A stretch of DNA of 64,000 nucleotides from Azolla caroliniana (Eukaryota; Plantae; Polypodiophyta), in contig JBHGNT010000003.1 in the NCBI GenBank assembly GCA_043228905.1, forward strand, positions 20,460,001 through 20,524,000, in the 5' to 3' direction. A program made the translations under genes and the position numbers. Shown in pieces: positions 1 to 64,000 of the stretch. A model generated the notes under the pieces. It was not told the DNA's origin. It was given only the letters and a program-made list of their open reading frames with translations, and ran no database searches. Numbering within the stretch: the first letter of the stretch is position 1; each line of letters starts with the position of its first letter.

Positions 1-133
1 TTAGCTTCTTTCACTGCACCTCGACCACCTGGACAAGCCAGACAGGACTATTTTATCCTTTTCTAACTGTCAATTGTCCTCACTTCGTCCACCTTCCAGT
101 AGAGAAAACTGAACCTTATTGCAATCACAGCGA

Positions 134-399
134 CTTTGAGTGCATTTCTGTTAAATAGACACTCCCCTTTTCCTCCTTTTATGTGTCAATAATCCAAACA
201 CTACACATTTTGTTTCTTTTAAATGTTGATCATCTGAACTCCAAACAGAACACCTAACCTGTTTTGAGCTTCTTTGAGTGCATTTCTGTCGAGTAGATAG
301 CTCCCTTTTCCTCCTTTTACATGTCAATAATCCAAACACTACACATTTTGTTTCTTTTAAATTTTGATCATCTGAACTCCAAACAGAACACCTAACCTG
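134..399. repeat. Direct tandem duplication, ~139-bp unit x2 (intronic)
   Basis: ctttgagtgcatttctg...ccaaacagaacacctaacctg occurs twice in tandem. Confidence 0.85.
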
Positions 400-1894
400 A
401 ACTTTTATACACGTGCCTCAGTGCTTTGGTGTTGAACCATTATTTATATCTCCCCTTCAATCAATCCAATGGGTTAACTCATTGTGTGAGTCTGAGTCAG
501 CTTGTGTTGGAGTCCTCCCTTACAGATTGCCAAGTCTCACTCAGCCATCTACAAGACATGCTAATCCTAAGGAGCATTTTCAAAGTCAGATGTGACATCA
601 TCTCTCTTCAATCAGATCTGGCTTTCATTCTATTGAGCCATGAAAAGCCAAAACTTATTGAGTCTCCAGCTCCCAATGAACTCATCAAAGTAGGGCCAAA
701 AACTTGCATTCATAATCAATGGACTCTTCTCGAAATTGACTCATAGGCTGTAGATGTCCCTGCTTTGGGCTTGTTTTAATAATTGACTCATAGGCTGTAG
801 ATGTCCTTGCTTCAGGCTTGTTTTAGAAATTGGCTAGCTGGCTATTGTAACAACTAACTCCTGCGAGCGTAAATTCTCTAGTACTCATACACCAACCATG
901 TGTATGAAGAGAAGGATCCCAAAGCAATCAAGCCTAGGTTGTTTATCATATGTTGATACCTACATTGTTGCTTTCAAGGTGCTCCCCTTGTGAGCATTCA
1001 GAAGTATGGGTTTTTCAGAAAAAAGAGAACTGTGTCTGAGTTTTCATCACTGTGACAACTCCTATTAAATTGCAACCCAATTCCTATCAGCCTCAAACAC
1101 ACTAATGTGACAAGCTATATTTAAAGAGAAATTCCCTAGATGAGGAAATTACAATCTTCTAGCATAGACAAATGTATAATTGACCATTATAGTGTTTACA
1201 ATATTGACATTTTTAAAATGTTACGGGACTTGGTACAGGCAACCTCAATTTGACTCACTGACCACAGAAGATCAAATCATCTATGAAGCATCATGATCCT
1301 CTCAGATAAAAATATAGACCTTTTGAGTCTTATACCAATTCCTCTACATCAATCACAGCACTCCTTGTGTGACAAACTTGTGAGAGCAGAATTCTGTTGA
1401 TGAGAAAATTAAAATATTCTAATGAACACAGATATGGACAGTTAATGTATATGCAACATTGAACATTCAAATGTTGGCAGTTCAGTAAAACTGGTTGAAT
1501 CTTGATTTGGATCTCAATGATCATAAAGGACATATAATGCATGAAGATCCTCTAAACATAGAGAGTGATGGAGAGTATAGATCTACTGCATCTCAACACA
1601 ATTCAAACATACAGAGAGAGAGAGAGAGAGAGTATACATTGATTGAATCTTCTCGATTCCTAGCCTCCAAACATTACGTGAGTGTAGTCACAGTGTTTAT
1701 CAACAATTAACATATTTGCAAGATCGAAAAATTCTACCATTCTTAGATTGGTGATCACATATTATCTAAAAGGCATGAAAATCATCAAATTGAGTAAGGA
1801 AGAGGGAAAGACTATAAAATTACAGAGAAATAGCAAAATAAACAATAGTGGTGAAGAGAGAGAGGGGGGGGAGAAAAAGGTATAGAACTCATAC

Positions 1895-2097
1895 TGAGGA
1901 TTGTCCATGTCCACCCCACTAACAATGCTATAGCCCGTCTTCTGGTTCATGAAAGGAGCAGTGGCAAGTTCAATGACGGGTCCTGATGAAGAAGGCATAA
2001 CTGATGATGATAATGATGGTGGATCAGATGAGAGTCGAACTTGGCGTAATGCATCTCTATACTTTCTGAAAACTGCAGTTCGATTCCTAGACGCCAT
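1895..2097 (-). CDS. SYP4: Syntaxin SYP4-family (SYP41/42/43, Tlg2/STX16-like) Qa-SNARE, first coding exon; remainder lies left of the window
   Basis: N-terminus MASRNRTAVFRKYRDALRQVR...GPVIELAT matches the plant SYP41-43 N-peptide; GT donor at 1894-1893 (CCTCA|GTATGAG); I found no next exon within 1-1890. Confidence 0.85.
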
Positions 2098-3579
2098 TCT
2101 TTTCTTAGAGCAAAAGAATCTCTTTATTTATTTGAAATTGAGCAACGATCAAGGACCTGATTTATCTTCCTTGTTTGAGCATAAAAAATAACAGTAACCC
2201 TAATCCTAACCCTATTTCTGCTTCAGCATCAGTTCCTTTATTGTTATAAAAAAACCAACCCTTTTCCTTTCTTGTTATTAAAATACTAGCTCTAATTCTT
2301 CTTCAGGATCAATTCCTGAGATCAATTCAAAAAACCAAATCCGAACTCTAACCAAGCTCTGCCTCGGTAACAATTGCCTAAAATCCACCCAAAATCCTAA
2401 CCCTCAGTCTGCTTCAGCATGAGTCCTGCGATCGATCCGAAACCCTAACCCTACTTCTACCTCAGAATCTATTCCTATGATCGAGCTTTAATTCCTTTGC
2501 GGATCTGATTGTTTTTTTCTGCTTCAGCAACACTAGTCCAGAACCTCTTACCCTATTTCTGCTTCTGTTTCTGCGTCTACGTAAAAAATTAGAGTCTTAA
2601 TTTCGCTCCATGAGATCCAAACCGATCACTAAACTTAATCCTGCTCCTTCATTTATTTCTGAGATCGATCCCCCCCAAAACAAAGGAAAAGAAGAAGAAG
2701 AAAAAACTAAAACTAACCCTAATTCTGCAGCGGCATCAATCGCCTGAGATCCGGCTATGGTGCCAGATCTCGTATTAAAGTCTGTCGAGAAGCAGGGGAC
2801 TTGGGGGGAGGGACTGGCTTTGGAGCTTATGTGTTCCATTTGTCCGGTTTCACACTGGCCAGGACAAATTCATCCCGCCTAGGGAGGGCTTCTCCTGACA
2901 AAACAAAAATTTACTCTCACGATTCGACCCGACAAACGGTCGTGGGTATTCATCCGAGAATGATGACGATTTCCGGATGTACAGTGAGAGCCGAGTGAGG
3001 TTTTCGTCTTTGCTCCCTCGCAGAGCTTTTTCTTCCCCGTGAAGAAAAACCCAAAGGATTATGAAATTTTGCATGCCATAGTTGTTGTTTTTACCCTGAT
3101 TGTAGTTTAGTGTTTGGGATTTCTGAGAAAAGGAACCATATGGTTCTATGTTTAACACACGGATAATAATAACTGGCTATGTTGGAGAGGTTCATGTTTC
3201 TGGTCAAGTTCACATGACCATGATTGAAGTTTTTTGAACTACAAACTAGCAAGTGGATTCCCATCAAACTTGCGGACTAGTCACGAAGAAGCCAACATTA
3301 ATCCTACCGCTTGATGTGAAAAAAGTTTCATCCCACGAGGAAACTATCGAGGCATCATGAAGTGAATGTAATGTACCCCATCTTCCAAGCCATCTCTTCA
3401 ACATTTGAACTTTTTTACTTGCTTCACTTGCAATTCTATGGGGTCAATGTGGGGGTTAAATTCTAATCCCAATCATGTACTCGACATCCCTCTATCTTCG
3501 TGATCTCAATGGTAAATTATGTGGCTTGCATGAGTACAACCATGCATATATTATGTTTGTATCTTGCTGAGAGAGAGAG

Positions 3580-3626
<47 letters not shown>

Positions 3627-3639
3627 TTTGTTTATGTAT

Positions 3640-3870
3640 GTATAGATTATTGTCCATTCTTCCAATCATAAACACTCTCATATGAACTTTGATTTGGAAA
3701 AAAACTATAGACAAATTTGAAGTTTGTAATGACAACAAAGACATACGTAAATGTGTAGATTATTGTCAATTGTTCCATCTTCCGATCATAAACGCTCTCA
3801 TATGAATTTTGATTTGGAAAAAAAAAGTTAGAATTGAAGTTTGCAATGGCAACACATACATACTTAAAAA
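3640..3870. repeat. Diverged tandem duplication (~115-120-bp unit) next to a (GA)n(GT)n microsatellite
   Basis: tagattattgtc...ctctcatatgaa.tttgatttggaaaaaaa...gaagtttg.aatg.caaca repeated. Confidence 0.7.
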
Positions 3871-5117
3871 CTAACTTTACAAGTTGTTGTGATAATTGAC
3901 ATGAGTTCATTGTCTTCATACAATATACAACTATCAATATAGTTCGTTGTTTCTTTGTGGTATCCACTTTTCAAACTATTGTGATAGTCATGACAAGTTC
4001 TTCATCTCCATTGGTGTCATGGTCGATAAGAGAGTTTTGAAGAAAATGTAGATGTATCATGTTAAAGGAACGAGTAACAAACTAAGTTGATAATGCCCAG
4101 TGAGTTGAAGGGGAACACTCAAAATAAATTAGAAACTTTTATGAAGAGTGATGCTTCTAATATTGAAAAGTGACTAGTAATTGAATATAGAGCTAAAAAT
4201 AAGAAAGTCAAAGTTATAAAGTTGTTGAGAAGTGTTTTTACCCTAATTTTTATGTAAGTGGTGGTGCAAGTGTCCTAATTTTTATGTAGCAATATTCGAG
4301 AGAATCATTTCATAAAATGAAACAGGCACAAAGAGTTCGATCTTGACCACCAAGTGATCACCTGCAATAATAGGAAAATCACCTTCGTGGGGGTGCTTGT
4401 CACCTTGACATTGACATTGACCGCAAACTTGACAACAACAAAACCTAATGAAAGGTCAAAAAATATATTTAAAGTTTATTGTCGACTTCTTTCGATTAAA
4501 ATTACGATTCTACAAGTGAAGCCAATTATACAAAGATTAATGTGTGAGACCTAAAGGACCATATGCACGAATTGTAACATAAAGCAACTACGAGTTGGTT
4601 GCAAAGTAATGGAGCATACTTCATGAAACTTCATGAACCATGCCTTGAAGGACGTTTTAGCTATAAAAACTTTATGCTATGATGGATGTGAGGAAAATAA
4701 ATATTGTAGACTTGGAGTACAATTGAGGTATTGTATGTTTATTTACATGAAGAATATTGTTGTTCTTGGTTCATTTTATGGTGGGGCAAAATAGTGTGGA
4801 CAAAGAATGCAAATGCTAGGTTGAATGATTTAATTAAAAGATTGTCAAAGCAAACAAACAAAAGGATAAATTTGTCAAACCTTCTTGCCTTTTTCAATAA
4901 CAAGTCATGTTGTCCTACACACACAATCAATGAAGTTCCAAAACATTTTGATGCAAGAGTGCTCAATCTTGGTTGAGGTGGAACCGAAGTTTTCATCCAC
5001 ATGTTTTGTTATATGACAAATCATAGAGTAGTCAAGCAAATTAATAATAGCCCCAAATGTAAGAGCATGATCAATATTGACAAATTACAATACATGATAT
5101 AGAAATCTTGTAAATAA

Positions 5118-5678
5118 TGTGAGGATCGTGACCAGCCACAACCGGTTACTCGTACATATATTTGGGTGCAAAGAATCGACAATGACAATGCACAGACAGA
5201 GAACAAAAAATACTAGAAAAAGAGAACACAGAGACACCAGATGTTTAACGTGGAAAACCCGAAAGGGAAAAACCACATGGAGTTCACAAACTCCAAAACA
5301 GAATCACTATGAGGGAGGAGTACAACGAGAAGCTCGAGGCAACAACCTCAAGCTCTCCTTCATCTGAAAGACGACTGTAGAGTTGCTCACTCGTTAACTC
5401 ACACACACACTCCCTCTCTCTTACTCTCAGTTGCTGAGACAACTACATTGTAACTATACAAGAATAATGATTCACTGTAACTACCAAAAAAGTTGCCCTA
5501 GTTGTATTTATACATATACAACTTTCTGGCTATTTACATACATAGCCCACAAGGGGCACATTTAGACTATTTACATATATAGTCTCCCGTTTTTTATTTC
5601 GACCAAGGTCGAAATACTTATTGACTCCATCCAATTTGGTTCATTCTCTTCCCATCCAGAGGGACATGTTTCCCAACA
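5118..5678 (-). mobile_element. Solo LTR (561 bp), copia-type
   Basis: TG...CA termini; perfect 5-bp TSD AATAA (5113-5117, 5679-5683); minus-strand start tgttgggaaacatgtccctctggatggga resembles the LTR start at 6212. Confidence 0.85.
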
Positions 5679-6582
5679 AATAAGACCATTACAAAATGAT
5701 TTTCAAACATAAGAGACAATGTTGGTATGGTGCCAATTGAATTGTGGCTCTTTTGACAGTCAAAGCTTCAAATGTGGTAACTTTGGCCCCTTTTGTGGCA
5801 AAATGCCAATGCAGACTAGTAGTTGAGGTCCTTAATACTCCTCCAAATGATATTACATTGCCAAATAATGTAGTTCAAAAAAGACTACATTAGAAAAATA
5901 ACTATGAATTAATATTATGGCAAGGTGAAACATGTATTGGTTAAAAGGAGAAAAATGTAATCAAGGAATGAATACCTACCTTTGAGCCTCGAGGGAAACC
6001 TACTCATTTGCCAAACCTTCAAAATAGTTTCAACATGAGGATATCACGTGTTGCACTGAGGTAAGTGGAGGATTTTATATTGTCATGCTCCTTGTAGTGA
6101 GGGATACGTTGGAACTCGTGGTGATCTCAAAATAGGCATTTAGAAATTATTGATGTTCAAATTCATCAAGTATGATGCATGAAGTTGAGTAATGGAACAC
6201 GTTCTAGTTATTGTTAGGTATTGTGTCCCTCTTGATGGGAGAAGTCGATGACCAAATTCTGGTCGGTCGGTTGATTTGGGGGTCGACTAGTCGGATTGAC
6301 CAGATGGTTGACCTATATATATGTATGTATGTATGTTTGTATATGTTTATTGGTCAACCGACTGGTTGGTTTGACCATCTGACCCATAGGTCAACCATTT
6401 GAAACCAGATCTGAAAGTGAGCACGCAAGCAATATAGAGTTGAGATAGTGTGAACTGTGTGAGAGACAACATGTAGAGACATAGTGAAGGAAGTGTCGAG
6501 ATAGCGTGAGTGAAGAAGACGAAGTGAAGATAGAGTAGTAGCGAGAATGTTGAGTGTTTAACAGAAATTGTGTGAGCAAGAC

Positions 6583-6641
<59 letters not shown>

Positions 6642-7001
6642 GGCAGACATTGTTTTGTGGAACTTGCCCAAACAATAGAAGTGATATTAGACAACAATTT
6701 GTGGTACCATATACCTGCGCAGGCTCTGTCGTCCTATGCACCATTGTTCTATTGTTAGCTTTGTCTCCTCTCTAGTGTTTGATATAATATTTCTTTGAGT
6801 TTTTCCCTTAGCAAGCTAGGGAGTCTTGTAATCTTGAGTTCTATATTGTTGACTAATAGTGGAAATTTTACTGCTTCGTGGTTTTCCTTGGTTTTAGGGT
6901 TTCCACGTAAATCGTGTGTATCTGATTTGTGTCTTAGATTAATTTTATGATTATGTTTAATTGTAAACATAACAAATTCGTATCACAACATTAGGTTCTA
7001 G

Positions 7002-9978
7002 ATGGAAGGAAGTGTGACTGGTTTTCCAGGAATGATACTCCTAAACTCTCACAACTATTCTGACTCGACGATCAAGATGGAGGATCTTCTGATAGTTAGG
7101 GATTTATATGAGCCCATAGATAGGAAGGATATACCAACGGAGGTAAATAGAATATGAGTGGAAAACCCTAAATAGAATGGTTGTGGAAACCATCAAACAA
7201 TGTGTAGACGTGAACATCCTTCAACATGTAGCAAACAATACAAATGCCCACGACTTGTGGCATAAGCTCTCTAACTTGTATGAAAGGAAAAAGGCTCTTA
7301 ATAAAGCTTCCTTGATGAGAAAGTTGGTGAGGCTAAAGTACACAAATGGTGATAGCGTTGTGGTGCACATCAGTACTTTCATGAGGTTAGTAAACCAGTT
7401 AGCATAATTGAAGTTCCCATTAGATGATGCGATGCAAGCCTTGTTACTATTGTGTACCCTACTGGACAGTTGGGAGAACCTAGTAGTGTCACTTAGTGCT
7501 TCTTGCCAAGAAGAGAACTTGTCTTTACAAGTAGTAAAGACAAGCATTTTGAACGAAGAGACAAGAAGAAAAGGTCAGAGTGTCTTGTCTCAATCGGAAG
7601 CAAATGTGGCAAAAAACATTGGTAGAGGAAGAAGTAAACATAGGAGGAGTCTACAAAATCGAGACAAGTCTCATGCCAGGTCAAAGTCTAGAGGAAGACT
7701 CACATGTTGCTATTGTGGGAAAACTGGTCATTTCCAAAAGAATTGTCGACGCCTTAAGAAGGACAAAGGCATTGTTGATGATGTTGAACCCAAAAAAAAT
7801 TATGATGAGAAAAACACCTCAGCCATCACAGCCAGTGAGGAGGAACTACTATTCATTTCCAAACAAGCTAGGGTCAATCTTGTAAATGATGAGTGCTCTT
7901 GGGTAGTTGATTCTGGCGCATCGTTTCACCTAACTGTGACAAGAGAATGTTTCTCATCTTACTCATTTGGTGACTATGGCTATGTAAAGATGGGAAATGA
8001 TGGAGCATGCGAGATAGTTGGTATTGGAAGTGTGTGCTTGCTAACATCAATTGGTTGTAGCCTTGTAGGTTAATATTGAAGGATGTGCGACATGTGTCGG
8101 ATGTCACACTGAACCTAATATCAACCAGAAGACTTGACAACGAAGGCTATAGTGGTAGTTTTTAGAATGGTATTTGGAAGGTTTTCAAGAGAATTTTGAT
8201 AGTGGCCCGAGCACAAAAATTGGGTACATTATATGTAATGCATGCAAAGTTGTGTAGATATGAGGCCAATGTGGTAGCTGACTCAGATGGTGAGTTATGG
8301 CATAAAAAGCTTGGCCACAACAGGGTTGCTTTTCACTCTAGGCTACTGAAAAGAAGAGAATGTGCACTAGAGTTGGTCCACACAGATGTATGCTTCATAG
8401 ATGCTCAATCACATAGGGGTGGACAATATTTTGTGACATTTATTGATGACTATAGCAGAAAGTTGTGGGCTTTCGTGCTGAAGTCTAAAGACCATGTGTT
8501 GTTAGTCTTTAAAGCGTTTCATGCAAGGGCTGAAAGAGAATCTGGACAGAAGTTGAAAGATGTCCAAACAGATAACGATGGTGAGTCTAAAGGACAATTT
8601 TAGTTGTACCATAAGACTCACGACATAAAACTTGAGTATACATTGTCGAAGACTCGCGAGTTGAATGGTCTCGTAGAGAGGATGAATCAAACTATAATGG
8701 AAAGGGTAAGAAGCATGTTGTCACATGAAAAACTTCTAAGATCGTATTGGGCTGAGGCTATGTTGACAAACGGTTTATCTTATAAACAGGTGGACAGGTA
8801 GAATGTGTCTTACCAGCACTTGAGGGTTTTTAGATGCTTGGTGTATATGCATGTTACAAAGGACCAGAGTTCAAAGATGGACAACAAGTCTAAATTGTGC
8901 ATATTTCTGGGGCTGACATACAACAACCAATCGATGAGGTTGAGTTTGAGTCGGTCGTCTCACATCAACATGCTGATGCACATTAATCTGAACTGGATGA
9001 AGAATCAACAAACACAATTGGACATGATCCGGTTGTTGGAGGAAGAAGATACTCACTTAGACAAAGGAAAACATCCTCTCGGTACCCAACTAGCCAATAT
9101 GTCATATTGACCGATGAGTATAAACTCGAATGCTATGAAGAAACTATGGCAGATGAATACAAGGAGAAGTGGTATAGTGCCATGCAAGATGAGATGGACT
9201 CCTTGCACGAAAATTACACCTACGATCTAGTGGAGCTACCGAATGGAAAGCAAGCTCTAAGAAACAAGTGGCTTTTCAAACTGAAGATTGGAGAAGATGG
9301 CAACTCACCTAGATATAAGGCATGAATTGTGGTGAAGGGATTTCAACATAAAAAAGGTGTTGATTTTGATGAAATATTTGCACCAGTCGTAAAAATGACA
9401 TCCATCCGGACTATATTGAGTATAATTGCCAGCTGCTAGTATGAATCTGGAAATAGAACAGTTGGATGTAAAAACAACATTCTTGCATGGGGATTTAGAA
9501 GAAGAAATTTATATGAAGAAACCAAAGGGTTTTGTGATGAAAGGAAAAGAGAAACTGGTATGTAGACTAAGAAATAGAACAATTGGATGTAAAAACAACA
9601 TTCTTGCATGGGGATTTAGAAGAAGAAATTTATATGAAGAAACCAAAGGGTTTTGTGATGAAAGGAAAAGAGAAACTGGTATGTAGACTAAGAAAGAGCT
9701 TGTATGGTCTGAAACAAGCTCCACCTTCATGTTGGAACATGGATTCCATAAAACACAAGCTAATCATTGTGTTTTTGTCAAGAGGTATGGTGAAGGTGAT
9801 TTTCTGATTCTCTTACTTTATGTATATGACATGTTGGTTGTCAAACAAGATGCTAAAAAGATTACGAGCCTAAAGAAAGCTCCAAGTAAATCGTTTTCTA
9901 TGAAGGATTTAGGTCCAGCTAAACAAATATTGGGGATGCACATAGTTCAGGACAGGACTAAAAATATGATATGGTTGT
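7002..9978 (+). pseudogene. gag-pol of outer copia, 5' part (stops and frameshifts)
   Basis: ORF fragments 7177-7407, 7408-8073, 8196-8603, 8604-8801, 9107-9325, 9426-9998 carry copia motifs in different frames. Confidence 0.9.
9451..9693 (+). repeat. 121-bp near-perfect tandem duplication inside the outer copia RT
   Basis: aaatagaaca.ttggatgtaaaaacaacattc...gtagactaagaa twice; shifts the frame. Confidence 0.9.
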
Positions 9979-10161
9979 TGTCGAATACAAGTGTATAATG
10001 GACGTATTCACACTATCCTTTTGTATAGCTCAAGTTTGGGCCATTTGTGTAATTAGCATAAAGGGTAGTTGCCCTAAGTTTGTCACTATATAAAGTGACC
10101 TTGTAACCTTTTTGTAAGGTTGGTTGTATTATTGTTTCTATTGAATAGAAAGTCTTTTGTG

Positions 10162-10208
<47 letters not shown>

Positions 10209-10297
10209 ACGATCTTGGAAACTGCCATATGCAGGTACTCAACTCGAATCGAATGCTATTTGATCTTCCGCATCGACACGGCCTTGTCTTCAACATT

Positions 10298-10309
10298 TGG
10301 TATCAGAGC
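10298..10309 (+). promoter_or_regulatory. Primer-binding site (initiator tRNA-Met) of copia copy 1
   Basis: TGGTATCAGAGC 2 nt after the LTR end. Confidence 0.95.
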
Positions 10310-10992
10310 CTGCACAGTATTCGGTTCCTCAACCTGCTGTCGGCCGTCGTCTCAGCCTGCACAGCATTCGGTTTCCTGCGTCATTCGAAGAAGAGAGAAG
10401 AAGAAGAAAAACGAGGCTTGCATCTCATCGCGTTAGATCATCTTCGCTTGGAGTAAGCCAGCCGGTTGTACTCTGTTTCTTGTGATCGTAACCGCTCGAG
10501 GTGAAATCCCCTTGTGCAACATTGACACGATCGTGCTCCACTCGGTTAAACGGCATCCGAAGAGGTCATCAAACGCTGCTCGCCGCTCATTGTAACCGCT
10601 CGGTGCAGATCGTTCTCAAGACAACAACCCCAATTCGTGCTTCATCCGGCTGATCGACATTCGGGAGGATCAGTTGGATCCGTCTCTCTCGTCGCTGCAG
10701 TCACCCGAAGCAGAATCGGTCCAGACAATCGGTTTCAATAATCGGTATTTGGCATATATATTCGGAAGCGAACCGGGCTCACTCCGACTCGGCAACATTC
10801 GGGAAGACCAGTCGGTTCTGTCCCTCAAGTTACCGGAGTCAATTCGAGCAAGTTCAACAATACATATATCCGAAGCCGAACCGACTCGGGTTCAAATCCG
10901 ACTAGAACGATATCGGGTGAGCCAACCGGCTGCACTCCAACAAGGTTCGTAGTCAACTCCGAACCGAGCTTCGTCAACCGAAACCAAATTTG

Positions 10993-11592
10993 ATGGCATC
11001 AACATCTGGCTCGTCAGAAATGAGTCTACGAAAGTTCGATGGATCGAACTTCAACTTCTGGAAGGAGCAAATGCAGGACTATCTCATAGTCAAGGGGCAA
11101 ATCGATCCCATCGAAAATGAAGAACCTCCAGAAGGATACAAACCAATTGAGTGGCAGAAGCTGGACAGAATCGTCCGCGCCACGATTCGGATGCACCTAT
11201 CGGAATCGGTATACTTTACGGTGCAATCGTGTACGACAACATTCGAACTGTGGAAAACACTGTCGGACACCTACGAAAAGAAGGTCGCTGCAACGAAGAT
11301 GTTTCTAATCCGGCACCTCTACAACTTGCGAATGAAAGAATCAGATTCGGTTCAAGCACATCTCAATGAGTACGAAAGCATAAGCTCCCAAATCTCATCT
11401 CAGGGGACGGCAATCGAGGATGAACTCAGAGCAATGATACTCATGAGCAGCCTTCCCTCATCATGGGAAACTTTCGTCACAACTGTGTGCAACGCGTCAA
11501 CCACGGCTGTTAAATACTCCGAAGTCGCGAGCGCAATCCTGACCGAAGCAGCTCGGAGAAAGTCTTTCGCCATTTTTTTTAAGATTGCTTAA
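10993..11592 (+). pseudogene. Truncated gag of copia copy 1 (runs into the PLE tail after ...RRKSFA)
   Basis: Near-identical to the N-terminus of the 1343-aa ORF at 46859-50890 up to 11572, then reads IFFKIA* from the insert. Confidence 0.95.
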
Positions 11593-12480
11593 AGTGTGCG
11601 GCACTTCATCGAGGGTTGTTTGGGGTGGACTCAAGTTTAGATCTTATTTGTATGTCTAAACATAAGTAGTGATATAGTTTTAGAAGAATAGAAAAGTGAG
11701 GGCGTGGGTGGGGGTTAGGGGAGTGTAGCTTGTTGAAATTATCAAAAGTATTTAAACCTAATCAAAGTTTTTAGAATATATTAAAGATCATTGGGATAAC
11801 TTAAGTTATTAGACAACAATAACGTACTATTAAAACACCAATATAGAGTATTATTAAAACGGAACCACACGCTTAGATGAACGAGAGTTGTTTAAACACA
11901 CGCTTAAGCAAACACTTAAAAGAAAGATTATTATAAAAAATAAGAATAAAAATAAAAATAGAAAAGAGAGATTGAGATTAAAAAATGATTATGGTTAAGA
12001 AGGGATTATGATTAAGGGGGAAGGGGTTGCTAAACAAAGTACTTAAACGAATGTTTAAACAAATATTTAGATAAGAAAACACTTGGGCAGACACTTAACG
12101 CAAGGTTAGGATTAAAAGAGAAGGGAGGGATTATGGTTAAAGAAAAGGGGTCATGGTTGAGAAGAGAATGATTATGATTAAGAGAGGAGAGTACTTAAAC
12201 AAATGTTTAAACAAAAAGTTAAACCTAAAAATGATTGAACAAGTACTTAAAAAAAAGGGGTTAAACAAGTACGTAATAAAAATGTTTATTAAACAAGTAC
12301 TTAATAGAAAATGATTAAATAAATGCTTAAAAACTTAAGACAAAAAAAAAATTTGATAAAAAAGTGATTAAACAAGTACTTAATAAAAATTTATTAAATA
12401 AGTACTTAAGAACTTAAGACAAAAAATTAGATAAGAGCAACACATAGAAGGAAAGAAAGTTTTACTATCATAAGGCAACG

Positions 12481-12526
12481 ATCGGCAAATGCATTTCGCC
12501 TCGATGGAGGCTCTTCAGTGCCCGAT
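12481..12526 (-). ncRNA. Minimal type I hammerhead ribozyme
   Basis: Minus strand AUCGGGCA-CUGAAGA-GCCUC(CAUC)GAGGC-GAAA-UGC-AUU/UGCCGAU: both conserved core boxes, 5-bp stem II, palindromic AUGCAU minimal stem III, stem I with one bulge; predicted cleavage between 12488 and 12487. Confidence 0.88.
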
Positions 12527-12688
12527 GTACAAATGATGAAAACTAAGCCTACTAGGTTGCTCTTTTTATAGGGAGAGGGAGGAGAGTCCTTTGTATGTGG
12601 GACATACAAAAGTGTGTACAAAGGGAAGGTAAAAGAGTGTACACAAGACTTTAGGTGGGGGTTAAGAGGGGTGAGAGTACATAAAACA

Positions 12689-14422
12689 TTAGGTGGGGGG
12701 AAAGGATGCGTGTACTAGGTGGTTTCTTAGTTTTTTACCATTTAGCCAACACGTGAGAGGGGGTGTAAGGGAACTGTATTGTGGTTGTCCTAGAAGGGGT
12801 TTAAGTTTGTTTCTCACGAGCGCTCCGATTTGGAGTTTTTTGATACAAGGGGAGTATCGAAGCTTTAAAACAATGGGTGGAGGTTTTTTGTTGTTGGGTT
12901 GGTTAGAGAGTAGTTGGTTTCGTATGGAGTAGGGGACGGTCGAAAAACACTTGAGTAGGAACTTCGATGGGTAGCCCCTAGCTCTTAGGCGGTCGTAGAA
13001 CTTTTTGCGTAGTTCCATGTAGCCATTTTCCGAGCTCTCCCGAATAGCATACCGTTTTAGTTCGCCCGTGATGAAGCCCTTTTTGTGTGCTATGGGGTGC
13101 GAGGATTTCCACGGGAGGTACATGTAGGCATTGAGAGGTTTTTGGTGGCATGTGGTGTCGAGGATGCCGAATTCTTTAAAGTATGGGCCTTTGAAGAAGA
13201 CGACGTCCAAGATGGTGATCTCTTTAGGGGAGGTTGTTGATTCAATACGGATGTGTTGTTGTAGAGGCACGCCGTATTGGTGTAAGAAGGTGTGAAGTGT
13301 ATCGGGGGAACCTTCCCAAACTCCTATGGCATCATCAATGTAGCGTTTGTAGTAGAGTAGTTGCGGTGTTTGGAAAGCTAGGTTGTCGTCCTCTAGCTGC
13401 GAAAGAAACAAGCAAGCGTAAACAACCGCAAAATTACTACCCATCGCGGTGCCTTTAATTTGTAACCAAAAAGCATTATTAAAGGAGAGAAAATTGTTTC
13501 TAAGTATTAGTTCGGCAACACTCATAATGATTTTGGTTTTGTGTGGTGGGAAATGATGTGAAATAGATTTTTTAAAAACCAATAGACCTTCCGTGGTAGG
13601 TATACTGGGATATAGTGACACTACGTCAAAAGAAAACAACGTGCAAGTTTTGGGGAAGGTGTGGTGTGCTAGGTCCTTAACAAGTGTTAAGGAGTCTTTG
13701 AGGTGTTGTTTTTTAGACAATAAGACAGGATGTAGTAGATGGTGTAGCCATTTAGAGGCTCTTTCGAAAACATAATTGTTGTAGGCGCAAATAGGGCGTC
13801 CTACAACAATGGGCTTGTGGATTTTGGGGATGATGTAGAAACGACATATCCTGAAACCATGTTTGGGTTTCTGAAGGAGGAATCTAATTTCCTCATTGGA
13901 GAGGTGGGGGGAAGCTTTCAGACATAGGTGTTCAAGTCGACTGTGGAGAGTTTCTAGGGGGACGTCTTTGACGGGGGTGTAAGTGTTTTTGTCGTTGAGC
14001 TGTCTAAGGCATTCGTTAAGGTACCAATCCTTAGAGAGAATGCACGTGCCTAGATTTTTATCCGCGGGTTTAATAACTATGTCTTGATTTTTTTTGAGAT
14101 TGTGTAGTGCAGTTCTAAAGTTCCTATGAGGGCGAGGTTGGATGGTGGGTGGGGAGGGGAGGGCAGAGGTGATAGATGTGATGGTTTGTGTGATTTCTGG
14201 CACGGCTGGGGGATTCCAACTGGGGTTCGGTATTCTAAATGGAGAGATAATGTTAGTAGAGTTTCTAAAGAAATATTTGAGGCGGTAAGTTCTATCCAAG
14301 GATACAACGGCATCTATCAATTGTTGTTTTCTAATAGGTTGGGGTGGGGGAATAAAGTCTAGACCTAAGCTTAGAAGTTTGAGTTGGGGTGGAGGAAGGT
14401 GGAAAGAGGAAAGGTTGTGCAA
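12689..14422 (-). CDS. Penelope-like reverse transcriptase (577 aa from a TTG; frame is stop-free up to 15028); no GIY-YIG domain
   Basis: PLE motifs LSLGLDFIP, IVIKPADKNLG, FYIIPKIHK..GRPI, FDVVSLYPSIP, QIKGTAMGS, RYIDD, KP.N...YLPWKSSHP, L.ARGYP, LRNHLVHA; stop immediately after the thumb region. Confidence 0.93.
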   Translation of the reverse strand: MHNLSSFHLPPPQLKLLSLGLDFIPPPQPIRKQQLIDAVVSLDRTYRLKYFFRNSTNIISPFRIPNPSWNPPAVPEITQTITSITSALPSPPTIQPRPHRNFRTALHNLKKNQDIVIKPADKNLGTCILSKDWYLNECLRQLNDKNTYTPVKDVPLETLHSRLEHLCLKASPHLSNEEIRFLLQKPKHGFRICRFYIIPKIHKPIVVGRPICAYNNYVFERASKWLHHLLHPVLLSKKQHLKDSLTLVKDLAHHTFPKTCTLFSFDVVSLYPSIPTTEGLLVFKKSISHHFPPHKTKIIMSVAELILRNNFLSFNNAFWLQIKGTAMGSNFAVVYACLFLSQLEDDNLAFQTPQLLYYKRYIDDAIGVWEGSPDTLHTFLHQYGVPLQQHIRIESTTSPKEITILDVVFFKGPYFKEFGILDTTCHQKPLNAYMYLPWKSSHPIAHKKGFITGELKRYAIRESSENGYMELRKKFYDRLRARGYPSKFLLKCFSTVPYSIRNQLLSNQPNNKKPPPIVLKLRYSPCIKKLQIGALVRNKLKPLLGQPQYSSLTPPLTCWLNGKKLRNHLVHASFPPT

Positions 14423-14490
14423 TGAGTGATTAGTGATCCTATTCTCGAGCTGGGAGGGTGTTTGCCTTCCCAGTAAAATGTGGAGGTAGG

Positions 14491-15138
14491 TTAACGGTTG
14501 AAGAAGCGGGAGCCAATGTAATTTTCTAAGTCTACCCCTACGTATTTTCTTGGTAGAGGATTTAGTTTCGGTCCCGTGGTGCGTGTGTTGGGTGCGCCTT
14601 GCGGGACTGGGGGCCGGGGATGAGGAGTAGGTCGTTTGACTGTGGGCCGGGGGTAAGGCGTGGGTCGTGAAATTGGGGGTCGAGGGACTGGGGGTTGAAG
14701 GACTGGGGGTCGAGGAACTGAGGGTCGAGGATAGGACCGTGTGGTGGGTTTGAAGGTCTCGAAGTGAGACATTGATTGTTTCATGGGTGGGGGTAGGGAG
14801 GTAGGTGGTGGTACATTCATCGGGACAAATATAGGGTACGTGGGGGGTATGGGATGTGTGGGTGGTACGGGATAAGCATAGCTTTGTCCATAACTTGGGA
14901 TAAAGGACTGGGTCCTTAAGAAGGAGGTGGGGGCAGTGGGGGATGAATTTGATAATTTGTGTGTCCTTGTGCCCCCGTTTTTTGTCGGGGGCATAGCCGT
15001 GTTTTTTGGATGTGTGTTGGGGTTTTCCTTATTAATTTTCTCTAGGAACGGTTTAAGGTAATTGTCTACTTGATTCTTGATCTTTTTTAGCCCATCATCT
15101 ATTAGAGTATTTATTGTTTTTTCTTTGCCCATCGTCAT
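14491..15138 (-). CDS. PLE ORF1: short amphipathic helical segment followed by a Pro/Arg-rich low-complexity region
   Basis: Stop-free frame 15146-14491; native ATGs at 15138 and 15132 (the ORF-track start at 15156 lies in junction filler DNA); PRPPVL/PRPPIS/PRPTVK repeats. Confidence 0.7.
   Translation of the reverse strand: MTMGKEKTINTLIDDGLKKIKNQVDNYLKPFLEKINKENPNTHPKNTAMPPTKNGGTRTHKLSNSSPTAPTSFLRTQSFIPSYGQSYAYPVPPTHPIPPTYPIFVPMNVPPPTSLPPPMKQSMSHFETFKPTTRSYPRPSVPRPPVLQPPVPRPPISRPTPYPRPTVKRPTPHPRPPVPQGAPNTRTTGPKLNPLPRKYVGVDLENYIGSRFFNR
14970..15007 (-). promoter_or_regulatory. Putative -1 programmed ribosomal frameshift signal (ORF1 to RT)
   Basis: A AAA AAC (15007-15001) in ORF1 frame, spacer ACGGCUA, hairpin UGCCCCCG-ACAAAAAA-CGGGGGCA (14993-14970); RT is the -1 frame and opens 21 nt upstream. 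Confidence 0.75.
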
Positions 15139-15160
15139 GGATTTCGAGGCCGGCATTACG

Positions 15161-17855
15161 CAGCAAGGCCGGCATTACGCATCTATCTAGAGCCGGATAC
15201 ATCCCTAAACTCTCCTTCTCCGACCATCAATTCTGCGAACATTGCCAGTATGGCAAACAAGCAGCCGCATCACACCCGACATCAGCACCAAGAGAAACGA
15301 GACCTCTCGATTTGGTCCACTCGGACGTCTGTGGCCCAATGCCGCATCAGTCTCTCGGCGGTGCCTCTTACTTCGTCAGTTTTATTGACGATTCGACTCG
15401 AAAGGTGTGGGCTTATCCAATTCGCACCAAAGATCGTGTCTTCTCGATCTTCTCCGATTGGCTCGCTATGGTAGAAAATCAAACCGACCGAAAACTGAAA
15501 TGCTTTCGGACCGACAATGGGGGAGAGTTCAAATCAGAAGAATTCGTCAAATTCTGCCGACAACGCGGCATCCGACGTGAATTTACGGCACCACACAGTC
15601 CGGAGCAAAACGGGATTGCAGAACGAATGAATCGGACAATCCAAGAACGGATAGTTTCCATGCTCCAACACTCCGGACTGTCGGATGGCTTCTGGGCAGA
15701 GGCTCTACTCACGGCAGTACACATAATCAATATGTCGCCAAGCAGACCTCTAGGACTTCAAATTCCTCAGGAACTATGGATCGGCAGTAAGCCGAATTAC
15801 GACAAGCTGAGGATCTTCGGATGCGAGGCGTACGCCCTTATTCCGAAAGATGATCGCCGAAAACTTGCACCTCGGTTCAGGAAATGCATTTTCCTTGGAT
15901 ATGGATCAGACGGCGAAATGGGATACCGACTCTGGGACCCCGAACGCAGACAAATCGTTCGAAGTTCGGACGTTGTGTTCAACGAGTCGGCTATGAATCC
16001 ATCAGTCAAAACACCGATCGAAGTCCGAAGGGTAACATTTTCCGATGTGCCGACCCTTCAAGAAGGCCCCGCTCTTAACACACGGTCAGCTTCACGGGTA
16101 GCTGAACCTTACACTACCGACTCGGACAACTCCGACTCGGCACAGCAGGATAATTCGCTTTCGGACCATCCGACCTCGATACCCGATACGACCAGTCCAA
16201 TCATACCTCGACGATCCGAGAGACTGTCGCAACCTCCGGAGAGGTATTCTCCTGGAATTTTCTTCACCGACGCCGGCGAACCGACGTCTTACGAAGAAGC
16301 ATCGACATCTGTCGATTCAGCCACCTGGCATCTGGCGATGGAGTCGGAAATGCACTCCATTCGGGCAAACAAGACTTGGGATCTGGTCGAATTACCTAAG
16401 AATCGACGTGCTCTTCCTTGCAAGTGGGTTTATCGACTAAAAGAGACGTCTGATTCGACCACCCCAAAGTACAAGGCCAGATTAGTTGCGAAGGGCTTCC
16501 GACAAGAATATGGCGTCGACTTCGACGAGATTTTTTCACCAGTGGTGAAAATGACAACCCTTCGTTTTCTACTCGGCGTAGTGGCAGCCGACAACTTGGA
16601 GCTGATTCAGCTAGATGTCAAAACAGCCTTCCTCCATGGTGATCTTGAAGAGGAAATTTATATGGAGCAGCCAAAAGGCTTCGTGGCAACTGGCCAAGAA
16701 CATCTAGTCTGCCGACTCAGGAAGAGTCTATACGGCCTCAAACAGGCACCGCGACAATGGTACAAGAAGTTCGACGACTTCATCCAATCGATCGGCTTCT
16801 CAAAAAGCGATGAGGACCATTGCCTTTTTACCAACACAGCTCAAGATGGATCACCCATCTTCCTCATCATTTACGTGGACGACATGCTAATTTCTGGACG
16901 CCACGCGGGCGAACTTGCCGATCTCATTCGGCAACTGCGGTTGAAGTTTGCCATGAAGGACCTCGGTCCGGCACGACACATACTCGGCATGAAGATTAGT
17001 CGGCATCGCGACAAACGACATCTTTTTTTGTCTCAGACCGACTATATCGGACGTGTCTTGGAACGCTTCAACATGCAATCAGCCAAATCTGCTTCAACCC
17101 CGCTCCCCATGAATCTTCGGCTCTCTCAGCGAGACTGCCCGACATCCGGTCCGGAGGGGGAAGATATGAAGTCGGTACCGTATGCACCGGCAGTCGGCTC
17201 CCTTATGTACCTGATGGTCGCGACACGGCCTGATATCTCTCATGCCGTAGGAGTCGTTAGCAGATTTATGCACAATCCTGGCCGATCGCATTGGAACGCA
17301 GTCAAGCATGTGTTCAAATATCTGGCTGGCACAAAAGACCACGGCATTCTTTTCGGACCGAACTCAACCTCAGGCGTAGTCGGTTACACCGACTCGGACT
17401 TCGCCGGCTGTATAGACAGTCGGAAATCAACAACCGGATACTGCTTCAAATTCGGCAATGGAGCAATTTCGTGGAAGTCGAAACTTCAGGAGTGCACAAC
17501 GACCTCAACGACCGAAGCAGAATATGTAGCTGCGTCCGACGCTGCAAAAGAAGCTTTGTGGCTCGGCCGGCTGGCGCACACGTTTCGGCAAGTCGACCAT
17601 GACTCGGCTCCAGTTGTCTATAGCGACAGTCAAGGTGCTGTTGCCTTGTCGAGAAATCCGGTTCACCACAACGCCTCCAAACATATCGACGTTCGATATC
17701 ACTTCGTTCGGGACTGCGTCATTTCAGGGAAAATCGGTCTAGAGAAAATATCCACAACCGACAATGTCGCAGATGGAATGACCAAGTGTCTTTCGGCAGA
17801 CCGCTTTCGGTCTCTTCGGCATCAGATGGGCGTAACGACAAACCAGTCCGGTTAG
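15161..17855 (+). CDS. Integrase-RT-RNase H of copia copy 1 (uninterrupted but decapitated)
   Basis: CEHCQYGK, LVHSDVCGP, RTDNGGEF, QNGIAER, YVDDML, ADGMTK; near-identical to copy 2. Confidence 0.92.
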
Positions 17856-18231
17856 AGCCGGACACAGCGCAGGATGGTTTCGGACAACCGACATCAGTTC
17901 CTTAATGATCGGCTTCAACTCTTCCGACCCGACCAGTCCGGTCTTCTGCCTTCGGACACTGCCGACTCGAACAAAACTGATATGTCCGAGAACCTAGGTT
18001 TATACCTGTAATCTTAGACAACCCATGTATACGCCCATTACGGGGGAGTGTCGAATACAAGTGTATAATGGACGTATTCACACTATCCTTTTGTATAGCT
18101 CAAGTTTGGGCCATTTGTGTAATTAGCATAAAGGGTAGTTGCCCTAAGTTTGTCACTATATAAAGTGACCTTGTAACCTTTTTGTAAGGTTGGTTGTATT
18201 ATTGTTTCTATTGAATAGAAAGTCTTTTGTG

Positions 18232-18298
<67 letters not shown>

Positions 18299-18390
18299 AC
18301 GATCTTGGAAACTGCCATATGCAGGTACTCAACTCGAATCGAATGCTATTTGATCTTCCGCATCGACACGGCCTTGTCTTCAACAGTTGT

Positions 18391-19208
18391 CACAAGAGAA
18401 ATATGTGACAAAAGTATTGCAAAGATTTAATACGTTGGATGCAAAACCTGTTGGATTTGCATTGTTGACAAATTGTAAGCTAAATGCTAGTCAAAGTCCG
18501 AAAAGTGAGAAGGATAAGGCTAAGATGAGAAGGGTGTCGTATGCCTCGGTCGTTGGAAGCCTAATGTATGGTATGGTATGTACTAGGCCGGACATTGTGT
18601 TAGTTGTTGGAACAGTAAGTCGTTACATGAGTAACCCTAGAAGGGAGCATTAGACAGTTGTAAAGTGGATACTCAGATATTTGAAAGGCACTTCAAGTGT
18701 ATGCCTTAGGTATGGCTCTGGGAAACCTATGCTCGAAGGTTTCACATATTCTAACATGTCGAGGGATGTAGATTCCAACCGATCCACATCAGGATATGTG
18801 ATAACTTATGCAGGGGGAACTGTATCATGGCAATCAAGATTGCAAAAGGTTGTGGGCCTGTCAACCACAGAGGCCGAGTATATGGCTACAATGGAGGCCA
18901 GGAAAGAATTAAATTGGATGAAGAATTTTCTCAGTGAACTAGGAATGAAGCAAGAAAGATTCCTACTTCACCGTGATAACCAAAGTGCCATACATTTAGC
19001 CAAGAATGTTGCCTACCACTCTCGTACCAAGCACATACAGAGGAGGTACCATTGGTTGCGAGAGAAAGTGGATGAAAATGGCTTTACTCTAGTGAAGATC
19101 CATACTGAGGAAAATGGATTAGATATGCGTACGAAGGTTTTACCTATGGAAAAACTCAATGCTTGCTTACTGAAGACAAGTCTGGCCAACTCTACCTTAC
19201 ATGAGTGA
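18391..19208 (+). pseudogene. RT/RNase H remainder of the outer copia
   Basis: SQEKYVTKVLQRF, YASVVGSLMY, SWQSRLQ, STTEAEY, DNQSAIHLAKN; internal stop at 18651-18653. Confidence 0.9.
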
Positions 19209-19242
19209 AGGGGGAGTTTGTAAAGAATTAGATACAATTTTG

Positions 19243-19256
19243 TGTAACAGAAGGGT

Positions 19257-19313
<57 letters not shown>

Positions 19314-19580
19314 CAGAAAATTGTATTAACAAGGGAATACAATAACCAACAGTTACAAAGAGAAGGAGAAGGTGGTTATGTAGTCACCTTCTCTCTATGT
19401 TCTCTCACTAAAACCACCATTTGGAAAGAGATGGAGACTTAACTACCTACTAAATATGTTTCATAGGACAAGTAACTTCTATGACACTTAGTTTATAATA
19501 CAAGGGGGTGGGGTGTTCACACACTTGGGCATTCCTAAGGTGTGTTCCCACACTAGGAAAGTTGAGTTTGATTCTCAACA
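19243..19580 (-). mobile_element. LTR-like segment between the PPT and the 3' LTR remnant of the outer copia
   Basis: TG...CA ends (tgtaaca...tcaaca), TATA-like motif and (CT)n on the minus strand; unrelated to the 6212-6990 LTR; no matching TSD. Confidence 0.4.
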
Positions 19581-19689
19581 GGGATCGATTGAATTGAGGA
19601 TCAACCAAATTGAAGGTCATTGAGGGTCGATTGGTAGGATTGACCAGATGGTTGACCTATGGGTTTGACGGCCAAACCAACCAATAAAC

Positions 19690-19722
<33 letters not shown>

Positions 19723-21409
19723 AGAGAGTATGTATGTATGTATGTATATGTATATGTCTATGTATATATGTATATGTATAGGGCAATAGGATTATCACCT
19801 TATGTATGTGAGAGCAAAGCTGAAAGTGAGCATGCAAGCGATAGAGAGCTGGGATAGCGCAAGTGAAGAAGACAAAGTGAAGAGAGAGCAACAGTGAGAC
19901 AGAGAGAAGAGAGAAAGAAAGAAAGGGGCAGCCATTGTTTTGTGGAATTTGCCCAAACCCTATAAGTGGTTTCAGACAACAATCTGTGGTACCATATACG
20001 TGAGCAGGCATTGTCATCCTATGCACCATTGTTCTATAGTAAGCTTTGTTTCCTCTCTAGTGTTTGATATGTTATTTCTTTGAGTCTTTCCCTTAGCAAG
20101 CAAGGGATTGGAGCTCCTAATTATATTGCAAATCTCTCTGAATTATTACCCTTTGGGCCATAATTAAGCATGCCAATTGATTTGTGTAATTAAACTTAAT
20201 TAATGGATTAATTAACGCAAAGTAATTAGTAGTAAATCGTAATCACTAAAGAGAAAGAGAATATAAAAAAAGCTCTCTCTCAAACTGATCTCTGTCTGTC
20301 TACCTGTCTCTCTGTCTCTGTCTCTGTCTCTGTCTCTGTCTGTCGCTCAATTCTGCTCTTCTTCTTCGATCGATCGATCGATCGATCGAATCGTCGAGCG
20401 GTCGTGACGTCGCCTGTTCGATCCTCCGAAGCTTTCCTTCTGAGAATCGGATGTTTTCCTGCAGGAAACTAGAAGTAGCTGGACGCTTTTACCCCCTCAG
20501 TAACTGAAAGCTTCTATGCAGAAAGCTCGAAACTTTTATTCAGGAGATTTGCAGCGTTTCTTACAGAAAATTCGAAGCTTTTCTTCAGGAAATTGCAATA
20601 TTTCCTCATTAGGTTCCAAGTATTGATCCTTCCCTCCTTCTGTTTCTTTCTTCCTTTCTTTCTCTGTCTTCAATCTGCCTTTCTGATTCCGTTCCTCTTA
20701 AAGCTCTTCTAGTCTAAGGAATCGTCTCAGCTTCGATATCCATCCTCCTACAGTCGTTGTCTCTTGCTGAAAAATCGAGACTTTTGTCAGAAATTGCAGG
20801 TATATTTGATCTATCCCTTCCCCTTTTCAAGAGATTGATATAATCTGATTTGTTTTGACTGGTCTATAACAGTTAACTTCTCCACTTGTTTCCTCTGTAT
20901 TTTTTCTATATCTCAGTTTCCCTTCTTGATTCCATTCCCTTAAAAACTCTGACCACTTTCATCCGTTTCTATACCGCTTTGGTGCGTTTATCAGCTTCGA
21001 TCTTTCATTCGGCTTCAAGCATTGTTTCTTTCCTGTCTGGAAGTCAACCTTTTAGCCAGAAACTTCAGTTATTGATCTTATTGATTCTCTTTAACTTTTT
21101 CTGTTCAGTTTCTCACTATGTATCCATATATTTCCTTTTGTTTCTCTCCCACGATTCTCCTTTCCTGGCGTTCGTTCCCATTATTAAACTTTGTCTCTGT
21201 TTCGTCTATTTCAGACAATTTTTTTCCGAGTCTTTCTTTCTTTACCTTTCCCTCAACGTTTCACTTCTGTGCTGTTTCTCGTTTTCCTTCCTCAATCTTT
21301 TCTTCACTTCTTTCTCCTTTCATCCTTCCCGCTAAAATATTACTCAAATTTATCTGTTTCCCCCCCCCTTCAGACCGTTTCCAGAAGATTGAAGGCGTGT
21401 GTTAAGACG

Positions 21410-24400
21410 ATGACAGATCTTCTGGAAGATGGATCAACTGGTGGTGAATCATGGCAAGGTAAAGCTTTCGAGGAACCCGAACACTCTTGCTGTGAATGGT
21501 ACTTCGCAAGAGAATACATCGAAAGCTCATCGCCTTCTCGTCAGGATGGCATTGATGCCGCGAAGGAGGCATACCTTCGCAAGTCATATTGTACCTTTCT
21601 CCAAGACCTGGGAATGCGCCTCAAAGTGTATGCCTCTTTCTTGTTGAAACTTTTATACAGTACAGTTGTGGAAAGGAGCTTTCTGTTTTCTTTCTTTTTG
21701 AATCTTTATATATTATTGTGGTGTAGAGAACTTTCTCCTTTCTTGTCTTGTTTAATCGTTATAGTTCTGGAATGACCTTTGTATGGTCTATATAGATGGA
21801 TTATGGTTTAGAATTGAGATGATTCTATGTACTGGCCTACTGAGTTAGCACATCCTTTCTAGTGCTCCCAAAACTGTATATACCCAGGTAAATCTGGCCT
21901 CGGCAGTATCCCTCATAGAAAATTTGAGCCCAATAAAAACTAATCCAAGGTAGGTCAAAGACTAATATACTCCACTATGGCCTGTCATATGTGAAAACGG
22001 GTGCGGGTGCTGATTTCTGATATATTGTGATGTAGTTAAACACCATACCCAAGGTTAACTGATTGGTCACTCTCACATGCATAAGCATGCAATGCATCGA
22101 GATGTCTTTGCGTGCCATTGGCAGAAGAGGATGCAATGAAAATAAATATCATTATGTACATTTCAGCTGCTAAACGTATGGAGAATGGAGGGGAATTTAA
22201 AATAGAGATTCCTCAGCTGAGATAAAGAATTTTAGGAGTTTCCTAGAGATGGAAATATCATTCTTATTGGTGGCTATTGATGCATTGACTTCTCAAATAT
22301 CAGACTTCACACATATTATAGAGTATTTTTTTGCTCTCCACATTTGCATGCAAATAATTCAACTAGAATGATGTCTCTTGTGCTTGCAGACTAAAAAATG
22401 TCATCGTAAAGTGGTACTAGGGTGATTTCCCATCAAGTGCTAACCTTGAGTATGCAGATGTAAAGCAGCAAACTATGAGATATATGTGTGCGGGTGCGCA
22501 TGTGAGGCCCTGCCTGCATATTCATATCCACTTATAGTGTGCATTCACAGCTTTATATACTACCTAAAATTTCTTTTGCAATTTTCTCTATACAATGTAG
22601 CTATTCCACTCGATCTTCTAGTGGCATTTGCAATGTATGGATGAGGTCGTCAAGACATAAGACTCCCAATACCATTTGAAGTCTGTTGCCTATACATTCG
22701 GAAGTCTCAGTTTACATGTCAATGCCCCATGCCCTTATTTCTGAAGGTATCCTCAAAGTATCCTGCATCGGTTTCAAGGTATTCCTTCTTATCGTAAAGG
22801 CTCATAGGCCATGGCCTGTCATGGAAGCCTTCTCTCTGTTATAATCAGTTTTTTGTCTCGATAGATTGCCTGCCTTTCCTCATTCCTTACATCAAGCATG
22901 TAAGGCATCTGCTCTTTACCTTGAGCCCCTTCTGCTGGTGTAATATCCTCATCATACCATGTTTTTTCTTCTTTTAGGGCCTTTCTCTTAGAAAAGCTCA
23001 TTTTTACATGTCCTCCAAACTGTAAGATGACATCTTTCTCAACTCTCTATACTGACATAATGGGGATTTCTGAGGCCCTTAATTCTGATCCCAATGTCTT
23101 TGCATCCTTGTGGGGTCACATTTTTCTGCCACCCACTACCTCTCAAACGAAGGCACCTGGTTTCCTTTTTACTCTTCTTCTAATAATGCATCCATCTCTT
23201 ACTCGTTTGTGCTCTACAGCTACTTCTAACCAAGGTGCAGTTGGTTTATTCTTTTGTACAATCTCGCATGACATTCATTGTAGTTATTTCAACACAATTT
23301 GATTGCATTTAAGCTTGTGAGACTTCAACCGTATCCTATTGATCTTCACTATAGATTGATTGATTTTAGCTCTTAAGGTTTCTTGTACTTCTCTCTTGGG
23401 GAGGCTGCACACATTAGTTCTTTTCTTTTCTGATCCCCTTTCCATTGCCTTTCTTCTTTCAAGTCATGCTATATATCAAAGCCCATGCGATCAATCTTTC
23501 TATCAATAATTTCTCTTAGTGCATATCTTTACTTTGTTTGAATCTAATTCTAAATGCATTTTTGATACCTTTTGTGCTCTTTGAGCAAGCGTAGGGATAT
23601 TAGGCTATCAGAGATTAATGCCACAAAGATCATGGCCATGGAGATTAATGCATAGGAAAGAAGTTTGTTCGTAGATATGAGAGTGTTGTGCTTTTCCAGA
23701 AAGAACTACAGTGTAGGATCAAAGCAACCTTAAAAAGATTCAAACCCTTGGTATGTTTCTTTGTATGCAATTCAACCGCAAAGAGTAGCCCATCTTACTG
23801 TATACATCTTTCGACTATGTGGAGTTAGATATACTGTAGATGCATGGGAGATAGGACAAAATGCTGGGCAGGCTTCTCTTGAATCACCACGAGAGGATAT
23901 CATACTTTATTCTACATTAGTCTGCATTCTTCTTAGGGGAGGTATCAATGATGAAACCTTTATTGTGACATGCGACATGGAGCACTCCAAGTTATCAACA
24001 CAAGGTCTCTAGAGATTCAGGGACAGATAAGGCATGATATCAATCTCATCTCTTTGAACTTGCTAGCCGACATCACCATTCTTGGTGTCTACTATCTATA
24101 AAGGAATGGCTCCATAACTTGACTTGGGAGGCTTGATTTACTTCAAGTCAGTTGGAAAAGTTAATATATGTTGGACAACCAATGCAATCAAAGTGATAAT
24201 CATGGATGAGAAGTGAAACTAATGTTACCTAATGCCACAGTAACTCAAGCCTTGCATTATAGAGTAGAAGTGTAGGGAGGTATTGTCCCCCTTAATGCAT
24301 GCAACGAGATTGAAAAGATTGAAAAGATGTTTTTAAGGAGACAATTGCGAATTAATTCCACCACCTCTTACTAGGGTATGTTCTTTGAAACATGTGTTCG

Positions 24401-25437
24401 ATCAATAGAGATATTGGCATTATTATGAGTAACAATATATATATTCAAAAGTTAAGAATATGCCAAATCATAGATTACCACTTGTTGCTTGGAATGCTGG
24501 ATGTAAACTATGAAAGAATCACAATAGCAAAATTCTCTCCTCTCGTTGGGTAGGTGACATAAAAAAGTGGTTCAAAAGATGGGGTGCGGAAGATCTCTTA
24601 GAGCTTGTAAGTGGTGTTATGCAATTTATAGTTATCAAGAAAAGGTTAATGAAACCGATAAAGAAGAAGTGGGAAGATGCTGAAAGGACAAAATTAGAAT
24701 ATCACACTGCAAACATCAGTCCTGAATGTTGGGTTCATATATAAGGTAGGAACGCCTTACTAACATGAGTATAAACTCTCATAGAGCCCTCACACTCCTT
24801 AGCATTCAATCCCACAAGCTAAATTGCGTTATAACATCAAAATGCGTGAAATATAAAGCATGTAAGATATGCAAGGAAAGGCTAGTAGAGGATAAATATC
24901 ACTTGCTTTTAACATGGTCAACATATAGAGTAATTTGTAAAAACTATGACAATATATTAGGAGGTGGTGATGAATTGAGTGGCACACCAAAGAGAAGACC
25001 TAAAAGGTTGAGCTCATATATGGATGCCTTATTTACACATTGAGACTTAATGCTTTGAAGTATGAATATCAAGGGAACTTGTATACTCAGATCCCATGGG
25101 TTAATATTGGCCTCTCTATTGACGCCAAAAGATATCCATCTATCTCAAATGCAAAATAAGCTTTTATTCCTGCTTCCAAGTGGGAAGTTGCGCATTTATT
25201 CCATCTACAATTGGCGTGATAGAAAGGACGATATATTAACATCTACTAGAGGCCAAAATTGGTAGAATGATTATTATCTTAATGCATGATGTGCAATGAT
25301 TATTGTTATATATACATATATATGTATACGATTGGAGTGAAAGAAAGGAAGATATATTAACATCTACTAGAAACCAAAATTGGTAGAATTATTATTATCT
25401 TAATGCATGATGTGCAATGATTATTGCTATATATACA

Positions 25438-25498
<61 letters not shown>

Positions 25499-28156
25499 AG
25501 ATCGAGATCAAATTCAGGCCACAAGTGACAATAGCTACAGCGATAATGTTTTGTCATCGGTTTTTTCTACGGAAATCACATGCCAAGAATGACAGATATG
25601 TAAGTTCATGTTCCTAAAGCTTTAATCTTCATTTTTTTGTTTTTTTATAATTAAAGATGTCATGACAATATGATTTCCCTATGTAATAAATATGCATCTT
25701 GAATGGCTCTTTTATGGTTAAAAGTGTGTTTGAAGCATTCTTTTTACTAGACAGGGGATTTAGTAGATTTATTGGGAAATGGAACAGATTGATGGATTTG
25801 TTCATTCCCATTTTCAGTAAGTCATGGTATTCATAATTACCATTGAAGCAAGTTAGTAACTCAAAATGTATCCTTTTTATCAATCAAAACAGTTGGTTAT
25901 TGAGGACACCATTGATTCAGATTTTTTAACATCGAAATGTCCATGATAATATTTACACAGATGGAATTTATAATAATGGGAAAATTCTGGTGCCATTCAG
26001 TTATTAGGTATAAGTTATAATGGTTTGAAATAAATAGGAATGCACACTATTCAATTTTCATTATTGCCACTGCATGACCAAGGTGATTTTAGTTGGTAGG
26101 AAACACAAAATGAATATGCGTAGGGAAACTAAAGTAATGAACTATTGCTAATTGAAATACTGATACCACTATTACTGTGATGAAAACTAAAACTCTAAAT
26201 TGCATTTGGACATCACTTTCTTTACGTTGTTTTATTCTCATCAAGACTGTAGATTGTAGGAGTACAATTAACTTATAACTCAGCATCATTCAAATTTTGA
26301 ATTTTACAAATATCTGAACAAAGTATTTTGTCATCCATGTTCTGAGCTGGCTACATTGAGGAGATAAGTAAGGCATGTTAGCCTTTTTTTCTATGGATGA
26401 CTATTCTTCTCATTCTTTGATTGCAATGTCCTTAGGTCTCAACACAACCCATTCTGGTACCTAAAGCTGGTGCTCTTCTATTTTGCAAACCATATTTTTT
26501 ACCAATATTATATATTAACAACTTAACAAACTTGACTCCATTTAGAAAGTGTCTTCGTGGGATGCCAACAATGACCATCATGAGAATGGCCGTTGGACAG
26601 AAGTCATTATTTTCATATACTGGGCTCAGGGACTACCCTTGTATTGGGGTTTAATAAGTTGAAATGTATGAAACGTTAATGGAACATGATATTTAGAGAT
26701 TCGTAAACTATTGCTGTTAGAAAAAACTCATCGATCACTATTGCATTGGGTCTCAAGTGGAAGTAGTTGCCTGCAGGTGATTGCAACTGTTTGTATGTTC
26801 TTGGCTGGAAAAGTTGAAGAGACTCCAAAACTGCTTCAAAATGTAATCTGTGTTGCATATGAAATAAGACACAGAAAAGACCCAGCAGCAGTTCAACGAA
26901 TTAAGATGAAGGTGAGTAGAGAAAGCAATTTTGTTCTTTTTTGGCCATCATGAAGACATCTATTATCTTTTACCAGGAAGTTCTGGAGCAAGAGAAAGAG
27001 CTTGCACTTTTAGCAGAATATCTTGTTCTTTCCACTTTGGAGTTTGATCTAAATATCCATCATCCGTATAAACCTCTTGTTGCTGCTATTAAGAAGTTCA
27101 AAGTTGCCCAACATGCCCTTGCTCAAGTTGCTTGGAATTTTATTAATGATGGGTATGGTTTAATATTGTACAGTCAACATTTCAACGCTTTTATTTGCTA
27201 GGACAGCAGTCAACTCAGCTATGAATATTTCAGGTTGCGCACGTCACTTTGCTTACAATTTAAAGCTCATCAGATTGCTGCGGGGGCGATCTTTCTTGCT
27301 GCGAAGTTTTTAAAAGTGAAACTACCTTCCATTGGTAAAAAACCTTGGTGGCAAGAGTTTGATGTTACTCCTAGACAGCTAGAAGGTGAAGACAATGGTT
27401 TACATGATATATTCCAGTATTATGCGTTCTGTGTAAGGCTTTTTAGAAAATGTTGGGTTTCCTTTATTTCTTACAGATGTAAGCAACCAAATGCTTGAAT
27501 TATATGAACAAAATAGGGAGATTCCTGCTACTCGCCCTGCTGGCTCTATGAATCATGATAAAAAGGCTGTAAATGCTCTACCACCTGGTACACCACAGGT
27601 TGTGGAGAAGAGATCAACTGTTGATGTGAAGCCAAAAACAGCGGTAGAGTCAAGCCAGCGGCCATATAACCAGGGAGAAGCTAAGGCATCTTCTGCTGAG
27701 TTGGAGCAAGTAAATATAGAAAAGCTCAAAACTGCAGTAGAGAAGAGAAGAAAGCTAAAAGCAGAAGGTGGAGGAGTGACCAAGTCCAAACTAGAGCTGA
27801 CTGATGAAGAGGAACTGCTTGAAAGGGAGATGGAAAATGGGCGCAAAGATGGTTATCCAGAGAATGCTTCTCATGGACATGTACATAAGAATACAGATCA
27901 CTATGCTCATTTTTCTAACACAGAAGGTGGTGGATCGTTAAATGTCGTTTCTTATACAGACATGGATGAAGATTTAGAAATTGATCATGTTGAAAGCTCT
28001 TCAGAGAATAAGTCACGACATTCACATGTGAAGGATTATCATCACACATCTCGAACTCAACGAATGGATAAACTTGATTATCACCATCGGCGCCCAAAAT
28101 GCAGAGACATGCAGGAAAGAGAACATAAAAGGTCTCGTCATGAGCAAGTCAATTAA
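21410..28156 (+). CDS. CYCT1: Cyclin T1-like (P-TEFb cyclin), ~480 aa; exons 21410-21627, 25518-25599, 26777-26911, 26977-27152, 27234-27385, 27477-28156
   Basis: [40 protein letters not shown]|[27 protein letters not shown]|[17 protein letters not shown]...HPYKPLV...[11 protein letters not shown]|LRTSLCLQF; GT-AG sites; exon lengths sum to 1443 nt in frame. Confidence 0.93.
23600..25140 (+). mobile_element. Degenerate non-LTR retrotransposon 3' region in cyclin T intron 1
   Basis: C-terminal [13 protein letters not shown]...[22 protein letters not shown] (CCHC-type) and upstream LHYRVEV*G remnant; homologous to 45978-46361 + 51738-52950; left boundary approximate. Confidence 0.7.
25215..25441. 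repeat. Tandem duplication (~120-bp unit) followed by a (GA)n tract (25442-25496)
   Basis: agaaagga.gatatattaacatctactaga..ccaaaattggtagaat...tatatatacatat twice. Confidence 0.85.
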
Positions 28157-29785
28157 TTGTGTTGTTGCATTATAATACAAATCGAGTTATGCTGGATTTC
28201 ATAGCATATGCAACATACTACACTGCAAAGCCACAAATGAGGACGATAGAATTTCTTATGCAATCACCAGGGAACAGTTTTTGGGGATAGTATATATGAT
28301 AATATTGGGTCTCTCTATTAGCTATCAGACAGTGCTGTAATAAGGTTTTGGGGGGTATAAGTAGGTGAACCTAATCTTGTATCATGAGTTATTTTGGAGA
28401 GATCTGTTCAAAAGCCACTGAAAGTGCGTTAATAACTTGTCCTTTATGGTCTCATGCCTTAAGGGTGGAACTGCATGGATCATATTCGTATAGAATAGTG
28501 AGGACACTCCAATCGAAATATTGGATGAGTACATGTGGTAATGGTGATGATGAGTCTTATTTTTCATACCAAGTATTCTGAGCCTATAAAAGATTTCTTC
28601 TGACCTTTGTGCTGTTACAATTCTGGCAATCACTTACACACATTGGTTGAATGGGAATGAGAAATTTCCAAGTAGCTTTGTGTAACATGTAAGTTCAACA
28701 ATTATGTAAAAAACATTTTGAAACTGTAAAGATGCTCGTTGGATAGAAATATATTTTCATTTGTTTGTCTTTGGTATTTTGGGTTATGGATGGTTGATTT
28801 GCTAAGAAATGATAAAATATGCCTGCTCTTGTTCTAGCCCTATATTTAAGGCTGGCTGGTTCCCCCATGCCTTTCATATGATCTTGGAAAATGGAGATGT
28901 AAGCATTATTGAAAATTGGCTTTGATATATCTGTTGCATTGCAAATGTGAGATGTGCCAAATTGAACGAAATGTTGATGTGCCCTTTCAAACGCGTGTTA
29001 CAACTTTTCTTTCTAGTTTTTGTGCACAACAAGACACTCTTCACACATGTATATAGAGATCCATATAGACATTGAAGCTTTGATTAATTACAATATAGCT
29101 CAAATTCACATAATGTCATTTCAAGAACACAAGTTCACACAAGGTGACAAAGTGCATCTTAGTTTGTAGGTACTTAATGTGCATATTGTTTAGTATTATA
29201 GTTATAAATGTGGGTCTTATTTTTTGTGCTTGCTCTACATCCTAATCATGGTATGTGACCATTTAGTTTGACATCACAATACCATCTTTCTCTCTTTCTC
29301 AAGATCATAGAGACTATAAGCCGTTAACTTGATGTTGTATCTTACAAAGATGCCCTTCTTGGTATTCGCGTCTAATTGTTTCCTATGCTTATTAAGTACA
29401 TGCACACAATGATATGTAAAATTGGACCTTCACAAATGAGTTTGCATGAGTAAGTAATAATGAAGACAATAGTGAGCAAGATCAATAAAGAGATGTTTGC
29501 TTCCAAAAGTTGTGCCTTCTTTATAAGACAATGCACCCAATAATATGTACAACTGAACCTTCATAGATGAGTTTGCATGACTAATTAATAATGAAGACAA
29601 TAGAAAACAAGATCAATATAGAGAATTTGTTCCCTTCCAAAAGTTGTGCCTTCTTTTCTATAGTGCGAATCATTAGTGCACTTCATTTTGAAAAAAATTG
29701 GTTCAAAAGGTCTTGATGTTACAAGCATGACCATAACTTATCCCATGGTAAGTTGTACCATTGGATTCTACACATGAGAATAACA

Positions 29786-30171
29786 TGTTAGGGTTAATCG
29801 AGAGGGTAAAGAAGGGAGGATTACTTTTAATCTTAGGAATTGAGACAACCCATAAGGGCCAAATGTAAACTTGCTTGTGGGCCTTAGGTTTAGCTATAAA
29901 TACAAGGCCTAGCTACCCTCATTTAGGAGATAATCCGACTACGTCAAGATTGTGATCTTATGGTGAAAAGATACTAGTAGCAAGCGCACCAAAACCAACT
30001 ATGACTCAATGTTATGGCACTAATATGGGACATGGATCAAGGCTCGAGTCCGTCTCGATCCATTCGCTCAAGGGTGGCCGGGTAGATTGACACCCTTCTT
30101 TCTTTCTATTTTTCTTTACTATCAATCATTTATTCCTTATTTCATGCTTACATTAGAAATAATCTCTAACA
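29786..30171 (+). mobile_element. Possible solo LTR
   Basis: Inverted ends TGTTAG...CTAACA, internal CTATAAATA; flanks TAACA/CTTCA do not form a TSD. Confidence 0.4.
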
Positions 30172-31321
30172 CTTCAAGAAGTTAATAAGAATGCCTTGTC
30201 AATGTTGAAATTACCAACGTGTCATTTAGAATGTAAAGAAAAGAAAATTTACAACATGTATTGCATCGCACCTCAATAAAACATTGTATCCTATTTAGAC
30301 ATGCATCATCCCACGTTCATAGAGAAAAGAAAGTGAATAGCTCAAAAACTTCACAGTTTATAGGGAAGCATTCTCGAGGGATATCGATGGTGATTGAAAG
30401 TGAGACCAAACGGCAGTTTAAAAATATATACATATATATAAAAGAACATCATACATCTGCAATGAAAGCAACCCATGGATATTATATTCATTCTGGGTAA
30501 AATCATGGATGACGATTTCCAAAGAAAAACTTAGACACATTGTATGGCATTGCAAAAGAATACAACACTTAAAAGGCTGAATGGAAAGCCATATGTTGAT
30601 TAACTGCAGCACCCCATAGACAAAGGGGTTCTATGTTACAAATGGATATACTGCGAATCAAGCATGTCTCAAATTGACAATACGATCCCCAATCTCAAAT
30701 TTGTAATGCATAAAATTCATTTACTAGCTTATTTACTACTTTCGGTAAATCGGCCTTCCTTTCTCTTTCTAGAAAATAGAAAAATATTTGCATGTTCTAG
30801 TTATTCCTGCATAGAGCTCTCCATAACAAAACATACTCTCATTCCATCTTTCACTCTCTTGAAAATAGAAATATGTTTACATGTTCTAGTTACTCCTGCA
30901 CTGTTCTTTTCTCCATACACAAATTCTACTCAAATTCTTCATTACTACTTACTCAAATTCTATCTTCAACTCTCTCTAGAAAATAGTTCGCATATTCTAG
31001 TTTTCTTGCATAGTGGTCTCTGTATACAAATTCAACATTAACTTCTTCACTAATTATTCTAATTCCATCTTGCATTCTCTCTAGTAGGCGTTAATATCTT
31101 TAGAGCCATGATTCATGAATCATATTTCATAGGTAGTGCATCACATCTGGTTTGTAATACAAATATGGTGGTACTCATGGGTTACTTATTCAGATTAATT
31201 ATAATACATATACCTTACATCTTAAACAAAGAAAAAAAAACTTGTAACCTCAAGAATGCAGGAAATTTCTGTAATTTGAATGATTTATATTTCAGATTAT
31301 TTATAAAGATTGCATAAATAC

Positions 31322-32523
31322 CTACAGCTTGGAGAAGCTAGGCTTCCTTTTCTGCATTGATGCATCCATGGCTTTCTTCAAGTCATTTGAGTCAAGCATG
31401 GCTGAGTTCCAAGTAGCAACATAGTCAAGTCCATCATGAATACTTAAATCCCGTGATTTAATTAGTACTTTCTTGATTCCAACAACAGTTAAAGGCGACT
31501 TGGATGCAATGTTTCCTGCGAGGGAAATCACGTATTCTTCCATGGCTTCTTTTGAGGTGAAGACATTGTTAACAAGACCTATACTCTTCGCCTCTATCGC
31601 TGAAACTTTGCGCCCTGTGAGAGCTAATTCCATGGTGTTTCCATAGCCAACAATGAAAGGCAACCTTTGAAGTGTTCCAAGGTCAGCAACTATGGCTAGG
31701 TCTACTTCCTTCACAGAAAAATATGCGTCCATGCTACAGTACCTGACGTCAACAAGCATATATAAAGAAGATAAAGGTCCCATTTCTAACTTTTTACTTT
31801 ACAAGAAATAATAGACCAGCTTGTTGAAGGGAATATTTTCCCTCATAAAACCATTGAGGTTTTCGTCAAGCCAAACAAGTTATGACCCCAGTTTTGACTT
31901 AAAAACAGGATATCTTCTTCAACAGAAAGGTCTAGTTTTTCTTCACCAATGAGGAACATTTAGTTTTCCCTTCGAGATTAGAAATAATTAGCATTTATTC
32001 AACATAGAGATTTAGTTTTTTCTGCAACACGATAATTAGGGTTTCTTTGACGGAAAGAAGAAATGATTCCATAAATATCTCACCTGAGGTCACAAGCAGC
32101 GATCAAATCAACACCAGCTCCAATACAAGCTCCATGAATGGCTGCAATCACAGGTTTTCTGCAAGACTCTATGGAAGAAAAAGATTCCTGCAAATTCTTA
32201 ATGAAACGCAGATTTTTCTCTCTATACGTCGCACCACCCCTAAGATCAACTTGATCTTTTCCTTTTTCTTTTTCTCCATAGCCAGGGTTTTGCTGGGAAA
32301 GGAGGAGGGACAGGTCGATTCCTGCGCAGAAGTTCTTACCCGAAGCACTGAGAATGATAACACGGACATCTGTGCAAGAGTCGAGGTAAGAGATGGCGAG
32401 AGGTAGTTCTGAGAAGAGGGATGGATCGAATGCGTTGGAGCGAAGGGGACGATGGAGAGATAGCTTGGCGACGCCTTGGTCTGGTCCTTCGAGCTTCAAG
32501 CTGCGCCATTGCTGCTGCTCCAT
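31322..32523 (-). CDS. DCI1: Peroxisomal delta(3,5)-delta(2,4)-dienoyl-CoA isomerase (crotonase family), 286 aa; exons 32523-32084 and 31742-31322
   Basis: GKNFCAGIDL, CRKPVIAAIHGACIGAGVDLIAACDLR|YC, KEVDLAIVADLGTLQRLP, GLDYVATWNSAML; C-terminal SKL (PTS1); GT-AG intron, phases match. Confidence 0.93.
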
Positions 32524-33469
32524 CGCCTTCGTCCTCTTCGTTTCTTCGCTTTCTTTCTTTCTTCTTCATTGGCAATAGAAGAAAATCTCAGAGTTTTGCT
32601 TTTTTGTTATTTCTCAGAATGCCCTTTGGTTTTCATTATTTCCCTCAGATGCCCTTCTCCTACTCCACACACACAAATACATGCAAATATATATATATAA
32701 TGACACACATGAGAGGGGGATGAAAACACACACAAATACAAGCAAATTTCAAATAGATATATAATGACACACATGATAGGGGGATGAAAAATGCACTTTG
32801 TCCACCCTTCATTTCTCTCGAGGCAATGGGGCTCATGGCATGTTTGGAGGATGTGTTGAATGAATGCCTTCACATCTCATGCATAAGCACGAGCGCAACA
32901 CCATATTACATGATCGAAACGTAGTTTTGCTTTCATAGTTCTCGATTATGGAAATGTCGGGTGGTTGTCGTACGAGGACATCTCTATACATGTTTTTGAT
33001 TTGGCACTATATTCAAATCATGTGTCACCCTTGCCAACCAGTTTCTTAATATGAACTTAAGTGGCTGGTATGAACTTCCATAACATCAAAAAACTCACCT
33101 ATGTGACTCGTATATCTGTCTCGAGGAGGAGTGTACGTTTACTTCCTCTTATGACGATGATACATGTCCTGTGTGTGGCCCCGCTTCTTCCAATGCACAC
33201 AGAAGAGGTTTGGTTTCTTTGAGTCGTTGTCAAGAGCCTCATTGGATTGCTTATGTTTCACAATGAGCATGACATTCAACCTTTTGGCAAACTCGGGTTT
33301 ATTGTGGGCTTTCTTAGTTGCATTGAAATAAAATATGATATTTTAGATCACCTTTGAGGGAAATACCTTGATGGCAATTATTTCTCAAAATACTAGATGA
33401 AAGCCGGAACTGGTTTAGAGCTATTACTAGCATCCTACCCTCGAAAATGACTTTCACATTGCAAACGAT

Positions 33470-33630
33470 TTGCTCTGCCATAGTGGAAAGGTTTGTGTTC
33501 AAGATTTACCAAACGTGAAATATAAAATTCTTCATGAATGTCATGATGCATTGTCTTCTAGTCATCCTGGAATGCAATGCATAGTCATTCTCATCTCGAC
33601 TACCTTTTTTTGGCCTAAGATGTATTTGAC
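33470..33630 (+). mobile_element. Ty3/gypsy integrase zinc-binding (H2C2) fragment
   Basis: KILHECHDALSSSHPG...TFFWPKM. Confidence 0.65.
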
Positions 33631-34073
33631 AATCTATTCACCTTTCTTTTACTTTAATCCGGTCTACTAATTAGTAATAGACTCTCTAACATGAGTGGTT
33701 TGCATGTATGCAAAAACTCGCATTGAAAACTCTCCATTTGAGATAGACCATTTTCTAGGCATCGATGGTTCTCTTTAATGAAGAGTATGTCTTCTTTAAC
33801 CTCAACCTCTTCCGTTATTTGCGCACGTGTGTAGAGTGTTTCATTGTAGTTCCAATTTGCAATGTATAATTGTGAATGTGTTGCTTCAAAGCAACACATT
33901 TGATAGCGTTGTTATTGATAAAGACGAGACATTGTTGTAAAGAACCTTTTTGCCTTGCCTTTTATTGTTTTTGTAGTTGACCCGCACCTTTGTCAAGTTG
34001 TATTAGAGAGAGAGAGAGAGAGAGAATTAGAATTAGAATTAGAATTTTTATCGTCCATAAAGAGGCCAATTTT

Positions 34074-34127
<54 letters not shown>

Positions 34128-35294
34128 TAGGGTACATTGCTCGGTTACATATATTAGAGTGACTTCAAATGTTGGACATAAGATGATAATCTCATATTCT
34201 ATCCCATGTGGAAGTGCTTATCGAAAGGGCGATGGGTTATACCTTGGTAAAGACGTTATCTAGACATTGACACATTTCAGATGGGGGGACATGCTTTTCT
34301 TATGGTGGCGAGGATACAAAGCACATATTCCCTGTATGCTCAAAAGCCGCGAAACTTGATTGGGTTGTTAAACATCACCCAATTCTGGGCATCACCTATC
34401 TGGGAAAGCCTTGTCAAGCTAATCATGGGTTTCTGATCGGGGTGGTAAGAGAGAGGCAAGGGGGGGGGGGGGGGGGAGATATTGGCGGGGATGGGAGCCA
34501 TTATGGACACTCACTGGGTTTGGGGCAGTTATGGCGGTGGAGCCCATGTGATGCAATCTAGGGCCCCCCATTCTCCCTTCTCCAATGTGTGTTTTGTTAG
34601 TGTTGTCATTATTGCTATTATTTATGACAGTGATATATGTATCATAATGTATGTATACGTATGTATGTATGTATGTATGCATATGTATCATGTATGTATG
34701 TATATGTATCATGTATGTATGTATATGTATCATGTATGTATGTATGTATGTATGAATGAAGCTCTCTCCTAGGATCCATCATCACACTTTTTTATTTCTC
34801 TCCTTTTTTTCTTTTTGCCTTCTATGTTCTCTCTCTTTCATTCTTCTTCGGTCTCGTTGCGTTTTCTGCTCTGCTCTGCCCTGCCCTGCCCTGCCCTGCC
34901 CTACTGCCATTCCACCTGTCGAAAAATCAAAGGGAAGAAAGAAGAAGTTTTAGAAAAGAGAATAGAGATCCATTCTGCAGCAGAAGATTTTGGGGAAGGA
35001 CGAGGCGAGGAAGACGGAAACGGAGGGATTTTTCTGAAGAAAAAGAGGAAGATAGGTCCTTTTTCTACAAGATCAAAGGAAATCCTTTGTGACGAAGGAT
35101 TAAACGAATCGAATATCCGTTCTGCAGAAGAGAAAGGCGAAATCTTTTCTGAAGAATAAGAAAGAGGACAGATACTTTCTGCTGAAGAAGGGGAAAAAAA
35201 CATCGACAAACAGTTTTAACTTTGAAAGAGAGATATCTGAAAAAGGAAAAAGTAAATAAAGGAACACGAAGAAGAAAAAGATCTATCTTAAGGG

Positions 35295-37908
35295 ATGAAG
35301 ATCACTTCCATTTTGGTCTTGAAATGCTCAGGTATCGATGCAGGATCTGAGCCAAAAATCCTTGCAAACGCGTCTGATGTCAGTCATTTTGGTTACTTCC
35401 AACGTTCAAGCGCAAAGGAATTCATAGTTTTTGTTGCTCGCACCATAGCCAAACGAACCCCGCCGGGCCAACGCCAATCTGTACAACAAGAAGGTGTTTT
35501 TTCCTACTTCTTCTCTTTTGCATATCATGTGTTACTTTATTTCGATTCCTGGGGAGAGATCCAATGTTATGTCAATTAGAGGTAAGTTGTATATGCTAGA
35601 TTACTAGGGTTTGGGGGTGACCAATGTGGTGTAAACGACTATATTTAATATCCTAATATAGCCATGAGCTTAGAAGAAGCTAGAGCTATGTCACCACTAA
35701 TTACCAATCTAGGGTAAGAAAAGGTCCATAAAAAACCAGGATGATCATGTTTTGAATAACACTTTAGCTAATAAAGAAAAAGTCCATAAAAAACCAGGAT
35801 GATCATGTTGTGAATAGCACTTTAGCTAATAAAGAAAAAGTCCATAAAAAACCAGGGTGATCATGTTATGAATAGCACTTTAGCTAATGAAGAAAAGGAC
35901 CATAAAAAACTAGGGTTCCTATTATTTCTGTAGACGATTATGATGGGGTTATTGGCCGAGGATTGCCTTATTATTCAGAGTTGATTCTTCTAGTGTAAGT
36001 ACTTGATAATACCCAAATTACAGCCAGGAGCTCATGGTCCTAATCCATTGTTGAATGGCATATACTTTTTTGGTGGTTCTTATAGAAGATTCATGTGAAA
36101 TGACATATTCTTAGTCACTGAGTTGATGGCATGATTAAGCTCATGCATAATTTTTTCTTGCACAAAAATTTTCACATTCAATTTGTGTGGAAATGGATCT
36201 CACCACACTGTGTAAGAAAGTTGTTGACCTTTGTAAGTACCTTATCCAGGCATTAATGAGACTTGATTTCCTAGAACATTCTAGTTATGGTTAATCTACT
36301 TTTATCTTAATTTTAATACTTCATCTACTTAAAAGATGCTTATGAAATAAGTTATACATTCTTCTCTTTAGTGTGTATGGGATTGGCTCTTTTTGTGAAC
36401 ATTTTGTTGCCCATCATTCTCTCGCATTGCATTTTTAAGCTGTGCACAGTTGCTGGGACAGTAATGTCAATTCTTGTTTCTCTGTTTTGTTTCTCAATTT
36501 CATTAGGACATGTGCATTTGATTGCGGTTGCTTGACATTGTAATGTTTGTTTAGTCAAATATGGCTGTCAATTTTAATTATTATGAATAATGATATTATG
36601 CACATTTAATCACATGCATAATGATGAACCGAGTTTCTGTAACTTCTGCGGAGAGTGATGGGCATGCTTAACCACATTTCCAGCAGTAAGTAAGAGAAAG
36701 GCTGTCCACAAAATTATCTACACATCAATGAATATTTATATTGAGAAACTTTGTTTATAATTCTCTTTCCATCTATTAATTTGTAACTTGTAATATTTTC
36801 GAAGTCATACATAAATTATTCTTCCATAATTTCAATTCCAGTTATGACATCTAATGAATAAATGATTGGTGCTTTGTTCCCTTTCTTACAGAGTATATGG
36901 TGCATGCGTACAATCGGAATGGACTTTGTGGCATTACATTTGTAGATGCACAATATCCTATGAGGAGTGCCTTTTCAGTAGTGAGCAAGGTATTATATAT
37001 TTGAAGATGATGATAATAGGAAGGTAGAAGATGATGTTTAATGCTATATGACTTTGTACATTTAATTTAAAACTCATCAATGCTACATAGAAAGCAGCAA
37101 GAGTTAACTTATTGTAATCATGGGAGTGATAAGATTGGTCCTATGAGAAAAGAACTGAACTAAGCATTGGCTCAATTATTGGAATGCTGTTAACATCATG
37201 TTTCAGTTCTTTGATGGACAACAATTACAAGTTAAGGAGAGAATAGTAAGTTGTCTTAACGATGTCATCGAATGGCAGTGAGAGATCGACTTCTTGCAGG
37301 TTCTTGATGAATATGAGCGAGTATTTGGAAATTCATGGCAAAGTATACAGTCTGATAATACTGATGTATGGCCATACCTTGATGAAGCCTTGGCAAAATT
37401 TCAGGTTTGTCGTGTTTAAACCTTATGATTGCCATGTAAGGTGGTGAACTTTCTTTGGTATCCTCTAATTTCAATTTTTTTGGGCTCCTGCAGGACCCTA
37501 GTGAAGCTGACAAACTGTTTAAGATACAGAAGGAATTGGATGAAACAAAGCATATCTTGGTAAAATTTATTGTGAAGAAACTTTGGGAGGAGAGAGAGAA
37601 GCAGTAAACTTGTTTATTGAAAATTATGTTTTGTGTTTTGCAGCACAAAACTATTGACAGTGTTCTTGAAAGAGGAGAGAAATTAGATTCTCTTGTAGAA
37701 AAGAGCTCTGACCTTAGTATGGCATCACAGGTGTGGATTATGTTTTTTTATTCTTTTAATTATCTAATGAACACTTCTAGTATGTATTTAATATAATGTG
37801 TTTTTTCTTCTTTCTAATTTTCTTCAATCTAATAAGAGGTTTTTTGTGGACCTGCAGCTGTTCTATAAACAAGCCAAGAAAGCCAACCAGTGTTGCAGCA
37901 TACTCTGA
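35295..37908 (+). CDS. YKT6: R-SNARE YKT6 (YKT61/62-like), 201 aa; exons 35295-35493, 36892-36989, 37300-37404, 37494-37559, 37644-37730, 37858-37908
   Basis: [10 protein letters not shown]...[21 protein letters not shown] longin domain; [34 protein letters not shown]; C-terminal CCSIL prenylation motif; 606 nt in frame. Confidence 0.96.
35717..35915. repeat. Minisatellite, ~57-bp unit x~3.5, in YKT6 intron 1
   Basis: aagaaaa.gtccataaaaaaccaggatgatcatgtt.tgaata.cactttagctaat repeated. Confidence 0.9.
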
Positions 37909-39699
37909 AAATGGAAATGCGCTTCTAAATGCTATTTTTTAATGAAAATGGAAAGGTCGAATGACAGGCTACTTTGAAACTATGTATTGTAACCTGCAAT
38001 GTAAGTTTCTCCTCTTTTAATATTGCTTCAACTTACTATGTGTGTGTCGGATGGAAATTTTGGCAAATAACATGCATTATAAGTCTGAAATTAAATAAAT
38101 CAACTGACCTATGCACAAAGTAATGTTGATTTATTGTGCTTGTGTTTGCACCTTTATTAGTGAATTTATCCAATTTTGATGGATTTTAAAACTTGCATCT
38201 CATTTCAAGTTATAGGTCGTAAAATGAAAAGTACTTGTTTGCTAGATTGTACTTGTTGATGAGGAACACTTCTTGGAAAAGATGCGTATCTTGGAAATAA
38301 TAGTACGATACGGATACTTCTACGTGAAACAAGATTAGAATATAACATTGTTTGTTATGCCTTGTTCTTGATGTTATCGGATTGAATTGTGGGCTGTTTT
38401 TAGTGAATAACTTCTGGCATATTAAGCAAATATCACAAGAAGAGGTGATGGTATTTACTTGCGTGATGTTGTCTATCTAGATCAATGTGGAGCTGGCTGA
38501 ATAGAAAGTGTGTAATGCATGATGAAACATGCTTGCATGAAATGTTGATAATGAAGGTGTCAGAAATATGAATTACTTGACCATTTTTTAGTTATCTTGG
38601 AATGCACAAATCGAGCAATGGATGATTTCTGATCCTTACCGTGACTGCAGTCGCTTATATTGAATCCTTTCATTGACATGATAAATCTTGCATATTTCAT
38701 GGAAAGTTGGGTCTCATTATTAAGTTTCTATTGAATGTTGCCTTTCCCATGTCTTTGGGCTATGGAGAACGACGTCATTAATAGTTGGGATATCATTAAT
38801 AGTTGAACAGCTTGTCTTTTGCCAAAGGAATAACAAATTTGACTTCAACACATGTCAGTCTATTGTCCACCCTTTGCAGAACGACAATAAAAAATGTTAG
38901 GATTCAATCACAAATGATAATTTTAAGCCTTTTTTTGAGCAATGTGAAGGTGATTTTTTGATATTATTTCAAGAGTTGTTGAGCTCTTGTAAGATGCCTA
39001 ATTCATGTATTATGCTAAGGAATCAGAGCAAGAAATTGTGGGTGGGTATATGATTTGTAAGTTCCTCATTTATTGCTCAACTTATGTCTTGTATGGATTT
39101 TGGTGCATGTTGGGGTTAGATGTGGCGCAACATGTCTCGCTAAATGGTGGCACGACCAAGGAAGGATAGTCTGAAAAGGATATCCATTGAGCCCCTTATT
39201 GTTTGCAATTGTTATTCACTTGTTTTAGTTACAGAATATCAGGAAATTGGACTGTTGCTCATGTTAGTGAACAATTGATAGTTCTATTTCTGACAGATTA
39301 TTAGTTATTCATTTCTGAAATCTTTAGGTAATAGATATATAGTTAAAGCCCTGGAAACATGTATAGTGGAAATACACCTAGTCAAGATTGGATGACATGA
39401 CAATGTTTGTTCCATGTAGCTTACCCTATTGATGTTGATCTCATTATCTCAAAATGATATACTAGAAGTTGCATGCGTGGCCATTTGTTATTTGTTTGAA
39501 GTGGTTCACGTAATAATGATCCCACCGCGTCATTATTTTTTCCTTTGTTACCATGGACAAAGAGATCACTTGATTGATTAGGTTGTCCATTAAAATGCAT
39601 ATTATGGAAGAAAGAATCAAGATTAGACATGAATGGATTTCATGGAGGAATATATGTACACAAAAGTAGCTAGTTGCAACAACCATATAGAATTTGAAA

Positions 39700-40200
39700 G
39701 GTCTTTGGTTGCTCAGAGCTTAAACTTCTTATAAGGTATGTGCATATGAACTCAACTACATGTACTTGCAAACACACTACTTGGGACATATATGTGTTAG
39801 ATCCTACCATTTACTAAATGTATAGGAGATGCGATTACATTCAATGAAGTGGATGCCCTAGATATCCCATTGTATACCATTGCAAATAATTTTCTACAAA
39901 CAATTCCTTGTTCGTGTGAGCTAACTCTCATGATATTGTGTTCATCCTCTAAAATGTTGATGAGCTAACACCTAATCGCTATTATAAAATTGATGTCTCT
40001 ATTATCTACAAAGTTATAAATGAAGGATATGGATGAACTTCACAACCTCCTTGCCATCAAGATTATTAGCACACCTCATAAAATCTTGTTCTCTCGAAGA
40101 CATGTTCAACTTATTGTTCAAATTTGGGAAAGCAGATTATATGTAGATCACAACCTCATTTGATCACAACTTTAAGATGCAAGAAAACTTTTGTTTCATT
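39700..40200 (+). mobile_element. Highly decayed copia RT remnant
   Basis: MKDMDELHNLLAIKIISTPHKILFSRRH near 40020-40105 resembles the copia MKDLGELHYFLGI...SQ segment. Confidence 0.45.
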
Positions 40201-42272
40201 ATTTCATAAATTGGCATAGTATATGAAGTTGTCCATCTCCAATATACATGAGGACATTTTGATTCTCCAAAGTTGTTAGAATCTCCATTACATTGGAAGT
40301 CTAGTTTGATAAAGACGACAAGAGGATGATTTGATGCTCTCTAATCATCATAGCCATGGTTCAAAGCTGATTGTATTTTAGTCAAGATCCAAAGTGGATA
40401 AGTTCGGATGGAGCATTTATATGGTGTGTTGGTGTTGGGAGGGCATTGCACATATACCTTGTGCCTTAGGAAGGAACAAAATAGAACCACTAGGTGGTAG
40501 TAGTAACTTGGATACTTTGGTGGTAGTACATCATGACAAATGACAAGAAAATGGCACACTCATATTGGACAAAAGTAGTAATTGCAATGATTTAAGTCAT
40601 GAATCGGGGTTAATGTAGATGTGACTCCCCACGAGTGCTTTTATGGATGGAAGCCATACCTCTCACATTGACTTTTTTTTGGGTGCATTGGATATGCACA
40701 TGTCTTAAACGAAGTATGATCCAAGGTTGATCCCTAATTTTGAAGAGGTTATTTTTTAGGGCTACTCACTTCAACAATTGAGGTATAAGTGCTACACACC
40801 TTCTACGTGGTAAAGTTTTTGTAAGTTGCAATATCTGATTTGATGAATTGACATCATAATATGCCATGAAGTTGTCTAATTTGTGGTGACCTAGTACACA
40901 TAGTGTTGACTATAGAATGTTGGAGGTGATATTGAAAACTTTACAGTTGATCACCACAACCATCATGATGATCATGCTAGGGTTTTGGAGGTAGAAAAGG
41001 AGATAGTAGTAGAAACAAGTGAGCATCATCATCAAAGACTAAATAATAATATTATTAATGAGATTTGTAGTGATTAGAATGTTACATAGATAGATTTCAT
41101 TATTGTCACAAAAGGAGACCAAAAATAACATTTTCACAAAAGAAATGGATCTTGTCCAAGGTGCAATTTGTTTTTCATTGAGGGGGCTTCATCAAATAGC
41201 ATATAGCACCCTAAATCTGAAGCAAAAGTCAACATTGACAAATTAAATGTACTATCAAATTCATTGTCAAAATGTAGTCATTTCAAAACCAATTGAGCGA
41301 GGGAGATGTCCTTGTCAATGTCGATTAGGAAAACACCACCAATTACAATTGTTATGAATGGGAAGCTGATTGCTCAAGCTTAATCCATATTCTCCATAGA
41401 GCTCAATGTGAAACCCAGGCAAACAAGAATAAGAAATGACCTAAGGCAGCGTGATAGAACTCAAAGAACTAAAAGAGTTTTTCAATTGAAGCTACTAGAT
41501 TAGGAACCATTTACTTAGAAGACAATGTCTATGTTTACAACAAGGGACAAGTCCACATATCACATGAAGATGGAATTGCATAAGCTTGTCCATACCACAA
41601 CATAGAAGCTAGAGTGGAAGACAAATGTGCAAGAACCAAGGTATATATCACGAAACAAATGCCTTAAAAAGAGGGGGAAAAAAATTGCACCCCATTTGAC
41701 CTTGTTGTTTCTACAAAACCATGCAAGTCTAGTTAGACAGTATGTAAAGCCCAATTATAGGAAGAAGTCATGAGAACTCATGAAAAATTAACATGTCAAC
41801 AATATTCTTTGTGGGCTTTAACACCTCTTTAGCCTAGTCTAATATTGCATTTTAGGTTTTCCCTCCAACGAATCTCTTTATGTTTGTTACATGTCATGTG
41901 AAATTGACAAGCTCAAACATGCCCTATTCTTTGAATGTGTGTTTTAATATGACATGTTTGTTAAGATTTCTTAGTGGGTTTAAAATATGAATTTTTTTGT
42001 AGAGCGTGTAACATATGATCGACGTCCATCCATGAAGTCTTGAACCTCTTTTTGTGTAGCGAGGAACATCTAGTTGGTGTCTGCCTATCCACCGTGAAGT
42101 CTTGAACTACTACTCAAAGGCCAAGTATTATTTAAAAGAAAGAGAGATGTAATTATTTCATGTGCACCCATTTAAAGCAAGTTGTGGTGTGTGTTTAATT
42201 TTTAAGATGGAGAGTTTCTAAGGTTGGTATATATAGCCCTCAAATTTCTTTTTTCTTGAGTTGTCATAATGC

Positions 42273-42303
<31 letters not shown>

Positions 42304-42456
42304 GGGGAGGGGAGGGTATAGGTGATATGTTGACACAATGATAGTGAATGCTAGGGAAGACCCATCAATTTTGCTTCTTTTTACTTAAACCCACTTTATT
42401 TTGCTTGTTGTGTATAAAAGGAACAAATGGGAGGAGAGTAATTGTGTGTGTGTGTG

Positions 42457-42503
<47 letters not shown>

Positions 42504-42512
42504 CGCTAAATC

Positions 42513-43854
42513 ATGAGCATAAGAAGTGTAGTACTAGAGGGTGCAAGGAGGAGGAGGAGACGACATTCGAGCTCCCATGGCACTCGATCTCCTTCCATTC
42601 GAGTACATGAGAATGCACCCTATCATCATAAGGTGATGAATATGCATTTTTTCTTATCAATGTTTCCCCTCCATTCATTCAAATCATATATGTACCTGAA
42701 TTCAATCGTTTCAATACACATGCCGGAAATTAATCTTTCTCATTTACGCCGAAAAAACATGTGGTAATTACCACTAAATTCATGGATAATTATAATTGTC
42801 ATGTCATTTCCATACATAGTGTTACTATTATCTAGATATATGTTTATAATGGTAGTATAGTTGGGGACAAATAACAAGGTATATATTGGATGTGAATGGC
42901 TCTTAAGAAAGACATATGTTGCAACAAACAAAGGAGGGCTAACTAGCTTTTTGGATCAACAATATGGAGATACACCAGGAATATACAGGTATGGTGATTC
43001 CTATTGATGATAGCTTGCGACAACGAGTTATGGCGGCAAGGCATCGTTTGGACGAGAAATTGCTTGGATTATCGTCATCAGTTAGAAGGCCAAGGCATGG
43101 ATTCAATATAATTTCACAACTGTTTTTCATTTAGCCTCCATAGGCCTATGGCTCTTCATCACTCCAAGCTAGTGGCTACTATACTATTATAGCTTATACA
43201 TAGTAGCTATTTGGTGTTAATGAAGTGTGACCATTGGCTACAATGGGCCATCTCCAAACCACTTAAGCACATTTACTAGTTAACTAATTAGTCAATCTCT
43301 CCTCCACGATATATTATTATGCAACTTCAATAGTAACAACAATGTTAACTTGAGTTTTCATGAAAATGGGGCAAACATTGATGAAATTTTGGAATCAAGT
43401 ATTTTTAAGGGAACACAACTCCATGTAACTATGTATGTTTTAGTTTCGAATTCAAATGATGTTTCCCATAAATCAACATAATTATGCATATTTTCTTATA
43501 ATATCTTATTATTTCATATATGAAAAGGAGACTCGACCAATTAATAAAGAAACATTTCTCGAACACCCGTATCAATAGTGCACCAAGATAGCATACTCCT
43601 CTTCATCACAAACAAGAAGCAAATGAGCATGGGTTCGCAAACATGACAATGAGCATGGTTATGAGGAAAGAGTCCTTGTGGTTGGTGTTTCCAACGATGA
43701 GTGCCCTGTTTGCTTGGACGGCTTCTTGTCTGGAGAAATTGTGATGTATCTTCCATGTGATCACTATTTCCACAAGGCTTGCCTCATCCCTTCGCTCGAA
43801 TTAGGCCATGGTCATTGCCCTTTCTGTAGGGGAAACTTCACACATGCTCGATAA
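42513..43854 (+). pseudogene. RHY1A-like RING-H2 E3 ligase gene, probably disabled; exons ~42513-42632, ~42979-43098, ~43579-43854
   Basis: N-terminal LEGARRRR...TRSPS, middle AARHRLDEKL, RING-H2 CPVC-x14-CDHYFHKAC-x11-CPFC at 43702-43827; in-frame TGA at 43624-43626; usual RING Trp replaced by Ser. Confidence 0.65.
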
Positions 43855-45713
43855 AAGGGATAATAAAGATATTGTGCATAGTACTTATAGAAAATCGTGA
43901 TTGTACCATGTGGATACATGAATTTTTCATTTGACCATTTCCATATTAATATCTCATGGGTCAACTTGTAATCATATATAAGTGTTGGTCAAGTACACTA
44001 AGAAATCAATCATGGAGACCTATTTATGGCAACGATGTACTACATGTTCTTACATTAAGCATGACACAACTCTTTACACATTCTTTCTACTTTAGCAATA
44101 TTAAACTAAAGAATGTTGTGCTCAAGAGTTTGGCATTCTAATTTCTCATCAAATATTGAGACAAGTGTACGCCCTATTAGAGGACATTTAGTAAATATCC
44201 TCACAAAAGTCTCAACTACTCTCTCTCTCTCTCTCTCTCTCTCTTTGAATGCTACCATCGTCACACATTTTTCATTTTGTACACATTTCTATCGACAATG
44301 ATATACTCCTATCAATGTACTTTGTCCACATGATGCACAAACACATGAATCTCAACCATGACATATATATTGATAACATGCCCTAGTAAGAGCAAAGACA
44401 TATCCCTTTACAATCAATACACCTTTATTTTAAGTTTGTGACTTGTTGATGCCTTAATGTAAAAAAAACAAATACATGTAAGTATCATGTGGGTAGGTAC
44501 ATTTTCATGTTGTTGTAAGTGCATGCAGATTGTATTCATGAGGCACTAGTGTTAATGGAAGATCATAAGAAAAAGAGTTTGCATGATGGTAGCTAGATGA
44601 AATTTCATATTTAATTAGTATTTGTGGAAATGTTTTCCATAAACTTGCATTCCCTCATTTTCCTTTACTTCAAATTCGTTTCACATCTTTATCTTGAAAG
44701 AAATAACACATGGAATTGTAGATCATTTTTAATTTGAATGGAAGCAACGAAACCTACACTTTGTCGACATCAAATAATAGTTCAATATTCATAGTACATA
44801 CTGATTGTAACCCCCCCCCCCCCCCCCCCCACCCAAAAAAAAATGGATCTAAAGCCTTTTCTTCAAGAAGTTCATGGATCTCTTGATCCCAAAAGCTTCA
44901 TTCCAACAAGTAGTGTAGGAGATTATACAAAAATATAATGATACTTAGGGATGCAAACCTTGCACTATCAGTGTTCCACGAATAATCAAAACCTCTTTTG
45001 ATATGATATGATATGATAATAATAGACATCGCTTACGAGTTAGACTAAGCCACAATAATTCATACTTTTTTAAAATCCCGTTTTTGTAAAATCTTTGATC
45101 AAGAGGATGATGTAAACATTAAACTATTGTTTTTTTGTTATTATATATTGATCTCCAATGTTTATCTTGAACAAAGTATGTTTTATTGCTAATTATTCTT
45201 GTCGTCACAAGATAAAAATCATACACATATTATCATGCGCATTTAAGACAAAAACTTGTAGCTTTGAAAACTACATACAATTTCATGTGTGTAGGAACAA
45301 AAATAAGCAATTTGAGATCAAAGGAACTTGGGCTTGCATTAGTGGATGAAGATCATAAATTGCCCTATCCTTGAAATGTTTTTTTCGCAGCTAGGCACAT
45401 ATGTTGTGCATTTGTAACCTACATACAATTTTATGCCAACTAGTGCAAAAGCAAACTAATTCAAAAACAAGATCATTGGGCTTAACATTACTTTCTAGAG
45501 TTGTGTTTTTGAAGAGTCATTATGCAGATCGCAACATCCTAAGAATACTTGTTTATCTAACGAAGGTATAAGGATTATTGTAGATCAAGAATGGGGCCCT
45601 CCACCCACCCAACAAGGTGGGTAAGAAAGAAAGAGTAAGAAGAGATGTATAGATAAGTAGATTTCCTCTTAACATTCATAGAAATTGATTGTGGTGTGTG
45701 TGTGTGTGTGGGC

Positions 45714-45762
<49 letters not shown>

Positions 45763-46361
45763 CATGCATAAGTTACATAAAATGGTTATGGAGGAAGATT
45801 TGCTTGGACTAATAAGGTTGTTATCAAGGAAGCCATGATTTTCAAGGTCTCGCCAATGACCATATCATGTTTTTGGCACCTAATCGGGAAAATATTAGTA
45901 AGACACGAGATGTGGGGGAATTGTTTTCAAATGCTTCAAGATTGCGAATATGCATAAATCTATCCTCATTACATGTATAGAATTAGAATTTTTATCATCC
46001 ATAAAGATGACAAATTTGACCTATGGGACGAGAGTATACATGTGTTCTTAATATGTGTCTCCTTCCTAAGAAGGGGTATTCATACATTGAAGCACAATGT
46101 CTCTATGTGTGAGTAAAGCATACACATATTAGCTCAACCTTCTAGGTATGTCACTTAAGTTATCACTCCTCTTAGTATGTTAGCATATCTTGAACAAATT
46201 GCACTATATGTGGAGCATGTGAAGAGCAAGTGACATTCATCCTCTACTATGCCTTCATTGCATGCTTTACATGACTTCAAATTCGTTACATTTTGATACC
46301 ATGATGCGACTTCAATACCTAACTTGTGTGATCGAGTGTGAAGTAGTGTAAGGGCTCTACG

Positions 46362-49300
46362 TGTTGAAGACAAGGCCGTCAATGCGGAAGATCAAGTAGC
46401 ATTCGATTGGGGTTGAGTACCTGCGTATGACAGTTTCTCAGATCGTGCACAGAGATAGAGAGAGAGAGAGAGAGAGGAGGCACAAAAGACTCTTTCTATT
46501 CAATAGAAACAATAATACAACCAACCTTACAAAAAGGTTACTAGGTCACTTTATATAGTGGCAAACTTAGGGCAACTACCATTTATGCTAATTGCACGAA
46601 TGGCCCAAACTTGAGCTATACAAAGGGATAGTGTGAATACGTCCATTATACACTTGTATTCGACACTCCCCCGTAATGGGCGTATACATGGGTTATCTAA
46701 GATTACAGGTATAAACCTAGGTTCTCGGACATATCAGTTTTGTTCGAGTCGGCAGGGTCCGAAGGCAGAAGGCCGGACTGGTCGGGTCGGAAGAGTTGAA
46801 GCCGATCATTAAGGAACTGATGTCGGTTGTCTGAAACCATCCTGCGCTGTGTCTGGCTCTAACCGGACTGGTTTGTCGTTACGCCCATCTGATGCCGAAG
46901 GGACCGAAAGCGGTCTGCCGAAAGACACTTGGTCATTCCATCTGCGACATTGTTGGTTGTGGATATTTTCTCTAGACCGATTTTCCCTGAAATGACGCAG
47001 TCCCGAACGAAGTGATATCGAACGTCGATATGTTTGGAGGCGTTGTGGTGAACCGGATTTTTCGACAAGGCAACAGCACCTTGACTGTCGCTATAAACAA
47101 CTGGGGCCGAGTCATGGTCGACTTGTCGAAACGTGTGCGCCAGCCGGCCGAGCCACAAAGCTTCTTTTGCAGCGTCGAACGCAGCTACATATTCTGCTTC
47201 GGTCGTTGAGGTCGCTGTGCACTCCTGAAGTTTCGACTTCCACGAAATTGCTCCATTGCCGAATTTGAAGCAGTATCCAGTTGTTGATTTCCGACTGTCT
47301 ATACAGCTGGCGAAGTCCGAGTCGGTGTAACCGACTACACCTGAGGTTGAGTTCGGACCGAAAAGAATGTCGTGGTCTTTTGTGCCAGCCAGATATTTGA
47401 ACACATGCTTGACTGCGTTCCAATGCGATCGGCCAGGATTGTGCATAAATCTGCTAACGACTCCTACGACATGAGAAATATCAGGCCGTGTCGCGACCAT
47501 CAGGTACATAAGGGAGCCGACTGCCGGTGCATACGGTACCGACTTCATATCTTCCCCCTCCGGACCGGATGTCGGGCAGTCTCGCTGAGAGAGCCGAAGA
47601 TTCATGGGGAGCGGGGTTGAAGCAGATTTGGCTGATTGCATGTTGAAGCGTTCCAAGACACGTCTGATATAGTCGGTCTGAGACAAAAAAAGATGTCGTT
47701 TATCGCGATGCCGACTAATCTTCATGCCAAGTATGTGTCGTGCCGGACCGAGGTCCTTCATGGCAAACTTCAACCGCAATTGCCGAATGAGATCGGCAAG
47801 TTCGCCCGCGTGGCGTCCAGAAATTAGCATGTCGTCCACGTAAATGATGAGGAAGATGGGTGATCCATCTTGAGCTGTGTTGGTAAAAAGACAATGGTCC
47901 TCATCGCTTTTTGAGAAGCCGATCGATTGGATGAAGTCGTCGAACTTCTTGTACCATTGTCGCGGTGCCTGTTTGAGGCCGTATAGACTCTTCCTGAGTC
48001 GGCAGACTAGATGTTCTTGGCCAGTTGCCACGAAGCCTTTTGGCTGCTCCATATAAATTTCCTCTTCAAGATCACCATGGAGGAAGGCTGTTTTGACATC
48101 TAGCTGAATCAGCTCCAAGTTGTCGGCTGCCACTACGTCGAGTAGAAAACGAAGGGTTGTCATTTTCACCACTGGTGAAAAAATCTCGTCGAAGTCGACG
48201 CCATATTCTTGTCGGAAGCCCTTCGCAACTAATCTGGCCTTGTACTTTGGGGTGGTCGAATCAGACGTCTCTTTTAGTCGGTAAACCCACTTGCAAGGAA
48301 GAGCACGTCGATTCTTAGGTAATTCGACCAGATCCCAAGTCTTGTTTGCCCGAATGGAGTGCATTTCCGACTCCATCGCCAGATGCCAGGTGGCTGAATC
48401 GACAGATGTCGATGCTTCTTCGTAAGACGTCGGTTCGCCGGCGTCGGTGAAGAAAATTCCAGGAGAATACCTCTCCGGAGGTTGCGACAGTCTCTCGGAT
48501 CGTCGAGGTATGATTGGACTGGTCGTATCGGGTATCGAGGTCGGATGGTCCGAAAGCGAATTATTCTGCTGTGCCGAGTCAGAGTTGTCCGAGTCGGTAG
48601 TGTAAGGTTCAGCTACCCGTGAAGCTGACCGTGTGTTAAGAGCGGGGCCTTCTTGAAGGGTCGGCACATCGGAAAATGTTACCCTTCGGACTTCGATCGG
48701 TGTTTCGACTGATGGATTCATAGCCGACTCGTTGAACACAACGTCCGAACTTCGAACGATTTGTCTGCGTTCGGGGTCCCAGAGTCGGTATCCCATTTCG
48801 CCGTCTGATCCATATCCAAGGAAAATGCATTTCCTGGACCGAGGTGCAAGTTTTCGGCGATCATCTTTCGGAATAAGGGCGTACGCCTCGCATCCGAAGA
48901 TCCTCAGCTTGTCGTAATTCGGCTTACTGCCGATCCATAGTTCCTGAGGAATTTGAAGTCCTAGAGGTCTGCTTGGCGACATATTGATTATGTGTACTGC
49001 CGTGAGTAGAGCCTCTGCCCAGAAGCCATCCGACAGTCCGGAGTGTTGGAGCATGGAAACTATCCGTTCTTGGATTGTCCGATTCATGCGTTCTGCAATC
49101 CCGTTTTGCTCCGGACTGTGTGGTGCCGTAAATTCACGTCGGATGCCGCGTTGTCGGCAGAATTTGACGAATTCTTCTGATTTGAACTCTCCCCCATTGT
49201 CGGTCCGAAAGCATTTCAGTTTTCGGTCAGTTTGATTTTCTACCATAGCGAGCCAATCGGAGAAGATCGAGAAGACACGATCTTTGGTGTGAATTGGATA

Positions 49301-51737
49301 AGCCCACACCTTTCGAGTCGAATCGTCAATAAAACTGACGAAGTAAGAGGCACCGCCGAGAGACTGATGCGGCATTGGGCCACAGATGTCCGAGTGGACT
49401 AAATCGAGAGGTCTCGTTTCTCTTGGTGCTGATGTCGGGTGTGATGCGGCTGCTTGTTTGCCATACTGGCAATGTTCGCAGAATTGATGGTCCGAGAAGG
49501 AGAGTTTAGGGATGTATCCGGCTCTAGATAGGTGCGTAATGCCGGCCTTGCTGAGGTGTCCTAATCTTCTGTGCCATAGTGATGACACAGGAATATCCAC
49601 CAAAAACAGGTTACCCTCTCTGAGCGTAACATGTAACGGATACAGTGAGTGTATCTTGGGTCCTCTAGCAAGCAGGAGGTTCCCCCTGTGGAGTGTCCAC
49701 CCTCCCGAAGAAAAACCGGCACGAATGCCGTCTTCATCTAGTTGTCCGACTGAGATCAATGGCCTTGAGAGCTCGGGTACATGTCGGACATTGTGAAGTA
49801 CAAGTGTAGAGCCACCTGCAAGGTTGAGCTCTACTGTGCCGATTCCAATGATGTCACAGTGTTGCGAGTTGCCGACTCGAACTGAGTCGGAGTGACGGAT
49901 CGTATATTGCCGAAATTGGGATCGATGAGGAGTCACGTGAAATGACGCGCCCGAATCTAAGAGCCATGTGCTCGATTCTTCAGTCGTGAACAGAACTTCT
50001 GATCCGACTGGATTTTCGATTGATAGTATATTCGGGTCGTTTGGTAGCACATCAGCTGAGAAGCTGACGTAATTGATCTCCTCATGCCGGCCACTCTTCT
50101 TGTCTGATTTCTGAGACTTGTCGTTCTTGTTCTTGAGTGCGCGGCAGTCGGCTTTGATATGTCCGGGTTTCTTGCAATAGTTGCAGATTCGATTATCCCG
50201 TGACTGGCTCCGTCTTCGCTGATTGTTCGGCTGCCGTGAGGAATCTCTTCCTCGTATGTTCGATCGGTCTGTCGAACCTTGTACTACATAAGCGTCTTCT
50301 GTTGAGTCTTTGGCGAAAGATTTTCTCCGAGCTGCTTCGGTCAGGATTGCGCTCGTGACTTCGGAGTATTTAACAGCCGTGGTTGACGCGTTGCACACGG
50401 TTGTGACGAAAGTTTCCCATGATGAGGGAAGGCTGCTCATGAGTATCATTGCTCTGAGTTCATCCTCGATTGCCGTCCCCTGAGATGAGATTTGGGAGCT
50501 TATGCTTTCGTACTCATTGAGATGTGCTTGAACCGAATCTGATTCTTTCATCCGCAAGTTGTAGAGGTGCCGGATCAGAAACATCTTCGTTGCAGCGACC
50601 TTCTTTTCGTAGGTGTCCGACAGTGTTTTCCACAGTTCGAATGCTGTCGTACACAATTGCACCGTAAAGTATACCGATTCCGATAGGTGCATCCGAATCG
50701 TGGCGCGGACGATTCTGTCCAGCTTCTGCCACTCAATTGGTTTGTATCCTTCTGGAGGTGCTTCATTTTCGATGGGATCGATTTGCCCCTTGACTATGAG
50801 ATAGTCCTGCATTTGCTCCTTCCAGTAGTTGAAGTTCGATCCATCGAACTTTCGTAGACTCATTTCTGACGAGCCAAATGTTGATGTCATGACTCTGCCC
50901 TAAGTCGGCTACGAACTTTGGTGAAGTGCAGCGGTTTGGCCCACTCAGTGTCGTTCTAGCCGAAGTTGGACACAAGTGATGTTGATTACGGAGAATCGGG
51001 GATTTGGTTCGGATTGACTACCGACAACTGTCTTAGTCGAGTTGAACCTAGATTTAACGATCCGACAGTACTTCAAGCCGATTCGGTTTCGGTTGACTGC
51101 AACGGTGAGAGCAATGGAACCGACTGGTCCTTCCGATTATTGTCCAATCAAATGAAACACGAACTGGGGTTGTTCTTGAAGTCGTCGTTGTGCAGGAAGC
51201 CCACCTCAAGCAGTTACGATCAAGGAAGTAGAGTACAGCCGATTGGCTTACTCCGAGTGATGATCTAACGCAGCGAGATTCAAGCTTGTGTTTGCCTACT
51301 TTCTTCTCTGTTTCTTCGAATGACGCAAGAAACTGAATGCTTTGCAGACTAGGATGAAGCGAAGAACCGAATGCTGTGCAGGCTGAGACGACGGCCGACA
51401 GCGGGTTGAGGAACCTTGCTCTGATACCAAATGTTGAAGACAAGGCCGTCAATGCGGAAGATCAAGTAGCATTCGATTGGGGTTGAGTACCTGCGTATGA
51501 CAGTTTCTCAGATCGTGCACAGAGATAGAGAGAGAGAGAGAGAGAGAGGAGGCACAAAAGACTCTTTCTATTCAATAGAAACAATAATACAACCAACCTT
51601 ACAAAAAGGTTACTAGGTCACTTTATATAGTGGCAAACTTAGGGCAACTACCATTTATGCTAATTGCACAAATGGCCCAAACTTGAGCTATACAAAGGGA
51701 TAGTGTGAATACGTCCATTATACACTTGTATTCGACA
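46362..51737 (-). mobile_element. Full-length intact Ty1/copia element (copy 2), 5376 bp
   Basis: LTRs 46362-46665 and 51432-51737 (one substitution plus one dinucleotide unit different); TSD CTACG (46357-46361, 51738-51742); PBS 51418-51429; PPT 46666-46672; single ORF. Confidence 0.98.
46859..50890 (-). CDS. Copia gag-pol polyprotein, 1343 aa (gag, zinc knuckle, protease, integrase, RT, RNase H)
   Basis: CNYCKKPGHIKADC, WLLDSGAS, LWHRRLGH...CEHC, DDE core, YVDD, ADGMTK; no stops. Confidence 0.98.
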   Translation of the reverse strand: MTSTFGSSEMSLRKFDGSNFNYWKEQMQDYLIVKGQIDPIENEAPPEGYKPIEWQKLDRIVRATIRMHLSESVYFTVQLCTTAFELWKTLSDTYEKKVAATKMFLIRHLYNLRMKESDSVQAHLNEYESISSQISSQGTAIEDELRAMILMSSLPSSWETFVTTVCNASTTAVKYSEVTSAILTEAARRKSFAKDSTEDAYVVQGSTDRSNIRGRDSSRQPNNQRRRSQSRDNRICNYCKKPGHIKADCRALKNKNDKSQKSDKKSGRHEEINYVSFSADVLPNDPNILSIENPVGSEVLFTTEESSTWLLDSGASFHVTPHRSQFRQYTIRHSDSVRVGNSQHCDIIGIGTVELNLAGGSTLVLHNVRHVPELSRPLISVGQLDEDGIRAGFSSGGWTLHRGNLLLARGPKIHSLYPLHVTLREGNLFLVDIPVSSLWHRRLGHLSKAGITHLSRAGYIPKLSFSDHQFCEHCQYGKQAAASHPTSAPRETRPLDLVHSDICGPMPHQSLGGASYFVSFIDDSTRKVWAYPIHTKDRVFSIFSDWLAMVENQTDRKLKCFRTDNGGEFKSEEFVKFCRQRGIRREFTAPHSPEQNGIAERMNRTIQERIVSMLQHSGLSDGFWAEALLTAVHIINMSPSRPLGLQIPQELWIGSKPNYDKLRIFGCEAYALIPKDDRRKLAPRSRKCIFLGYGSDGEMGYRLWDPERRQIVRSSDVVFNESAMNPSVETPIEVRRVTFSDVPTLQEGPALNTRSASRVAEPYTTDSDNSDSAQQNNSLSDHPTSIPDTTSPIIPRRSERLSQPPERYSPGIFFTDAGEPTSYEEASTSVDSATWHLAMESEMHSIRANKTWDLVELPKNRRALPCKWVYRLKETSDSTTPKYKARLVAKGFRQEYGVDFDEIFSPVVKMTTLRFLLDVVAADNLELIQLDVKTAFLHGDLEEEIYMEQPKGFVATGQEHLVCRLRKSLYGLKQAPRQWYKKFDDFIQSIGFSKSDEDHCLFTNTAQDGSPIFLIIYVDDMLISGRHAGELADLIRQLRLKFAMKDLGPARHILGMKISRHRDKRHLFLSQTDYIRRVLERFNMQSAKSASTPLPMNLRLSQRDCPTSGPEGEDMKSVPYAPAVGSLMYLMVATRPDISHVVGVVSRFMHNPGRSHWNAVKHVFKYLAGTKDHDILFGPNSTSGVVGYTDSDFASCIDSRKSTTGYCFKFGNGAISWKSKLQECTATSTTEAEYVAAFDAAKEALWLGRLAHTFRQVDHDSAPVVYSDSQGAVALSKNPVHHNASKHIDVRYHFVRDCVISGKIGLEKISTTNNVADGMTKCLSADRFRSLRHQMGVTTNQSG

Positions 51738-51960
51738 CTACGAGCATTACTACTCATATTGCTAATGAGTTAAGGTTGGATACGATCAATAAGCATTCTT
51801 GCTTTATATAGAGACCAACATTCACGGTTGACATTTGCAATGTAGTATTCTAGCTTCGTCCTTTTAGCATCTTCCCACTTCATCCTTAACGATTCCACCA
51901 ACCTTTCCTCAATCGTTACATATTGCATAACATTGCCCGAAAGCTCTAAAAGATCATCCA

Positions 51961-52025
<65 letters not shown>

Positions 52026-54300
52026 AATGTCTTCTAAGACCAAGTTTGTCCCATGAGACAATTGGTTACAACAAATGGGATGTGTACCCAATTTTCGAAA
52101 ATAAAAGAAGCTAAACATAGATAAAAGAGTTTTAGTATGGTACAAAAGATGATATGGTGTAACATATTCTATAAAGGAAATGACTATGTGCTAGGACTAG
52201 TTTCATTTCCATCCTTAATGATTCCACCAACCTTTCCTCAATCATTACACAATGCATAGCATTGCCCGAAAGCTCTAAAAGATCATCCACACCCCATCTT
52301 CTAAACCATTTCCTTATGTCAAAAATCCAACCATATGAGAGAATCTTACTTTTATGATTCTTTTGTAGCTTACATCCAACATTTCAAGCAATATGTGGTA
52401 ATCAATGATTTGGCATATTCTTGACTTTTGTAATGTATTTATATACTGTTTGGAGTGCCAATATTTCTATGGGTGAAACACCTGTTTCCAAGAGCATAAC
52501 TTGGTAAGAGGTAGTGCATTTAACTCCTAATTGCCTCCTTAAAAACATCTTTTGAATTTTCTCAATCTCATTCCATGCATTAAGAGCGATGGTGTCACCC
52601 CATACTTCTACTCCTAATTGCCTCCTGAGTCCTTAAAACATCTTTTGAATTTTCTCAATCTCATTCCATGCATTAAGAGAGATGGTGTCACCCCATACTT
52701 CTCATCATTTTTGTTTTCTCCACATTCACTGCTAGTCCACTACTATGGCAAAATTCTTCTAATACCCCAAGTAAATGTTGCGTACTATCAACATCATATG
52801 AGAAGAGTTCCACATCATCTGCATATAGAAGCAATAAGATAACATGTTACATCAATTTGGGGGCATTCAATCCTTCTTCTCTTGCAACCTTATTCACCAC
52901 TTCTTCTAATTTATCAATACATAAGCCAAAGAGTGTGGGTGAACAATATGTGTAAGGGTTGGGTGATTAGGAAGGATTGTACATGGTATGATTTGTTGCC
53001 ACCTTGGATATCCAATTGGGATGGAAGTTTCTCGTGTGAAAGTCATTGAGTGGGTACCCAAAAGGTTAGAGGATGAGTTTATGTATTGATTGTCTCAATT
53101 TTGGCCTTTTCATGTATGGCTTAAGGTGGTCTAATTGATTATGGTTCCTATGGTGTCCCACCATCTTCCTTTGCTACCATGGTTGAAGAAAGCTCTTGAA
53201 ATGGTGTCACACTCAATGCAGAAGTTGTTATAGAAAAGAAAATGGAAAAGTGCCTTGTTGTGGTTGGCATGGGATCATGTTTGTACTCTGATGCACCTTG
53301 GTGGGGCATCAATATTGAATTTATATGAGCATATGGTGGCTCGTTGATTTACGTTTGAGGGCGTACAACATTGGACAAAAAAGGCAACATACTTTATAGA
53401 GAAGACAATCCACTTAAGTTTGGAAACATAGTGGTTACAAGTAATTGGTGGAATGTCATTAATTCTAAAAGAGATGTCAAATGTGTAGGGTCTCTCAAAT
53501 TTGTTGACATCTTGACAAAGTATGTTGGATTTTGTGTAATGGCATCCTCCACAAGAAAGGGGATATGCCAATTCATTACTAATGGAGGTTTTGGCGACAT
53601 CAAGGTTGTTGTGGTGGGAAGGTAAACAACTTCTTAACCTTCAAGTTCATCGGATAGTTAGATTGGGTTTGGTAACAGTCAAGGATGGCATGTTGGTGTT
53701 ACAAAGAATATTAATAGCCTTTCAAACAACAAGATCAACATTTTGTATTCCAAAAGGTTATACCTTTATTTGGGACAAGTTGCAAATATTTGTATGAGCC
53801 AATTCTTAATTTAGATGTGGGATCTCAAGAGCTTGATTGGAGGTTTGTTGGTGTTGAGAGTCGAACTCAACTTCTCATAGTAATAGGTTTTACACTAGCT
53901 CATGGACATACCATGCTAATTTTGTAAATAGTAGAAATGGGCACTTACCCTAGCTTAGTTGGTATTTAAACCAACCACTTGTAACTTAGTTACTGTTGGA
54001 AGTATTTTGGTTAATGTAATATACAATCTTTATCTTTGTCTTAAGCTCTCTCTCTCTCCCTCTCTGTTTTGCCTTACGTGCATACACACACACACACACA
54101 CACACACTCACTCACTCACTCAATTATCTTCCGTTGCATTACACCACCAGCTCCATTTATTTACATTTGGAAATAGGAGATTGACTATGATCTCAACAAA
54201 CGATGTTTATCACAAGTTGATTGACAAACATAAGTGGATGGAACAAAAGGGTTATAACGATATGGGATTTTTGTAAGCCCATTACCTAGTAGTTTCTTCT

Positions 54301-54965
54301 AATCACGGCAATGGGCTTGGTTTAGTTTCGGCTCGGCTCGGTTTCTTGGCCTTGAAACCTAACCAAACCATTTATTCATAATAAAAACCGAACCAAACTG
54401 CTTAGAATTTATGAAGCCATTTAAACCGAATTGTTTAGAGCCAAACCATTTAAAAAGTGGAGAACCATTTATGAAAAAATTATCAAAAAGAAAATGGAAA
54501 AGTGCCTTGTTGTGGCTTTATAAAATTGTTTAGAGCCAAACTATTTAAACAAACCATTTACGAAAAATTTAAAACCAAACCAAACCATTTTTTACAGATA
54601 TTGATAATCATACTTACTATAAATTTGTGTGAGAAAATTATCATAAATTTGGTCATCATACTTATCATAAATTTTATCATCATAAATGAAAAGGGGACTC
54701 AGCATATAATGCATATAAAATTTAATAAGTTAAAACTAGGGTTTAAAATTAAACGTTGAAAGTTACCCCTATAGGGAAATTTAGGAGTCTTTTTTAACCT
54801 ATAAACCTTTAAACCGAAATCGAAAAACCGCGAAACCATGAAATTGAAAACCCAACTGAAACCAAACCAAAAATGTTTATTTATCTTTGAACCAATAAAT
54901 CATTAAGCCACGATTTAATTGTTCAATTCGGTTCGAGCCGAAACCGGGCCCATTGCTATCGATTG
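54301..54965. mobile_element. MITE-like / non-autonomous DNA transposon with AAACC(G) subterminal repeats
   Basis: Inverted ends gcaatgggcttggttt / aaaccgggcccattgc; many aaacc(g)/(c)ggttt motifs; no clean TSD. Confidence 0.6.
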
Positions 54966-55570
54966 ATGCTACAAACTAAGGCATTCATTTGGAGAGTTAT
55001 AGTTGAAGCCTTACCATTGGGGGATGCATTAAAAAAAACATCGTTAAATGAACGTGTTCCTTTTGTTCGATTGAATTGGAACAGTCATCAATCTCTTTCA
55101 TGCATGATGGCTAGGATGGTTTGGAAGTGCATCAATTTAGTGTGGATGTCTCTAACTAGAGTAAGTCTATGTTCCTTTAGTTGGGTCTTTGCACACAAGG
55201 AGAACAATGAACTGATGTCTCATTTCCAAATTATTTTTGAGTATTTGAGGTATTGGGGACTATGGTTCAATTGGAATATATGTAATGCCTTCACATTTTA
55301 TTTGAAGGTTGGGGTGAGAAAATATGTTGTAAAGCTAAATGGATTTCTTTTGTAGCAATTGACAGTGCTAAAGAAGTCATAAAATCTCAACCGTGAAGAG
55401 ACAGAACTCAGCAAGGTTATATATCATTATATTCACCATTTGAATTGGTGTGTAGGGTGGCATTGAGTTTGTAGTTGTAGTGGTATTTAGCTCCTTAGAA
55501 GGGTTCTATACTTTTTAGTTAGTAATGGTGATGTTTTTTCTTTCGTAATGAAAGCCATTATTTACAAAAA
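54963..55570 (+). mobile_element. Old L1-like LINE 3' fragment (zf-RVT region)
   Basis: KAFIWRVIVEALPLG...CMMARMVWKC...LWFNWNICNAF with frameshifts; A-rich end ~55566. Confidence 0.55.
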
Positions 55571-55872
55571 GAAATGTGCGTGTATACATACATTGTGACA
55601 TAGCTTTCTTTATGTGATAAAATTTCGTGAAGGCAAAATATTTGTTGCACCTAATTGGGTTTACTATTTGGGAATCCCATTTTGTACAAATTAGGGAATT
55701 ATTTTTTCTTTATAACATACCATTGGGGTTTCTATCGTTGTTAATTCCAAATGAATATATGAAAAAAGAATCTTCTTTGTGGATTGGAGAGGGTAGTCTG
55801 ATCTGAGTACATAGGTTGAATAGGGAAGTAATGTGTTGATTGTGGAAGGTTCTCATAGTAAAAACCAATATG

Positions 55873-57991
55873 AGCGCAATTGTCACATGTGCAAGACAAA
55901 TTAAGCAAGAAGTTAAACCAATGGAGCAGGTCTAAACTATCCTTTGCTGGTAGGGTTCTTATTGCGAACCAGGTGATGTTCACCACCATGTGGCACTCAG
56001 TCTCGTGTTGGATTATGGACCCTTCAGGCTTGCGCGCGGTTAAGGCTGCCATCAGGGGATTTATATGGTCAGGTAAGGACATCCTCATGGTTGGCGCCAG
56101 ATTGTCATGGCATTGGTTAATACAACCGCGGGCCAAAGGGGGGCTTGGCCTCATAGACACCTTAATCAGAGCCGAGCATTGCTAGCCAAAATGGTGGTTC
56201 ACTGCCTCCTGCCAGGTAAGGAGTGTTGGAAGGTTCTACTTTGCAATAGGTTGCAGGCAGGGACTCCCAAGTATGGTAGGCCTTGGCCCGACTCCTTGAA
56301 TTGGTGTTGCACGAGCGGCGTCCCACCCAAGATGGCTTGTCTTCCAGAGGAGAGGGTCACAAACTCCATCTTGCGGCCATGGTGTCACATACGACATCAT
56401 TTGGTCAAGCACACGCCGGAGACACTAATCGAGTGGTCTAGACAACCATTATTTTGGAACCCTCTGGTGCGAACAAGTGACGACATGATGTTAGGCCAGC
56501 TTAAGGGCCTAGCATTGGGAAAGCTTGCGCAAACAGGGCTTCACTCTTTAGATGATTGGAGACGCACGGTGGCTTTAAGAGGAGCCCAGGAGGTCTCATT
56601 CCCTCCCCTCGAGGGAGCCATGAAAATGCGGAGATTGCTAGTTGAGGCTGTTGATAGGGTTCTAATGGGGGAGATGCTTGGTTCGGTCTCTTTGATGAGG
56701 CTGCAAGGGTTAAGGCGCTGAAGGGCATGAGCGGATCGGGAAGAGATAGGATTTTTGGGGAGAGTCAGAGTAGGGGCTCTTGGCACCCTATCCGCGTGGT
56801 GGCACAGGTTGGTAACATCTGGAAGACAGACCCGGATGTTGCTAAGGTGGAACCCCCTTGGAAGTTATGGATATATGGTTGTCGTCCCCTCGTCGAACTA
56901 GAATGGGACCCAAGGGATTTCAGGTGGAAACATGATGGCAGATTTCGTCATTTCTTCGAGTACAACACTAAACTAGGTTGGATTTTTCAACTGCAGCTAG
57001 ACGGCCCCTTACGCAACGGCTGGCGTACATTGGGCATCCTTGATGAGGTGCTCATTACCTTTTGGAAGGGTCTCTAGCGTCTCCACTTGTCGAAAAAGAT
57101 AAAGTTTTTTTGGTGGCAAATCAGTCATAATGTGGTTCCCGTTGGCGAATGGCTAGGTAAACGTGGCGGCCCGTTAGGCTGCCCACTTTGCCATTCACCT
57201 ATTGAGACTCTGAGGCATTGTCTGTGGGATTGCCCTCACGCTCAAAAGGTATGGGATAGAGTGACTCGCCTCCTTGCGGCATGTGAAGTGGAAGGAACAA
57301 CATCGTGGAGTGTTGCGGTAGGGCTTGATCACTCTCTTGATAGGTGGACGGACGCCTTCAATGTGGATAGTTGGTGCAACGTATGCATGAGAGGAAAAAT
57401 CGCCAAGATTCGATTTGAGAGAGGCTTACAGTCTGCATCCCCTAGGTTCCCAGACATTTGGATGCTTATCGCAGGCTTCACCCTGTGGTATGTATGGAAA
57501 GCGTGTTGCCTAAAGGTCTTCCAGGATCTGGTGCAGCCCCCGGAGGAAGTGATCACGAACATATGGTTTGCGTTTATTAGCTGCCTACGAGAGCAATTGG
57601 ACGAGGTTTGCAACCATTCCTCTGAAGTGGGTACTACTCGTTTGTGCTTTTGGCTGAAATGGCGGAACACGCCTATGGTGACACAAGGAGGAAGTGGCCC
57701 GAGGTGGAACTACCAGCCCCCACGTTGGCTGTTTCCGGCTCACTTACCACCCTCCCTTTGTTGTCGACCCCAGGAGTTGTCTCGTACTAGCCATCACTGC
57801 AGGGCACCGTTTTAGCTATAGGTACTTACACTAAGTAGTTAGTCCAAAAGGCGATGTAACTAGTCTCAATTTCTTGAACTGGATCGGAGGGAGATTCCCC
57901 AATCTGTGTTTAAGCCTCCTTGTACAGTCTCTTTGTAATAATCCTACCTAACTAATGGGAACATAGCTTCATTTTGGGAAAAAAATAAAAA
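55873..57991 (+). mobile_element. 5'-truncated plant L1-type LINE
   Basis: KLNQWSRSKLSFAGRVLIANQV...FIWSG...LSWHWLIQPRAKGGLGL; zf-RVT KIKFFWWQISHNVVPVG...CPLC...ETLRHCLWDCPHAQKVW; A-rich tail 57978-57990; possible short TSD AATATG. Confidence 0.9.
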
Positions 57992-58172
57992 TATGGAACC
58001 TCTTGATTGGGGTTCCCTTTGTCATATTATAAATAATCTACTACTTGTAGGCAAATTTTAAATGAATCTAAGGAATGTGTAGAAGAGGAAATGGGTATTA
58101 ATACTAAATCAATGTTGAGATATTTTTATGTGTTTTATGATCGTGTCATTATTTTGTTCTTTATCAAAAAAT

Positions 58173-58597
58173 GTTGCAAATAATAGTCAGCAACAGTTTA
58201 GTTTGAACCGAACCGAACCGTGAAACTGTGGCTTAATGGTTTAAATGGTTCAGTTCAAGTTCAAGTTTATTTAATGGTTCGGTTTCAATAGTTAGAAACC
58301 GTGGTTTAAACAGTTTAACGGGGTTTTTTTACAACAATCTTTTCATTTTTAAGCCTTATTCTCACATTTTAGGAAAATCTTTAAAATTTTGAAAAATTAA
58401 AAATTAAAATAATGAAATATTTTAAATTTTTAAAATTTAAAATTTGAATTTTGACCAAAACCGAAATCAAACCACGGTTTTAACGGTTTGGATTTTTTAA
58501 ACGGTTTCATGGTTCGGTTCAACTTTCAAAAAATTTAAACGGTTCGGTTTTGACACTCTCGAACCAAACCAAACCGTTGCCGATTGTTAGTTGCAAA
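58173..58597. mobile_element. Second MITE-like element with ~32-bp imperfect terminal inverted repeats and AACCG motifs
   Basis: ttgcaaataatagtcagcaacagtttagtttg versus reverse complement of right end ttgcaactaacaatcggcaacggtttggtttg. Confidence 0.6.
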
Positions 58598-61500
58598 CGT
58601 AAATTGGGGGATAGGTTCATGTATCATGGCCATTTCTTGTGAGACTTAAGAAAACCATGATATTATAGCACTTACCATAACTCCCTTGGACCAAGAAAAC
58701 ATTGCAATCAATTATACAACCTCTTCGATTTATGTTGCGATAGAAAGATAAGATGAGAATTATGTTGATTTCTTGGACCATTTGGCAACTCCCAACAATT
58801 AGTTGGTATTGTGGTATTGTATTTGGATGTGCCTTTGATTGCTTGTCGATTCTCTTTATTCAGAGACATCAGTTTCTAAAATCATCTATGGGCGTGTATG
58901 TTTCAATGTTACATTAAGACAAAATTATCAATGTATGTGAGAACTAAGAATAAGACATGATTGTGGCTATTGCTCTTTATGCGCACAACAATTGGGTCAC
59001 ATCATATTTTGAGTAGGCGACACTACTAGTCAAGATCTTTATTATGTATTCTGTCAAATTATAGATTTTATTTGGCAAAAGTTGTGAAGCATATTATTAT
59101 TTCAAGGATCTTTTACCTATTTGACATATTCACAACTTTGGTTGAACTCACGCTTGAATATCATTCACTAGTTGGCTTTCATGTAAATCAGAAAAGCACC
59201 GGAATATATGCAAGTTTGATGTAGGTTTAGAGTTGGCATTCACAATTGTAATTGGAATCAAAGGTTTTTATTTAGAGGGTGATAGTCAGGGGTCTACCTT
59301 TAGGTTCAACTCCAAGAGTCGAAGCTTGGGAACAATTACATGCTTCATTTATACTAATACAACTTAGTTGGATGATAGTTTTGAAATTTCAATGTGGGAA
59401 TCCTATTGTTCATAAATTTGAAAATACACAAATTACATTTGAAAACTTTTATATTGATGTAACTTAATGCTTATATAGTGGGTCTTTGCACAACATATGC
59501 AAATTTTTTACCCAAATGATGAGATGAAGATCATTGGGATTGCGGCATAACCTTGCCAAATAAGTTGTTCTTTGGCGGAAAAGTTGTTTCTAAAGCATTA
59601 AATGCCTCTTAAGTAGCATACATATCTATGGTGTGTGGAAACATGATCTTGACTCTTGCATATTAGTGTGTAATTACAATGAACACAAATTAATAGATAC
59701 ATACTTGTTTTTTACTTGTTATAATATGACTAGGTTGCATACTAATGAATAGATACATACTTGTTTTTTACTGAGCAATTATTTATTAAATTTAGACATA
59801 TCAAATGTTTATCATGTAATTTAATTAATGTAGAGACCAAGTGTGTAATAATTTTAATTTAACTTAAGATGTCTTCGAGGCGTCCTCGATTGTATGGCGT
59901 GGATACATGTCTTTATGTGTTGATATATGACATGTTCTTCGCGATTGGAGAGTGATGTCCCTCCAGTCCCTCTATTAAGTTCATCATAACGAGGCAACCC
60001 CTTGGTATTCAGTAGTGACCCTTGGAAGGGCAACACTCTAAGGTATGAATTGTGTTGGCCCTTATGAGGAAACGTAATTCAATCCATGCTTAGTGTTCAT
60101 CCACGTGAGATCAAACAAAGGGAAACCACCCTTTTATATACATTGTTGAGTACATGTAAGCAAGTGTGAGCATGATATATAGTTTGCTGTCTCAAAATAA
60201 AGATATGATATTTTCCCCTAAAATGGCTGTCCAACTAAAATTAGAGGATCTCAAATAGACTATGTAATCCAAGTACACGTTCTACATATTCTTACAACCA
60301 AACAATTTGCAAGTTGTTCCTGACAACATTATAATGCATTAGCTTTATCCTAATTAGGTTCCTAAAAGTAAGTAGCATAGTAATTAGATTAGGTTGTCAT
60401 AGTTACTTTTGTTAAACAAGCTTTAATAGCTTTCACCCTTATATTATTATGTTGATCTTAACCTTAACAAAGGAGATATGGTGTACAAATATGTGTAGTT
60501 CTTTTATATACACATCAAATTGCCTATGATGTGAGTACAATGGAGTCAGTTGGTATACTCGTTTATCCAACACAACTTTTGTATTTCTTATGATTTTATA
60601 ATACCAAGGCGTATCTCTTTAGGGAGGGGCGGGAGGGAATGACGATATGCAAATAAATCACAACTCCAGTTCAAATGGATGAGATTAGATAATCACATCC
60701 CATTAAGTACATATGTGATGCAAGTGATCACATATTCCACTTAAAGAGTTAATTTTAATGGATTTCTATTCAAAATATGTATATGCTCTTTTGCACTTGT
60801 GCTATATTTCAAAATGTTTGTGTTAGATGTTATTTGATCACAAACACACCATGGGTTAGAAGAAAGTGATTCTTTAAGTAGTCAATTCAAAATTCAGCCA
60901 CAAAACTCTAGTTGAATCCCTTCTAATTGTGGGTAGCTCGAGGCAAAATCAAGCCATCATGTATGTAGTATGTACATCTTCACATTTATAAACCGGAAGG
61001 TCAATTACATGAAGCGATTTATAGCTTTACATCCTAAAAGTACTCTTTCATCCATCGCCTATGAAATATATAAGCACTCTTGTGACTTATCACATCAACC
61101 GCAATCCATTTCAAATTTGATGTTATGAGAAATTGTTTGATGTTGAGATTTTCCGGTTAGTGATCATGTTGGATCTTGAGCCTCTTCACTTAGGGGTCTC
61201 ATATGTTCTTCATGATATTGTATTTATTAATTGGGTACCCATATTACAACAATCAAAAGGGAGAGAGATGCACAGGAGTCTAGAAGTTAAAGTCAATAAG
61301 AATTACATTCTCTTTTCTCTGACAATGCTTAAGAGATTATAAGTCAATCCCCTTGTCAAATTTACCCCTAGGAATGAATCATTGAATCATGCCTTGTGGG
61401 GACACATTGGCTAAAGGGAAATTAAATGCTAAGGAAGCAAAATTGTAGTGCTACCTCACTTGCATCAATGCAATGTGTTGGAGACAAGCCAAGGATTTCT

Positions 61501-63475
61501 CAAAATTAGATGTGGAATTGTTGTCCTCTACACTCCAATAATCATACTAGTGGTATCGCAATTGGAGCATGGAATGGTCAACACATCACCTTCTACACAC
61601 TCCACTCCATCTAGTAGCATAATGACAATATGAAGCATAAGCTACAATGGCATGAAAGTTATCTTATGCAAGTTGCATGAATCAAATGGGTACTACCATT
61701 AGCATTAGCATTGCACACATTTTTTTTAATGCTTTGTTTATTGTCCCATTACATATTGCATCACCAAATCCCTTTCTTCCTTGACAAACGGTCAAGAGTG
61801 TAGGTTTTGTTTTTTAATGAGAAAAAAATAAGCACAAATAAAAGTGTCTCATTCTCATTACCTATTTTTTGTGTGGGATGACCGTTGAAAAAACTTTCAA
61901 AAACACTAGTCAAATTTTAAAAAACCAAGATATCACTAAATGATGGAAATTTAGATCCACCAATGTTATTACATTACTTTTAGAAAGCAATTTTATCTAC
62001 AGGAAGAAGACAAAACAAGACAGAAAGTTTGAAGGGGTTGATGTATTACATTTCTCTTTACTTTCATCCTTTCATCATGTCAAGAAGAATATGATGTAAA
62101 GCAACTTTGGAGACTCAATCATGAACACACTTGGAACAACCTCTCTCTATCTAGAGACAATCAATCTTCTCTCTCAATTGTTCTTCTAGAACAATCTTTA
62201 CTCTCTCTTGAGCACAAATGTTCCTAGAACAATGTCCTACCTCACACATGTGCTTTCATTCTCCCCCTCTTATCTCTATCCCTCTTTTGAAGAACTAACT
62301 CTAGCATAATGTCATGTGTGCATGAACGATTTCTTCTTCTTGAACATGATTGTTTTGACGAATATGACGCCATCGATTAGCGCAAGTACTAGTTCAAGTG
62401 AGAGTTCTCATATTGCGTAATGCAACTCCCTTGCATGATTCATTTCATTCAATGGCTCTATGGGGGACATGCCAAAAGATTGAGAAGAGTTGGAAAAGGA
62501 CCTCCAAGGAGATTCGAGAAATATAACAGAAATTTGTTCTAGACGTGGAAATATGGAAAAAAACTCCTCCCCAAACCATTATTTCCATGCCTATCTCTAT
62601 CCCGCTACACTATTAATAGCAAACCATCCATTAAATGTGGCATTTCGTTTCTTATTGACAAACCAAAGATATCTCTATCTCATTACTCTACTTGTAGCAA
62701 ACCATTCATTAAATGTGGCATTTCCTTTATTACTATTTATAGATCAAAGTTATCTCTTCCCGGAGAGAAACAAACCTTCTATCACCCGCCAATTCTCTAC
62801 AACAAACTTCACTCACTTTCTTATTCAATTGCAACATTCAGTAGTACAAAAAAACAAAAAACAAAATACTCCACACAAAACCTTGCATGTGAAACTCATT
62901 CACTTTTGAACCAACTCTCTCAATTGCGACGTTTAGCCAAGTAAAAAAATAAAAATAGCCCACTACTCAACCCCACATTATCATGAAAAGAGGTTATCAC
63001 TTTCGGCCCCATATATATATTATCATTCATGACAGACCCCGAATGATGAAAAGGAAACTCTCTCCATGTATATATGTCAATAGTGCAAACAATTGATTTC
63101 TTCACATAAGCCCAAAATAATATCTCCAAGGAAGCTGTCACCTAGCATGCGGGTGCGCCCACACACACCATAGCTGTCACTCACTGGCACCACCTCACAA
63201 ATTTCCCCGTTCCATAATCACAAAAGAATCCCCCTACCAAAGTTCCTCCAAACATGTTCTTTCAAACAATACAAAAAAAAGTGTGTACATCATTCATTGT
63301 AGGACAGCCCCAAAAAAGGTGAAAAGGAGCTTTTTGAGAAACCCAAACTGTAAAAACAATAAATAATCAATTTCAAAAACTAAGACCAACCAGCACAAGC
63401 AAGCTTGAGAACAAGAAACCCAATCACACCCAATCATAATAAATCAATTGCACAAGCAATAATGAAGAAAAATAC

Positions 63476-63507
<32 letters not shown>

Positions 63508-64000
63508 CAAATTGCATAAGCAAGAGCAAAAAGAAAAAATTACATTGGATGACAATCCATGGTAGAGTTTCTCTCTCCACTAACCTACATATGCCTATTA
63601 CTACATGTATATATACTTTCTCGAATAGGCAGAACAGTAATGGATCTGAAAGTATACACGCTTTCCACACGGGCAAAGGGCAAGGCAAAGCAATGGTGGA
63701 TTCTTTCAACCCCAAACAAAATATGACAATATGCATCATGTGAAAGATGAAAAATGGGCTCATGATCATGAATATGACTGTTTTTTTTACATACAATGCT
63801 GCTGCTGATGGTGGTGGTGGTGGTGGTGGTGGTGGTGTGGTGATGATACATTGAAAAGTTATTTACTGCATTGGGTGAAGATTTTCAAGCAAACAAATGT
63901 TATAGGTAAAAATTAGACGACAATAAATAATCAAATCAAATCAATCAATGGACCCAAAAAATCAATCCCTAACTTCTTTCTTCAACACTCTCAGAAGGCT

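Follow-up and report, generated by a model that had tools for sequence, protein, structure and literature searches.

The 64-kb window, which is the whole stretch of DNA analysed here, contains a single Penelope-like element (PLE) copy, inserted in a copia retrotransposon. It is a 5'-truncated, two-ORF, endonuclease-less (EN-less) PLE, probably of the plant Coprina type, and it probably entered the copia by break-primed insertion. The prevailing view is that EN-less PLEs are, among retroelements, close relatives of telomerase and live mostly at chromosome ends. These elements must find other sources of a 3'-OH, and the route by which some of them reach internal sites was left open (Craig et al. 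2021, PMC8557442). Because an intact sister copia gives the pre-insertion sequence to the base, the locus is a clean natural example of this internal route, with a 757-bp loss, a templated filler and no duplication. Being only one locus, and of a familiar kind, it is useful but unsurprising.

Structure of the insert

The whole insert spans 11573-15160 on the minus strand. The PLE-derived DNA (11573..15148) is 5'-truncated, keeping 3,576 of the 5,272 bp of a unit, and it is followed by a 12-nt filler. The insert had been predicted to span 11573-15146; the left bound is correct, and the right bound moves to 15160, with the PLE part ending at 15148. The copy is 98.2% identical to positions 2197-5327 plus 1-524 of the relative L001 and to positions 1671-5270 of the full-length family unit. 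Since it is 5'-truncated, the copy is not autonomous.

The element ends in a run of eight A's (A8; 11573..11580, minus strand), which is the canonical 3' end of the family. The original prediction of an oligo(A) end is right in that an A run is present; the run belongs to the terminus of the element itself and is no long poly(A) tail. In L001 and L003, the 3' end is A6, then GC, then the next tandem unit. The 3' ends of L002 are A6, then CC, then the next unit or an unrelated flank. Public contigs with loose ends at 11575 carry the tandem junction and another flank. The ~1.1-kb 3' UTR (11581..12688, minus strand) has degenerate internal repeats, is 98.4% identical to unit positions 4161-5270 and contains no ORF of at least 80 aa.

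In full-length relatives, the unit measures 5,272 bp, encodes a 665-aa ORF1 and is repeated head to tail in arrays. Partial tandems (pseudo-LTRs) are found in the circular assembly of L001, head-to-tail in L002 and L003, and in L007 from Cryptomeria. Unlike these tandem relatives, the window copy is a single truncated unit.

Reverse transcriptase and ORF1

ORF2 (12689..14518, minus strand) encodes the PLE reverse transcriptase (RT) and has 609 codons, counted from a conserved HWLPLL start and including the stop. It has no AUG, and the frame is open up to 15028. The RT frame was originally listed as 12689-14422; the conserved N-terminus begins at 14518. As predicted, the minus-strand RT is uninterrupted and carries IKPADKN, PKIHK..GRPI, DVVSLY, GTAMGS, RYIDD, KP..YL..SSHP and GYP, all of which are conserved in alignments. 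Across 42 relatives, NRITN..HNLS, KPADKN, PKIHK..GRPI, DVVSLY, GTAMG, YIDD and the thumb motif KP..Y..SSHP are invariant or nearly so. ORF2 thus has the N-terminal motifs, DK(N/G), RT motifs 1-7 and thumb that define a PLE RT. Its homologues are 40-49% identical, and none has a GIY-YIG domain.

Neither ORF1 nor ORF2 matched a family in the local Pfam search. A precomputed annotation of DUF8422 plus HTH_animal exists on P0001, a protein 99% identical to the window RT, and the 40-49% identical homologues carry both domains as well. The AF2 model of ORF2 has a pLDDT of 92.8, and its best structural matches in the PDB are TERT; a sequence search of the PDB with ORF2 returned nothing. Of the 13 differences between ORF2 and its L001 counterpart, 9 are synonymous and 4 non-synonymous (p of about 0.001 if the changes were neutral). 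The RT lineage is under purifying selection.

ORF1 is represented by a proline-rich remnant (14491..15148, minus strand) of the C-terminal ~219 codons out of 665-671, with a 30-bp in-frame deletion relative to L001. An ORF1 had been proposed at 14491-15156. ORF1 sequence is indeed present there, as the last third of the gene and not as a complete ORF, and the ATG of that ORF lies within the filler. Full-length ORF1 occupies 869/887-2884 on L001. Its central helical domain is conserved and is common to L004 and the Selaginella relative L006. ORF1 has three close homologues only, and a search of PDB sequences with its profile was blank. Searches of the Atlas with ORF1 gave helical-bundle look-alikes with scores below a useful level. 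The Atlas look-alikes include rotifer clusters, which we note as a lead only (Athena is a rotifer EN-less PLE). Inspection by eye around the ORF1 stop showed no canonical X XXY YYZ slippery site.

Absence of an endonuclease

The element had been described as a PLE that lacks an endonuclease and has an open RT frame, and this description is borne out. Pfam searches were blank for GIY-YIG, even at E<=10, in ORF2, the ORF1 remnant and full-length ORF1, and tblastn with a PLE endonuclease tail gave chance matches only (E>2). Longer copies with an N-terminal GIY-YIG would have spoken against the original prediction. Longer copies do exist (L001-L003), and their 665-aa ORF1 has no GIY-YIG. GIY-YIG is therefore absent from all ORFs of full-length copies, as in Coprina, and the N-terminal GIY-YIG linked to the RT in Naiad/Chlamys elements was not found. 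Likewise, no CxC motif was found in ORF1 or ORF2 of L001 or of the window copy, nor in the Selaginella relative P0012; this motif is a mark of PLE-X. Because ORF1 of L001-L003 lacks both GIY-YIG and CxC, the element is not of the Naiad/Chlamys type. A YVG..YIG string at the C-terminus of ORF1 was considered as a GIY-YIG relic and rejected: its parts are in the wrong order and at the wrong distance, the frame stops 6 residues further on, and relatives do not conserve the string.

Hammerhead ribozyme

A type I hammerhead motif lies on the minus strand at 12481..12526, within the 3' UTR; PLE hammerheads are found in a terminal repeat or UTR. The core is CUGAAGA, followed by helix II (CCUC/GAGG) and GAAA. 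Helix I pairs 12526-12519 with 12487-12481, and helix III is 1 bp with a palindromic UGCA loop. Cleavage is predicted after U12488. A pattern scan of 128 kb (the window, both strands) gave this hammerhead as its sole match, and the motif also occurs in the relatives L004, L006 and L007. Across four lineages, covariation is seen in 8 of the 12 pairs, and pairing holds in 87.5% of cells, versus 25-50% in slid controls; the covariation count is partly circular because the sequences were chosen by a pairing-aware pattern. Over 9 kb, Rfam returned nothing at E<=1; a search confined to 161 nt yielded Hammerhead_3 at only 15 bits, below the gathering score. Since Rfam is weak here, the hammerhead that had been claimed is upheld by its core motif at 12526-12481 and by helices that covary in the relatives.

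Phylogeny and telomere context

In the RT tree, the window RT falls in a vascular-plant clade (99% SH-aLRT) with a Selaginella RT, which is the earliest branch, and other plant sequences. A Puccinia RT and a group with weak GIY-YIG fall outside the clade of the window RT. L004, L005 and the Selaginella relative L006 are flanked by CCCTAAA arrays in sense-strand orientation, the telomere association known from Coprina. The grouping with Selaginella and these CCCTAAA-flanked relatives make the element a probable member of a plant Coprina-type lineage, a name that rests on the Selaginella relative and shared features rather than on a tree with curated Coprina, Athena, Neptune and TERT references.

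The window copy itself is not telomere-associated. It had been placed away from telomeres, in agreement with the 0 telomere repeats in the 64-kb window, and in its family the telomere vestige is two units in the 5' UTR. The suggestion of an undescribed family holds for the fern-like host only. The kind of element is already known as plant Coprina-type (Selaginella Sm1/Sm2, PMC13159263), canonical hammerheads are known in Selaginella PLEs (PMC4209133), and endonuclease-less PLEs with a genome-wide spread have already been reported in Chara (PMC8557442).

Host copia and junctions

The host copia is split by the insert into two parts on the plus strand. The left part (9979..11572) comprises the 5' LTR (9979-10295), the PBS and gag up to sister residue 193. 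The right part (15161..18385) comprises pol from sister residue ~447 and the 3' LTR (18049-18385). The copia has a perfect 5-bp target-site duplication (TSD), GTTGT (9974-9978 and 18386-18390), and is itself nested within an older copia. Its LTRs had been called identical; they differ by 0 substitutions, and (CT)n length is the sole difference. The description of the region as gene-rich was not sustained. The region consists of nested transposons, and among ORFs of at least 150 aa a single piece resembled a host gene, namely an enoyl-CoA hydratase exon (31322-31783). The best match to the copia polyprotein was 52% identical.

The intact sister copia (46362..51739, minus strand; ORF 46859-50890, 1343 aa) is the empty-site reference. 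The host copia misses 757 bp that are present in the sister (reverse-complement index 1491-2247), exactly at the insert, and comparison of the two shows no TSD for the PLE insertion. At the 5' junction of the PLE is the 12-nt filler GCCGGCATTACG (15149..15160, unstranded), a direct copy of copia 15168-15179. The template of the filler, 7 nt away, was found by a three-way comparison of the host copia, the sister copia and L001. The 3' junction has no microhomology and has two T's beyond the A6 of relatives. The 3' end of the insert is within 2 nt of independent 3' ends (L002 and public contigs).

No contig bridging either PLE/copia junction was found with a 5,001-nt query in four public runs from four studies. 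The contigs in the junction region had intact-copia sequence or the tandem PLE junction only, with copia matches in all four runs. Because public contigs drop rare variants, the unbridged junctions are missing support, not a contradiction. Unbridged junctions between two repeats would also be expected if a repeat misassembly had spliced the PLE into the copia. Such an artefact is highly improbable, however, given that misassembly joins at shared sequence and the PLE and the copia share none, and that the canonical PLE terminus and the 12-nt templated duplication are biological signatures.

Proposed insertion mechanism

The absent TSD, the 757-bp loss and the templated filler suggest that the element inserted at a double-strand break, independently of an endonuclease. 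A break-primed insertion is marked by a target deletion, junction filler and the lack of both a TSD and a cleavage-site consensus, and this one locus shows all four. In the proposed mechanism, a double-strand break would occur within the recently integrated copia. The resected left end would expose a free 3'-OH on the plus strand (...TTTCGCCA), and the PLE RT would prime from that end at the extreme 3' end of the RNA (...CUUAAAAAA) without base-pairing. Approximately 3.6 kb would be copied before a stop inside ORF1. The cDNA end would then be joined to the other broken end, either by microhomology/templated end-joining or by an RT template jump, and this joining would copy 12 nt from 7 nt inside the right-hand broken end. 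As a result, the copia would lose 757 bp, and no TSD would arise.

We infer the break, the priming on a target 3'-OH, the end-joining pathway and the origin in a single event from this arrangement. Priming on the copia end is suggested by one feature, the canonical terminus, at a 3' junction without microhomology. The lack of microhomology and the two T's beyond A6 would equally suit a PLE cDNA that was primed elsewhere and ligated into the break by end-joining, with the break end not acting as primer, and both junctions fit simple end-joining. This capture is quite unlikely. The insert begins at most 2 nt from the fixed 3' terminus of the family, like independent copies, which is the pattern of target priming, and a free cDNA would still need a primer, while a telomerase-related RT normally uses a DNA 3' end.

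The target deletion and the truncation, which break priming would produce together, could also come from a later, separate event. A full-length PLE would have inserted at copia position 11572, and an unrelated ~2.4-kb deletion would then have taken the PLE 5' part (1,670 bp) and 757 bp of copia and been sealed by templated filler. The 5' junction bears no mark that only reverse transcription would leave, and filler and absent microhomology are typical of any end-joining deletion. Yet two rare events would be needed within a copia whose LTRs gained no substitution, and 5' truncation occurs in other copies of the family, such as the upstream copy of L003, which starts at unit position 4549. We consider the two-step course unlikely.

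The claim of recent activity stands in that 9/13 ORF2 differences are synonymous, the LTRs are identical and the TSD is perfect. Dating by the LTRs carries the assumption that the PLE entered after copia integration, which is likely. Alternatively, the PLE entered an older copia, and the copia::PLE chimera, which had lost its protease but kept its LTRs, PBS and PPT, was later retrotransposed in trans with the help of complete family members, so that the identical LTRs would date the move of the chimera and not the PLE insertion. The retained LTRs, PBS, PPT and perfect TSD would permit such a move, and helpers are at hand in the intact sister copia of the window and in the copia-matching contigs of all four runs. 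Neither chimeric junction, however, appears in the contigs of the four runs and studies (where rare variants are dropped), and we regard this origin as improbable. The break-associated reading of the junctions holds equally under it.

Beyond break-primed insertion of this copy, it is conceivable, if doubtful, that the Azolla Coprina-type lineage largely left telomeres, with a two-unit telomere vestige as the remainder, and spreads interstitially under purifying selection by using resected break tails as primers. If true, this would be a retrotransposon with break patching as its normal integration route, and it would answer how endonuclease-less PLEs gain genome-wide distributions. A single locus cannot show that break-priming is the usual mode of the family.

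Comparison with known systems

Sm1 and Sm2 of Selaginella moellendorffii are Coprina-type EN-less PLEs (Gladyshev and Arkhipova 2007, as cited in PMC8557442, PMC4209133 and PMC13159263). Like Coprina, the window element has no GIY-YIG, carries the DKN motif and has only the RT and thumb; it also has a canonical type I hammerhead, whose helix III is 1 bp long and whose loop is palindromic, and its family forms head-to-tail partial tandems. The Selaginella relative, the first to branch in the clade, is 41-42% identical to the window RT. In contrast to Coprina, the window copy is interstitial, has no telomere repeats and is linked to a 757-bp target deletion; its family keeps only two telomere units, in the 5' UTR, and the host is fern-like. 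The two ORFs of the family overlap in the -1 frame; Coprina elements are generally described as having a single ORF, although Coprina-1_Alen likewise has two (PMC13159263).

The Chlamys PLE-X elements of Chara, Selaginella and mosses (PMC8557442) are similar in their green-lineage hosts, lack of endonuclease and canonical hammerhead. The Chara PLE-X families are spread across the genome and are not known to have an endonuclease (PMC8557442). They differ in having a CxC and CxCX1-8C N-terminal extension and rDNA targeting, both absent here.

Structurally, the ORF2 model is closest to the Tribolium, Candida and human TERT, and the two kinds of enzyme both lengthen a single-stranded DNA 3' end with RNA as the template. 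The TM-score is only ~0.43 and the sequence identity ~11%, and the PLE lacks TEN and TRBD domains and uses its own mRNA-like template, which it copies a single time.

Endonuclease-independent LINE-1 insertion (Morrish et al. 2002, 2007, as cited in PMC4700185) likewise takes place at a DNA lesion, without an endonuclease site, and leaves a target deletion and no TSD; the logic at uncapped telomeres is alike. The RT class is different, and the 3' end is complete in the PLE copy, whereas endonuclease-independent L1 copies are often 3'-truncated. The PLE is wholly without endonuclease, so the use of breaks could be not a by-pass but its normal mode.

Reverse transcriptase and lack of an endonuclease

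A copia element is interrupted at window 11573-15160 by a Penelope-like element (PLE) on the minus strand. The PLE carries a 577-codon reverse transcriptase (RT) frame, ORF2 (12689-14422, minus strand), and a 221-codon upstream frame that is a remnant of ORF1 (14491-15156, minus strand). All of the PLE signature motifs quoted in the original prediction are found in ORF2, and the RT motifs are invariant across a 42-sequence alignment. The AlphaFold model from this alignment has a mean pLDDT of 92.8. Its top structural matches in the PDB are telomerase catalytic subunits (TM about 0.43); LINE-1 ORF2p, G2L4, and R2 rank behind. By sequence, ORF2 matched nothing in the PDB or in a local Pfam copy.

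A word-indexed search returned 657 ORF2 homologues. Beyond ORF2's own family, the closest of them share 40-48% identity with it; their sources are Cryptomeria, Selaginella, Ginkgo, Closterium, and many other contigs. Homologues from this search carry precomputed DUF8422 and HTH_animal annotations, and GIY-YIG is listed on none of them. With an exhaustive search at E<=0.001, the number of cluster representatives was 16,711. The 90% cluster of P0001, a plant RT, also lists an Escherichia coli hypothetical protein of 40 aa (P0121), apparently an artefact of how the collection was clustered.

The predicted absence of an endonuclease (EN) holds for the full-length family as well. Pfam found no GIY-YIG in ORF2, the ORF1 remnant, or full-length ORF1, even at E<=10. 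The endonuclease tail of P0219, a relative that matches GIY-YIG weakly, gave only chance tblastn matches to the window and all loci.

Full-length unit and ORF1

Longer copies, which the original prediction had called for, were found on three contigs (L001, L002, and L003), and their full-length ORF1 lacks GIY-YIG. L001 is a 5,327-bp contig that encodes a protein 99% identical to ORF2 and has ends overlapping by 55 bp. The window copy corresponds to L001 2197-5327 followed by 1-524, at 98.2% identity. Because the ends overlap and the window copy runs across them, the family unit is 5,272 bp, assembled as a circle or tandem. Head-to-tail units are borne out by L002 (90% identical) and L003; the upstream copy in L003 is cut off at unit position 4549.

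Full-length ORF1 has 665-671 codons, and its central helical domain is conserved in L004 (a 48% relative) and Selaginella L006. Since the window copy starts at L001 2197, the ORF1 originally predicted is genuine ORF1 sequence but only its C-terminal third, with an ATG that lies within junction filler. Compared with L001, the remnant has also lost 30 bp in frame (14700 region), within the proline-rich repeat PVPRPPIS.

In three divergent lineages (window 14491-14518; L004 5437-5690; L006 5425-5930), ORF2 has no AUG and is read in the -1 frame with respect to ORF1. The start of its conserved N-terminal (F/H)WLPL motif is in every case no more than about 25 nt from the ORF1 stop; in the relative P0002, a Met stands exactly at the motif start. 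This arrangement suggests that ORF2 is translated by -1 frameshifting or by coupled termination-reinitiation.

Hammerhead

A hammerhead motif with a full catalytic core is read at 12526-12481 (minus strand). Helix II has 4 bp, helix I has 7 bp with one bulge, and helix III has 1 bp closed by the palindrome UGCA. A pairing-aware pattern matches only this site in the window. It also matches at the corresponding positions in Selaginella L006 and L004 and at two in the Cryptomeria tandem L007, with palindromic loops of CAUG or CCGG. Compensatory changes occur in 8 of 12 pairs, a count that is partly circular as the sequences were picked by the pattern. The window copy spans both sides of the predicted cleavage site, so the RNA that served as its template had not been cut there.

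In Cryptomeria japonica, L007 1820-8487 holds two identical 626-aa EN-less PLE RT genes in a tandem of about 4.33 kb, with the same hammerhead about 425 bp past each gene.

Phylogenetic placement and telomere repeats

A maximum-likelihood tree built from 48 RTs puts the window RT in a clade with 99% support, in which Selaginella is the first branch, followed by gymnosperm and other plant-like sequences. Its nearest algal relatives are Closterium sequences. The other half of the tree holds a Puccinia RT and a group with weak GIY-YIG.

Sense-strand CCCTAAA arrays adjoin the element in the relatives L004, L005, and Selaginella L006. The window itself has no telomere repeats, and its PLE family retains only AAACCCTAAACCCTAACC, two telomere C-strand units that the full-length unit carries in its 5' UTR (L001 756-773; also L003 989-1006). 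These follow the tandem unit before them, about 230 bp beyond its canonical 3' end, and may be a vestige of targeting to telomeres.

Insertion into copia

The host copia sits within an older, decayed copia (7408-9998 and beyond 18390) that retains Pol_BBD, SH3_retrovirus, and RVT_2 fragments and in which 121 bp are tandemly duplicated at 9450-9691. Elsewhere, the only host-gene-like piece among ORFs of at least 150 aa in the window is one that matches the C-terminal half of enoyl-CoA hydratase/isomerase (31322-31783, minus strand; ECH_1, E 3.5e-20). A zf-RVT ORF (57087-57815, plus strand), within the GC-rich interval of 56-58 kb, is probably a LINE fragment.

The host copia has LTRs free of substitutions and a perfect GTTGT duplication. 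The LTR identity originally predicted stands for substitutions but not for length, as an internal (CT)n microsatellite differs by 10 CT units (10163-10204 vs 18253-18294). Mobilisation of a ready-made copia::PLE chimera could also have placed the PLE here, though we consider this unlikely.

The copia gag ends at 11572, and pol picks up near 15161. An intact sister copia at 46362-51739 (1343 aa; protein 96-98% identical) serves as the empty-site reference. Host and sister DNA agree as far as 11572 and from 15161 onward. Between these points the host copia lacks exactly 757 bp, which in the sister cover the end of gag, the protease, and the pre-integrase segment. This loss might instead stem from a deletion later than the PLE insertion, which is as improbable as the chimera. 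The comparison with the sister copia revealed no bases duplicated at the two sides of the insert. On the PLE 5' side, the insert closes with a 12-nt repeat (15149-15160) of the sequence at copia 15168-15179, 7 nt further in. On the 3' side, copia ...TTTCGCCA adjoins T8 without microhomology.

At the 3' terminus, L001 and L003 end in ...CTTAAAAAA, GC, and the next unit; L002 ends in ...CTTAAAAAA, CC, and the next unit or unrelated flank; and the window PLE ends in ...CTTAAAAAAAA, with copia directly after. Public contigs matched to the window depart from it at 11575 and continue either as the tandem junction or as another flank. Because these ends agree, the predicted oligo(A) end, present as an A-run, is the fixed terminus of the family rather than a long poly(A) tail. 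None of the public contigs matched to the window bridges either copia/PLE junction; a misassembly is nonetheless highly improbable.

Between ORF2 and its L001 counterpart there are 13 differences, of which 9 are synonymous, a share that is improbable under neutral decay (about p=0.001, assuming that 1/4 of random changes are synonymous). Given this excess, most differences separate active lineages, and the window copy is little altered since insertion.

The junction data fit target-primed synthesis followed by end-joining. PLE synthesis would have taken the 3' tail at a chromosome break as its primer, and end-joining would then have completed the insertion. Capture of free PLE cDNA at the break is slightly less probable than either the chimera or the later deletion.

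Comparison with known elements

The Selaginella elements Sm1/Sm2 have been classed as Coprina (PMC13159263). Craig et al. described PLE-X as a separate EN-less group defined by a CxC motif (PMC8557442); the window PLE differs in lacking this motif, which is also absent from full-length ORF1. The hammerhead architecture is the same as that known from Selaginella PLEs and dimer-dependent animal hammerheads (PMC4209133). The hallmarks at the PLE junctions are the same as those of endonuclease-independent LINE-1 insertion (PMC4700185).
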